This document shows positions 1-64,000 of a DNA stretch of 64,000 nt, piece after piece. The notes beneath the pieces are model-generated. The model had not been told where the DNA came from. It saw only the letters and a program-made list of their open reading frames with translations, and did no database searches. Origin of the DNA: Cyanophora paradoxa CCMP329 (lineage: Eukaryota; Plantae; Glaucophyta); the NCBI GenBank assembly GCA_004431415.1, contig QPMI01000059.1, positions 282,819 to 346,818 on the forward strand. The letters are read 5' to 3'. The first letter of the stretch is position 1. Every line of letters starts with the position of its first letter. Made by a program: the position numbers and the translations under genes.

Positions 1-12
1 TGATTTTCGCAC

Positions 13-1784
13 CATAGCGCTCCTGGCCGCCGTAGCCGCCGTAGCCGCCGCCTGCGCATACAGAGCGAGAAGATCGATCGCTATATAGCTATGCATGACC
101 GTGTGGCCAGCGATGCGAATATTATATAATTAATTCAACTCATTTACCGAAGCGGTCCTGCCCGTAGCGGCCCTGGCCGTAGGGCTGGTTCTGCCAGTCC
201 TGACCTGCGTGAACTTTTAGTGGGCGCTTTAATTTGAAAAACTGCAGTGAATTCGAAGCATCTTAAGTAGAAAATATATGCACTATTTAGGTATAGATCT
301 AGATTTTAAATAGGAGCGACTCCTGTTTCGCTCTGGATTGAAATGCGGTTTTGCGTGCGCACCGAAGCGCTGGCCGCCTTGCTGCTGCTGCTGCCACGGC
401 TGGTTCTGCCAGTCCTGACCTGCAAAACTTTGAAACAATTGTACACATACAAGCGCGCATAATATTAATTGTAATAATATCGACCAGCTCCAGATCGATA
501 TTAATCAAGTACTAATACTGAGGGCGCCGGCGCCGAGTACTAATCGGCGCACCGAAGCGCTCCCGCTCACCGAAGCGCTGCTGGAAGTCCTGCCCGTAGC
601 CTGCGCAGGCGCAGAATGAACAGGAAACGCGCTTTCAACAATGCTAGCGCTGGACGAATCTTAAGCCTTCGCGATATATATAAAGTCACAGGTCGACTTT
701 CCCATCGGAAATATAATTATGAAGTCAAAGCCGCACGAGCGCATATATAGCGCACCGGTACGCTGGAAGTCCTGTCCCCCAAAGCCACCTGAGCCGCGGC
801 CGTGCAGATCAGTTTTCGAGTTCGGCGGATCCGGATCGTTTCCTAAGCCGCGGCCTAAGCCTAAGCCATTTTCTAAGCCGCGGCCGTCCGGCCTAAGCCT
901 AATCCGGATCGAATTCAGCTTCCTAAGGCGCGGCCGTGCAGATCAGTTTCGAATTCAAATTCGGCGGATCCGTATCGTTTCTGGAGATCGCAAAGCAATG
1001 ATTTCAGGGATTCAAATTTCGCACCGTACCGCTCCTGACCGCCGTAGCCGCCTCCTGCAGATCGATGTTCAGGATCAGTTTCGCGGTGCGAGATTCCCTG
1101 CAGCTGTCTGTGCATGCAGCCATGCAGTTATCTTTATAATTAATTATAATTATGAGCACCGAAGCGGTCCTGGTTGAAGCGGCCCTGCTGCTGCAGGTTC
1201 TGCCAGTCCTGACCTGCACGAAAATTGATCGTAAATAGAAGAGTACGTTTACTCGCTTTCAGACTCGGGAAATTTTAGGGCTCGAGTTCGATTCAGAGCG
1301 CGCCACCGAAGCGGTCGCGGTCGCCGTAGCGCTGGAAGTCCTGCTGCCCGAAGCCGCCCTGGTCGCCGCGGCCTGCCGCGCACGCGGGGTCGAACGGCGG
1401 GCACCGCACGCGCTCCGGGCCCTTCTCCCCTGCGCGGATTCGATCACGAATCGAAGCGCCCGCATGCGCAGTTGACATCGATATCGCAATCGAGGACACG
1501 GGAGACAGCGCGGGAGAAGCGCGCTCGAGCTCGCGATCGGTAGAGGCCTAGAGGGAGAGGGCACGGGAGACAGCGCGGGAGAAGCGCGCACCGACCCCGG
1601 ACGGACCGTAGTTCGAAGTGCCTGCGCGAGAGCGAGATCGATCAACCGCGGCGTCGTTCAGAGGCGTCGGTCGAGAAATCGAATTTTCCGCATGGGTCCG
1701 AACCGAACTGCGATCGAACTGCGTCAATACGGATCACAAGAGCAGCGCGCGCGTCGACGCTCGAGCCTCGGAGCGCACAGACAT
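13..1784 (-). CDS. Gly/Gln/Arg/aromatic-rich low-complexity (prion-like) repeat protein encoded by micro-exons; 3' end runs off the window
   Basis: Kozak-like ccgccaccATG at 1784. AG/GT-bounded exons, all multiples of 3 and phase 1-1: 1592-1621 (TSNYGPSGV), 1307-1372 (RGDQGGFGQQDFQRYGDRDRF), 1160-1213 (QDWQNLQQQGRFNQDRF), 1025-1054 (GGYGGQERY), 756-788 (GFGGQDFQRT), 553/571-600 (YGQDFQQRF[GERERF]), 363-419 (QDWQNQPWQQQQQGGQRF), 148-204 (QDWQNQPYGQGRYGQDRF), 13-51 (GGYGGYGGQERY). Exon structure between 1373 and 1720 is less certain. Confidence 0.8.
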
Positions 1785-2514
1785 GGTGGCGGAGATTTGA
1801 TCGGGTGCACGTGCGAGCGAGGCCCTGAGGCGAACTGGAAATGGAGTGCGGTCGAAGAGTCCGAATTCGCCACACCCGAGAGCTCGAGGGGAGATAAGCT
1901 CGAGGGGAGATCTCAGAATCTAGAGCTAGAGGAATCGCGAGCAGGCCATGAGCTCATTTCATCGGATGTTTGAAATTTGAGAAGACCTACAGCCTTTGAG
2001 AAGACCTAAGAAGGAGGAGCACAGCTAGCTAGATAGCCTAGTAGACTGCAAATTTCGCAAGATCTAAATCGAGCCTGATCATGACCATGAGCCGAGCCGA
2101 GGCGCCCCGCCCCCTTCGATCGCGAGCTCCTCCCCTCCCCTCCCTCCCCCCTCCCCCTCCCCTCTCCGCCCCCCCCCCCCCCCCCCCCCCACGCCCCCCA
2201 CCCCTGCAGGCGACTTTGGATCCTGGGAGGAAGACAAATTCACTGACTAGTACTGGAAACCGGATCATACTATGGCTATGTAAATTAAAACAACCCAACA
2301 ACGATTCCATTATATATAACTAGAGTTGCGAGATAGCCGGCGAGCCTGCGCATGTGAGCCTAGAGAATACTGCGACATGCATATGTGCACCGGTATACTA
2401 TGATAGCTAGAAGCCTCAAAGCAAAGAAAGCCTAAAAGATAGTTCAAGGTAGAGCCGCTGAGCATTATGGCATAAATTAAACCTACGATGGCCACGATGC
2501 TGATCCGATACTAA

Positions 2515-4884
2515 TCAGCCGGCGCCCGCGGCGGCCCCGGACTCGCGGTCACGCGCCGTGGTCGCCCCGGCGGCCCGGGCGCGCGCCCCGGGCCAGCTGC
2601 AGCCGCCTGGGACGTCGACGGTCTAGAGTTGATAAGAACACCGAGCTCGAGTGCCACGGTGCAAGCAAAGCCAAGCGTGCCGGGCACATCCTATAGCTAG
2701 CTAGCCTCAACTCTTCCGCCACACCTAAGCCACCTTGGGCTATCTCTCCACGCGGTTCCATGCCGTCGTCGCCCCGGCGGCCCGCGCGTGCGTGCGGCTG
2801 CGCCATCGCATCGCCAGCATCGCCGCGCGCGTCGTCGCCCTGCCGCAGAAACAGGACCGGATCCGGATCAGTTGCATGGAAGAACAGCACCAGGCCAGTA
2901 AATGCTTCTAGCATTGTTTTAGTCTCTCTTTCGAAATTCTCTCATTTGAATTATAAGTAAGAGCCCGCGGCCGGCCCGGCGGCCCGCTCGCGCATGCGCA
3001 CCTGTACGCGCGCTTGCGGCTGTAGGACGAGAAGGCGAGCGAGGCGGCGAGGACGGCCAGCGACGCGCCGCAGATCCCGAACGCGACGTACGCCGACTGC
3101 CTCGGCGAATCAGTGAGGCGTACGTACACACAAATCGAAGGCTCATGATCGTGAGTGATCGATCACCTCGGCCCCCGGGCCGCCCTTCAGGAGCGGGGTC
3201 GCGATGGCGAGGACGAGGAAGAGCAGATTGAGGGCGACGCCCCCGAGGCCGCCCTGGACGGAACGTTAACCAAATCAATCCCAAATTTGAGCGCAATGGA
3301 GGCTCATGATCAGCTTCCTGGACTACATTCTTGTTAACGAGATTGGAGGATTAGAACGTTAACCAAATCAATTCCACGAGGCTAGTCACTAACATTCCTG
3401 GACTTCCTGGAAGCTGAGACACGAGGCTTAGGAAATGCGCAAGCCCCCGTAATTATATAAGAGCTTATAAAGCCCAGAAATCATTAGCTCAAATTCAAAT
3501 TCATGCGCGCGCGCGCGTGCGCACCCATCCGTTGCGCTAACGCTTCACGCTAAAGCTTCACGTTTCATTTAGAGCTAAAGCTTCACGGTTCATTTAGAGC
3601 TCATTCGCATACAGCTTAAGCTTCAAGCGCGGGCGCACCCATCCGTTGCGGAGGGCGCTGAAGCCGGGCTTGCCGTACGTCGCCGCGAAGTTCGCGAGGC
3701 ACCCCAGGCAGTCTGCCGGGGCGGGGTGGCCATGGGTCAGCAAAGTGAACGTCAACTACGCGCTCCAGCGAGTGACGGCGCCTGGGGCTAGCGCTGCGGC
3801 GGCTCCCCGGTCTTCGGTAGGGATGCTAAATGAAACGCGCCGTCTCCAAGAAAACGGAGGCTCTTAACTTGAGCTTATAATATTTAGCTTCAGATCTAGA
3901 ACATTAGAAGCTCAAGAAAGAGTGGAAAGGGGCGCGCGCACAGAGGAGGAAAGTGCCGTAGTTGGCACCTTAGCTCAGCTCTAGCGGAAGCTTCTCTTTA
4001 ATTTATGCTTGATTATAAGTTCACACGCAAAAAGCTTCGCGCTTAGCTCTAGATTATTGGAAGAAGCAAGAAAGGAGGAAAGTGCCGTAGATGGAGACTT
4101 AGCTTCAGAGGAGGCGCACTCGGTGCCATACGACGTTGTCTCTCTATAGCTAAGCTCTCTTTAAAGATATACATGAAAGACACTTTAAGGTGGATGTTTG
4201 ACGGATGATTTAGCTTGCTCGCTTCGATTCGGGCTCGGGGCGCACAGAGCAGGAAATTGAAGTGCCTTAGCTTGAGCTTAACTTGAGCTTAACTTTAGAA
4301 AGAGTGGAAACGTTTAACGGGCGCACAGAGGAGGAAGGTGCCGAAGATGGAGACGCTCGTCAGGGCCCCCGCCACCACCGGCTGCGCGAACGCACATAAA
4401 ATGAGATCGAAGCGAAGGCCGAGGGCGGGGCGCAGCGGCGCGCTCGCTCGTTCTGGCTCCACCCCCGCCCCGCCCCGCCCCGCTCCGCCAGTGTTGACAG
4501 GCCCAAAGATCTAGGAGGGCCCCGCAGCTAGCCCTCCGCCTCTAGGCCGAGAGGCCGAGAGCTAGCTCCCCGCCAATCCCCCAGAGGGCTCTACAGCTAG
4601 GCCCCCGCCTTATCTCTAGCCCCTCATGATCATGATCACCCCCGCAGCTAGCCCCCCGCCACACCCGCCCCCTCCCTCCGCCTCGGGCGCACGTAGGCGA
4701 GGCCGAGGAGGGCGAGGGCGGCGGAGACGGCGGTGCAGAGGTAGATCGCCTTTTCCGGCGTCCCTGCGAGGCGGGCGGCGGATCGGAGTAAGGACCGGCT
4801 TAGGGCGGCGGAGTTAGGCCGGGGGCTAGCTTTATAGCTAGCTAGCTGTAGGACGGGGCGGGGCGGAGCGGGGCGGGGGCAGGT

Positions 4885-4918
<34 letters not shown>

Positions 4919-7625
4919 CGGGGCGGGGCGGGGGCGGACCGTAGGAGGGGTGGAGGGAGCGGAAGAGGGCGGGGAGGCTCCCCTCCACCCCCGCCTGGTA
5001 CGTCAGCTGCGCCCCGGGTATACATCAGCCGTTCAGACTCGTTTGGCATTCGAGTAGATAAATAGATAGATCAGATAGATAGAGTACGTCAGCTGCGCCC
5101 CGTATATACATCAGCGCTGGCTGTCTGGACGCTTAAGCTGAAGCGGAAGCTTAATCATCAATTCAACGTTGCGATTGGCTTTTAAGCATAGACAGAAAGA
5201 TTAGATACGGTACGTCAGCTGCCCCGCTGCGCCCCGCATCATGATCAGCCGTTCAGACTCGATTGGCATGCCAGTAGATAGATAGATAGATTAGATCCGT
5301 CAGCCTCTAGCCCCTGTGGGTCGGGGTAGTTAGATAGATAGATAGATAGATAGATAGATCAGACCCGGTACGTCGGCTGCACCGCGCCCTCCAGCTAGCC
5401 CTAGTGCCACTTATACCCCTTCTCCACACGAAAGGCCTCGAGCTCGTTGGGGGAGGGGGGGAAGGGGGGTAGATGCCCTTAGATCCTTTTTGGAGAGGGG
5501 TACCTTGACGCCGGCGTTGACGGAGGAGACGTAGGAGCCGTTGCCGCCCCCGCCGCCGCCGCCCCCGCCAGCGCCCCGTCCGCGCTCCGCACCCGCCCCG
5601 AGAGCGCCAGCTGCGAACGTAGGAGGAGTAGTCAACGTTGTAGCAGCGGGTTATATTTAGATTAGAGATGTTGGGGGTACGCGCGCACCTTGGCGGAGGA
5701 GTAGGAGAGGGCGTAGAGGACGATGGGGTACAGCAGCGAAACGTAGATGCCTGCGTGGGGGGGGGGAGTAGGGAGGGAGGGGGGTACGGTGCTCAGAAGC
5801 GTGGACGCATATACTGGCCGGAAAGCGGGTGCGGGGAGAGGGAGAGGCGCCCAGTAAGAATGAAGCGAGGGATTTAGATCCCTCGCGGGTGTGGCGGAGG
5901 CGCTAGGCGTGCTCCCGTTCTAGAAGCGGCGGCGTCAGAGCGAGGGAGCCCGGATCCGGCCCCGGGCCCTAGGCCAACCTGGCCGGAACTTCGGAATGCG
6001 AAGCGGGTGCGGGGAGAGATAGAGGCGCCCAGCGCTCCTAGAGGGGCCCGGGCCCTTCCCTAGGCCGCAGACCCTGTACCCCCCGCAGAGCGAGGAAGCC
6101 GGGATCCGGCCCGGCCGAGCCCCAGGCCAACTCCTTAACCCGACCGCTGGACCCTGCGTCCTCTCCCCCCGCCTCCACCCCCCCCCCAAAAAAGGAGGCG
6201 GGTGTACCCCTGGGGATGTGGCGGCGGACGTCGATCGTGTCGGGGGCGAAGTTCACGGCGGATTCGAACCCGATGTAGATCACGATCGCCAGCGTCACCT
6301 GAGCGCGGGTGAGCGCGAGTGACCCCCCCCCCCCGCCCGGAGCCGCTCAGATGAGCCCGCCCGGAGCCGCTCGGAACGGGGCCTCTCTAAGAATTCAGGC
6401 ACGAGCCGGGCGTCTATGGGGCCCCCACACGACAGTCCGCGTGCGCGCGCGCTAGGACGCCCGCTCGCGGACCCTGGCCCCTTCTAAATGGGCCATGAAA
6501 TATATTGCGCCGTCCCCTAGTTATTATAAGGGGCAGGCACCTGGGAGAGGAACGCGGATATCGATGCGGACAGGAGGATATACATAGATGTTGGATAGAT
6601 GTTGGAAAGTATACTGCGCCGTGCCTAGTTATAAGGGACAGGCACCGCAAGTCACTAGTTCAAAGGGTTTTCTAACAAAGTAGCAAGATTTCAAGCACGA
6701 TAGTAGAAATGTACAGCGCCGTCGCTAGTTATTTGTTAAGGGGGCTGGGCCTCTCTGGCTGGGCCCGGCGGCCTCTCTAGAGATCGCTGTAGATCCCTTG
6801 GGGCGCCCCTAGTGGACCCCCTTCTGACCGTCCGGCACACGGACCCTGGACCCCCTAAATGGGCCATGAAATATACTGCGCCGCCCCTAGTTATTGTAAG
6901 GGGCAGGCACCTGGGAAAGGAAAGCCGAGGCGGACGTGGGGGCGAAGGTCGACGAGGCGGTCGCCGCCCACTCCTCCGGCCCCAGGCCCCGCGGGTTCAC
7001 GATCCGGTACTAAAAATAGATCGTTGGCGAGGGTACAGGGGAGGACGCGGGGGGGGGGGGAGTGAGGGGATACGCGCACGAGGAAGGCCATGATGGAGAA
7101 GAGGAGGATGGCGACGACCTGAGAGGGGGGGGTACAGTCGGAGGAGGAAGGGGCGGGGGGAGGGGAGGGAGGGAGGGGTACCTGGATGGCCACGATGCCG
7201 AGGTTGAAGTCGGAGGAGAATCGCGTACCCGCCACGCAGACGGCCGCCGCGGCCAGGGCCACAGCAATCGCGAACCCCATCTGCAGGCTCAAGGACGCCT
7301 GAGGGGGTACCGGAATGAGCCACTGGCCATGGGTAGCGCAGCGGGGTACGGGCCTGGATCCTGAAGCCCGTGGAGAGAAGGTACCCCATGTTCGAGGCGA
7401 TCGGGGCGAGGACGCTGCTGGGGTACACCTGCTCGGGGCGGGCGTCAGACAGAGCGGGCGGGGGTACTTGAAACGGCGGCGGGGGGGTACCCAGTAGAGG
7501 AGAAAGCCGCCGTAGAAGGCCCCAAGCTGGAGGGGCCTCGCGAAGCGGCGGATGAGGGGTATCTTGCTGCTCTCGAACGCGGCCTGTACCCCCCTCGTCG
7601 AACGGGAGCGACGGCGGAGACGTGA

Positions 7626-7661
<36 letters not shown>

Positions 7662-8398
7662 GCTCGCCTCGCAGTAGTCGTAGATGCCGCCCAGGCGGGG
7701 GTACCTGTTTCGCCCCTTTAGGCGCCGGGAAGCTCGCAGGAGGGGGCGGAGTGAGGGGGTAGGGGGGTACCGGACGGCGAGGGTGGAGAAAGAGAGGGCG
7801 GTGAGGTACGTGATTATGCCGGAGGCGACCACTCCGATCCTGCGCCAGCTCAGAGAGGGGTACAGGCGCGCCGTACAGGGGGGGTAGAGGTGCTCGCCAC
7901 ATGTCGGACCACGTCGGGTTGCCGTAGAAGTCCGTCGCCGAGATTTGAAGCGCGAGCGTACTCCAGAAAAGTCCGAGGGGGGCCTGCGCATGCGGCGCGG
8001 CGGGAGCGGCGGCGGGGACGGCGGCGGGTCAGAGCGGGCGCGCGTGTGAGGCCGGGTGCGCTAGCTGGTCCGCCCGTCCAAGCTGGACGATCGCGCACCA
8101 TAAAAGCGACCTGAGGAGAATGCGGTGCATGAGTTTAGAGCATCGGGAGAAAGCAAGCGCGCGAGGGCGCGGCGCCGGCGCACCATCTTTGGAGCCGCGG
8201 AGGGCGGATCGGATTTCGATCGGAGCGTTAGCTACGCGAGCGGCGCAGGTGAGGGGCCATACACACGTTCATGGTGATGTCGTTCGCCTCCTGCGGAGCG
8301 CGTGAGCTCGGCGGCTCGCGCGGGAAAGACACTCGGCGTTCTCGCACCAGGTACCGCTTCTGCCTGTCCTCCCCCTTTGCGCCGCCTGCGCTCGCCAT
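2515..8398 (-). CDS. APC-superfamily amino acid permease (multi-exon)
   Basis: Joined exons give MASAGGAKGEDRQKRYL-EANDITMN-VAFM-APLGLFWSTL (TM1), FSTLAVRYPRLGGIYDYCEAAF (APC 'YAEL..YP.AGG.Y.Y..AF' loop), VTLAIVIYIGFESAVNFAPDTIDVRRHIP (TM6 'GFE...E..NP.R.IP'), GSYVSSVNAGVK, AGALTSVSIFGTFLL and further hydrophobic exons. The 3' end near 2515 is approximate. Confidence 0.8.
5330..5359. repeat. (GATA)n microsatellite
   Basis: tagatagatagatagata...; smaller copies near 5060 and 5275. Confidence 0.85.
6468..6916. repeat. ~80-bp intronic direct repeat with two partial copies
   Basis: ggaccctgg...taaatgggccatgaaatata(t/c)tgcgccg...ctagttatt(a/g)taaggggcaggcacctggga at ~6468-6546 and ~6840-6916; fragments near 6610 and 6710. 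Confidence 0.8.
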
Positions 8399-8689
8399 TC
8401 TGTCCTACAGTCTACAGATTGACGGCTAGCTAAACTGCGCGCCCGCGGCCGGTCCCGCAGATCCAGAACCGGCGCCTCCCGCGCGCGAGGCACGCAGCGC
8501 GTCGGGTCCGGCTGCCCTTGAACTGCTGCTGTGGCTCCGCCGGCGGGCGCGCCGGGCTGTGCTGCTCTTGCCCCAGCTTTGACACGGGTAGAGGGGTACA
8601 GTCGCAACAAGGCGCTCCGTATCGCTCTCGCATCTTTCAAGCTGGATCGGCACAACAAGAAGAGCGGCCGCAGGGATCCACCGCCGCCG

Positions 8690-9817
8690 ATGTTCGCGGC
8701 GCCGGGCTTCGCCCGGGCGGCGTCCGCCCTGCGCTTCGTGGCGGCGCCGCCAGCTGCCACCATCATTGGGCCAGCCGCGGCGGGCGTCCGCGTGCGCGTC
8801 GCACCTTTCGGCAATCAGAACAACAATCGCCGGGAGCCGCCGCGGCCGAGCGGGAGCCCGCAGCGGCCCAGAGAGAGACAGACTTCGTGGTCAGGTTCGA
8901 CCCTCTTCGGCATTGCAGCGATCGCCAGCAGCGTCGCGATCTTTGGATCTTCCTTGTACACGGCCTTCGCGGACGCCGCCGCACGCGGCCTTTCTGCCGT
9001 CGCCGGCCCGGCGCGGGAGGCGCACATCTCGTATGACGTGCTCCGTAGCGCTGGCGACGGCCGGTGCCTCTTCCGCTCGGTGCGTAAACCGCTGGAAGCC
9101 TGCGAGCGGCTCTGCGCTGACGCACGCGGACCGCAGATCGTCCAGGGCAGGGCGTTCGCTCGCGGGGACCGCCTGACCCTCGACGCGGAGACCAAGGAGG
9201 CCGACCAGCTGCGGAAACAGATATGCGATGCATTCCCGAGCTACAGGGAACAGTTCGAGGTGCGCGCTCCTGCCGCCGCCCGCGTCTGTCTCTGAACGAG
9301 TGATTGCTCGGCAGCTTTTCGGCGCTCTGCAGCCTGGCACGATGGACGCTTACTTGAAAAGACTCGCCAATCCAGCATTCTGGGGTCTGAGTCCCGACTC
9401 GCACGCGCCGCGCCGCAGATTTGATCGAGATTTGATCGCAGGCGGCGAGCTCGAGATGCTCATCGCTGCCGACCTTCTTAAGCTGCCCATCTTCGTGTAC
9501 TTGTCCGACCGGACCGGTTACTACGCCATACAAAAGCGCGCCATTTTCGAATTTGATCCCGCGGTCCATCCGTCTCGCCGTGCTGACGCGTTTGGGCCGT
9601 GGCGCCGGCGCAGGTACGGCGAGCAGTACACGAAGTCAGACGCCATTCGGGTGCGCGCGCAGCTCCTGTCGTCCTCTTCCGCCAGCGGCGCCGCCGTCCT
9701 TCTCTCTGACTCGCCCCTGTCGTCTTTGCGCGGCCGCAGCTGCTGTACAATGGCTCTACGCACTACGATCTCCTCCTGCCACGCGCCGGCTCGCCCCCTG
9801 CGAGCCGCGAGGAGTGA
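8690..9817 (+). CDS. OTU-domain deubiquitinase (plant OTU3/OTU4-like) with N-terminal transit-peptide-like and hydrophobic segment
   Basis: Catalytic Cys motif AGDGRCLFRS, WGGELEM box and C-terminal LLYNGSTHYDLL His motif across short introns; stop TGA at 9815-9817. Confidence 0.88.
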
Positions 9818-10156
9818 TCATAAGCGACGCTTCCGGGTCGGCCGCGTTGTTGTAGTTGTACGTATACTATATTCAAGCTCACGATGCTTGATTGACATTC
9901 AAGCTGAAGCTAATCATAAAGCTTGCTCTACATTCATGATCACGGTCATGCTCAACCTTGTACCTGAACTGAAAGACGCGCGACTAGCTAAGCCCTACCA
10001 CTCGCGCGCTGGGTCGCCGCAGCCGCACGACGCTATCTGATTATGTAAGCATTGAAATTGATAGAAGCGAAGAAGCAAGATAGGTTTCAAAGCGGAAAGG
10101 AAAGCGAAGATTCGAAGGAAAGTAATGAAGAGGTGTAGGAAAACTAGCTAGTTGGG

Positions 10157-12075
10157 CTACTCGTCGGGCTTGCGAGACCCGACGCGAATCTCAGAGGCCA
10201 CAGAAGCGAAGGTGCTCGCCAGGGGATCGTAGGCGCTCCTTAGAAGCCTCGGGAGCGAAGCGGCCGCCTCGAGCAGGCGGGAGGGGTACAGGGCGGAAGG
10301 GGGGGACGTGGCGGCTTGCTTGGCCTGGAGCGCCGGCGCTGGCGAGGGCGCCTCTGCGCGGCTCGGGAGGTCGACGGGTACGGGGCTCTCGAAGCGGGCG
10401 TGCGGGAGGAGGGGTACGCGCTGCGACGAGAGGAAGTCGCCCTGCGGGGGTACCGGCACCTTCAGATTCGAAAAGTCGATTCAGAAACAAAGACAGGGCA
10501 CGCACGGGGCAGTACTTTGAGGCGACCGGCCAGTGGGGCCGCAGGACGCCCATCCGCTGGTAGGCCACTGGGGGGGGGGGTACGGTAAGAGAGATCGAAA
10601 GGAGATAAAAATAGAACGAGAGCCAAAAATAGGCGCACGGGCGACGAGCTCGGAGCAGAGGAGCGCGTGCTCCTCTATCTTCTCTTCCCCCGCCACCCGA
10701 ACCGTCCTGGGGAGGTACGTAAGCCTCCGGGAGGGGTAGGGGACTGCGGATGGGGGGGGGGGGACGAAGGCACCTGAGGTGCTGGAGGGTCTCCTTGGGG
10801 CAGTTGCGGCGCTCCTGGGGGGTACAAGAAAGCCGCTCGGAAAGGCACGCGGCGGAATTCGAACGCGGGTTCGCGCACCTGGGCGAGGCTGATCAGCCCG
10901 TAGTCCCGGTGGGCCGCGTCCAGGGGGGTAGAGGAAATCGGGGCGTCCGGCTCGATGTGCCCCAGGGCCCTCTCCAACCGCTCGATCCGCGCAGCCTGCG
11001 GCGAAGAGGGTCGGGGGTGGGTGGAGAAGCGGGAGGGGGGTACGTGTACCTTCAGCCGCTCGTTGGGGAGCCGCAGCCAGACACAGAGAAGGTCCCACGG
11101 GTGTTTGTTGTACGGCTTGTCGCGAACCTCCGCAAGGAACTCGTCCAGCGCTCTCGCGACGTCCTGTACTCCCTTTAGGGGGGTATGGCATCGAGGGGAT
11201 TGAATAGGATGGGTACCCCGGTGCGCTCGAAGGAGATGGGGCGTACGGCGACCTCGCGGGACCGGTACGAGGCCACGCGACTGCCGAACGGGAAGAGATG
11301 TACCCCCTTGGCTGCGGAAACGAGGGGGGGGTAAAGGAATGCTTGCGATTTAGAGTAGGCCAACAAGAAGCCGCACCTGTGGCTTCGAGGACGAAAGGCT
11401 CGCAGCGACCGTCGCAGGAGCCAGTGGCACAGGAGCACACTTCGAAGCGGCCGGCGATCGGCGGGGGGTCCCTCGCGCGCTGCGGCGCGTTGGGTCGGCG
11501 GTGGTAAACAGCGAAGGCAACCGCGTGCGCGCCGCACCGCCTGCGCATCCGCAGAGCCCGCCGCCGGTTCGTCAAGGGCTCTCCCGCGCACCACTAGTCC
11601 GATGTGGTCCCTGCGCACAAGGCTCGAAACGTCGCACGAGGCGCCTGCGGGCGGCTGCGCACCAGCGCGACGTCCACGTCTTCACGACGTGGATCTGGGC
11701 TATTAGGCGCCAGTTGCGGTAGCGGCTCGTGTCGCTGTCGTAGAGAACGAGGTCGCCCTGAACCCGAGCGTGAGCCGCGGGCCAGCGCTGGAGCGCCGCG
11801 GAATGCGCCGCATTCCGGCGCAGCTAACGGCAGAAGCGGGGGCTGCGGCCCGGCGCTCGCAGTGCGCGCGGCCCGGGTAAGGGCGTGATGCCCGGCCCAT
11901 CGGAATCTAGCCGCGCCCCGCGCACCGTCTGTACGCGGCGGCCGGCCGAGGCCACATCGACCGTCGAGGCCACGCCCCGCTTCGGTTCCTCAAGGTCAGA
12001 GTTGTTAGGAAGCGTGGCAGCGACGAGGCCGACCGCGGCCGCGAGGCCGACACGGAGGCCGCGGCCACGGCCCAT
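10157..12075 (-). CDS. Permuted papain-like NlpC/P60 amidase (YiiX/YebB-like), multi-exon
   Basis: Exons give GDLVLY...VKTWTSRWDHIGLVV (His), FVLEA..GVHLFPFGSRVASY, ALDEFLAEVRDKPY and LLCSELVA..AYQRMGVLRPHWPVASKYCPGDFLSS (Cys after His, i.e. permuted order). The start at 12075 (MGRGRGLRVGLAAAVGLVAA) is inferred. Confidence 0.75.
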
Positions 12076-12276
12076 TGCCTGAGGCGCCTGTAGGCACCAC
12101 GCGAGCTCGTCACAGTGGCAGCGGTCCCGCAGGGGCGGTCGCTTCGGCGCGGGCAGCAGCTGGTCTGGGGTACAGCAACTCTAACGTCAACACATCGCGC
12201 AAACAAAGCGGAGAGCGCCGTAGGTCCCCGGCTTCTTCTGACATCGTGTTCGAGCTCGGGAGGCGTGCCCCCAGTC

Positions 12277-14330
12277 ATGGACAAGCTCATGGACGCGCGC
12301 GGCGATCCATCGCCGAGGCGCGTAACTGTCTTGCAAATCGGCAATATCGTAGGATTCATCGGCGTTGTCATCGTGAACGTGCGCGCCGCCATCGCTGGCC
12401 CCTCCCCCGTTCATACAGACCGCGTGCGGCGGTTCAGCGCGCTGGCACGGGCTCGCCCGCACGCAGTCGAGTCATTCGTACACGCGCAACTGCAGCTAAC
12501 GCGGCCGCGCGCGCCCCCGCAGGCCCTCGCCGGCGGAGGGAGGCTCCGCAAATCGAACGCGGCGGTGTCCGATTCCTATCCTACCAAGTTCACGCCTGCC
12601 GGATGGGCCTTCTCTATCTGGGGCGCGCTCTCCCCCCCCTCCCCGCCCGCTGCGCGCATTTCCTGAGGCCCGCGCCGGCGACAGGCATCATCTACCTCTT
12701 CTGCAGGCGCCCGTCCCGCGCCCCGGCGCCGCCGCCCAGCCCCGCCTGCTGACTGACTGCGCTTGCTGCTTTCGTTTCGCAGCATCTTTGTGATCTACCA
12801 AGCCCTCCCCTCGTCCCGCGCTGGCCCCCGCTCCGAACTCCTCTTCAGCCGCCGTGGCGTCGGCGGCGCCTTCCTGCTCTCGGTACCCCTCCGTGACCTG
12901 GACAGCGCTAATCCCGTAATCCAACGGACCCCCCCCCCCCCCCCCCCCCCCGCAGTGCTTCTTCAACATAATTTGGTCCATCGTGTTCCCCTACGAAGTC
13001 CTCTGGCTCTCCGTCATCCTCATCTTCTGCCTCCTCGCATCCCTCCTCCGCGTCTACGTACCCCCTTTCGATACATTAACGTACCCGTCCCGCGCTTCTC
13101 TCATCGCGCGGCGTCGTCGCAGGTCCGCTGCGGCGTCGGCCTGCGCCCGCGCGAGACGATCGCGGACTTTGTCGCCGTCGACGTGACGTTCAGGCGCGCG
13201 CGCACGCCGTACCCCCTTCCTCCGCCTGATCCCGTACCCCCCTCCCGCAGCCTGTACAGCGCGTGGCTCTCTGTTGCGTGCGTCGCGAACACTGCGCTGT
13301 GGCTCTACGCCCTCGGCTGGCGCGGCGGGCCCATCTCCGAATCCGCCTGGTCGGCTTTTTAGCCCTACCCCCCTCCCAATTTTAATCTAACCCCGTACCC
13401 CAGGTCCGTCGTCGTGATGTGCGTAGCCGTCGCGATCGCGGGCGTGAACCTCGTCACGCGCCTCGACGGTCAGGGCGTACCCCCTCCCCCTCCCCCCCGC
13501 CAGCCTCCCGACCCCGCCCCTTTAGACCAGCCCCTAGGCGGGCCGGGCCGCTGGCCGACCGACGGCTGCGGGCCGCCGATGCCGTCCTCTCGGCCTCCGC
13601 TACTTCCCCCCCGCCCCCCCCCCCCCCCCCCCTCCCTCCCCTCCTTCGATTGACGCCTCGAGCTTCTCCCCCCCCCCCATCCCCCCGCGCGCGCGTCATT
13701 CAAATTATTGAACTTAAGGCTTCTCCTTAAGGGCTCCGAGGCCCCTCCTAAGGCCTTTCCCTTCTCTTTCTCTTTGTTCGTTCTCTAGGGACGTCCTCAC
13801 CTGACCGTCGGGGCGCGCCGCGCAGGGCTGTGGGGCCTCGTGATCGCGTGGGCCCTGGCGGCCATCTCTTCGAAGCACCGCACGGATCCCACCGTCTCCA
13901 CCGCCGCCCAGGTCCGCGAGGAACATACAGAACTCAGAATAAGTAGAAGCCGGGCCGCACGCCCGTCTCGGGCATTCTATTTCTAGTTCTAGGCACGAAT
14001 CTAGCGCCGTCCCGGCCGCGTGCTCGTGCTCGTGCCGGACGCTCCCCGACGGATTCGAACCCAGGTCCTCTCCCTCATCTCCGCCGTCACGAGCTGCGTC
14101 GCCCTGTGCGCCCCGTACACCCCCCCCCCCCGCTCTCCCTCCTCGAGCCCCGTGCCCCCTCCCCCTCTTTACTTTCGGGATACAGCTTCGCCAAGTTCTG
14201 GAGGTGGCGCTCGCGGGGGTTCAGCCCGCTGTACGCGGCGGGGCCGGCGCCCCCCAGCCCCGCGCTGGGCCCGGGGGTCACCCCCACGGCCGCCTCGCTG
14301 GGGAGCCCCGTCACGGAGACGACTGTGTAG
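12277..14330 (+). CDS. TspO/MBR-related (tryptophan-rich sensory protein-like) multi-pass membrane protein
   Basis: NAAVSDSYPTKFTPAGWAFSIWGIIY signature, then FVIYQALP, FNIIWSIVF, FSLYSAWLSVACVAN and VIAWALAAI hydrophobic helices; three introns use GC donors. Confidence 0.8.
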
Positions 14331-15436
14331 GCCTAGCTATAGGCCGGGCCAGGCTGCGATCGTCCAACTTGGAAATTGCAGGCGCGCGGTAGCTGCCTGC
14401 CCGGGGCCCGTGCTCCTGCGGCCGGCCGTGCATCCTCGTCGACGCCCGCCGCGTTCTGGCGCGCAGATGTCTGTATACGTACCTAGCTAAATATCTAAAT
14501 GTTTCTATCGGAGTCGCGTGCGCTGACCGTCGCGGCCGCCGGAACTGGCATGGAGCGCGGTCAGATAGCGCTCAGCGGCTCTAGATCTCGAGCTCTTCAT
14601 GACTACCAGCTGGCCCCCGGCCCCCGGCCCAGACCTAGGCTATTGGCCTGAATTCGGATCCGGAGTGGAGTCGCAACAATTCGCCCGGCGCCGGCGGCCG
14701 CGGCGCGCGATCCTGCCAGGCTGTTTAAAATTTCGACTCCCTCTCTAGATCTCTCTCCCCCTAACTTTCGAGAGCGCCCGGCCCGCGCGCGCGATCCTGG
14801 CCGGCGCGCATCGATATCCGTTCAAACGGTTCCCGGCCGCGCGGCGCCGGCGGGGCCGGCGCGGGCCGCGCGCGCGCGTCTCCGGAAGTTCATCCGTTCC
14901 CGGCGCCGGCGCGCTCCGTTCCCGATGCATTGCAAGTTCCTCAAGGTTATGCATCGGTAATATGATTCGGTATCCGAGCTCGAGCTCGAGGCTCCGACGC
15001 GACGTCGACTTCGAATTCGAACTCCCATTCAACCTTCAACACTGAATCAACAGGCAACACCGGGTACAGGAAACTTAAGCTTCCGTAAGCCTGCGCAATT
15101 GCAAGGAGCGCCCCGGCAAGTTGGCGGCAACCCCAAAGAGCTGAAGTGCCCTTAGATACAAGAAGCACCTCCGAGTCGACGGCGACTCGACGCCGCGTCG
15201 AACATTTTCGCTGCGAGGGCTTGGTCGCCACACCAGCTGAAGGCTGCTCGGAACCAGGCACCTTCCCGCGAATCTTGATCGCGTCGGTTGTCGTTCCGCC
15301 TTCGGCTGCGGCTGCAGGCCGTGCAGGCTAGATAGGTCCTCGTAACGCTTAAGCTTGCAACGCGCTCTTGCAAGCTGAAGTCGCTGCATGAGTCAAGCGC
15401 GGTTGCGATCAGTAGAGAGCAGCAGCGAGCAGTAGC

Positions 15437-18400
15437 ATGCATCGCTGGAAGGTCAAGACAAGGCGGAGGCCTCGCAGACGCAGCGCGGGCGTCGCCCGTG
15501 TTTGGTCGTGGCCGTGGTCGCTCATCGGCCTGGGGCTCCTCGCTTTCCTTGGAACCAGAGCGGCCGCAGCGATCATCAACTTGACTCCCGGAGCCGCTGG
15601 ATCCGTCGCCGCCGGTGCGCGGGAGCGCGGCGCGCTCCGCAAGCTTGACTCCCCTCTCACACGTTCGCTCTCGACCCCGCAGCGCTGGCGGCGGCCGCGG
15701 ATGGGGACACCATCAAGCTCGCCCCCGGAACGTACCTGGAGCACGACCTGAGGCCGAGCAGGGCGCGCCTGACGCTCGAGGGGGCGACTGGGCGCGCTTC
15801 GGATGTGACCCTTGACGCGAACGGGGCGGGCCGGGTCCGCATATGCATCCACGCACGCGCCGGCGCGCTCGCGGAGCCGCTGATTCGATCCGACGCTCCC
15901 GCGCTCCCACGCGCGCGCGCCCGCGCAGATCCTCACGCTCGGGGACGCCGCCGTCGGGCTGCAAGTGCGGCACCTGACGCTGCGCAACGGGAGCAGCTGG
16001 GTCGGCGGCTGCGCCCTCGTGGACATGGCCGCCAACACTTCCTCGGGCGTCCTCTTCGCGAACGTCGCCTTTGAGAACTGCCGCTCTCTCGGGTGCGGCG
16101 CGGCTTATCCTGGCACCCTTGCCGCGGCTTGGCCTGGTTTGGGCCGCTCTCTGACGCTCTGCGGCTGAGCAGAAAGAGCCCTCCCAACCCGAACCAGCAG
16201 GAGAAGTCTTACACGGAGAGGGCGGGCGGTGCGCCAGCGCGACCGCGCCCGCTTCCATTCCTTGCGGGCGGGCGGGCGGCCTGACGTCGAGCTGCCCCGC
16301 GCAGGCGCTGTCTACTTCGCTCGGACCTCCGCCCCCCGGTTCCAGGGCTGCTCCTTCCGGTGCGCGGGTTCGGCTCCCCGCGGGGCCAATCTTGCTGATG
16401 GGCGCCTTTCGGCGCAGCCACAACGTTGCTGCGCTCGGAGGCGGCGCCGCCTGGACCCATGACGACTCCGGTATTGTGTACCCTCCACCGTTCACGGGGC
16501 CCCTCTAACCCGCTTTTCTTCAGCTCCAGTCTTCGTTGATTGCGTCTGGGAGCGCAACTCGGTGACAGCCGGCTTCGGAGGGGGTACCCCCTTTCCTCCC
16601 CCCTCCCTGCCTCGGCCTTACTCGGGAGGTGGGGGTACAGCGATGGTTCCCGAAAGCCGTAGTGCTCCCTACGTCCTGCGGAACGTTTTCAGATGGAATG
16701 TCGCCGGTGCGGGGGGAGCCGTCGGTGCGTATCATGCGTGCCCCTGCGCACACTGTCCCGCCCCCCTGTACCCCTACGTGTTCAAGCACCCCGTAGATAC
16801 GGGGGGTACGACCAAGGCCAAGTTCGAGGAGTCAGCCGCATCCTGTCTCCTTCTTTGCGTTCTGCGTCCCTTCTCCCTAACTCCGATCCCGTACCCCCGC
16901 AGGTGCATCTTCGAGGAGAACGACAGCCCCTTCGGAGGTGGGCCAGTACCCCCATGCTCTCCGTACCTCCTTACATTCTCATGCGCCCCGATTCTCATGC
17001 GCTCCGTACCTCCTTATAAGGCGGAGCTGTGTACCACTACGGAAGTGCGTAGCCCTCTTTGCCCCTTCCTCACACTCGCCGAGAATCGCCATACCCCCAG
17101 ATGATCGAACCACGTTTACTCGCTGCCGGTTTGAGCGGAACCGGGCAGGCAGCGGCGGTGCGCCGGCCGAGCGCCCCACCCTCAAGAAAAGTGCCCTCGC
17201 CTATTTCGAACCCGCGCCCCGCAGGCGGTGGCGCCGTACTTGTGTCCACCACGTGCTTCCCGCGGTACACCGATTGCTACTTCGCGGACAACTCCGTCAG
17301 CCTTGGTACCCCACCCCCACCCCGCATTTCAACTCGCTGTACCCCCGGTCGTCCCCGAGCGCGTATCCTTCGCAGGCGCGGGCCAGGGCGGCGCCGTGAT
17401 GATGACGGGTGCGCTGTTTCTCCTCCCTTCCCCCTTCCCCCCCCCGCCCCCCCCCCCCCCCCCCTCCTTCCCCAGGTCCTCTCTCAGCCCTCTGCTCAGG
17501 TAACCCGGGCCTCACACTGATCGGCGGCTCCATGCTAAGATCCGAGTCCTTCAACGGGGGGGCCATCTACGGTGCGCGGGAGGGGAGCAGTATAGCTTCT
17601 ACTGGGCGGACAAGTCCCCCTCATTCCCCCTTCCAGCGAGGGGTACCGTCGTCCTCCGAATCGACGGCCTATTGGCGGACGGGGGGACGAGTCTGGACGT
17701 GGGGGGCGGCTTCATGGCCGTCAGCGTGCGTACCCCCCTCCCAGCCGGTCGAGCGGCGTCCGTTCCTGAACGGGGGTACGCGTATACACGTACAGGGCGG
17801 CGGCCACGACATATCAATCACGAACTCAGTGATCCGAGGCTTCTCCGCGAAGGCATCCGCGGGGGGCGGCTTCGTGCGTTCGAACCCATCTTGTTTCCCT
17901 TTCGACTTGAGCTCTCCCCGCCTCGGATGTGCTCCTCCCCCAGTTCCGGGGCTATCGCCTCTGCTATGAGATCAGGGCCCTAGCTCCAGCTCTAGCCCAG
18001 CGCCCCCCCCTCCCCCCCCCCTCCCCCCCCCCCCCCCCTCTTCCAACCCGCCCCGCGCACCCCTTCCCTCACTCGGCGGCAGCGGATGACCTACGAAACT
18101 GGATCCACCAAAATCGAGAATACGACGATCACCAACTGCACGAGCGCCTATGGCGGCGGGGGCTTCTACCTCGCCTCCGCGGTATACCCCTTTCTTCGCT
18201 CATCTTTTCCAAGTTTTCCTGCCTTTTTTCGATTTCTTAGAAAACCTCTTTCGCTTCTTTCGCAGGCGAAAATCGCCCTTCGCAACGTCACGATTCTGGG
18301 TACGCGATTCTGGCGCCCTCTCCCAAGTCTGGCGCACAAACGTGAACCTTTCGGCGCAGGCAACAGCGCGGAGGAGGGGGCTGGGATCATGGCCACGGAA

Positions 18401-21400
18401 AACGCAGAGGTACCCGGCGCTCTCCCCCCCCTCCCTCGTCATCCTCCATCAGCTAGAGCCTGATGCACCCTTGTCTTTCATCTCATTCCTCTCGCGCGCT
18501 TCTTGTCGGCCTGAGCTCTCTCGGTCGTGCTCAGGTGATCGTGCACGAATCGCGGATCGAGGGGAACGCGGCGGCGGCGAACGGCGGAGGCTTCTCCGTC
18601 GATCGGTGCGCCGCCACGCGCCGCCACGCGCCTCCGGTAGTCCGGGGTAGTCTCAGGGCAGCTTTGGATAGGATCGAGGCCGAACCTATCCCAGCAAAAC
18701 ATTTTTAGCTTTGGATAGGATTGATTCCCATGGCTCGGCCCGGGTAGTCATGGAAGCGGCTTGGCGTAGGCTTTAAGTGCCTCAAAAAGATCGCATCCCC
18801 CCCTCGTCCTCCCCCCCCTCCCTCCCTTCCTCCCCCCCCCCCCCCCCCCGACTGCTTCTTTCCGCTGAGTCTTCTCTCCCTTACTCTTTTTTCCCCGCAG
18901 AAACACATATGTCAAAATCACTCGCAGCGCCATCATCGGAAACTCAGCCAAGGAGTCGGGGTACGACGTCTTCGCACCGAATTCCGAGCCGAGCCGAGGA
19001 ATGTCGATCTCCCTCCGCTGATTGTTGCTCGCAGCGGCGGTCTGTACGTGGCGGGGGGTAGGGGATTCTCGCTGGAGGAGTGCCTCGTTTCCGAGAACCG
19101 GGCGAGGCATGCTCCCTGTACCCCTCTTCTGCCTCCCTTCCTTCTGACTGCCCTTTGCCCTTTGCCAGGCGAGGGGGCGCTGCGGCGCTGAGCCCGCGCC
19201 TGCTGGCCCCGCCCTCTGTCTCGGCCCGCGCCACTGTCTTTCGGAAGAACGTTGCCCTGGTCTCGGGCGGGGCGCTGCACCTCGCCGAGGGAACGTTCCC
19301 CTTCAACGTCTCCGCCGACTGCTCCTTCGAGGCGAACGAGGCCCGCTGGGGGTACGCGCACATCTGCTTTAATCAGTACCCCGCTCTAAAACTAAACTTA
19401 ACTGTACTCTGCTTCGCTCGCAGGCCGAACCGGGCGACCCGCCCGCAGCGAATCGCAATCGCCGGCAACGATTCCTTCGCCCGGGCCCCAGGTGCGCGCG
19501 CCGCTCCTCTCCAGAGCCTCCCCCGTTCTCTCTTAACCCCCCTCCCTTTCCCGCAGGCGAGCCCTTCGAGGTGCGGGCTGCGCTGTTCGACGGCCTCGGG
19601 CAGCTCGTCACCCTCGTCGAGCCGTGCGTCCCGGCCCCGCCCTTCCGCCCCCACTACAGCTTGTATAGCACAAGCTTGAGATTATAGATTATATCTTGAG
19701 ATTATAGATTATAGCGGCCCTCCCTCCCCTAGCTACAGCTTAGACGTGCGCTCGTCACCCTCGTCGACCGTGCGACCGTCCGTCCCTAGCGGTCACTGCC
19801 CGTCCTGCCCGTCCACCCGCGGCGCGGTCCTGTATAAAGCTGGGCCTGGCCGTAGATAGCTATGGCTCAAGCCCAGTATCAACTCGCCCGCCCCGCTCGC
19901 CGGCCCGCCCGCGACCTTCCCCGCGCCCGCCCGCCCGCGACATCCTCTTTCCCCTCGCTTGCCCGCCCGGCCTCTCCTGGATTCCGCTAGCTCAAGCGTA
20001 GTCATTACTACGCCGGCGTACTTCAGAAGGGGAGCCTGCTTATTTTATTAGTTGGTTATTTAGTTGACCTGACCTCCTCCTCCTCCTCCTCCTCCTCCTC
20101 CTCCTCCTCCTCCTCCTCCTCCTCCTCAGAGCTCGGCCTGGCCCTAGCTTAAGCCTAGTATACCTAGTATAAACCTGGTCCTTGTTGACCCTCTCCTCCT
20201 CCTCCTCCTCCTCCTCGGCGGCGCAGGCCGGCGACGGTGGCCCTCTCCGGGTCGGCGGGCCTCGCCCTCAACGCCCTCGTCTCCACCCGCGTCTTCGCCG
20301 AGGTGCGCCCAGTGCTAGATTAGATTGGATTATAAGGTGGGTTGTAAGCTTGTTAGACTAGATTAGATTATAAGGTGGGTTGGGTTACGCTCGGCTCCCG
20401 TATATAGGATTATAAGGTGCGCCCTCCCGTCCCTAGGTGCGCCTCGGCTCCCGTATATAGGATTATAAGGTGCGCCTTATAATGTGCGTCTTCACCGAGG
20501 TGCGCGGCCCCCGGCCCCCGGGCCCTTACAATTACATAAGTAGTAGTCGTTAGATTAGATTAAATTAGATTGCAAGGTCGGTTCGTGAGGGTGCCCTAGG
20601 GAGCCGCTCGAGGCTCGTGAGGGCGCCCTGGGGAGAAGGCCCCCCGCTCGCCCCACTCCCAGCTAAATTAGATTGATGCTAAATTATGGATGATGCTAAA
20701 TTAAATTGGATGGCGCGCACTACGACCAGAAGCTAATCGCCCCAGTGGCATTTTACTAGTGCTAGCGTTTCTGGATTTCTCCGGAGGCGCCCCGCCATTC
20801 CCAGTCCCAGCTGGCTGGCTGGCTCGCTGACCCGCGCGCGCCCCGCCTGCCCCGCCCCGTCCTGCCCCGCCCCGCGCGCAGGGCGCGGTGGCCTTCACGA
20901 TGGACGTGGAAGGTCTCCTGGGGCGCAACTACACCGTCAGCCTCGCCTCCGGTGAGTGAGAAGATGCTAGAAAAGCTAGAAAGGATAGGAAGAATAAAGG
21001 GGATATGAAGTATATAGAAATATAATAGGAAGAGTAAAGGGGTTATGTAAGAACAATCATGAGAAAGAACATATGTAAGGCTCCTGGGGGTGGGCCTTCT
21101 GGGGCGCGACTACACCGTCAGCCTCGCCTCCGGTCCGCCCCGCCCCGCCCTTCGAGGGCAGTCATAGCATGAAAGGGAGCTAGCTAGCTCTAGCTAGCTA
21201 GCTTCGGGGCGCCTCGGCCCCGGCCCCTTTTCTCTCGCTTCGATGATGACACTGACCGCCGACCCACCCCGGCGCGCGCGCTCGCGCGCGCGCACACACA
21301 CACACATAGACTTCGGGACGGCCCCGGTGGTCGTTCAGGTGCCCGGCGCCCCGCCCCGCCCCGCCCCGCCCCGCCCCGGAAAAAACGATATTTAGGAAGA

Positions 21401-24400
21401 ATATAAAGGGCTTTTATAGGAAGAAGAATAATAGGAAGAATATAGGAGAAATGATACATATGGTGCCCTGAACGGCCTCGGTGGTCGTTCAGGTGCCCGC
21501 CGCCCCGCCCCGCCCCGGCCCCCTCCACTCTCGCCACTTCCATATGAACTCTTTGAGTCTGGGCCGGCTTGCTTTTGGCCCGGACCCCCGTCTCTTATCT
21601 CAAAGCCTCTTTATCCCCCCGCCCTCTTTACCTTCTTCTTTAACGAAACGCCTCCGTACTTCTGAACCCCCGTCCCAGGTCCTCCCCTGCCGGGCGGGCT
21701 TCGCCCCCGTGACTACCGCCGACTCCTACCGCTGCGTACCCTGGTGCCGCAGCAGCCCCCCTGCCCGCCCCTCCGATCCGGTCAGATATGAGGAGGCTCA
21801 TATATGAGGTTCCTCGCGGCAGCGCGAGCGGGACGTTCAACCTGGACGGGGGCCCGTGCCTGCCGTGCCCCCCCGGGGCCTCCTGCCCCGGCCGCGCCAC
21901 GCTCCTCGCCGACACCGGTGCGGCTTCTTTCTAAGCTTTCTAAGGACGGATTCTTAGGCTTCTTAAGGGCGGCTTCTTAAACTTTTTAATTAAGCTGCCG
22001 TCCTTGGGGCGTCGCCACGCTCCTCGCCGACACCGGTGCGAGCGTTAACAGCATCTTTAGCGTTTCTAGAAAGGCTTCTTAAGCTTCTTAATGAAGGCTT
22101 CTTAGGCTTCTTAAGGTCGGCTTCTCGCCGACACCGGTGCGGCTTCTTTCTAAGCTTTCTAAGGACGGATTCTTAAGTTTATAAGTTTTCTAAGGAAGGT
22201 TTCTTAGGCTTCTTAAGGGCGGCTTCTTAAACTTTTCCCGTGCGGCTTCTTTCTAAGCTTCTTTTAAGGGCGGCTTCTTAAGAATCTTAAGCTGCAATCT
22301 TGGGGCGGCGCCGCGCTCCTCGCTGACACCGGTCCGCGGCTTCCCCGCCCGCCCGCCCGCGCGCCGTCCCTCCTCCAGACGGTAGCGTTCTAGATGGGCC
22401 GGGCCGGGCAGAGCGATATCTTCAGATAGAAAGATAGACAGACGGCTCGGGCCTGCCTCTGACCAAACGCCCCGCCCCGCCCCGCCCCGCCCCGCAGGCT
22501 TCTGGCTGAACCCAGAGTCTCTCACGCTGGGCGCCCCCTCCCTCCACCGCTGCCCCAGGCGTGCAAGCGTACCCCCTCCTCCTTCCCTCCTCCCCGTTCC
22601 GACGCGTTTTCGACGCAGGGGTTTCTGCTGCCCGCGCGGCCGCTGCCCCGTCGATGACCAGTGGTGCGCCCCGCGCCCCGCCCCCGCCCCTTCGTTCCTC
22701 GTCGCCTCCTTTACCGTACCCCCCGCCCACACCGCCCGCAGCGCGAGCGCGAGGGAGGGGGTACTCTGCGGCGCCTGCAAGCCGGGGTACTCGGACTGGG
22801 GCGGCGTCTGCGCCCCGGTGCGCCCTCCCCGCACTCGCTTCCCGCCATTTTCCTCCTCTTCTCGTATCTCCGAGAATCTAAGAAGCCTTCTTAAGAAGCT
22901 TTAGAAACCTGTCTTAAGAAGCTCGAGCTGCATCCGTTCTCCTCCTGAGCTGCATCCGCCCTCCTCCTCCTCCTCTTCCTCTTCTTGTAAGCTCGAGAAG
23001 GCCGATTCCCTGACGCCCCTCGTTCGCTCGCAGTGCGCGGCGCCGCAGTACGGTCTCCTCCTTATCCCCGCCGTCGTCGCCGCCCTCATCGTCGGCATCT
23101 TCTGGATAACCAGGTGGGCCCGTACCCCCCCCCCCCCCCCCCCCCCCGTCTCCGTGGGTAGCATCTATATGTAGCTTCTCCATATGCGGTGGCATCTATT
23201 CGTAGCTTTGTATCCGGGTGCTGCACCTGTTCACAGCCTCTTCCTATAAGGCCTAGGGGGGCGGCGGGCCGAACGCCGCCCTAGAGGCGGCCGGCGTTCG
23301 TTCGGGTGAAGCTGCTCTCGTTCTCTTAGAAATATTGGGAAGCTGTGCTTGGACCATCCCGTCCCCCCCCCCCCCCCCGCATATCTATTTTTAGGCACCG
23401 CCCCGCTCACTTCGTTCGCAGCATCGGGCTTCCGACGAGCGGGAAGCTCAAGAGCGTCGTCTTCTTCATCCAGGCCGCCGCCCTCATCATCTCGGTACCG
23501 CTCTTTCCTCGTTTTTTCTCGATCCCGTCTTTCTTTTCTTGTACCCCTTCTGAGGTTTTTCCTCCTGAATCGTAACCCCGTACCCCCCAGGACGTGCAGG
23601 TGGTGGCGAGCCTCAGCTGGGATTCCCTCCTCTCCTCCTCCGTCCTCTGCCCCTTCCAGGTACCCCCTTCCCTCCATCTCCCCCTTGCGCCTAGAATGAA
23701 CTTAGCTTTGGAGATAAGCGAAGGGGCGGCTTAGCCGGCGGAGCCTGAAGAGGAGGGGTACCAGGATCCTAGTCTAGGGGGGCCGCCCGCCCGCTCGTGA
23801 GTCACCCGAACGACGACGTCTGACGGGACGCAACAACTGCTCCAAGAGAGGGCTGGCTGGCCAAGCTAGAGCCTAGCTAGCTAGAGAGGGGTCCCGGCGG
23901 CTCCGCGACGGCTTGTCTAGCCTGGGGGCCCCTAGGCTCCTCTGGGCCTGGCTAGCCTGGCTAGAGAGGGCTGGCTGGGCTAGCTAGAGCCTAGTCTGGG
24001 GATCCCTTCCCCAAAAGGCCCGCGATATCTATATATACCCCAGGCAGGCTCCGATGGGCGCGACAGCTAACGAACGAACGTTAACATACCCCCTCCCTCC
24101 CCCAGATCGAGCCGATCCAGCGGACGCTGCTGGGGTACTGGATCCCAGCCTTCTCCTTCGTCTTCCTCCTCCTCGCCGTCCTCCTCGTCTACGTCGCCGC
24201 CGCCCTCCGCCACCGTGCGCCGTTTTCGTTTTATCAGGAATAGCGAGATTCAAATACCTTCACATAGCGAGAGACTAAAAGATTACAAGAAAACCAAGTA
24301 ACTAGGAAAATAGCGGCTTCCTTTCTTCCTTAGAAGTCGCCGCCGCCCTCCGCCACCGTGAGTCACGGGAAATCAGGATACTCGGATAGATCGTAAGACA

Positions 24401-27400
24401 GATCGTAAGACTGAGCACTCTGCCGCCGTCCTTTCGAACCTACTGTATTGTTCTCTTACGCCGTACCCCCTTTGCAGGCCGCCTCTCCCCCCTCTCCACA
24501 GAGGTCCAGCGGCGCCTCTTCGTCACGGCCGTCCAGATCGGTCAGTAACAGCGACCTCGTACCCCCGCACCTTTTCCCCCGGGCTGACGCCCTCATTTCG
24601 GCTCCCGGCAGCCACATTTGCCTACATCGGTACGCTGGAGTTGGGCTGGGGCCCGCGGAGCTTCCTTTCCTGACGCCCGTATCCCACCCAGCCATTGCGC
24701 GGACTTCGATGAACTTTCTCGACTGCGCCACTGTCGGAAACATGCGCGTACCCCTACCTCGCCCTTGCGCCCCCTTCCCCCCCCGCGCCTCGCTGACCTG
24801 CACCCAGGCGAGTCCTCCGCCGGTCCCCGGCTGTTTCCTGCACCGACGCCTCCTATCGTCGCTGGTACCCCCTTTCCTTTCCGCCCCCTCTTTTTGCGGT
24901 ACCCCCAGTTCTCCTGATACTCTTCCCCCAGGCTCCCCCTCGCCTGGACGATGATCGCGGGCTACGTGATCGCCGTACCCCTTCTCGTCTTCCTCGCCGT
25001 CTTCCGCCTGGTTGTGCGCGTACCCCCCGCGCAGCTTCCCCCCCCCCCCTCCCGCTTCTCTCTCCTCCAGTTCGCCCACAGGCTTCCCCTGCAGAAGAAA
25101 AAGGGTACCAAAGAAATGTATGAAGGCGGCGCGACGCGCCTCACGTGGGGGGTACGTGTCTTCTCCCGCACACACTTCGTTCCCCCGAATCCTTTCGGTA
25201 ACACAGTACCCCTCTCCCAGGTCCTGTACGCCTGCTACCGCCCCAGCTGGAAGTTCTACGAGGTGTTCTTCATGGCCCGAAGAATGTGCGCACCCCTGGA
25301 GCCTAAACGCCCTTTCCCATTCCACGCATCTCGCCGCCGACGCATCGTCATTCCCCCCTTCAGCGTACTCATCGCTATGGACTCTGCGGTACCCCCTTTC
25401 CCTCTTACATTGCGCTTCGCCCTCGAGCTCATGTACCCCTAATGTGCAGTTCGGGAACGACGACAATGGGCGGGCGCTTGGGATGTTCTTTGCATGTTCG
25501 CTGTGCGTACCCCGGCCCCGCCCTGGCCCCCGCCCCCGCCCCCGAGACCGAGCGTCCGGGCGTGGTACAGTTTCATCGCGGTCCACGAGGCGTGCCAGCC
25601 CTTCCTGAGCCGCCTCGACAACGCCATCGAGGTCTGTACCCTCCAGGCTTTTTTTCCTGCGCCTCTCGTCTTCGGGCCGTTTCCGAGCCCGCTGTACCCA
25701 CCTCAGACGCTCTTCCTGCAAGTGCTCCTCCTCACGGCCGCCCTCGAGGCGAGTGTACAACCTGTCTCGTTTCGTGTACCCCTCCGTTGACATGACCCCA
25801 GATCGCCGCGACCGCCGCCTTCGTACCCCCAAGCTGTCCGTCCTGCGCTTCCTGTCTTGTATCGTGTACCCGTTCCTCTGCCCCTTACAGTCCCCGACAG
25901 ATTCGATCCGGGGGATTCAGTACGGAATGAACGCACTCGCCCTCCTCGTCGGTTCGCGGACGTACCCTACCCCCCCGCCTCCATCCCCCGGTATCCGATG
26001 GATCCCGTACCCCCAGGCCTGCTCCTCATCGTGCTGTTCTTCGCTCGCTACGTTCGGGCGTTGTACGGGCGTACGGGGGCCTTCAGCGTTCTCGCGCTCT
26101 TCCGGGGTACCCCGGCGACCGTGGGGTACGGCTCGGTGCCTCTTAGGTCCCCCGCCCGGGGCTCGGTGCCTCTTAGGTCCTCGGCCCGGGAGGAGGGCAC
26201 CGACGCTTTCGAGCTCCGCCCCGCCGCGACGGTACCCCTCCCCTCCTGTACCCCTCCCCCCGCATTGCCCCGCCTTCACGGAACTAAGATTGGCGGTCAG
26301 ATTGCCGTCGGCCCGCGGGCGCCCACTCCGGATCGCGAGGCGGGATCGGATCGTGATGAGGGGGGGTACGCGGACCCCGAGGGGGCGGAGGATACCCGTC
26401 CCCCGGAGTCGGCGAGACCCTCGCTATTCGTGGACCCCGTCACGGGGGGTACGCGCTGGGAGCCGCGGGGCTCCGAGGAGGTGCCTGCCCTCTCCGCCTT
26501 TCCCGGTGCGCAGTACCCCCCTCGCCCTCCTCCTCCCCCCCCCTCTTGAGATCTGACTCCGCGGCAGAGCCGGCGCCGCTTCCAGTGTCCCGAAGGTCCA
26601 GCGGGGCCCCCCGGAGGCGGAGCGCGGGGGCAGAGCCCGCCGAAATCGACGCCGAGGGGCAGGGGCAGAGGCACGCCGCTCGCATAAAGTCGCCTCTATG
26701 TACCCCCGTTAACATCGAGCTCTCCTCCCTCTCTTTCATTTTCGTGCCCCTGTACCCCCGCTGACCCGGCTTGCAGGCGCCACACCGTCTCGGGATTGGA
26801 GGAGGGCGCTCCTACCCCCACCCGGAGCCGATCTCTACCCCCCCAGACGCCGGCACTCAGCATCCAGGACCTGAGCGTCGGCGTACCCTCCAGGATGGGG
26901 CTCCGCCCCACGCCCAGAGGGGTACGGGATCAGCCCCACTTCCCCTTCTTCCGCTCCCTCTGGCAGGTGAGCGCGGTTGCCGCAGCACACACTCCGCCCC
27001 TCCCCATTCTCGCCCCTCCCCTCCCCCCTTCTCCGAGACTCCTCTACCCTTCTACCTTTTACCTTCTCTGAATTCTTTCCACCTACCCCCCTCCCCCCCC
27101 CTTTCCGAGACTCCTCTACCCTTCTACCCATCCTGAACTCCTGTACCCCCAGATGCTGGAGCCGCAGCATCAGCTGGGACAAGCAGCCGCGTCCCTGGAT
27201 CACTCGGCGTCCTCGCGGGCCCTGCTGCTGGGGGGCAGCGCCGCCTCGGAGTCCGGCTCAAACGAGGTGCTTATCATCTTTCTTTCTTTCTTTCTCTAAG
27301 ATCGAGCTCCTGATTAACCTCGCGTCTTGTTCCTTTTAATCTTCTTTGAGGTCCAGCTCGTGGCTGACCTCGCATCTCGCTTCCTTGCGGCAGGAGGGCG

Positions 27401-28002
27401 AGTCTCCGCTCCTGAGGACGCGCGGGTCCCTCCCGGGCGCGGCCGCTGCCGCGGCCGGCGCTGCCGGGGCGAGCTCAAGCGCGGGCGCGAGCGCCGGCGC
27501 GAGCCGCCACGGGGCGGACGCCCCGCGTACCCCCGTCGTCTCCGGAACGCGAACCCCCTCGTACGGCCGCTTCCGAGTCTTCCCGGCGACCGATCCGGAA
27601 TCGCCCCCGGGCCCCCGCCCGGCCTCCGCGGGGGGTACGGGCGCGCCCGCCGACGCCGGGGCACCCCTGGAGCCAAACCTGAGGATCAACCCCCGGGTCC
27701 CCACCGTCCTCGTACCCCTGCGGATCCCCTCCCTGGAGGACGTGGGCGACCCTTCGCCGCCCTCGGAGCCTGTACCCGGGCCCGCCGAAGGGGGGCCGGG
27801 GGGAGAAGGCGGCCTCACGAACCTGGCGAAGCCTGTAGCCCCCTATCGCCTCGGGCCCCTTGGGGGGGCGCCTCAGCCCCCGGCGCTCGCGCTGACCTCT
27901 GGCCCTGCGCCGCCGACGCCGACGGCGGCCGCGGGTTCGGGTCTCCAGGAAACCTTTTCGCTGACATACTGGTCCCGGGCTGGTGCCGGCGCCCCGCCGT
28001 AG
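15437..28002 (+). CDS. Large cell-surface receptor-like protein: signal peptide, Pmp-type parallel beta-helix repeats, Cys-rich region, multi-TM domain, Pro/Ala-rich tail
   Basis: Signal-like WSLIGLGLLAFLGTRAAA; recurrent FxxN + GG(A/G)(I/V/L/F) motifs (GGGAVL, QGGAVM, FNGGAIYG, YGGGGFY, GNAAAANGGGF, FRKNVALVSGGALHL, FEANEARWG); Cys-rich CLPCPPGASCPG...GFW...HRCPRGFCC...REGVLCGACKPGY; hydrophobic exons at 23.0-26.1 kb (e.g. LYACYRPSWKFYEVFFMARR, CQPFLSRLDNAIE). The many exon boundaries were not all resolved. Confidence 0.75.
20073..20126. repeat. (CCT)n microsatellite
   Basis: Pure cct run, with a shorter copy at ~20195-20215. Confidence 0.9.
21895..22340 (+). repeat. Degenerate tandem repeat made of the exon end plus 5' splice site
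   Basis: ctc(ctc)gccgacaccg|gtgcg recurs at ~21902, 22020, 22122 and 22316, separated by ttcttaagcttcttaa-type spacers. Confidence 0.85.
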
Positions 28003-28717
28003 AAAGGCGAGAAAGACGCTGCAAGGTAGCTGCAATTAAATAATGCGGATTGCGTATAGACTGGTGTAGTTAAGTATGAGATCAATTGCCGTGTACGTAT
28101 TTGCGCACATCATGGCATGCACATGGTGCTGTCTGTTATGCTGCATTCGTATGCGTGTTTACTTTTCCCATGCAATTTCTCGCTTCAAGTAAACCCACAT
28201 CTGATCTTTGCGCTGGACGTATACGTAGATCTAGACCCATCGTCGCCATCATTATATATCGCCGGTCGCGTGGGGCATCGCCGGTCGCGGAGGGCACGGG
28301 CCGGGGGGGTTGGCGCTGGCCTGGCGGGCCCGGCCCGGCCCTGGCCCCGGCCCGGGCGCCCGGCCCGCCCGCGGCCTGCCGCCGATTATGCATGCCATGA
28401 TGATCAGCTCATGATCAGCGGCTCAGCGGCTGCAGCTGCCGCAGTGCAGAGGCCCGCGATCGCGAATCGCGATGTGAATTCGAAGGCAATTTTGCGGGGG
28501 ACGCGAGGGGCTCGATCGTCACGATCTATCGATACTATGCATATGATACATCCGCATCTGCACGCGAGCGGATCTGGAACTCGCGATCGGCTAAGGGGGA
28601 TACGGCTTTGCTTAAAAAAAGAATTTCGGTCGAAATCAAGAGCCCGCGTATATAAGTAGTACGTACCGGCGTTGACCGAGTTTCTTTGACGCCCTCGTCC
28701 TTCGAGGGCAGCGGATC

Positions 28718-31700
28718 ATGGCTTCCAACTTCGACGCGCGCGCGTGGCATCGGAACGCGCTCGAAGAGCGCGCCACCAAGCTTAAGTTCGAGGTGCGCAT
28801 GCGCGCGCGCGCTCCGATCCGGTCATATGCGGCGGGGAATTCGAAGCACGCGTACGATCTCCGGTCATTTGAAGCAAAATGCGCAGAATGCGCCGGCGGC
28901 GGCCGCGGGGCACCTTCGCGTTGAATTCACCTACGTATACGACCATGCAGCGGGACTGGGCCCGTCGCGAAGCGAATCGGCTTCGTTCGGGCCACTGAAG
29001 TCGCTCGCCGGTCTGGACGAGATCTCGCTCGCCGATCTCAGTTTGGGGGTCGGGAAGGTCATCGAGAACGCTTATGTCGTCGGCTCGCTCGTGGAGCAGC
29101 CCTTCAAGGCCGTGTCGGTCAACAGCGTATTGGAGGACGACGTCGAAGTCGACGGAACAGCTGTGCGGATCTGTTTCTACAATTGCGGGCAGGCTGCAAT
29201 CGCTCGGCTGCGATCGGCGGGCAGCAGCAGTTTTTTGACGGAGGAGGACGCTCTCCTGCAGCTTTTCGCCCCTGGAACTCAGCTGTGCATTCGGCGGCCC
29301 TTCTTCAAAGTCGCTGCGGATGGACACCACGCCCTGCGCGTAGACCGGCCCGAGGACGTTATCTTCATCTCCCCTGGGGATCGCGAGCGCATCCCCAGAA
29401 GGCCCCGGCGGCGGCCCGCACCCACGTCTGCAGCGAGCTCCGCGGCCACGGCCGCAGCTTTCGATGTCGACCCGAGCGACCCTGCCAGCGCTGCGGAGCT
29501 CAACGAGCGAGGGCGCACGGCATACCTCGAGGAGAAATACGTCGTGGCCGCGCGCTGGTACAAGCTGGCAGCTTCCAGGGCCTCGGAATCGCGCGACAAA
29601 GCCAAGTATCTTAGTAACAGGTGCGTTTTATCTGTATCTTTCCATCTAAATATCAATCTATAGCTAGCGCTAAAACAAGGCAGGCCGCCCTCTAGATGCG
29701 GGCAGCTGCAGCCGCTGAGCTGCGCGTATATATCTAAATATCAAGCTAGCGCGTAGATGCGGGCAGTTGCAGCTGCGCATGCATATGCAGGCCAGGGACC
29801 TCAATCGAGATTCAAAGCTCAGCATTCCTCTCCGAGGCTAGGCAATCGTGTCTCAAATTTACGATGATGACATTCGCGTTTGCAATTTATTCAACGCATG
29901 CGCATGCGCATGCGCATGAATTGCAATATTTAGTTCCGAGTTCTAAATTCACGCATGCATTTAGTTCTAAATTCACGTATGCACTCATAATTATATAATT
30001 GCGTCGCCAGGGCGCAATCCCTTATGCGGCTCCAAGCGTTTGAAGAGGCCTACAATGCCGCATGCAAAGCAGTCGCTGCTGACTCTTCCTGGACTCGCGC
30101 CATCATTCGCCAGGGTGAGCATGCATTTGTCCAGGTTATTTGCGGTTGCAGGGGCGGAATTTGATCTAGGCCAGGTGATGCACTGTGCGCCCTGGGACGC
30201 TACGCGGATGCCGAGGAGCAGTACCGGAAATGCAAGAAGAGGCAGCTGCAGCTGTCTGAAGTGGAGAGTGGCGAATTGGAGAAGGGACTTGAGAGGTGCC
30301 TCGCCGCAGTTGCCCGGTCGGTGCGTGCACGTGCTTGATCATGATCATGAGCTTAACTTCCCTTCCGTATTTTCGGAAATACTTATATATGTTTGCAGCG
30401 TTGGTGCAAAGATGGAGAGCAGTCATTCGAGAATCTGATGGCGGCTCAGGTACAAGAGTTTCAGACTTCCCCCGAGAAGCAAGCCGAAATGATCAGGTCC
30501 GCGATCCGCGATTGTACGTCATGATCATTGCATGTTCATTAATATCAACATCATGCAACTCTCAAATGCAATTAGGGCTGTGAACGAAGCGATGAATTCG
30601 AAGAACCCCTCCACAAAAAGGATGTTTGGACTTTATCTGAAACATTTCGCAAGCCTACAGGAGGCTAATTTCTTGCTGAACGGCTCACATGGACGGCCGA
30701 GAGACCCTCGGAAAGCCGCGAAGCTGTATCGGGAGGCCGCAGAGGCCGGAGTGCCTCAAGGCGCATACCAGCTCGCAGTCATTCTTTCAGGTGAACACGA
30801 GGGCTGCGGCGTACCAGCCGATCATGCGGAAGTTGGCAGGCTTTTGGAGGTCAAACTCAATTTCAGCAATTCCAATCTCAGTAGTTGACTAGTCTCGATT
30901 CGTTCGGCAGAAAGCAGCTGGCTGTGACCCCTGGCTGGCGAAGCCGGTGCTTTATCAGATTGGCGTCGTGGAGTCATGGCACGCCCTCGGCGTTCGCTAC
31001 CGCGACGGGATGGGTTGCCCCGTCGATCTGGAGAAGTCCTTCGCCTGGTTTCGAAAGAGCGCTGAATCCGGTACCTATTAAATATTATATATTCCAGATT
31101 TGTTTTTAGATCGTGAGATTCAATTTTGCGTACGAATAGGCCTTCCTTCTCCAGTGGTGACTCAGTCAAAAGTCGAGATGGGCAACGCTTTTGGTTACGG
31201 CCGGGGAGTTGCGGCCGATCTCGAGACGGCAAGGGTGTGGTGAGTGGAATTCAGCCTGTACGCGCATCATGATCACTAGCTATAGCCTAGCAGTTCCGGA
31301 TCCACCTCTAATCATTCTCGATCGCGAGCAGGTTTGAAAGGGCAGCCTCGGATGGATATGCGCCAGGACAGTATGAGCTTGCTCGTATGCTTCTAATGGG
31401 CCTCGGAGGCCCGTGCGATTATGTGGAAGCCAGGTAAGCTCGATCGCGATTCGATATTCAATTGCAACTTTGCGCGTTACAGCTAAGCTTGCAATTGGCA
31501 TCCGTTAACGTTCGAACAGGCGCTTGTTCCGAAAAGCAGCCACGCAGGGGCACAACAAGGCTGCAGAAGCGCTCGCAACAATGCAGAGCGACTCTTTTGA
31601 AGCTTTCGATGTCCGTCTGGAAGCAGCGAAAGCGCTGACAGCGTCGGCGGAAATGATGTTTGCCGTCGCTTTGAGCTACTTGGTACGCCTTAATATTAAT

Positions 31701-33787
31701 ATAGATTCTTCTAGTTTTGAAACTTGCAGTTGATCTCGAATGCATTTTCTGACTTCTTATCCGAACAGAATGGCACAGATGGCGCACCTGTGAACAAGAA
31801 TGAAGCGCGAAGCTGGTTCAAAAAGGTGTCGTACTGATCATGAGCGGATATTATTGAGAATATGTATGCATATGGCCATGGCTTGAACGCTGAGATAAAA
31901 CCCTATGACAGGCGGCAAACAATGGATTCGCACCCGCTCAACTCAATCTCTCTGTCTGTTTTTCCGAGGGCATTGGGGGACCAGCAAGCGACGACGCAGC
32001 GTTCTTTTGGATGCAGAAGGCGGCAGAGCAACGTGTGTATTTACAAAACCGTGAAAGAGTTCATAGGAAGTATAATTACATGCATTTATATACGTGTGCA
32101 GAGTTTCCGGAGGCGGAGTTCCGCTTGGCGCAGATGCTTTTCCGCGGCACTGGTTGCGAAAAGGTGCACAATTAATATTAAAATAAAAGCTGTGATTTTA
32201 TATGCGGCGTTGTAGATTTAGACTCTCGCAGGATCGAAAGAAAGCCTCTATCTGGGCCAAGCGGGCCGCAAAGCACGGATGCAAGGACGCCGAATCCTTC
32301 ACAGAACCCGATTCGTTCGATGACGTCGAGGTTATGATTAAGCGCTTGGAAGCTTTCGAAATCGAAAGTCCTCCCCCAGCGGGAATGTCAATGCAAGCCT
32401 GCATGCTCAGGTTGGTTGTTCAATAATTATAAATTTAAACAATAATCAAAGCCTCCTACTCCTCGATATTCATTCGTGTCGGCAGAATGGCTGCCGCTCA
32501 ATGCAAAGACGAGCAACAGCGAAGCAAGGTGGAGAGTTTGGCAGAGTTGATAGAGCGATCCAACCAGCGTCGCGAGCACGGCTACTCTCCGCTCAATGTA
32601 AACGTCTATACAACGCCCGAAACGCCGTTTTCTATCCAGTACCTGGAGGCGCTGGCAGCTTCCGGCTCCGAGACGGCGCGCCAGCTCCTCATCCCTCGGC
32701 GCTTGTGGGAGGAGGGCGTGGCAATGCTTCGCGAGTCCCCGCTTCAAGCCCTTGAGAAGATAGCCAGCGCGCACCAGATGGAGGGCCTTGTTTGCGAGCG
32801 CTCTCCCCAGCTGCACGATTTTCTCGACGTGAGCGTAGACAGGTCTAGATCTCACAAATTAATCAATGGCTTAATTTCGTGCGCCAGATGGTTCTCAAGG
32901 TGATCCTGGATCATTACCCCGAAAATGTGCCCGCCCTCTATTTGAAGGGCCTCTTCGAGGCGTCCAAGCGAAATTTCGTGCGTAGCGCGATCAATTTAAT
33001 TCTCTCCAATTGAATTATTCAAAACTCTGACGTCCAAATTCGTGATCAGGAGTTCGGCCTCTCCATGATTGATCGTGCTATTCGACTTCGCCCCAATGAT
33101 CCCGGCCTGCTCGCTTCTCGTGCCAACGTGAGCTGCATGGGGCCTGGAGACAGGGGGATGGAGGAGGGGGCGGACTTCTTCACCCGGGCAATCTCGCTTG
33201 TCGACTTCGGATCCGCGGCCGGAGCCTGCAACTCCGGATCCGGATCCGGCTGGTGTTGGGCAGACCTTTTCCACCAGCGCGGGAAATGCAACTGCGATCG
33301 CAACGCCCGCGCCGCTATTTCCGACTTCCTCAAGTACATCGAACTCGCGGCCCCCGATGCTCGGCACGTTGCAGAGGCGCACTACTATCTTTTCTCCCAG
33401 TACGCTCTAGAGCTGGGCGACAAGGACTCGGCCCTGCACCACTTCGACCTCGCCAAGCTGGCCGAGAAACAGCGGCTCTCGGTCTTCAAAGGAGAGATGT
33501 CGGAGGTGCAGAGCATCGCAGAGCACATGGCTCCACAGCTTCGCACGCGGAAGGGCGCAGCAATGCTGGAATCGATGACGCGGAAGCACGCAGCAGCTGC
33601 TCGCGGGCGGAAGTCGACCGGTTCTACAACTGCCGCGCCCCGCACCTGCGACGCGTGTGGGAAGCCGGAGGCCGATCGCAAGGAATCGCCGCTCCTCCGG
33701 TGCACGCAGTGCAAGCAGCGGCACTACTGCGACAAGGAGTGTCAGCGCGCAGACTGGAAGACGCACAAGCGCGATTGCAAGCCCTAA
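28718..33787 (+). CDS. TPR + SEL1-repeat + C-terminal MYND zinc-finger protein
   Basis: N-terminal domain (LEDD...ICFYN...PGTQLCIRRPFFKVAADGHHALRVDRPEDVIF); TPR helices (ELNERGRTAY...KYLSNR); SEL1 repeats (RDPRKAAKLYREAAEAGVPQGAYQL, DLEKSFAWFRKSAESG, AQYELARMLLMGLGG, AQLNLSVCFSEGIG); MYND CDACGK...CTQCKQRHYCDKECQRADWKTHKRDC before the stop at 33787. Confidence 0.85.
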
Positions 33788-34608
33788 AGTTAATCTATAG
33801 CTACTATCCGCTTCTAAGCTTGTATCCGCTTTCTATGATTTCGAATATTCATAATCAATTGCAAGTCGATGTCGAATTCATGATCATCGATTGTATATCG
33901 ATCGCGATCATCATGGCATATGCATGCATGATCGATATCATCAAATATTGAAATCCGGCGCCGGCCGCCGGGGTGAGGGCGCCGGCGGCGGGCGGAAATT
34001 AATTCAAAGCTTTCAAGGGCTCATGATCAGCGCGGCTGAAAAGAATTCGAACTGCCATCCGGATCCGAACTAAGGACTCCGGGATCCACGAAATGACCGT
34101 CGACTTTGACGGTCGACGTCGAATATCGCATTAAGCTGCCGAACATGCATAGCATGATCATGAACGCAGGCATACACATGTCCCGGATCCGGAGTCCACC
34201 GCAGCTGCAGGTGCTCTCGCGCACGTACGCGTGTGCTCAGCGGCTCTGCTGCGCTGCGCAGGATGAGCTGTCGCTGCTGCTCATGTGCGACGGCGACGCG
34301 GCAAAGCTGTGCGGGCCGCGGCCGCCGGGCTGCGCGGCAAAAAACGTTAACGGGCCGCGCGCGCGGAGTCGACGCGAAAGCGTACGCGTATACGTACGCG
34401 TACGCGACAGCAGGCACGACGCAGCTGCTGCGCCGCCCGCATCTGCTGCGCATGCGCATGCAGGCCCGGCACGCACTCAGCCGCCTGGCTGCCGCCAGCA
34501 CTAGGGGGTACACGCTTCGACAGAAAAAAAGAGCACAGAATCCAGCTGCAGAGCCGGCGATCAGCGATCGGCCGGCATCAGCGAGGCAGCGGCATCTCTT
34601 AGGAAGCA

Positions 34609-37600
34609 ATGACAGTGCCCGCGAAGCTCGCCAGGCCCGGCCTCCGCTCGCGTGACGGGGGAACCGCTGTGCCGCTCAAAGCGCTGCTCGTCACTGCCGT
34701 CATCGATGGCTACTGCTGTGAGACAACACGTACGTCCATTTCAAAGATCGCGCTGCAGTCGATTGCGCCGCCGCGCCGCGGCTGACCCTCGGACGCTTGG
34801 ATCGGCAGTTCGCCACATCTTCAAGCACGAGGGCCACTTGCCCGTGGAAGTCGTGTACCGCTTTCAAGTTCCTGAGAACGCTTCCGTGTCGGGCTTCGAG
34901 GCCCGCATCGGCCCCGCGGAGATCACGGGGAGAGTCGGCGATGCGAACCCCGACGCAGCAGCGGCGGCGGCGGCGGCGCACGCGACAGCGGCCGCGATGG
35001 GCGCTCTGGACGGCGACTGCTCCGACGGGTTCCTGACGCTGGACTCGGGGCGCCTGGCCCTCGCGCCGAACGCCGAGGCGATCTTCACCGTCTCCATCGT
35101 CCACGAGCTGCCGCCGGCCGGCGACGGCGCCGCGCGCTTCGCGCTCCCTTCCGCGGCGCTCCTGCCGGACGAGGAGCTCGAGGTGCGCGCCGGCGTGGCG
35201 CCCGCCGCGGCGCGTTCGGAGCCGCCAGGCGCGGCCCGAACTCGATCCGCGCAGGACGCGCCGGTGGACGTGTCCGTCGACCTCTCGTTCGCCGCGCCGC
35301 TGCCGCTCTCCATCGGCGCCGTGCGCTCCCCGACGCACGCCTCCCAGCTCGGTGCGCCGGGGCCGCCCGCCGCCGCCCGCCCGCCCGGTCCGCCGCCTCC
35401 TGACCGCGCGCCGCGCAGCCGTGATCAGAGAGGGCGACATCACGCGCGTCACGATCGGCCCCGTGGTGCGAGCGGGCGGACGCGCCGGTCGCGCGTTGGG
35501 CCGCTGAGGCGGCGCGGGGCGCGGGGGCGGCAGGCGCTGAAGCGCTGCGGGGGGCGCTGGCGGTGGAGGCGCCGATGGACGGCCCGGCGGCGTTCCTCTG
35601 GTCGGACGCGGTGGACGGGAAGGGGCCGGCGGCGCTGGCGCTGAGCGCGGCGCCCTCGTGGCCGGCCATGGACCCCGCCGAGCTCGAGGTCTTCTTCGCC
35701 CTCGACCGCGCCCTCGGCAGGGCCAGGCGCGCCCGCCCGCCCCGCCCGCCCCCACGCCCGCCCGGCCGCAGGCCAGCGCTAGTCGCCGTGGCTCTGACGC
35801 CCCCGTCCCGCAGGCTGGAGCAGGCCAAGAGCGCTGTGCGCACCGCCGTGCGCTCGCTCCCCCACGGCGCCCACTTCGACATCCTCGGTCCGCGTACCCG
35901 TCCAGCTTCTTCCCCCCCCTTCCCCCTCCTCTGAATCGGCCGTAGCCTTCGGGAGCGATGTCGAGCGTCTCTGCGCGGCGGGCAAACCGCAGGCTCTCTC
36001 TGACAAGGCTCTATCCCATGTGCTTTCTTTCTTGAACATCCTTAACACATCTTTCATTGAAACCCTATTACGTCTTCATAGGCCGACAAGTTTCTGGAGC
36101 GCGTGCGCCCGGCGGACTGCCCCGGGGGGGCCGACCTATGGAGGGGTACCGCCGCCGCCCTAGACTGCGCGGGGGCCCCGGGGCGCCCCCGGTACCCCCC
36201 CCCCCCCCCCCCCCCCGCCCCGTTCCTATGAGTTTTCGGCTTAGCAACTTTCGGTCGCAGGCAGCGGCAGGTCATTCTGGTGACGAGCGCCAAGGTGCGA
36301 GTGCGAGCGCCCTCCTCCCTTTCCGCCCCCCTCCTCCGCCCCCCCCTCCCCCTCCCCCCCTCTTCCGCCCCCCTCCCCTCTTCTTCCCCACTCTGACCCG
36401 ACCTGATCCGGCCTTACCGATCCGACTCGATATGATTTGATCTGATTTGATCTGATCTGATCTGATCTGATCTGACCCGACGCGGCCTCAGAACGAGGGC
36501 TCCGAGGAGGTGGTGGCGCTCGTGCAGAGCCGCGCCGAAGAGGTGCCTGGGCTCTCTTTTTTTAATGCATACAGTGTACCCCGGCGGCCTAGACGAAGAC
36601 CAAAGAAACTAAGGCCCAGCTCTCTTGGCCCTCTTTTTTTAGGAGCTTTGAATCACGTGCACATACCTATGAAGCCTAAAATGTTCAGTTTAAGATCTGA
36701 ACCCTCTCTGTTTCATGTAGCAGCCCCTCCGCGCGCCTTCAGACTGCTGACCGCCCCCCCTCTCCCCCCCAGGCGCGGGTCTTCGCCGTTGGGACGTGCG
36801 AGCCGCTCGCGGCGGCCCTCGCCCGCGCCGGCGCCGGCTTCCCCGAGTTCGTACCCGGTCCGCTCCTTCCCCCCCCCCGCTTCTCCCCCCCCCGCCCCCT
36901 CTTCTCAGGCGGCGCGGGGCAGAGGGGGCGCGGCTGGAGGGGCCGGTGCTGCGGCAGCTGCGGCGCTGCGTGGCGCCGGGCCTCGGCCGCCTCGCCGCCG
37001 ACTGGGGCCTCCCCCGCACCCTCCAGGCCCGCCCCCTCACCACGCGTACCCCCCCTCCAAGCTCATCGACTCGCCCCCCCCCCCTTCCCCTTTCCAGGCC
37101 CCGCGGGAGCTGCCGTCGCTCCTGTTCGCCGGCGACCGCCTCACCGCCTACGCCTTCGGTCCCCCGCCGGTCCGCTTCTTCTCTCTTCAGACTTTTAGCT
37201 TATTGAAAAGCTTACTCAGCTTTAGCCTCTTCAAGACCTTAATAATTAGTTTATATACGAAGTTATTTACGAAGATCTAGAGCCTCCGCCCCACCGTCCC
37301 CTCACCGCCTACGCCTTTGGTCCCCCGCCGGTCCGCTTCTTCTCCTTCTTCTTCAAAGCTTTTGCTTGTCAGAAGCTTGTTAGAAGTCTTCCTTCGTCCC
37401 CCTCGAGGCTTAATTCCTCTTCCTTAACATCGTTAACATCCTTAACACATCTTCATTAAACCTTGTAATAATTATGACATCTTGTGATTACTGTTCGAGA
37501 TTTCCTCTCCCTCCCTGGTAGAGCCCGCGCCCCTTCATTCCTCCGCCTGAGCCTTCTTTCTTGTGCGCATGTGCAGGAGGGCGGGCAGGCCCCGGCGCTC

Positions 37601-40276
37601 CCGGCCGAGGCGTCCCTGTCGGGCCGGGTCGCCGGCTCCCCGGTGGCGCTTACCTTCGAGGCCACGGTTCGAATCCTTCTAGGACCTCTTTCCTAATTAT
37701 AGGGCTTAAGCTCCTGCGTTTGCCTTCTAAACTTCCAACTTCTAGCTTCGTTGCTTCCGGCTCCTAAGTTCGTATACGCCCGCCCGGCCGCACCTTCGAG
37801 GCCGCGGTTTGAATTCCCCTAGGATCATTTCCCTTTCCTAAGCTTCCTACTTCTAATTCTAAGCTTCCAGCTCCTAACTTCTTTTTTGGGTGCCCGGCCC
37901 TGATTCTTCTTGTTCTTCTTCTGCCGACCTTAGCGTCTAGCTTCTGAACCTCTAGATTCTAGCTCAAGCCAGGGGCTTCCGGCTCGAGCTCCTAACTTCG
38001 TATACGCCCGCCCGCCCGGCCGCGGATCGTCGCGGGGCGGCCGGGTGGGCCTTTAGATTCTAGCTTCTAACAATTGCAAAGCTTCTAGCTCCTTGGGCCT
38101 TAAGCCTCTAGCTTCTGAACCTGTTAGATTCTACTAGGCTAGCTAGATTCTAGCTTCTAACAAATCTTTCAGCTCCTAATTTCGTACGCCCGACCGCAGA
38201 TCGTGGCGGGGCGGCGGGGCGGTCCCATCGCGAAGCTGGCGGCGCGGGCGGCCGTGCGGGACTCGGATCCGGCCTCGCCCCGCGCCGCCGCCCGCGCCGC
38301 CGCCCTCTCCTGCCGGTGCCCCCCCCCCCCCCCCCCCCCCCTTCTTCCCCCCCGTGCCCTGTCCCGCCCCGCTTTCCTGACCCCTCGCTCACTTACGCGT
38401 ACCCACCGCCCAGGCACGGGATCGCGTCGCGGGGCACGCCCTACGCGGTGGCCCTCGGCGGGTCGGGCGCCGCCGCCGCCGACGCCGGCGTCGCCCTCCG
38501 AGTCCCCTGCGCCTCCCGGGTCCGTCGAAGCTCTCTTTATTGAAGCTAACAAGAGATCCAGCGTTAGATTAACTTAAATTAGATATAGCTTAGCTTCTTT
38601 AAGATTATTTCATCTTAGCACCGTGGCGGCGGCCTGCATGTGATCTGATCTTAACTTCGGCGGGGCGCAGCCGGCGGCGCGCACGAACCCCCGGCGCGCC
38701 TCGTTCATGCGCGCGAGCCTCGACGGCCTCCGCGCCTCCTTCACCAACATCGCGCGTATCCCCCTACTTCGCCCCCCCCCCTCGTTCTATTTTTAGATCG
38801 CGTCTCATCCAGCCGCGCGTGCGCAGTCCCTGGGCCCTGCGCCGTCGAACGGGGCCGGGTCGGGGCGGAGGGGGACGACGCCGGACGCCCAGCAGGCTGT
38901 ACCCCAGCCCCCGACGCCGGCGGGAGACGCCGAGGCCGACGCCTCGGGCTTGCCGGGGGGCCTCTGGCGCTGCATCTGCTGCAGCGGCCTGGCAGACCTC
39001 TTCGCGGTACCCCCCACGCTCCAAACGTAGATCACGCTCTAAGTTCAGATCAGGGGCGCTAGCACTGTGCATGTGCATATCTCCTCTCCTGACCTCCTCG
39101 GCGCCGGGCAGCAGGGGGGCCACGGGCAGCCGCTCCGGGCGCGGGGCGAGGCCGGCGGCGACTCGGCCGAGCTCGAGGAGCTCCAGGTCCGCTTAACTAA
39201 GACTTTTAAAGCTGTAAGCTCAAATAAGCTTAAAAGAAGAAGAAGAAGCTAACGTAATTTAATCTAATCTAATTTAACGCTGGAGCTCGAGGGGCTTCGA
39301 GGGGCTCCCCTCACGCGCGCTCGCCCTCTGCCCTCTCTGCTCGCAGCCGCACCCGCAGCCTCTGGCGATGGCGCGCACGAGCACCTGTGCAGCGGTCGAC
39401 GGCGAGGCCGCACGGCGCCCCGTCGACGTCCTCCTGCACCTCCAGGCGAGTCCTTCTTCATAAACCTTTAATTTTTAGGGCCGCGTGTGCTTCTAGAATC
39501 TATCTATCTTCATCCCCTTGTCTCATTAGAATCTATTGTACGGATGCTTCAGCTCCGCCCCGCCCCCCCGGCGTTCGCAGCGCGGGCCCGCCTCGGGGGC
39601 GCCTCCCCTCTGACGGGCTGACCGGGCCGGCGGGGCGGGGCGGGGCGGGGCGGGGCAGGGGGCCGGGGGCCTGTGGGAGCTGGACGCGGAGCTCGCGGCG
39701 GCGCTGGGGCGGCCCCTCCCCGCCCTCCTCTCCATGCGCCCCAAGCACGCCCCGTCCGCCCCGCCCCGCCCCGCCCCGCCCGCCCCCCGCGAGCTCCCGC
39801 AGAGGGGGCGGGCTCCTGATCCCGGTACCCCCCTCCCCCCTCCCCCCAGGTCGGACCACTTCGCGACGGAGCAGGTCCTGGAGTACCTCGAGACCCGCTG
39901 CCCCGAGTGACCCCCCCCCCCCCCTTCTTCTTGTCCGATGTCGGCCGGCGCAGGCTCCGCGACGAGTGGGGCCTCGCGGCGGCAAAGGCCGCCGCCGCCT
40001 CCGCTGCCGCCGCCCCCGCGGCGAAGAAGGGGGGGTACTCTGCGATCGGAGCCGGCCGGCCGCGCTCGCCGTGGCGCGCGCCGGGGGCCGAGTGGTCCGT
40101 GGCGAACATCGTCGAGCACGAGGGGGTACGTGAATACGCGCCCCTTTTTCCCATAATCAACGTAACCCCGAGCCCATCCTCTGACGCGGATTGAAATTTC
40201 CGCAGATCTCTTCGGCTCGTTTTTCGAATCCGCAGGTCGACAATATGAATTGCAAGCGGACGACAACCACAGCTTA
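34609..40276 (+). CDS. VIT-VWA domain protein (VWA5A-like), multi-exon
   Basis: VIT: GLRSRDGGTAVPLKALLVTAVIDG...FKHEGHLPVEVVYRFQVPENASVSGFEARIG. VWA: VFFALDR..., RLEQAKSAVRTAVRSLPHGAHFDILAFGS, RVFAVG. Post-VWA QAPRELPSLLFAGDRLTAYAF. The 3' end is approximate. Confidence 0.75.
36437..36475. repeat. (TCTGA)n pentamer repeat in an intron, also at ~43760-43830
   Basis: tgatctgatttgatctgatctga... placed just upstream of 3' splice sites. Confidence 0.8.
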
Positions 40277-41289
40277 GTGTCGGAGCTCCGCTATATATAT
40301 ATATATATATGCTCTGCCCGACTCGGCGAGGACTAATTATATATATGCTCTCCTCTGAAATTTCGATCTAGGTCTAGAAGCTGTACATAGCTATCGCAAA
40401 GTACATCTTTTCTTCATCACTTTGTGATCATATGCTTTGGATTATAATTAGTCACTGAGTCTCTCGCCTTTCGCTTTGATTTTGCCTCCAGCTTCGAATT
40501 CGATGCCGTGATGCCTTAAGCTTGTAAGCTTGTAAGCTTTGTTTCAAGCGTTTAAGCTAGTATTTTCTCGACCAGGCATGTGCGCGCATATGTAACATTC
40601 TAATTTTCGAGCCTTGTTTGTACAGCTTTCGTTAAATCCTCTATAGCCGAGCCTTCGCATTTTATAGACAGCTCGAGCTCAATTTTGTTTCGAATACGAA
40701 TCCGGCATGAATCTTCAGGCTTCAGATTCAACTTTGCCGACAGTATAACGTACCGGAGCCTTGGCCGCAGAGCCTTGGCCCGGATGCGCGCACACGCGCG
40801 CGGGAGGCGGGAGGGGGCACAGGCTGCGAGAGGCTGCGGCGTGCGCTCGGATGCGCAGTCTGCGCAGATCTATACGTATACGTATACTAGCTAGATCTAC
40901 TAGCTAAACCTTGAACTTGGCTTGATGAGGCCGCTAAGACAAGGGCCGCGAACGTCGACCGCGGCGGACGTCGCGTCGGCGGTTGCGCCATTGCGCATAT
41001 GAGCGGATGAAAGTTCACGGTCCGTTCGCTGGCGACCGCTCGAAGTAACGGCCCACGGCGGGTACAGGATAAAGGCAGTTTGGTGCCCGACGTCAGCAGC
41101 CACCACAGGACGTTTAGCTCCGTCCCGCCGGGTAGAGGCTCTCTAGAGCGTAGAGCGGATTGAGCGTGCGCCCCTCCGCGTGCCTCCGCGGATTGGTGTC
41201 GCCGATCAGCATCGCCTTCCGCTCTTAAGCTTCTTCATTCCCTCTAGATCTGACGGGCTTCGGAACCTCTACGCAGAACAGCTAGCAAC

Positions 41290-44389
<3,100 letters not shown>

Positions 44390-45507
44390 GCGCGGACCGG
44401 GAAGGGGGTACACCCTCTCGTGGACGGGCCGGGGGTACCGGTTGTCTGGCACGGGGCGTGCACGTGGGCCCTCTGCCGGCCTTCGTCGAGCAACGTCGGC
44501 TTCGCGGAAAAACATTATAATTATCGATCTCTAGAGTCTCGCACTTCAAAACAACCCGTTTCGCATTTATCTAGCTATCTCGATTTCTCTAGCGCTAGCT
44601 ACTTATACAAGTTATCTAAAAAAAGAAGGTCGCGGCTTCACTAAAGAGCCTTGAATTCATATTGTAGATCTACTATATATAGAAGTGTACATGTACTGTA
44701 GAAGTCTTGTTCCTGATTCTCTGAGAGTTTGTGCATATGAACATTTATTTAGCCTGCAGTTGTGGGGCCAGTGGGCCCGTGATTGATTTCTTTATGTATC
44801 CCTGTTTTGTGAGGTAACTGTGCGGTCAGTGGGCCGGTGATTTCTGTTTTGCAAGGTACGGTAGTCGTGCGGCCAGTGTACATGTGCCGATCGCGATGAT
44901 TTCAGTATCGATGTGTATCTTGCAATTGAGCAACGTATACTTACATGTACATGTGGCATGGTTCCTTAATTAAACGCCTGCGAAGAAAGGACCTATCTCC
45001 TGTTTTGCAAGGCCTAGGTAGACGCGTGAGAGATATATCGATTGAAAGACTGCTCGCCGCTAATGAAAGAGTAAAGCTGAAGCCGCAAGATGCTAGCGCT
45101 ATGTTTACCGAAAAACGTTCCGTCAAACGTCAACTAGATCATGATCATGAAATCGAAATACATGCTCTAACGCTTCGGAACAGCATGCACGCGCCGTAAG
45201 GAGCTGTTTCGCATGTCGCAGACGGCCCCGGACGGACCTCGACGGGCCGAAAACGGCGCGACCTTTTGGACATCCCGCTAGTTCGCGAGCTTTAACAATG
45301 GATGGAATTTGAATTTTGAACACGGCCGTGTCACGGCGGCTATCAGCCGGCTGAGTTCGAGTTCGAGCTGGCTAGACCAAATTCTATATCCCCCCAAGCC
45401 ATCTCCCCCCCCTTCCAAGCCACGGCCAGCTGCAGCTAGATTGCGGCCAGCCACGGACTTGCGCGGGAAAAGCAAAAGCGCTTATAGCTTAGCGTTCGGC
45501 GATCGAG

Positions 45508-47264
45508 ATGCCGCTCTCTGTGCTGTCTGCCAAGGTCGGCTCAGCGTTCGGTTCCATTAGAGCGTGGCTGGGCGGCGCCAGCGATGGCAGGCCGCGGCAC
45601 GGCCAGATTGGCGGCAGCACCTGCGGCAGCCAGGACGACCTCGGCGAGGACGTGAATCCAGACGACTTTGGCGACGCAGCTTTGAGCGAGCAAGTCGTTC
45701 AGCCTGCGCATGCAGCGCCAGCTGCGCATGCGACGGCCGCGGTCGCGCTGGCGCCTCCCGCGGCGGAGCCGGCGGGCGGGAGCGACTCCCCACAAGTCTC
45801 GCCAGTACGCTCAGAGCTCGAGCAGAGCCCCGGCAGCGGCTGCTGTGAGACGCCAGGGACGCCTTTGGGGGGGGGTACGCCTGTACAGCCGTGTACGCCG
45901 CCTGTCGCAGCTGCCTCATCAGCGACCCCCGTGTACACGCCTGATCGCCCGCGTCGCAAGCGGGTAGTAGCTGCGCCCTCGCAATCGCAGCCTTCGCATG
46001 ATCAGCCGGCCACGCCTCCACGCACGCAGCCGCCGGCGGCAGCGGCCTCGCCAGCGACCCCCGTGGACATGCCTAAGCGCGTGAGTCGCAAGCGGGCAGC
46101 GGCGGCGACCTCCCAGCCTTCGCCCGCGGCGGCACCGAGCGAGCAATATGAGGATCCCTTCGTTGCCATGGAGCGGTATATGGACGATCCCTCTGTCGCG
46201 CCGTCGCCTGCCAGCTCAGCCGCGAAGAAGCCAGCCCCGAAGAAGCCCGCCACGTCCACCAAGCAGCAGTGCAAGCGGCGCAAGTGCGATGTCGAGATGA
46301 CGGGCGAGGAGGAAGATCGATTCACCCCCTGGGACAAGCCCGGGCGGCACCGCTTTCGCATCGAGGAGGAGGACGCCGCACTCTATCGGAGGCTCACCGG
46401 CTGCAAGCGGGTTTCCGATGCGGTTCGCATGGCGTCCAAGCTCCTTGAAGCGATCGAGTACCTTCAGCAGCGTGTGCGCGCGCCGTTTCACGCCGCCGTG
46501 CGCTTCGCCCGCAGCTTGCCTCGCTGATTCGGGCCGCAGGATGTCCTAGACAAGGGTCTAACTGGCGCGGAGCTCGCCAATCAACTGAAGGCGAAAGTCG
46601 ACGTGTTCCTCCGTGCACCGGCGCAGCGTGAGGAGCTCCAACAGAAGTGCAGCTCCCTGGAGCGGGAGCTCCCTGATCTGCGGTGGGCCAACAGGGAGAA
46701 GCAGCGGCAGATCGCTCAACGGGAGGAGAAGATCGCTCAGCTGGAGAAGGAGATGATGCAGCTCAACGCCAGTCTGGTGAGCCCGCCGGCCGCCGCGCCG
46801 CCCGCCCCGCCGGCGCCCGCAATGCGCTGCTGACGGCGGTCCCTCCGGCGCCCGCAGAGAGCGACTCGGGTCAAAAACCTCGAAGAGGAGTGCGAGGAGC
46901 TGCAGAACCAGAACGCTGCGCTGCAGACGAAGGTGGATGACCTGGAAAACAAGGTCCGCGATTGCCCACACGCGTGCGTGCGCCCGCTGGCGCGTAACGC
47001 GGCGCGGCGCAGGTCTCAAGGATGAAGAGGAATTGGGACTTGGAGTTGGAGCGTGAGGCGAAGGTGTGGCGGAAGGAGGAGCGCATGTACATAAAGGAGG
47101 TGGAGGAGCTGGAGGCCGTTATCGAGTATCTCTACATGAGGGACGTGCTCATGCGGGAACCCCGGGGGCCTAGGGTCGCAGGGTGGGTCGCCGCGGTCCA
47201 GCAGCTACACGCTGCTGTGCCGCCGGAGACGTCGCCTTTCGAGGCGCCCGCCATCGGGCGCTAG
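45508..47264 (+). CDS. Hypothetical protein: disordered S/T-P-rich N-terminal half, basic clusters, C-terminal coiled coil
   Basis: 339-aa first ORF followed by GT-AG-spliced heptad-rich exons (REELQQKCSSLERE..., VKNLEEECEELQNQNAALQTKVDDLENK, MKRNWDLELERE); no family recognised. Confidence 0.55.
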
Positions 47265-47330
47265 CCCCGGCCCGCTCGCTTCGTCCTGCATAGCTAGAGC
47301 TCTCATCGGATGAGAAAAATTTGTGTTCCT

Positions 47331-47586
47331 TGTCGGATGAGAGGATTCCCACCCGGTGCAGCGTCCGTGCGGTCACGCACGGGCTGGGGCTGTAGCTGGG
47401 AGCACAAGTGGTCTATTCACAAGTGTACCCGTCCAGGGATCGCGTACCCCCAAACGGAGTCGCGCCCGGCGCTAAGTCAGAATACAGAGAGTGCTAGAGC
47501 TAGCTGCTCGATAGCACTAGACTAGGGCTAGCGGCTACGCATAGACTGCCGGCTAGCCTAATCCGAGGGAATCGCGGCACGCGACA
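47331..47586 (-). repeat. Putative 3' LTR (~256 bp)
   Basis: Termini form a 5-bp inverted repeat, TGTCG...CGACA; the minus-strand TG lies 1 nt after a polypurine tract; interior is non-coding and less GC-rich. The left boundary cannot be confirmed without the 5' LTR. Confidence 0.6.
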
Positions 47587-47587
47587 A

Positions 47588-47598
47588 CTCCTCACTCT
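47588..47598 (-). promoter_or_regulatory. Polypurine tract (plus-strand primer)
   Basis: Minus strand reads AGAGTGAGGAG-T-TGTCGC, downstream of integrase. Confidence 0.6.
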
Positions 47599-48275
47599 GC
47601 ATACGGTGCGTCCTCGCACCGGACCGCGCCAAGCCGAACGTCGAGTCTGCATGCTCGACGGGGCGTCCACCCCACCGCCGGGGTGTGCACCAACCACGGC
47701 AGCGACAGGGCGGCGGCGAGTGAACTCCTCTCGAAGTAGAATGTCCGTCGTCAGCAACCAGATATGCCAGGTAGCATAGCTCGCGACCGAAATAGGAGCC
47801 GATACCAGCATAGTGCATGTACCTAGGCAACCCCAGGCCAAGCTCGAAAGATGGAAAAGCATAGAACTCGAAACCCCCAAAAGCTGGCCCAAACTCGCTC
47901 CAACGGCGAGAGCCGAAGGAGAGTGGCACGGATGGGAAGTTTCACCGCCTCGGGAAGAAACCAGCGAGGAGGTATCCGGGCCGCCCATCAGGCCCAACGA
48001 AAGGATAGGGCACGACTGAGTGCACCCCCAGCCAGCAACCTCGAGCCCCTCACGGACCCGCAGGCACCCGGGAGGCCTACACCCAGCCACTCTCCACGAG
48101 CGACGGGCCCAGATCCCAGAAAATGGAACGAAAGGCCCAGATGGCGCCCCGTGATTGGCCACCAGCCAACCCACGTCCCACCTCGGAAGCCAGGGCTGAG
48201 GCAAAGCGGGCAAAGAAATCTGCCCCACGGCGCAAGCACAGCGATCGCAAAGGGAACAGCAATGGGACGAGCTTC

Positions 48276-49935
48276 TCACAGGTCGTCGACCAAAATCGCG
48301 TCATCCATCTCAACCTCGTCGCCCTCGGCAGCCCGCTCGGGCCCTCGGCGTCGACGTCAGGGGCGAGAGGTGGATTTTGTTCTTGAGCGGGCGAGTCCGC
48401 GAGTGCGGGGTCGATCGCCGGCTCGTCGGCGTTCACAGCAGTCTTCCGAGGCCGACCAACGCGGGGACGGGCTTGAGACTCGGAGAGACGCGTGCGGAAC
48501 GGAAGCATGCAGTCGATGTGGGCAACAGTCTCACGCAGAGGACGGGTACGGGCATCGTCCTTGGCGGAGTAGGGCTTAGCCGACCCCTTGACCGTGTAGG
48601 TGTAACCGCCAGGGTTAACACCAGTCACAGTGTAGGGCCCGACCCACGAATTGTACAGCCCTTTGTTGTGTTCGCCCATCCAGCACAATACCTTGTCGCC
48701 AACCTCAAAGCGGCGACGATGAGGCGGGTTGCCGGTGCGAGCAACCATGCGGTTCCGATAGAACCGACGGTACTCGCGCGAGGCAGCGTCGGCGCTCGCG
48801 GCAGCTCGCGTCATCGCGAGAAGGTAATCAGCCGGGTGCGTGTGGTCGGGGTTCACGAAGCGGACGCCGGCTCCGAAGCGCACTTCGCAGGGCAGGTGCA
48901 CTTCAGAACCGCGGTGCAAGACCATCGGGGAGAACCCGGTGGCGGAGTGCACGGTGGTCCGCAACGCGAGAACGATATCGGCGTTGTAAAGAGGCCAGTC
49001 AGAGAGCGGCCGCTTGTGCTCACGGCACATGGCGTAAGCGAGAGTCTTGTAGACTCCGCCCAGGCGCTCGGCGCCGCCGTTCGAGGCGTGGTGGTAGGCG
49101 GCCGCGTGCACGAACCGGGTACCCTTCTCCTTGAAGAACGCGTTCCACGCGCCCCAACGAGTTGGGACCCGCGGTCCGTCAGGATGCGCGCGGGCACGCC
49201 CTCGTGCGTATAGAAGTCGATCGCGGTGGCGAGCAAGGCCTCGCCGGAGATACGGGAGAGCGGGTAGATATAGCAGAACTTGGTGTATGCGTCGACGTAC
49301 GCGATGATGTATCGCGAACCGTCTTCGTGCATATCCAAGTGGAAGATATCCACCTGCCACAGGTCTCCCTTGCCCGAAGGCTGTATCACCTGAATGGCGG
49401 TACGGCGGGGCTTCGCGGCCTTCGCGAACTGACAGTGCGGGCACGACCGCACAAAGCGAGCGATGGAGGCGTACATGCCAGGCCACCAGAACCGCAGGGC
49501 GATCCGACGGGCTATCACGGGCGCGCCTCGATGGGCCCAGCCCTCGTGATAGGCGTAGAGCACCCTGTCGATCCAAGCGTCCGGCAAGACGGGTAGGAAC
49601 CGGCCGGCAGGGACCAAGGGGTTGCGCTCGATGACGCCGTCGTCGGCCAGGCTGAACTCGCCGGCCAGGCGTGCAAAGCGCTCCTTGGCCCGCAGGCAGT
49701 GAGCGCAGCTGGGCGAGCAGGGATCTGCGTCGCGCCTCGAGCCGCGGGTACAGACAGTTGGATTCTCGCCCTCTGCGTGGAAGGCGAGAAGCTTCTTGCA
49801 GAAGGAATCCTCCTTCTGAGCGGCGAGCAGACGCTTGCGCTTCTCGGGCGGGAACATACGGCGCAGCGCGTCGGGGAGCGCCCCATCGACGGCTGGCGAG
49901 GGTCCGCAGGCCCACGCGTCGAGGACGGTATCCAC
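48276..49935 (-). pseudogene. Retrotransposon integrase (frameshifted near 49150)
   Basis: HHCC: YHEGWAHRG...FWWPGM...CPHC. DDE: WQVDIFH, VDAYTK, ILTDRGSQ, SNGGAER. Also TTVHSATGFSP, FEVGDKVL, WVGPYTV (GPY/F motif) and C-terminal RVGRPRK. Confidence 0.93.
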
Positions 49936-51269
49936 GAAGACCGGCTTGCACGGCGGGCGAACGTCCCGGCCTCTAGGGTCGAGTTCTACCCACCGCTGCG
50001 GGCAGCGGCCTCGGCGGCGACCGTCTCAGGCTCGAGCGGGGCGGCGTCGTCGGAAGCCTGCCCGCGGGCAGAGGGGCGACCTCGAGCCCGCGGCGCTGGC
50101 TTGGGGTCCGGGGGACCGGCCGAACGCGGATCTGGTGGCGAGCAGTCTCCGGGGAGAGCGAGCGTCGGCGCGGAGGCCCGGGAGGCGGCTCGCCCTCAGG
50201 GTCCTCCGGCTCCCACTCAATATGAATCGGCACCGGCCGATCCGAGGGGTCGACCGGGGAGCGCCAGTGGCGCGTGTTGTACTCATCTCGAGGCTGCCGC
50301 CTCAAGGCGGGCCGCGAGGGAAGAGCGCGTCGGGATGCAGGGGCCGCGGCTCGGCAAATCCCTTGGCGCCCCACCGACGGGGCCCGGTTTCCGAGCGCTT
50401 CGGGACTCGCTCCGCAAGAGCGAGGGGGAAGCCGTCAGCGTCGCAGGCGTCGGAGGGGACAGGCCCTTCCGGCAGCGACTCGTCATCGATCTCGCCCGAG
50501 GCCTCGGCCTCTGCGTGAGCGTCCTCTAGCAGCGCGGCCGGGGCGCCCAGGTCGCCCTCAGGGGCGTCGGGCATCTCCGCGTCCGAGGGAGCCTCGCGCT
50601 CCTCGACAGCGGGCGCCGGGCCCGGCTCTCGTCGTTTCGGGGGCGGCGAGACCGACTCTGGCGCGGGAGGCGCGAAGCGCTCTGGGGCGGCCCGCGCTCG
50701 CTTGCGCGTGGCGGCGTCAGTAGCCGAGGCGGAGGCCTTGGCCTCAGCGAACCCAGCCGACGCAGCAAGCTTGGCGAGCTCGCGGGGCAGGCGTCGCGGC
50801 GCGCGCTCTGGCGGCGGGGGCTCGGCGTCGGAATCGGTTTCCGCAGCACCGCCAGCCTCACCCTCAGGCTCGGGCGCGGGCGCTTCAGGGGCGCCGGCGT
50901 CGGGCTCGGCCTCAGGAGCACTGGCTGGCACAGGGGGCCGCGACTCCTCCTCTGCATAAGAGGAGCGGCCCGGCGGGGAAGAGGGGGCGCTCGCAGGCGC
51001 CGCCCGGGCGCTCGGCGTCTAGCGGCTCGGCCACCCTCGGCTGGGGCTTCCGCGCGGAAGCCGGCGGAGTTGGCGAGCTGGCGCAGGGCCCGCTCGGTCG
51101 GGCCCAGCTGCATCCTAAAGATGCCCAGCGGGACGTCGGGATCCTCAGGCTCAGCCCCTACAGCATGTTGCGGGATGCCGAAGCCTTCGGCGCCCTTGTA
51201 GGCCGCGGGCTTGGACGAGGAACCGTCTGCACCGCCTGGCTGCCAGACGGGGTGGTCCTTAGGGAGACG

Positions 51270-51723
51270 CGAGCACGCGTCGGGACCCCGTTCTGCTTGC
51301 CAGGGCGGTAGACGATCTCAAAGTCGTAGGCCTGCAAGAGCAGGGACCAGCGACCGAGGCGGCCCGTCGTCGGGTCCAGCGTCTTCAGCCACTGGAGGGC
51401 GTGGTGGTCGGTCCGCACCAGGAACTGGGGGCCGCCAGCAGATAGTGGCGCCAATACTTAATGGCCCAGACTACTGCGAGGCACTCCAGCTCCGTAGCGG
51501 AGTAGTTCATCTCGGCCGGCAGCAGCGTGCGGCTGATGAACGCGAGCGGCCGCTCGACGCCTTTGTCGTCGGCCTGGCTCAGAATTGCGCCGATAGCGTA
51601 GGTGCTGGCGTCCGTCTGGAGAATGAAGGGCTTCGAGAAGTCCGGGAACCGCAATATAATATCGCGGCCCAGGAGTTCTTTCAGCTCCTTAAAGGCGCGG
51701 TCGGCGGGCCGTCCTCTGGCCAA
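51270..51723 (-). pseudogene. Ty3/gypsy RNase H (frameshifted)
   Basis: FPDFSKPFILQTDASTYAIGAILSQ, AFISRTLLPAEMNYSATELECLAVVWAI, VRTDHHALQWL, RLGRWSLLLQAYDFEIVYRPGKQN. Confidence 0.93.
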
Positions 51724-52620
51724 CTCCAGACGGCGTCCTTCAATAGAAGGCGCTGCATGGCGTGCACCACTTTGGAGAAGTTCTCGACAAAGCGGCGGTA
51801 GTAGCCGGCGAGGCCGAGGAACGAGCGGAGCTCGTCCGCGTTCTTCGGCGTCTGCCAGTCCGTGATCACCTTGGTCTTCGCAGGGTCCTGGCGGATCCCT
51901 TCGGCGGAGATGCGGTGGCCGAGAAGGTCGATTTCAGGCACGCAGAAGCGGCACTTCGACGGCTTCAGGCGCAGGTTCGCCTTAGAGATCGTCTCGAAGA
52001 GCGCCTTCAAGTCTAGAAGGTGCTGATCGATGGACGGTGAGAAGACCGTGATATCGTCGATGTACGCGACGACGCAGGTGGTCAGCAAGGGGCCCAGGAT
52101 CGCAGTGATCGCGCGGGAGAATGCCGCGGGCCCGTTCGTGACCCCAAACGGCGTAACCTTCCACTGAAAGTGACCCCAGGGGACCACAAATGCAGTGTAG
52201 GCTCGGGAGCCGGGGTGCAGAGGCAGCTGCCAGAAGCCGGCAGTCGCGTCAGCAGTCGAGAAGACCATCGAGCCGCGGAGGCGCTCGAGCTGGTCGTCTA
52301 TGCGGGGTAGGGGAAACACGTCCCGCTCGGTGATCTGATTCAGCCTCGATAGTCGACACAGAAACGCCAAGTGCCGTCCTTTTTGGGGGCCAGCACTACC
52401 GGCGAGCCATATGCCGCTTGGGAGGGCTCGATCAGCCCAAGCTCAAGGAGTTTCTGAATTTCCTTGCGGGCGTGTTCCTCGGCGTGCGGGTTCATACGCC
52501 GCGGAGGCGTGAACACCGGAAGGCGAGTCGTGAGTTTGATCACGTGCTCGTAATAGAGCAGGTTGCTGGTGCCCTCTTTGGCCTCGACCTTGTCTGCGAA
52601 GACATCCTTGTAGCGCCGCA
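51724..52620 (-). pseudogene. Ty3/gypsy reverse transcriptase (frameshifted near 52345)
   Basis: SPVVLAPKKDGTWRFCVDYR, FPLPRIDD, DATAGFWQ, TPFGVTNGPAAF, YIDD at 52053-52064, KCRF, LLGH, LRSFLGLAGYYRRFV. Confidence 0.95.
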
Positions 52621-53774
52621 GGAGCGCGTGAAGTTCGGCTTTCTGCGCCGTCGTGATTGACGGGTGAGAGCCGAGCTCAGGAATCTTCTTCAGCAGCTCT
52701 TGCCACTCCTCCTCTGCATTAGGCACCGGCCGCGGTGCCTCAGCGGGCTTCGCGTCGGGTGCTGCAGTCGTAGGGGTGGGGCATCGGGCCGGGCCGAAAG
52801 CGAGGCTGTGACCACACTCTGGGGTGGGCCTCGGCGTCGGCGACCGGTGCGGCCTTGCGGACCGTAACGTCGCCGCGCATGGCGCGGACTGCATCGAGCA
52901 AGTCGCGCTCCGCTTTTTCGGAGAGACCGGGGAAGGTCGAGCGCAGGGTGGCGTCTCTGGGGACGGACACTGCCTCGACTGCGGCGACGAACTCGTCGAC
53001 CGAGGGCCTGTGATCGGGGCCGGCGTTGGGGACGCGCTTCGTGACGACGTGCTCATAGCATCGTCGTCGAGGCTAATGATGCTCATAGCATCAAGGTCCT
53101 GCAACGGCCGGTCGGCTGTGTCGAAGGGCAGCTCGCCAAACGTGACGACTATATCGTCGACGTCGTAGGGCGGTGCGCGGGGTGGGTCGGCGGGCTCAGC
53201 AGGCGCTGCGCTAGACAGAGCGCGCTGCTTTTCCGCCTCATCTACGACAGAACGTAGGGTGGAGATTATTTTCTCAACGTCTTTGGCGGGCTCATATGCC
53301 GCGCCAAGCATGCGTGCTTTTCTATTAAAGTGGCGGAGTCCAGTGCGGCGTTTGGCAGGCACGATTCGCAGCCGGCGAATCAAGAGGTCTGTCAATGCAC
53401 TCGCACTACAAGGCATTTGCTCAGGTTCGTACTCAAAATCACCAGGCGGTAGGCGACCGCCGAAGCGACCGCTACTACCGATCCTAGCGGCAGGGTTACC
53501 GGCTGCCGGCCAGGATTGCACAACCGCACGTGAAACATTTTGTCTCCCGGGTGATTATGCAGCTGGTAAGGGCAGAGTACGCCCAAGGCTTGCGGGGACT
53601 CCGGCGACGGCTCGACGTAGAGGTGCGGCAACTCACGCGTTGCCGGGCCCTGCCCATTGAGCGTGCATGGGACGAGGCCTCTCCGACGGGGAGCTTTACT
53701 GGTCCCAGGACTCGGACCAGGATCCCAAGCTGGTCCGGAGCCGAAAAGGGACGACGACTTCGCGGTGCAGGTGG

Positions 53775-54170
53775 TCACGGGCCGGAGGCACACCCGGACA
53801 GCGTCGTGTCGATCTGGTCGTGGACGGCCTGGATCGCGTCCAGGCCGAGCAGAATGTCCGGCTCAACGCCCATGGCGCCGCGCGGGACGACGAAGACGCG
53901 GCGGCAGAAGCGGAGCGAGCCCAGAACGAAGACTACGTCGGCGCGGCGACAACGAATTTTGTCCCGGTCCATGAAACCGCGGACTATCGTGTGGCCTCGA
54001 CGTAATTGACTTCGTCGGGCGGCAGGCGGTCGAGGACTTCCTGGGAACTACAGTTCCCTGGGCGCCCGTGTCGACAACAATGCGAGCGGGCCGTTCAGCG
54101 CCGGAGCGGCCGTTCGGCAGGCGCATAGCAATGCTGCCGTGAATGTGCAGTGTCTTTGGCCGGAAGAATT
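53775..54170 (-). pseudogene. Retrotransposon aspartic protease (frameshifted)
   Basis: IVVDTGAQGTVV (DTG at 54064-54072) and downstream DILLGLD motif. Confidence 0.85.
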
Positions 54171-57100
54171 CCAGGCCCGGTCGCGCGGAAGCTAGGTCGG
54201 GCGCGGCGGACGTGGAATTCTGTTCCGGCGGCGCGGTGGACCCGACAGGTCCGTTGCGCTTGCGGTTGGGGATGGGGGCCGGGACTGGCGAGCCGCGGCT
54301 CGCTCGGCGACTCGGCGCTGCTCTGCCTGGTCGGCCAACGGCGAGGCTTGGTCCGCTTGCGCGGCCCGGGCCGTGGCGGTTGGCGTAGAGCAACTCGTCG
54401 CTGGGCGGGTCATAGCCGGCGCGCGTTCCCAGCGGCGTCTCCTCTGCCGGGCGGGGCACGGCGAGGGACGGGCGGTTTTTGGAGCCCAGGGCGTGGCCCG
54501 CGGGCATGAGAGCTTCCTCGTCGGAGGTCAGGCCTCGGGGTAAATGATCGCGGCGGCCTCGAGCGCGTTCTGCGGGGCGAACGCCGCTGTCGGCGCTGAA
54601 CCGAGAACCACGCGCGAGTCGGCCGTGGCGGGGCCTTGTAGCCCGTTTTGCGCATCGAGATGCCGTAGCGGTCCATGATCGCCTGATGCACCGCGCGTAA
54701 GGCGGCTCCAGGGTCTTTGGATCGACCTGCAGCATTTGCGCGGGTTCGACAGCCAGTGAAGACCAGCACGGTCGAGCGCGGCCCGAGCTTGTGCAGCAGG
54801 CGGCGGGCCCAGGCCGGCGCAGGCTCGCGGCTCTTTGGTGGGCGGGGCGGGCGGCGCGGCTGGCGCCGGCGGCGCGACTGTTTGAGCGGGCGGCTCGTGG
54901 ACGACCGTCTGGACGCGGCGGATCGAGATGTACTTCTCGTCCGCCGGCACCGGCACAGCGGCCCGGACCGACGCCGGCGTATGCAAGTGGGCGGGAAGGT
55001 CACAGGGCGCGCGGGCCTCGTGCCCGCGGGGTGACGACGCTTCTGCGACGGTGTATACCGCGAAGAAGGGCTTTGGGTTGGCTTTTGCCGCGGCCTGCAT
55101 TGCCACGCGAGCCTCGTGCTGGCGCTCGCGCTCAAGCAAGGCTCGCCAGTCTTTGGTGCGATCGAGCGTGGCCGCAGAGCCTCGAGATCGGCACGGGGCC
55201 CGTCTGGGAGGAGCGAGATCATCATGCCCGTCTCCCCAGCGGAGAGGCTGATCTGCATATCGATGCCGGCCCGGAGGCGCGGCAGACGTCTTCCAGGCCG
55301 CCGAGCGGCCTGCTTTGCCTGGCGAAGGCTTCGTCTGAGACTTCTGAGCGCCGCCGGCTTGGCGCGCGTCTCGGCGTGGCTAGCGGCGGTGCGGATCTGG
55401 CGCTCGACTGTTTGAAGCCAAAGCCCCAATTCCGTGACCCTTGGCCCCGGATCTTCACGTCGCGGCAGCTCGAGCACTCGCGCACAAACTGCAGGAGGCC
55501 CCCTGCTGGGACGTCAGCCTGGGGGTTGAAAGTCGTGGCGGCGGAGGCGCGCGGCGCGGCACTGAGGCGCGCGGCTGCTCCGGCGTCGACTGTCTGCGCG
55601 CGGCGGCTCGGCCTGGCTCGCACGCGATGACCGCTCCTGGCCTGAGAGATGGAGGCGCGACCCTCCGCAGGCTTGGACGGCGCCGCCGACTGCGGACGGC
55701 CTCGCTCTGCCCCTCAGGCCCTCTAGAAAGGGCTGCTGGCGCTCGTTGCGTCCGCCCGTCGGCGGCTGCCCACCCGATGGTGGCGCGGCGGCGCGGGCGA
55801 GGACGACGCGGACTGAGCGTCCATCTGGTTCTGGAGCTTGATCAGGACCAGCGCGGTGGCCTGCTCAGCTCGCGCGGACGCCGAGAGCGAGTCTGGCATC
55901 TCAGCGTACTGCGCCTTCCAGACCATGTCGAAGAGCTCGCGCAATGTGGGCGGGCAGCCTCGCAGGCGGCGTCGTTCTCGTGCCGCTGTACGCAGCGTCT
56001 ACGGCGCAGCGCGGCGGGTCCGGCGGGCGGCGAGAGGATGGCTGCTGCGAGGGCTGCGGCGGTCTCGCGGCGAGGCGCGGTCGCGCGAGCCCTTCTTCGA
56101 GCTTTTGCGCCGCTTATCGTCATGGCGGGGCTCCGCTCGGGCTCCGATCGCGCGAGCGCGAGCGGGAGCTAGAGCGGGACGGTGTTCGCTCCGGCGGCGT
56201 TCCCGCGAGCCTCGGCGAGGCTCCGCCTGTCGCGAGTGTCGCGACGTGGACCGTCGGCTCGGCGGGCTGCGGTCGCGGCGCGGCGGCGAGCGATCACGGC
56301 GGTCCGGGAGCGGGGCGGAGGCTCGCGGTCCCGGCGTCCGGCGAAGGGCGTCGGGAGCCCTCGCGATCGCGGCGTTCCAACGAACGGCGGGACGGCGCGG
56401 CGCCCGGGATTGCCGGTGGGGCTCCGGGGAGCGCTCGCGGCGCGTGGAGGGGCCCCGCGTCTCGCGCCTGTCTGGGTGCGAGAAGCGGCGACTGGACGGG
56501 GCTCGGCGCGGCTCGGGTGTGCGCGAGCGGCGCTGAGACGAGCCCGCTCAGGGTCCGGCGGGCCTGCGACGCGCGACTGGCCGTGTGTCCCTGCGGCTCG
56601 AGCTTGCCTCGGCCTGGCGGTCGAGCTGGGCGCGGCATCAAGGTCCGGGAGGGAGTCTCAGCCGGCGGGGCTTGTCTGGCGGAGCGCTCTCGGCGATCCG
56701 CTCGACTTCACTTCCCGTCCGAGACGGTTACGCGCATGTCTTGGGGTCATACCCCTGCTGCCGCGCGAGGAACGCATCAGCCCGAACGGGTCGTTCGGGT
56801 CGACAGCGGGTTGTGCGGGTTGCGCCTGGCCACCGCCGCGGTCGCCGCCACGGTCACGGTGGCCTCGGCCGTCGCGACCGCGGTGCCGGCCGCCCGCTGG
56901 TGACCCTGCCCGCGGCCGCCTCGGCCAACGGCCTGGCCCGCGTTGCGCCGGGGCGCGCCTGCTGCGGCGCCGTCGGCGGCGGCGGTCTGCGCAGCGGCCT
57001 GCGCCGGCGCGGGCGCCGACGGGGGTGGCGGATGGCGCGCCTCGGCGGGGTCGTCGCGAGCCGCCGACGATGGTTGAGGGCGGCTGGAACCGCACGCCGC

Positions 57101-60100
57101 CCACGTCGCGCGGACCGCTCCTTCGTAGATCGGCTGGTACGGCGTGCGAACCAGAAGGCTTTCGGCCTCCTTATCGACAGCCGCCGTCGCAGTCAGGCTG
57201 CGCCGGCCGAGGGCGCGGCGCCCTTGTTCTGGACCGCGTCCCACATCAGCGCCGGGCGCAGAGCCTCAACGTCCCAGTCGGGGAGCACGGGGTCGTCCGT
57301 CTCCAGTCGATCGGGCGCGCGAGGCGGATCGCGACATTCAGATCGGCGTAGAGCGAACGGAGCATCGTCTCGAACTGACGCCGCAGGGGTATAGCCTCAT
57401 CGGTAAAGATGAGCCCCAGCGGGAAGTTCCCGGGACAGTTCTCCAGCTCCTCGGCGGCGCGGGCGGCCTCAAGGTGGCGCTGTATCCCACTCTTGCCCCG
57501 GCGCCAAGGTCATCGCCGGCGGGCCACGCGTCCTCGGCGCCGGCCATCGGGGGCGAGCCGAGCTCAAGACGCTGGTACCCGAGACCGTGCGGCATGTTTG
57601 TGAGGTACGCGCGGATGCCGTCCGCCAGCGCGCGGGCATCCGAGTCGGCGCACTCATCCTCGTCATAGTGCGCAAGAGGGCCCTGAAGACCTCGGCCACG
57701 TTCTGGGCATGGCGGCGTTCAGGGCGCACAGTTGTCCACCCGCTGCGCGAGCAGCGGGATGCGGGGATACTGGAAGCCCTGCAGCATCGCGAGCAGGATC
57801 CGCCACAGATTACGCCGCACGACCCTCGTGGTCCGGCACGACCGCATTGTTCGGGCCAAACTTCCACGCAAGCGTGGGATGACCGTCCGGGTACGTCGGC
57901 CTCGCGTCCGCGTCGAAGACCTTCTTGCCTGAGGCAAGACGTCGGACCGCGGTCCGGCTTGGCGTCGCTTAGTCAGAAGGCCTCGTGAATGAACACCATC
58001 AGACCGTCCGGCACCACGCAGCGGAACGAGTTCAACACCTTGTTGAAGTATCCATGTGATCGGCGACCGCCCGAGCGATCTCGGGGACGTAGTCAGCCGG
58101 GCGTTCCGACTCGACGTCCATGGCCGCAGCCGACAGAAAGTCATCAGCCAGTGCTGGCTGCGGAGGTGCTGCCGGCGCGTGACGCTGAAGAAGCGCGCGT
58201 GCCAGCCAGCGTAAAACGATGGCCGTCGCGAGGATTTCTCTTCCGCCGGGATCGGCGCCCAAGGCACGTCCCGGAGGTGAGTTCGGGAAAGGCGGCAGCT
58301 CGTAACCGACGCGGTGACGAGCCGCGGGTTCGCGTGGCTCTTCTTGGGCTGGCTCGCAAGCTGGGCGACCGTCACTGCGAGCCACAGCTTCTTGTTCTCG
58401 CGCTGGTGCGGCGCGCCCCCTGCGACGTCCTTGTCGCAGCAGCGTTCGGCGCGGGCGTGCCGTGCCTGCCACGAGGCGGGCGCGTAGATGCGCCGCGTCT
58501 GCAGGCGACCTCAACGTTCTCGACGCGCTTGTCGGCGACGGCGCAGCAGGGCCAGCACGGCGACGTCGCGCGCGAAGCGGGTCGCGAACGGCGTCCTGGC
58601 GTCCTCCTCGTTCGGTGTCGGCGATGTTACCGCCAAGACTGAGGTGTGCAGGGTGGGGCGCTCGGGGTGCGGCATGTACGGCGGCGGGGCGTTCGCGCGC
58701 CGCCGCCTTCGTGGAAGAAGGCGGTATACAGCACCCGCGAGACCTGGCCCAGGGTCGAACACACGGGTGCGTGGGCTGTGCCCTCGTGCGTGAGATCCAG
58801 GCCCGTGTACGTCGGGACGGCAGACTGTCGGTACGGGTCCGACCGGAGGTACTGCACGATATCCAAGCTACGCCGCAGGCGGCGTGCGGGAATGCAAGCC
58901 CCTGCAGGTCGAAGAGCTCCGGATCCTCGCGAACGGCCGCTGAGGCGGGCCTACGAGCGAGAACCAGTTCACTATGCCGCGCGCGGCGGGGCGACGCGCT
59001 TGAGCATAGTTGAGCACAGCTCGCCCATGTGCTGGTCCTGCAGCGTGAGCACGTCGACGTTGTACTCGTCAACGTCGCCGGCGTGCTGCCAGCGCAAGGG
59101 TAGCTGATCGCGGCAGCGTTGCCCATTCAGTGAACCCTGGCTCATAGCATTCCAGGGCCGGAAAAACGCGTGTTTCCGGTCCATGTACTCGCGCAAGAGC
59201 TTGTGATCGTTGGCGTACGTCGGGTCCGCCAACGAGACAGCGCCGCGGCTGCCAGTCTTGTGCGGCTCGAACGGCCTGTGCGCCGCCGCAGGGATGGCAG
59301 CCGGCGCCTCTTCCTTCTCGCCCTCTTCCTCTTCGCTCTCGACATGGTCAATGTCGAGCGGCTCGAGGCGGGGCTCAGCTCATCGGCGATGTAGGTGCCC
59401 ACAAGCGCATCGTCGAACGTGAACGACTGCCGTGCAGCGTGACGCTCGAGGCATGCAAGACCTTCTCCTGGAAGGCCGCGCGCTGGGCGTCAGGGCCAAG
59501 CCCTGTGCGGGTCGCTCTCGCGGCTTCCTCCTGCGCGCGCGTCCCTAGCTGCAGGTGGCGGCGCAGCCAGCGAACCCGTACGGAACTCCAGGCCGGCGCG
59601 TTCCGCGGAGGGGAACGGTGGTCCCAACCGCCTCGCGCGGAACATGGTGTGAGCACGCAAGAGGTACTGGGCCCACTGCGGCGGATGACGGCCGCGCTCG
59701 GGTTGAAGCGGCCCCGTGCGTCCACCGCGGCAGGCGCGTGGCAGGGATCGTCCAACGCAGAGTCAGGAAGTGTCCAACTGCTGCTCCGTCCACCATGCAG
59801 GTGGAACGGGAGATCGTGGAGTGGGCGTGACGGGGCCACGGGCCCAGCGCGATCATGAAGAGCTCGAACGCGGCCGCGTTGAGCGCGCGAGGCGAACGGT
59901 GCGATCGGCTCTGAGCGCGACGCGCCTCCGGCGGCTCCTCGTGCGGCACGGGCGGCCCATCCAGGCGGTTCTGGATTGGCGTGCTCCTCTCGCTGGCGAG
60001 AACGCCTTGAGGTGCGGACCCGCAGGTCCTCGAACGTGCCCTTCAGTGCGTCGAAGGGATGCTCCAGCGGTGGCGAGATCAGACGGGCCGTCATGGGCCA

Positions 60101-62689
60101 CTCGGTGATCTGTTTCCCTCACAGAGCCGAGGCGGGCACCCCGGCACTGCGAGGACGCCGCTCATCACGCCCATAGCCTCGTACAGGGCCGCTGGCTCAG
60201 GTTCTCATCGATAGCCGACGGCGGCGGCGGCGGCGGCGCTTCCTCGGGCGCCTCATCGCCGTCGCCCCGCTCGCCCATCTCGGCGTCTTCCCCTCAGCCT
60301 GCCCACGGCGGGCGCTGCGGGTTCGTGGCCCTGCGAGCCGCGCCCACGGGTGCTGACGCGCCGACCCCGTCCCCGCGGCCACGCTCGCCGCGACGGGCGG
60401 CCTGCCGGGGAGCCGCGCGGTCGCTGCGCGCAGACGTCGAGTAGCGGCTCGCTCAGGCGAGGCTCGACAGGCGCGGCTCAGTGGCGGGCGGCGTCGGAGC
60501 GGCGGTGGCCGCGGCGCCATCGGGCTCGCAAGCGGCGGCCATGTTGCCGCGGCGTGCAAGGTCACGAGCTTCGCCGTCGTGCAGGCGGCGGGACAGGAAC
60601 GGCGCCGCCGCGCCGGCGCTGGCGGGTCCCTCGGCGAGAGCCTTCACAGGCGGGCGCGGCGGCAGGCAGGCCTTAGCCTCCTTGATCGTCGCGCTGACGG
60701 CCTTCGCCGTGTAGGCGCCCGTCGTGTCCGACGCCGGCTCGGCGTGGTGGGCAGGTCGTGAGAGGAGTGGGGGTGCGGCTGCCGCATCCGTGCGCCACTT
60801 CTCACGAGCGCGATCATGTCCTTGACAGCCTCGTCATTGAAACCGGCCCGCTTCTTCAGCAGCCTACGGAATAGAATGACGAGGTGGGCCCGGTCGCCCG
60901 CCTTGGCCCCCTCGATGTACGGAGCAGCTCCGCGGCCCCGGCGGATCCGGAACCGTGCGGCCCAGGCTGCATCGCACAGGGCGGTGAGCGGCGGGCGCGG
61001 CCGAGCTGGCTCAGCACGTAGAGCTCCTCAGCGACGATCTGGCAGCTGCCCGCCTCGCGTCGTGCCGTGCAGGGGGCAACTGCGTGGTGCGCGTGATCGG
61101 GCGCACGCGGCGACCCTCCACGTGCCAGGCTCTGCCCCGTGCAGGCGCGGCCAGTGCAGCCAGGTGTCGCACAAGTGCAGGTCTCGGAGGTGCAGAACGC
61201 GGCGGCGGCGACGCGGGCTCCACCGGAACGCGTTCAACCGTGCGGGACTCGCCCTCGCTCACGACCGGGAAGGCGGGGCACGGCCGTGCGGTACGCAGTC
61301 AGACGCTCCGCGAGCGCTGCCCGCAGCCAGTCCCTCGGCGTCCCGATCCGAGCGGAGACGTGCCCGCCCCGGGATCGGAACCTCAACGGAGGCAGCCAGG
61401 ACGGCAAGCGAGTGAACGGCTTCCGTGAACTCCGAGTCCGAGGGGACAAGAGGGTTCCCGTGCCCGGGCAAACGGCGCTCTTGTGGGCGTCGTGGGGACC
61501 GGCGCGGCCGCCGATGCAAGCCACGGTCTTCCACTGGATCGCGTGCTCGAGGGCCAGCAGGGCGAAGCCATAGCGTCGACCCGCGCGTCCACCATGAGCG
61601 GCTCGGCGAACTTAAAGAAGCGGCCGAGGATCTCTCGACGGCGCCGGCGGTGCCCGGGGCACCGTAGTCGACGCGGTGCAGGAAATAGCCCGCAACAGTC
61701 GGGCGCACGCAGGCGGAGGCGGTCCTGTGCCGGCAACAGCTCGCTCAGCTCGATTAGCTGCGGCGGCCCGACACGTCATCTCGTGCGGCTCGAGAGAGGC
61801 CGCCACGGGCGAGTGTGGCCAATGCTCCAGTGGCGGCGGTATGGCTCAGCCACGCCGGTAGCGACGCACTCGTCCCCAAGCTTCGTAAGCTTGTGGGCGT
61901 CGGGCTCGACTGCGGGGCGACCCTCGGGCGTGAGGCCCTCGGCGTGCGGCCACGCGTGGCCCCGGCCCACTTCGCGGCGACGCGAGAGGCCTGGTGCGTG
62001 AGGCTCATGATTTCATAATAGTGCGTCGGCCAGGCGTGAGCCAGCGTGTCCTGGGACAGCGGGTCATGCCCCAGCATCTGCAGGAACGCAGTGGGGAGGG
62101 TCCGCGAGCCGAGGTACGTGCTCTCGGTGGCGAGCGGCTGAGAGAACGCCGCAAGCAAGAAGGAGAGCGTCTGGCGGGTGCGGGCCGGGCAGCGGAACGC
62201 AGTGGCATACCACTGCTCGTCCCGGACCTCGATCAGCCCCTCGCTCACAGTGCAGCCGCAGTGAGTCTCGCACGGCGCTGGGTACAGGAACGCCGCGCGG
62301 TCGAGCGGGACCGACGCGGCGCCCTTCAGCTTGTGCGCGTCCACGTTCCAGAGAGGAACGGGCCCCAGCTCGTGCTCGCGGCCCTTCACCGGCTCTAACT
62401 CAACGGCTCCGAAGTGAGTGAGGTCTAGGCCGGGGCTAGCGCTGAGGAGGCGAGCGCGGTTGAGGCGCAGGGTCTCCTTAGACGCTACGGTCGCGTCCTC
62501 GTCGGCGAGGGAGGCGCCGTCGTCGTCACCTCGAGGCTCGCTACCGTCTCGGCCCCCGAGGAGTACCCCAGGCAGCAGCCCACGCCGGCGGCGGGGTCCG
62601 CCGGAGCCTCGGCGGCGGCGGTCTCGGGACCGACTTGGTGGGAGCGAGCTCCGTCGCGGGCTCGGGACCCTTCGCTTCTGCGTCACGCC

Positions 62690-62900
62690 GCCTCGACCTC
62701 CGTTGGGTCCGGGGCGGCCGCCAAGAGGAGTGCGACCTCCTCAAGGGCGGCGTCCACGATGCCGGCGGCGAGCTCGGCGGGGAAAGAAGTCGGCACGGGC
62801 GTCGGCGCGGACCTTCGCTGCTGCGTCAGCGCCCTCGACCTCCGTTGGGTCCGGGGCGGCCGCCAAGAGGAGTGCGATTTCCTCGAGGGCGGCGTCCACT
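62690..62900. repeat. Internal ~70-bp direct repeat encoding VDAALEE(I/V)ALLLAAAPDPTEVE twice
   Basis: cctcgacctccgttgggtccggggcggccgccaagaggagtgcga...agggcggcgtccac at ~62691-62758 and ~62833-62899. Confidence 0.85.
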
Positions 62901-63472
62901 GCGTCGAACGCGACCTTCTTCTCCCCCTCGTCCAGGCCCGACTCCGGGCGGGTCGGCAACAGGTCCTGCGCCTCGCAGGGGCCGGCCTCTCGGCTCCCGT
63001 GGGGCACAGGTCTGGGCGGCTTTCCCCGGACAGCTGCACTACTGCGATCGCGAAAGCGGTGGCGGCTGCGGCGACCGCGTTGAGAGCGGGGCCGTCCCGG
63101 GGGTCCTGCAGCGCGGCGGCGTGCGCCGCGGCCGCTGCGGTGAAGGCTCGGAAGGTATCGTCGACCAACGCCTCGTCGCTGCGCACGATGCGCACACGGT
63201 ACACGTGCTTTTCCTTGCAAGCTCGGCGGGCGCCGGGGCCGCCGTGGGCCCCGACCCGTGGCCGCCGGTCGGCGCGGGAAGCAGTGCAGTCGCGGACGGG
63301 CGGCGGCGCCGCTTCGGGCAGCCTGCTCGAGCATGGCGCGCGCGATCGTGAAGGCGTTGGGGTCAGCCCAGGGCGCCGGCGTCGCGGGCGGCACGGGCGG
63401 GGCTGCAGCGGCGGCGGCGTGTTCTGCAAGCGCGCGGCGGACCGCGGCCTCGAGCGTCTGCGCCTGGGCCGG

Positions 63473-63514
63473 GCAGGACGCGGCCAGGTGGCCGGTTTTG
63501 CCGCAGTTGTAGCA
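63473..63514 (-). other. Gag-type CCHC zinc knuckle
   Basis: CYNCGKTGHLAASC = C-x2-C-x4-H-x4-C. Confidence 0.85.
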
Positions 63515-64000
63515 CGCCCGGGCCCTGCAGCTTGCTGGGGCGGGGGGCTCGAGCGGCCGTTCCCACCCTGCGGCGGGGGTAGAACCGGCGCTTCGGGTCA
63601 CGGTGCCTGCGCCCGTTGGCCCGCGGCGCTTGGCCGGGTTGATTGCCGACCACTCGGGCAGAGGCCGGGTTGGTCCGGCATCAAACGAGTAGTGCGACTC
63701 GCCGCAGTGGCACGCCGGGGCTTCTCGGGAGACCCCGGCCTTCAGGAAGTCTTTGATCTTCTGCTGATAGACCGGGTCGTCAAGGCGGGCGGCGGTGCGG
63801 ACGCCGACGGGTAGAGCGCGCGGACTACGACGAGGGGCTCGTCCCGAGCAATGAGCTGCAGGAACGAGATGACCTCGGCGTTCTGATCCTCGGCGTCGTC
63901 CGCGTCCCACCCGTACGCGTTTGCCTCAAGCTCTGCGATCTCGGCTTCCGACACCGTCGTCGCGAGCATGATGCGCGTGCCCGCGCCGGCGCCCGCGTCG

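What the first reader, a model, noticed from the sequence alone, without database searches (positions are those of the whole stretch)
47331..64000. Giant Ty3/gypsy element with ~9.4 kb of unexplained coding sequence between the Gag zinc knuckle and the protease
Seen: one LTR and PPT at 47.3-47.6 kb, a complete PR-RT-RH-IN set at 48.3-54.2 kb, then uninterrupted intronless minus-strand coding-like DNA to the window edge. The CCHC knuckle lies at 63473-63514, and no second LTR copy or AT-rich spacer intervenes. Established: in Ty3/gypsy elements the nucleocapsid knuckle normally sits just before the protease and whole elements are usually well under this size; giant lineages (plant Ogre, planarian Burro) carry extra ORFs. 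Inference: a >16.6 kb element whose gag-pol polyprotein would contain roughly 3,000 extra residues of unrecognised domains, possibly an undescribed giant retroelement lineage. This is the best candidate for a new system in the window.
Basis: partly seen in the sequence, partly recalled or inferred. Interest (0 to 1): 0.85.

Follow-up and report, generated by a model that had tools for sequence, protein, structure and literature searches.

The report
Giant Gag-protease retrotransposon with late frameshift
A young, multi-copy jumping gene of the alga Cyanophora carries about 3,150 amino acids that match no known protein between its zinc knuckle and its protease, and likely reaches its copying enzymes by a ribosomal frameshift just after the protease, which would make the unknown cargo as abundant as the capsid protein.

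Summary
Confirmed, with two corrections. The region is one Ty3/gypsy element of Cyanophora paradoxa. Short-read contigs cover it evenly at about 17 times unique-flank depth. The window's frameshifts look like assembly indels: 16 gene models from other copies tile 10,103 of 10,298 nt in register.

Correction 1: ORF1 is Gag-cargo-protease (~3,850 aa) and stops at 53698. Pol lies in the -1 frame, behind an in-register C_CCU_UUU slippery site and a hairpin. This sits in a 153-nt core with no substitution listed in any laid contig, while variant flanks differ by 12-14%.

Correction 2: the layout has a precedent, planarian Burro, although none of Burro's domains is found here.

The cargo matches nothing in Pfam, PHROGs, NCBIfam, PDB, the ESM Atlas or metagenomes, and AlphaFold failed (pLDDT ~30). 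It is under purifying selection but diverges fast: 46-54% identity between subfamilies whose RT is 97% identical. At 1:1 with capsid it would overfill a Ty3-sized shell about 4.5-fold, so it is likely cleaved off as accessory proteins.

The scan noted this family before on other DNA (e1-10595350). Its summary does not mention the frameshift evidence.

The parts
47326..47330 (+). Predicted target-site duplication TTCCT (one side only)
   Evidence: Sequence; empty-site contigs diverge at 47331. The other side lies beyond the window.
47331..47586 (-). 3' LTR, 256 bp, TG...CA
   Evidence: depth above the internal region
47587..47598 (-). Polypurine tract
47599..48275 (-). 3' non-coding region, ~680 nt
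   Evidence: Pol models of other copies end at ...ILVDDL*
48276..50025 (-). Integrase: H2C2 at 49417-49584, core at 49153-49371, C-terminal tail without a Pfam chromodomain hit
50026..51283 (-). Long Pro/Ala/acidic RNase H-integrase linker
51284..52765 (-). Reverse transcriptase and RNase H
   Evidence: Pfam; Ty3 RT is the best PDB match for the sister-copy pol, E 6e-81
52766..53743 (-). Start of the pol (-1) frame: dUTPase-like stretch (judged by eye, no Pfam hit) and linker
   Evidence: Open when read with N at read-supported breaks; 17 of 21 listed substitutions at third positions of this frame
53744..53750 (-). Slippery heptamer C_CCU_UUU in register with the protease frame (codons Val-Pro-Phe)
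53713..53737 (-). 8-bp hairpin 6 nt after the heptamer. Its 5' arm GGACCAG recurs just before the stop, allowing an alternative hairpin.
   Evidence: z -2.3 for 36 nt; not significant for 44 or 83 nt
53696..53698 (-). TAA stop of ORF1 (Gag-cargo-protease)
   Evidence: No indel or substitution at it in 4 of 4 runs; models P0018 and P0019 end here
53606..53758 (.). Core with no listed substitution, shared by main and variant contigs
   Evidence: tables 3 and 8
53751..54150 (-). Aspartic protease, D-T-G at 54072
   Evidence: (below cut-off), sequence
54151..56040 (-). Cargo regions D/E: helical blocks and Pro/Ala linkers, no match
56041..56950 (-). Low-complexity RNA-binding-type tracts: Arg/Ser/Asp repeat (63% R+S in 100 aa) and an RGG-rich stretch
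   Evidence: Model P0021; model P0018 skips this part
57050..59260 (-). Cargo region C2, ~740 aa, globular composition, 51% identical to the sister subfamily over 464 columns, no match
59400..60200 (-). Cargo region C1, ~270 aa, Trp-rich, 46% identical to the sister subfamily
60750..62540 (-). Cargo region B, ~580 aa, 54% identical to the sister subfamily
62669..62899 (-). 89-bp internal duplication (acidic helix, twice)
63473..63514 (-). CCHC zinc knuckle
   Evidence: Pfam zf-CCHC E 2e-6
63678..63712 (-). Second, atypical Cys/His motif C-H-C-x3-H-x4-C, kept in both subfamilies
63713..64000 (-). Gag, continuing ~347 codons beyond the window (putative capsid with an MHR-like motif)
   Evidence: Models P0004, P0012, P0021; contig X2 record 22 runs ~1.1 kb past the edge; capsid similarity not significant

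Best explanation
This is one young, multi-copy Ty3/gypsy retrotransposon whose first reading frame joins Gag, about 3,150 residues of cargo and the protease; ribosomes likely slip back one base just after the protease to reach RT, RNase H and integrase, and the protease likely cuts the cargo free as accessory proteins. Shown: the single unit, its copy depth, the ORF1 stop, pol in the -1 frame, the slippery site in the overlap, and selection on the cargo. Inferred: actual frameshifting (about 0.85); cargo and protease made 1:1 with capsid (follows if ORF1 is translated whole); release of most cargo before or during assembly, because it would not fit a Ty3-sized shell (about 0.6); RS and RGG tracts helping to bind and compact an ~18-kb RNA, with the fast-evolving globular blocks acting against host defence (about 0.35).
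For: Single unit: flat depth over 54-64 kb at 17.1x (X18) and 17.2x (X2) the unique flank; a 6,157-bp contig spans 55102-61125; cargo models come from 14 named contigs, one of which (P0010's) repeats the window's frames and is not independent; three consecutive genes on tig00021572 give Gag-cargo, cargo-protease and pol (P0021, P0019, P0024); P0018 runs from cargo into protease and P0025 from cargo through protease to integrase. Continuity: 16 models cover 10,103 of 10,298 nt in register. Frameshift: no indel between 53676 and 53778 in 4 of 4 runs; pol is -1 to the protease frame; 17 of 21 listed substitutions fall at third positions of the pol frame (p 1e-5); an in-register heptamer in the 76-nt overlap has a chance of about 0.007 (5 such heptamers in 16.5 kb); no listed substitution in 53606-53758 against 24/174 and 27/218 in flanking variant contigs (chance about 1e-6 for the 93 nt not forced by contig overlap); Val-Pro-Phe follows the protease in two distant families (P0047/P0048, P0051); Y_CCU_UUU is a proposed -1 site in flaviviruses (PMC2657137, passages). 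Selection: Trp kept in 22 of 28 cargo positions versus 42% in a neutral simulation at the same identity (p 9e-5; p 0.003 against 51%). Volume: 540 copies of cargo need ~2.3e5 nm3 against a Ty3 interior of ~5e4 nm3 (PMC6525542, passages).
Against: No expression or frameshift assay exists. The hairpin is only modestly unusual: z -2.3 for 36 nt, -0.5 for 44 nt, -0.4 for 83 nt, and 42 of 1,367 element windows fold as well. The invariant core could also reflect gene conversion or a packaging signal. Four stretches (195 nt) are bridged by no model, though each has an open frame in the window. Selection on the cargo is weak by other measures: conservative substitutions are 21-27% versus 21% neutral, identity clustering is not significant, and F/Y retention gives p 0.10 against 51%. 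No cleavage site, fold or homologue was found, so the cargo's function rests on inference alone. Model P0027 joins a sister-type Gag straight to RT, so short forms may exist.
Confidence: 0.6

Rival explanations
1. The cargo is structural. It stays with the particle and builds a much larger or multi-layered shell for an ~18-kb genome.
For: It is made 1:1 with capsid if ORF1 is translated whole. Two 18-kb RNAs are about 3.5 times the Ty3 load (2 x 5.2 kb; PMC6525542, passages). The blocks are large and predicted helical (low-confidence models).
Against: It lies C-terminal to the knuckle, so it would face inward, and it needs about 4.5 times the Ty3 interior. No similarity to Gag references. Only one marginal Ala-rich hydrophobic segment is shared by both subfamilies, so no Env-like membrane protein is evident.
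Confidence: 0.2
2. Pol is reached by splicing (as in Ogre) or by separate initiation, not by frameshifting.
For: Ogre separates GAG-PROT from RT-RH-INT by an intron that is spliced in some transcripts (PMC6317226, passages). Gene models of several copies splice across this junction (P0025, P0029, P0030, P0036).
Against: Those model junctions differ from copy to copy. The frames overlap, the DNA right after the stop shows codon-position bias, there is a canonical heptamer in the overlap, and no host-type intron tract occurs in the element.
Confidence: 0.1
3. The cargo is captured DNA that merely has to stay open, a passenger with no function of its own.
For: Identity between subfamilies (46-54%) is below that of the pol linkers (58-66%), and the share of conservative substitutions is near neutral.
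Against: Trp is retained in 22 of 28 positions. The putative capsid region is equally diverged (43%). About 9.5 kb translated at Gag level is costly, yet long forms dominate the depth.
Confidence: 0.06
4. Two nested or adjacent elements: the 55-64 kb part belongs to another element.
For: Pol depth exceeds cargo depth (X1 ~102-106 versus 57). P0027 has Gag next to RT.
Against: The extra pol depth is expected from sister subfamilies whose ORF1 is too diverged to map. No internal termini were found, models read across cargo into protease and pol, and the same order holds on tig00021572, tig00000246, tig00000658 and tig00020849.
Confidence: 0.04

Closest known systems
Burro/GYPSM1 giant gypsy-like elements of planarians (PMC6431247, section 7 read whole)
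   Same: Gag with CCHC knuckles, then thousands of in-frame extra residues before the protease; a dUTPase-like stretch between protease and RT.
   Different: Burro's cargo is recognisable (MATH, BIR, ankyrin, BCL2, SUMO-like, Env) and its ORF1 of 4,873-5,140 aa is described as one polyprotein. Here no such domain is detected, the LTR is 256 bp, ORF1 stops after the protease, and the predicted frameshift fusion is ~5,660 aa.
Ogre elements of plants (PMC6317226 and PMC6431247, passages)
   Same: Large element; GAG-PROT in one ORF and RT-RH-INT in a second.
   Different: Ogre has a ~274-bp intron between the ORFs, an extra RNase H, 1.9-6.5-kb LTRs and separate extra ORFs. Here the ORFs overlap in the -1 frame, the LTR is short and the cargo is inside ORF1.
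Ty3 of yeast (PDB 7q5b/4ol8; PMC6525542 and PMC5911963, passages)
   Same: Domain order PR-RT-RH-IN; best solved-structure match for RT-RH.
   Different: Ty3 is 5.2 kb, with a +1 frameshift at the end of Gag and the protease in Pol.
Alpharetroviruses such as Rous sarcoma virus (recalled, no call)
   Same: Protease is part of Gag and made 1:1 with capsid; a -1 frameshift after it gives RT-IN.
   Different: Retroviruses with Env and a small Gag; distant RT; a resemblance in expression strategy only.

Membership tests
Ty3/gypsy LTR retrotransposons | Pol order protease, RT, RNase H, integrase | tested here: met
Ty3/gypsy LTR retrotransposons | RT closer to Ty3 than to retroviral RTs | tested here: met
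   (sister-copy pol P0027): Ty3 E 6e-81, next 2e-46, MLV-type 1e-27
Ty3/gypsy LTR retrotransposons | LTR with TG...CA ends and adjacent PPT | tested here: met
   3' LTR and PPT
Ty3/gypsy LTR retrotransposons | Second LTR, PBS and matching TSD | not testable with these tools
   Beyond the window; no genome held
Ty3/gypsy LTR retrotransposons | Gag with capsid domain and nucleocapsid knuckle | tested here: inconclusive
   Knuckle met. Capsid has no Pfam hit; its best alignment to 9 Gag references falls on the MHR-like motif but at E 0.1.
Chromovirus | Chromodomain at the integrase C-terminus | tested here: not met
   No Pfam chromo hit in the window frame or P0023
Burro | Thousands of in-frame extra residues between CCHC and protease | tested here: met
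   ~3,150 aa
Burro | MATH, BIR, ankyrin, BCL2, SUMO-like cargo domains | tested here: not met
   No such Pfam hit in P0003, P0004, P0018, P0021, P0022 at E up to 1
Burro | Env-like region between Gag and Pol | tested here: inconclusive
   No Pfam hit and no clear transmembrane anchor; HHpred-level search unavailable and folds failed
Burro | RT groups with Burro RT | not testable with these tools
   No labelled Burro sequence was in hand; the Cyanophora RTs form their own clade among 95 sequences
Ogre | [quoted passage not shown] | tested here: not met
   Frames overlap and downstream DNA is codon-constrained
Ogre | Additional RNase H domain; LTRs of several kb | tested here: not met
   No second RNase H hit; LTR 256 bp

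The most novel reading that the evidence does not exclude
A glaucophyte-specific clade of giant Ty3/gypsy elements uses the slot between nucleocapsid and protease as an exchangeable cassette. A conserved -1 frameshift after the protease produces kilo-residue cargo of new folds at capsid level, different families load unrelated cargo, and the cargo either arms the element against host defence or builds a retroelement particle far larger than any described.
Probability: 0.35. Interest if true: 0.85.

Novelty: new variant of a known kind. Interest (0 to 1): 0.62.

Why it matters
It is a second case, apparently independent of planarian Burro, of an LTR retrotransposon stuffing thousands of residues between nucleocapsid and protease, here in a unicellular alga and with no recognisable domain. 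The frameshift position makes a sharp prediction: about 350 kDa of cargo per capsid subunit, which cannot fit a Ty3-sized shell. This makes the question of how large a retroelement genome and particle can get directly testable in a culturable organism with about 17 near-identical copies. Gag and cargo differ by about 50% between subfamilies that share a 97% identical RT, a signature of conflict or module swapping. Pieces of these elements are annotated as host genes in the C. paradoxa protein set. The genome paper (PMC6704402, passages) reports little or no repeat expansion and LTRs at 1.77%.

Tried and rejected
Cargo identification, all blank. Pfam on 49 window frames and on models (only sub-threshold zf_VAL1_N and DUF6300). 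PHROGs and NCBIfam. PDB profile search hit only knuckles and noise. ESM Atlas gave no usable hit for 2 of 2 regions. phmmer of a 188-aa piece of region B against 1.84 billion representatives gave 7 hits: 6 Cyanophora models and one repetitive protein, P0016, dismissed. Word-indexed searches returned only EukProt tig-named models. Metagenome and viral contigs held no cargo relative (0 of 185 and 0 of 600 candidate stretches). These blanks do not prove absence.

AlphaFold2 on 5-row alignments gave mean pLDDT 29.6 and 31.2. The three Foldseek runs on those models (all TM-scores to the query at or below 0.12) are uninformative, including the one E 3e-4 phage hit. VIA searches and the complex prediction were not run.

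A second Gag in region D looked plausible by eye but was not supported. There is no homology among cargo regions or to the pre-protease sequence of P0048/P0051. Ubiquitin-tail motifs (lead from e1-10595186): no LRGG-type site in this family's models; two loose L-x-G-G matches lie in a sister linker. An H-type pseudoknot was considered and dropped because the connecting loop would be 1 nt.

Expression: no RNA holder was listed, and the one RNA-guess run laid hardly covers the element. Neither is evidence for or against expression. The Skipper gag/pro/pol layout was sought but not found in the passages read (PMC5911963). PMC5009743 passages gave only general statements on retrotransposon frameshifting.

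Literature: 9 searches. The four aimed at this element or layout showed no description of it. Repbase, subscription journals and the supplements of PMC6704402 were not seen and may hold it.
Full report
Observation. The minus strand carries a 256-bp LTR (47331-47586, TG...CA), a PPT (47587-47598), integrase, RNase H and RT, and a CCHC knuckle at 63473-63514. The protease motif D-T-G is at 54072 and scores weakly in a model from another copy. No LTR repeat occurs elsewhere in the window. Host intron-type C tracts number 53 in the first 45 kb and 0 in the element. A codon model finds a coding path from 64000 to 48200, but in about 62 frame segments.

The frameshifts look like assembly errors. Short-read contigs supply the missing bases at full depth in the three DNA-like runs laid; one 6,157-bp contig spans 55102-61125 with 5 substitutions and 151 gaps (only 12 of 224 indel rows were shown). 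Depth over 54-64 kb is flat at about 17 times the unique flank in X18 and X2. This is a rough copy estimate, as the tool warns. Contigs in 4 of 4 runs show the empty site at 47331, and one runs about 1.1 kb beyond 64000.

Organism and other copies. All close protein hits whose source was shown are EukProt models; those looked up are labelled Cyanophora paradoxa. Cargo models lie on 14 contigs. On tig00021572 three consecutive models give Gag-cargo (P0021, 3,082 aa), cargo-protease (P0019) and pol (P0024). Sixteen models cover 10,103 of the 10,298 nt from 63996 to the stop in register; I left out P0010, which repeats the window's own frames, and the short P0007 and P0015. Four gaps of 26-108 nt remain, each open in at least one window frame. 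Gag begins about 347 codons beyond the window. ORF1 is therefore about 3,850 aa, with about 3,150 aa between knuckle and protease, and the element is at least about 18 kb.

The real break. Models P0018 and P0019 stop after the protease at TAA 53698-53696, and 4 of 4 runs show no indel from 53676 to 53778. Read with N at the read-supported breaks, pol opens in the -1 frame and overlaps the end of ORF1 by 76 nt. Of the 21 substitutions listed for variant contigs in 53470-53596, 17 sit at third positions of that frame (p 1e-5; 22 further rows of the table were not shown). The overlap holds C_CCU_UUU in register, one of only 5 such heptamers in 16.5 kb (chance about 0.007), then 6 nt and an 8-bp stem. 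Y_CCU_UUU plus structure is a proposed -1 signal in flaviviruses (PMC2657137, passages). A single contig with no substitution covers 53606-53758 at a depth close to the summed depth of the variants beside it, while variant contigs differ by 24/174 and 27/218 nt on either side. Val-Pro-Phe also follows the protease in families with 55-60% RT identity. Against this: the hairpin's z-score is -2.3 only in a 36-nt window and about -0.5 in longer ones, and 42 of 1,367 windows fold as well. The fusion would be about 5,660 aa. Frameshifting is inferred, not measured.

The cargo. It has three large blocks of globular composition (B, C1, C2), helical blocks D/E, Pro/Ala and acidic linkers, an RGG stretch and an Arg/Ser/Asp repeat. 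Every search was blank and both folds failed (see Tried and rejected). A sister subfamily (P0014, P0022, with neighbouring pol models P0028, P0026) has the same layout. Identity is 97% in RT-RH, 93% in integrase, 91% in protease, 58-66% in pol linkers, 43% in the Gag N-terminus and 46-54% in cargo (the protease comparison uses P0030, assigned to the sister by its pol sequence). Trp is kept in 22 of 28 cargo positions against 42% under a neutral simulation (p 9e-5). Conservative substitutions (21-27%) and clustering are near neutral. So the cargo is selected but changes fast, or Gag-cargo was exchanged onto a near-identical pol; I could not obtain the DNA to tell which. P0027 joins a sister Gag directly to RT, which may be a deleted copy or a model artefact.

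Lineage. Of the stored proteins, 95 aligned over at least 380 residues of RT-RH. All 27 Cyanophora sequences among them (of 34 listed) form one clade with support 1.0 in a midpoint-rooted FastTree. The references are unlabelled, so no named clade can be assigned. Distant members carry at least 580-900 aa before the protease, similar to each other (35%) but not to this cargo. Several of their pol models begin after the protease, as expected if the break is clade-wide.

How it most likely works. The LTR would drive one ~18-kb RNA. Most ribosomes would make Gag-cargo-protease and stop; a minority would slip at 53750 and add RT-RH-IN. Cargo and protease would then match capsid 1:1. With 540 subunits the cargo alone needs about 2.3e5 nm3, against about 5e4 nm3 inside the Ty3 capsid (PMC6525542, passages). 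The simplest resolution is that the abundant protease releases most cargo to act outside the shell. The RS/RGG tracts would suit binding and compacting a long RNA, and the fast-changing blocks would suit host conflict; both are inferences from composition and rate only. The main rival is a much larger particle.

Comparison. It is a Ty3/gypsy member by domain order, RT and LTR/PPT; the capsid is unproven and the 5' end untestable. It works like Burro in layout but lacks Burro's domains (PMC6431247, section 7 read whole). It resembles Ogre in splitting after the protease but lacks the intron, the extra RNase H and the long LTRs (PMC6317226, passages). The protease-in-Gag strategy recalls alpharetroviruses (recalled). 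The C. paradoxa genome paper gives LTRs as 1.77% and does not use the word gypsy in its main text (PMC6704402, passages; supplements not read). Four targeted searches found no description of the element. The scan's own notes describe this family on another piece (e1-10595350); that is not independent support.

Verdict. Real, a new variant of a known kind, interest 0.62.

Noticed in passing
window 45195-47330: The element landed in another multi-copy unit (about 16-26x flank depth). An RNA-guess contig (X21, 1,866 nt, depth 125) covers it in three pieces (45456-46473, 46540-46775, 47011-47331) and continues past the empty site, so the insertion interrupts a spliced, multi-copy gene-like repeat. 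It has a Pro/Ala-rich and a coiled-coil part, with no real Pfam family.
   Followed up: partly
L001 126-6209 and 5768-11494: A distantly related metagenomic gypsy element (37% pol identity) has a 2,027-aa ORF1 with a protease-like motif, overlapping in the -1 frame a pol that carries a weak C5 DNA methylase-like domain (E 3e-4) before RT and a PHD finger after integrase. It has a CCCTTTT in the overlap, but not in canonical register.
   Followed up: partly
P0048, P0047, P0051 (other Cyanophora gypsy families): At least 580-900 aa of unrecognised sequence before the protease, 35% identical between P0048 and P0051 and unrelated to this cargo.
   Followed up: partly
P0027 (tig00020943): Sister-type Gag N-terminus joined directly to RT: a possible internally deleted copy.
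   Followed up: no
window 56274-57018: A single-copy-depth contig joint skips the RGG/RS region (table 5c), and model P0018 also lacks it. The tract may be variable among copies, or this may be a low-complexity artefact.
   Followed up: no
window 21901-22336: AT-richer degenerate tandem repeats (CTTCTTAAG-type) in a GC-rich background.
   Followed up: no
window 36419-36496 and 43630-43849: GATCT microsatellite-like arrays.
   Followed up: no
window 1-45190: Host genes with poly-C and CCCCG intron tracts. Judged by eye: a TPR/MYND-like ORF at 33014-33787, a VIT-like ORF at 34613-35644 and a glutamate dehydrogenase-like ORF near 42466-43395.
   Followed up: no
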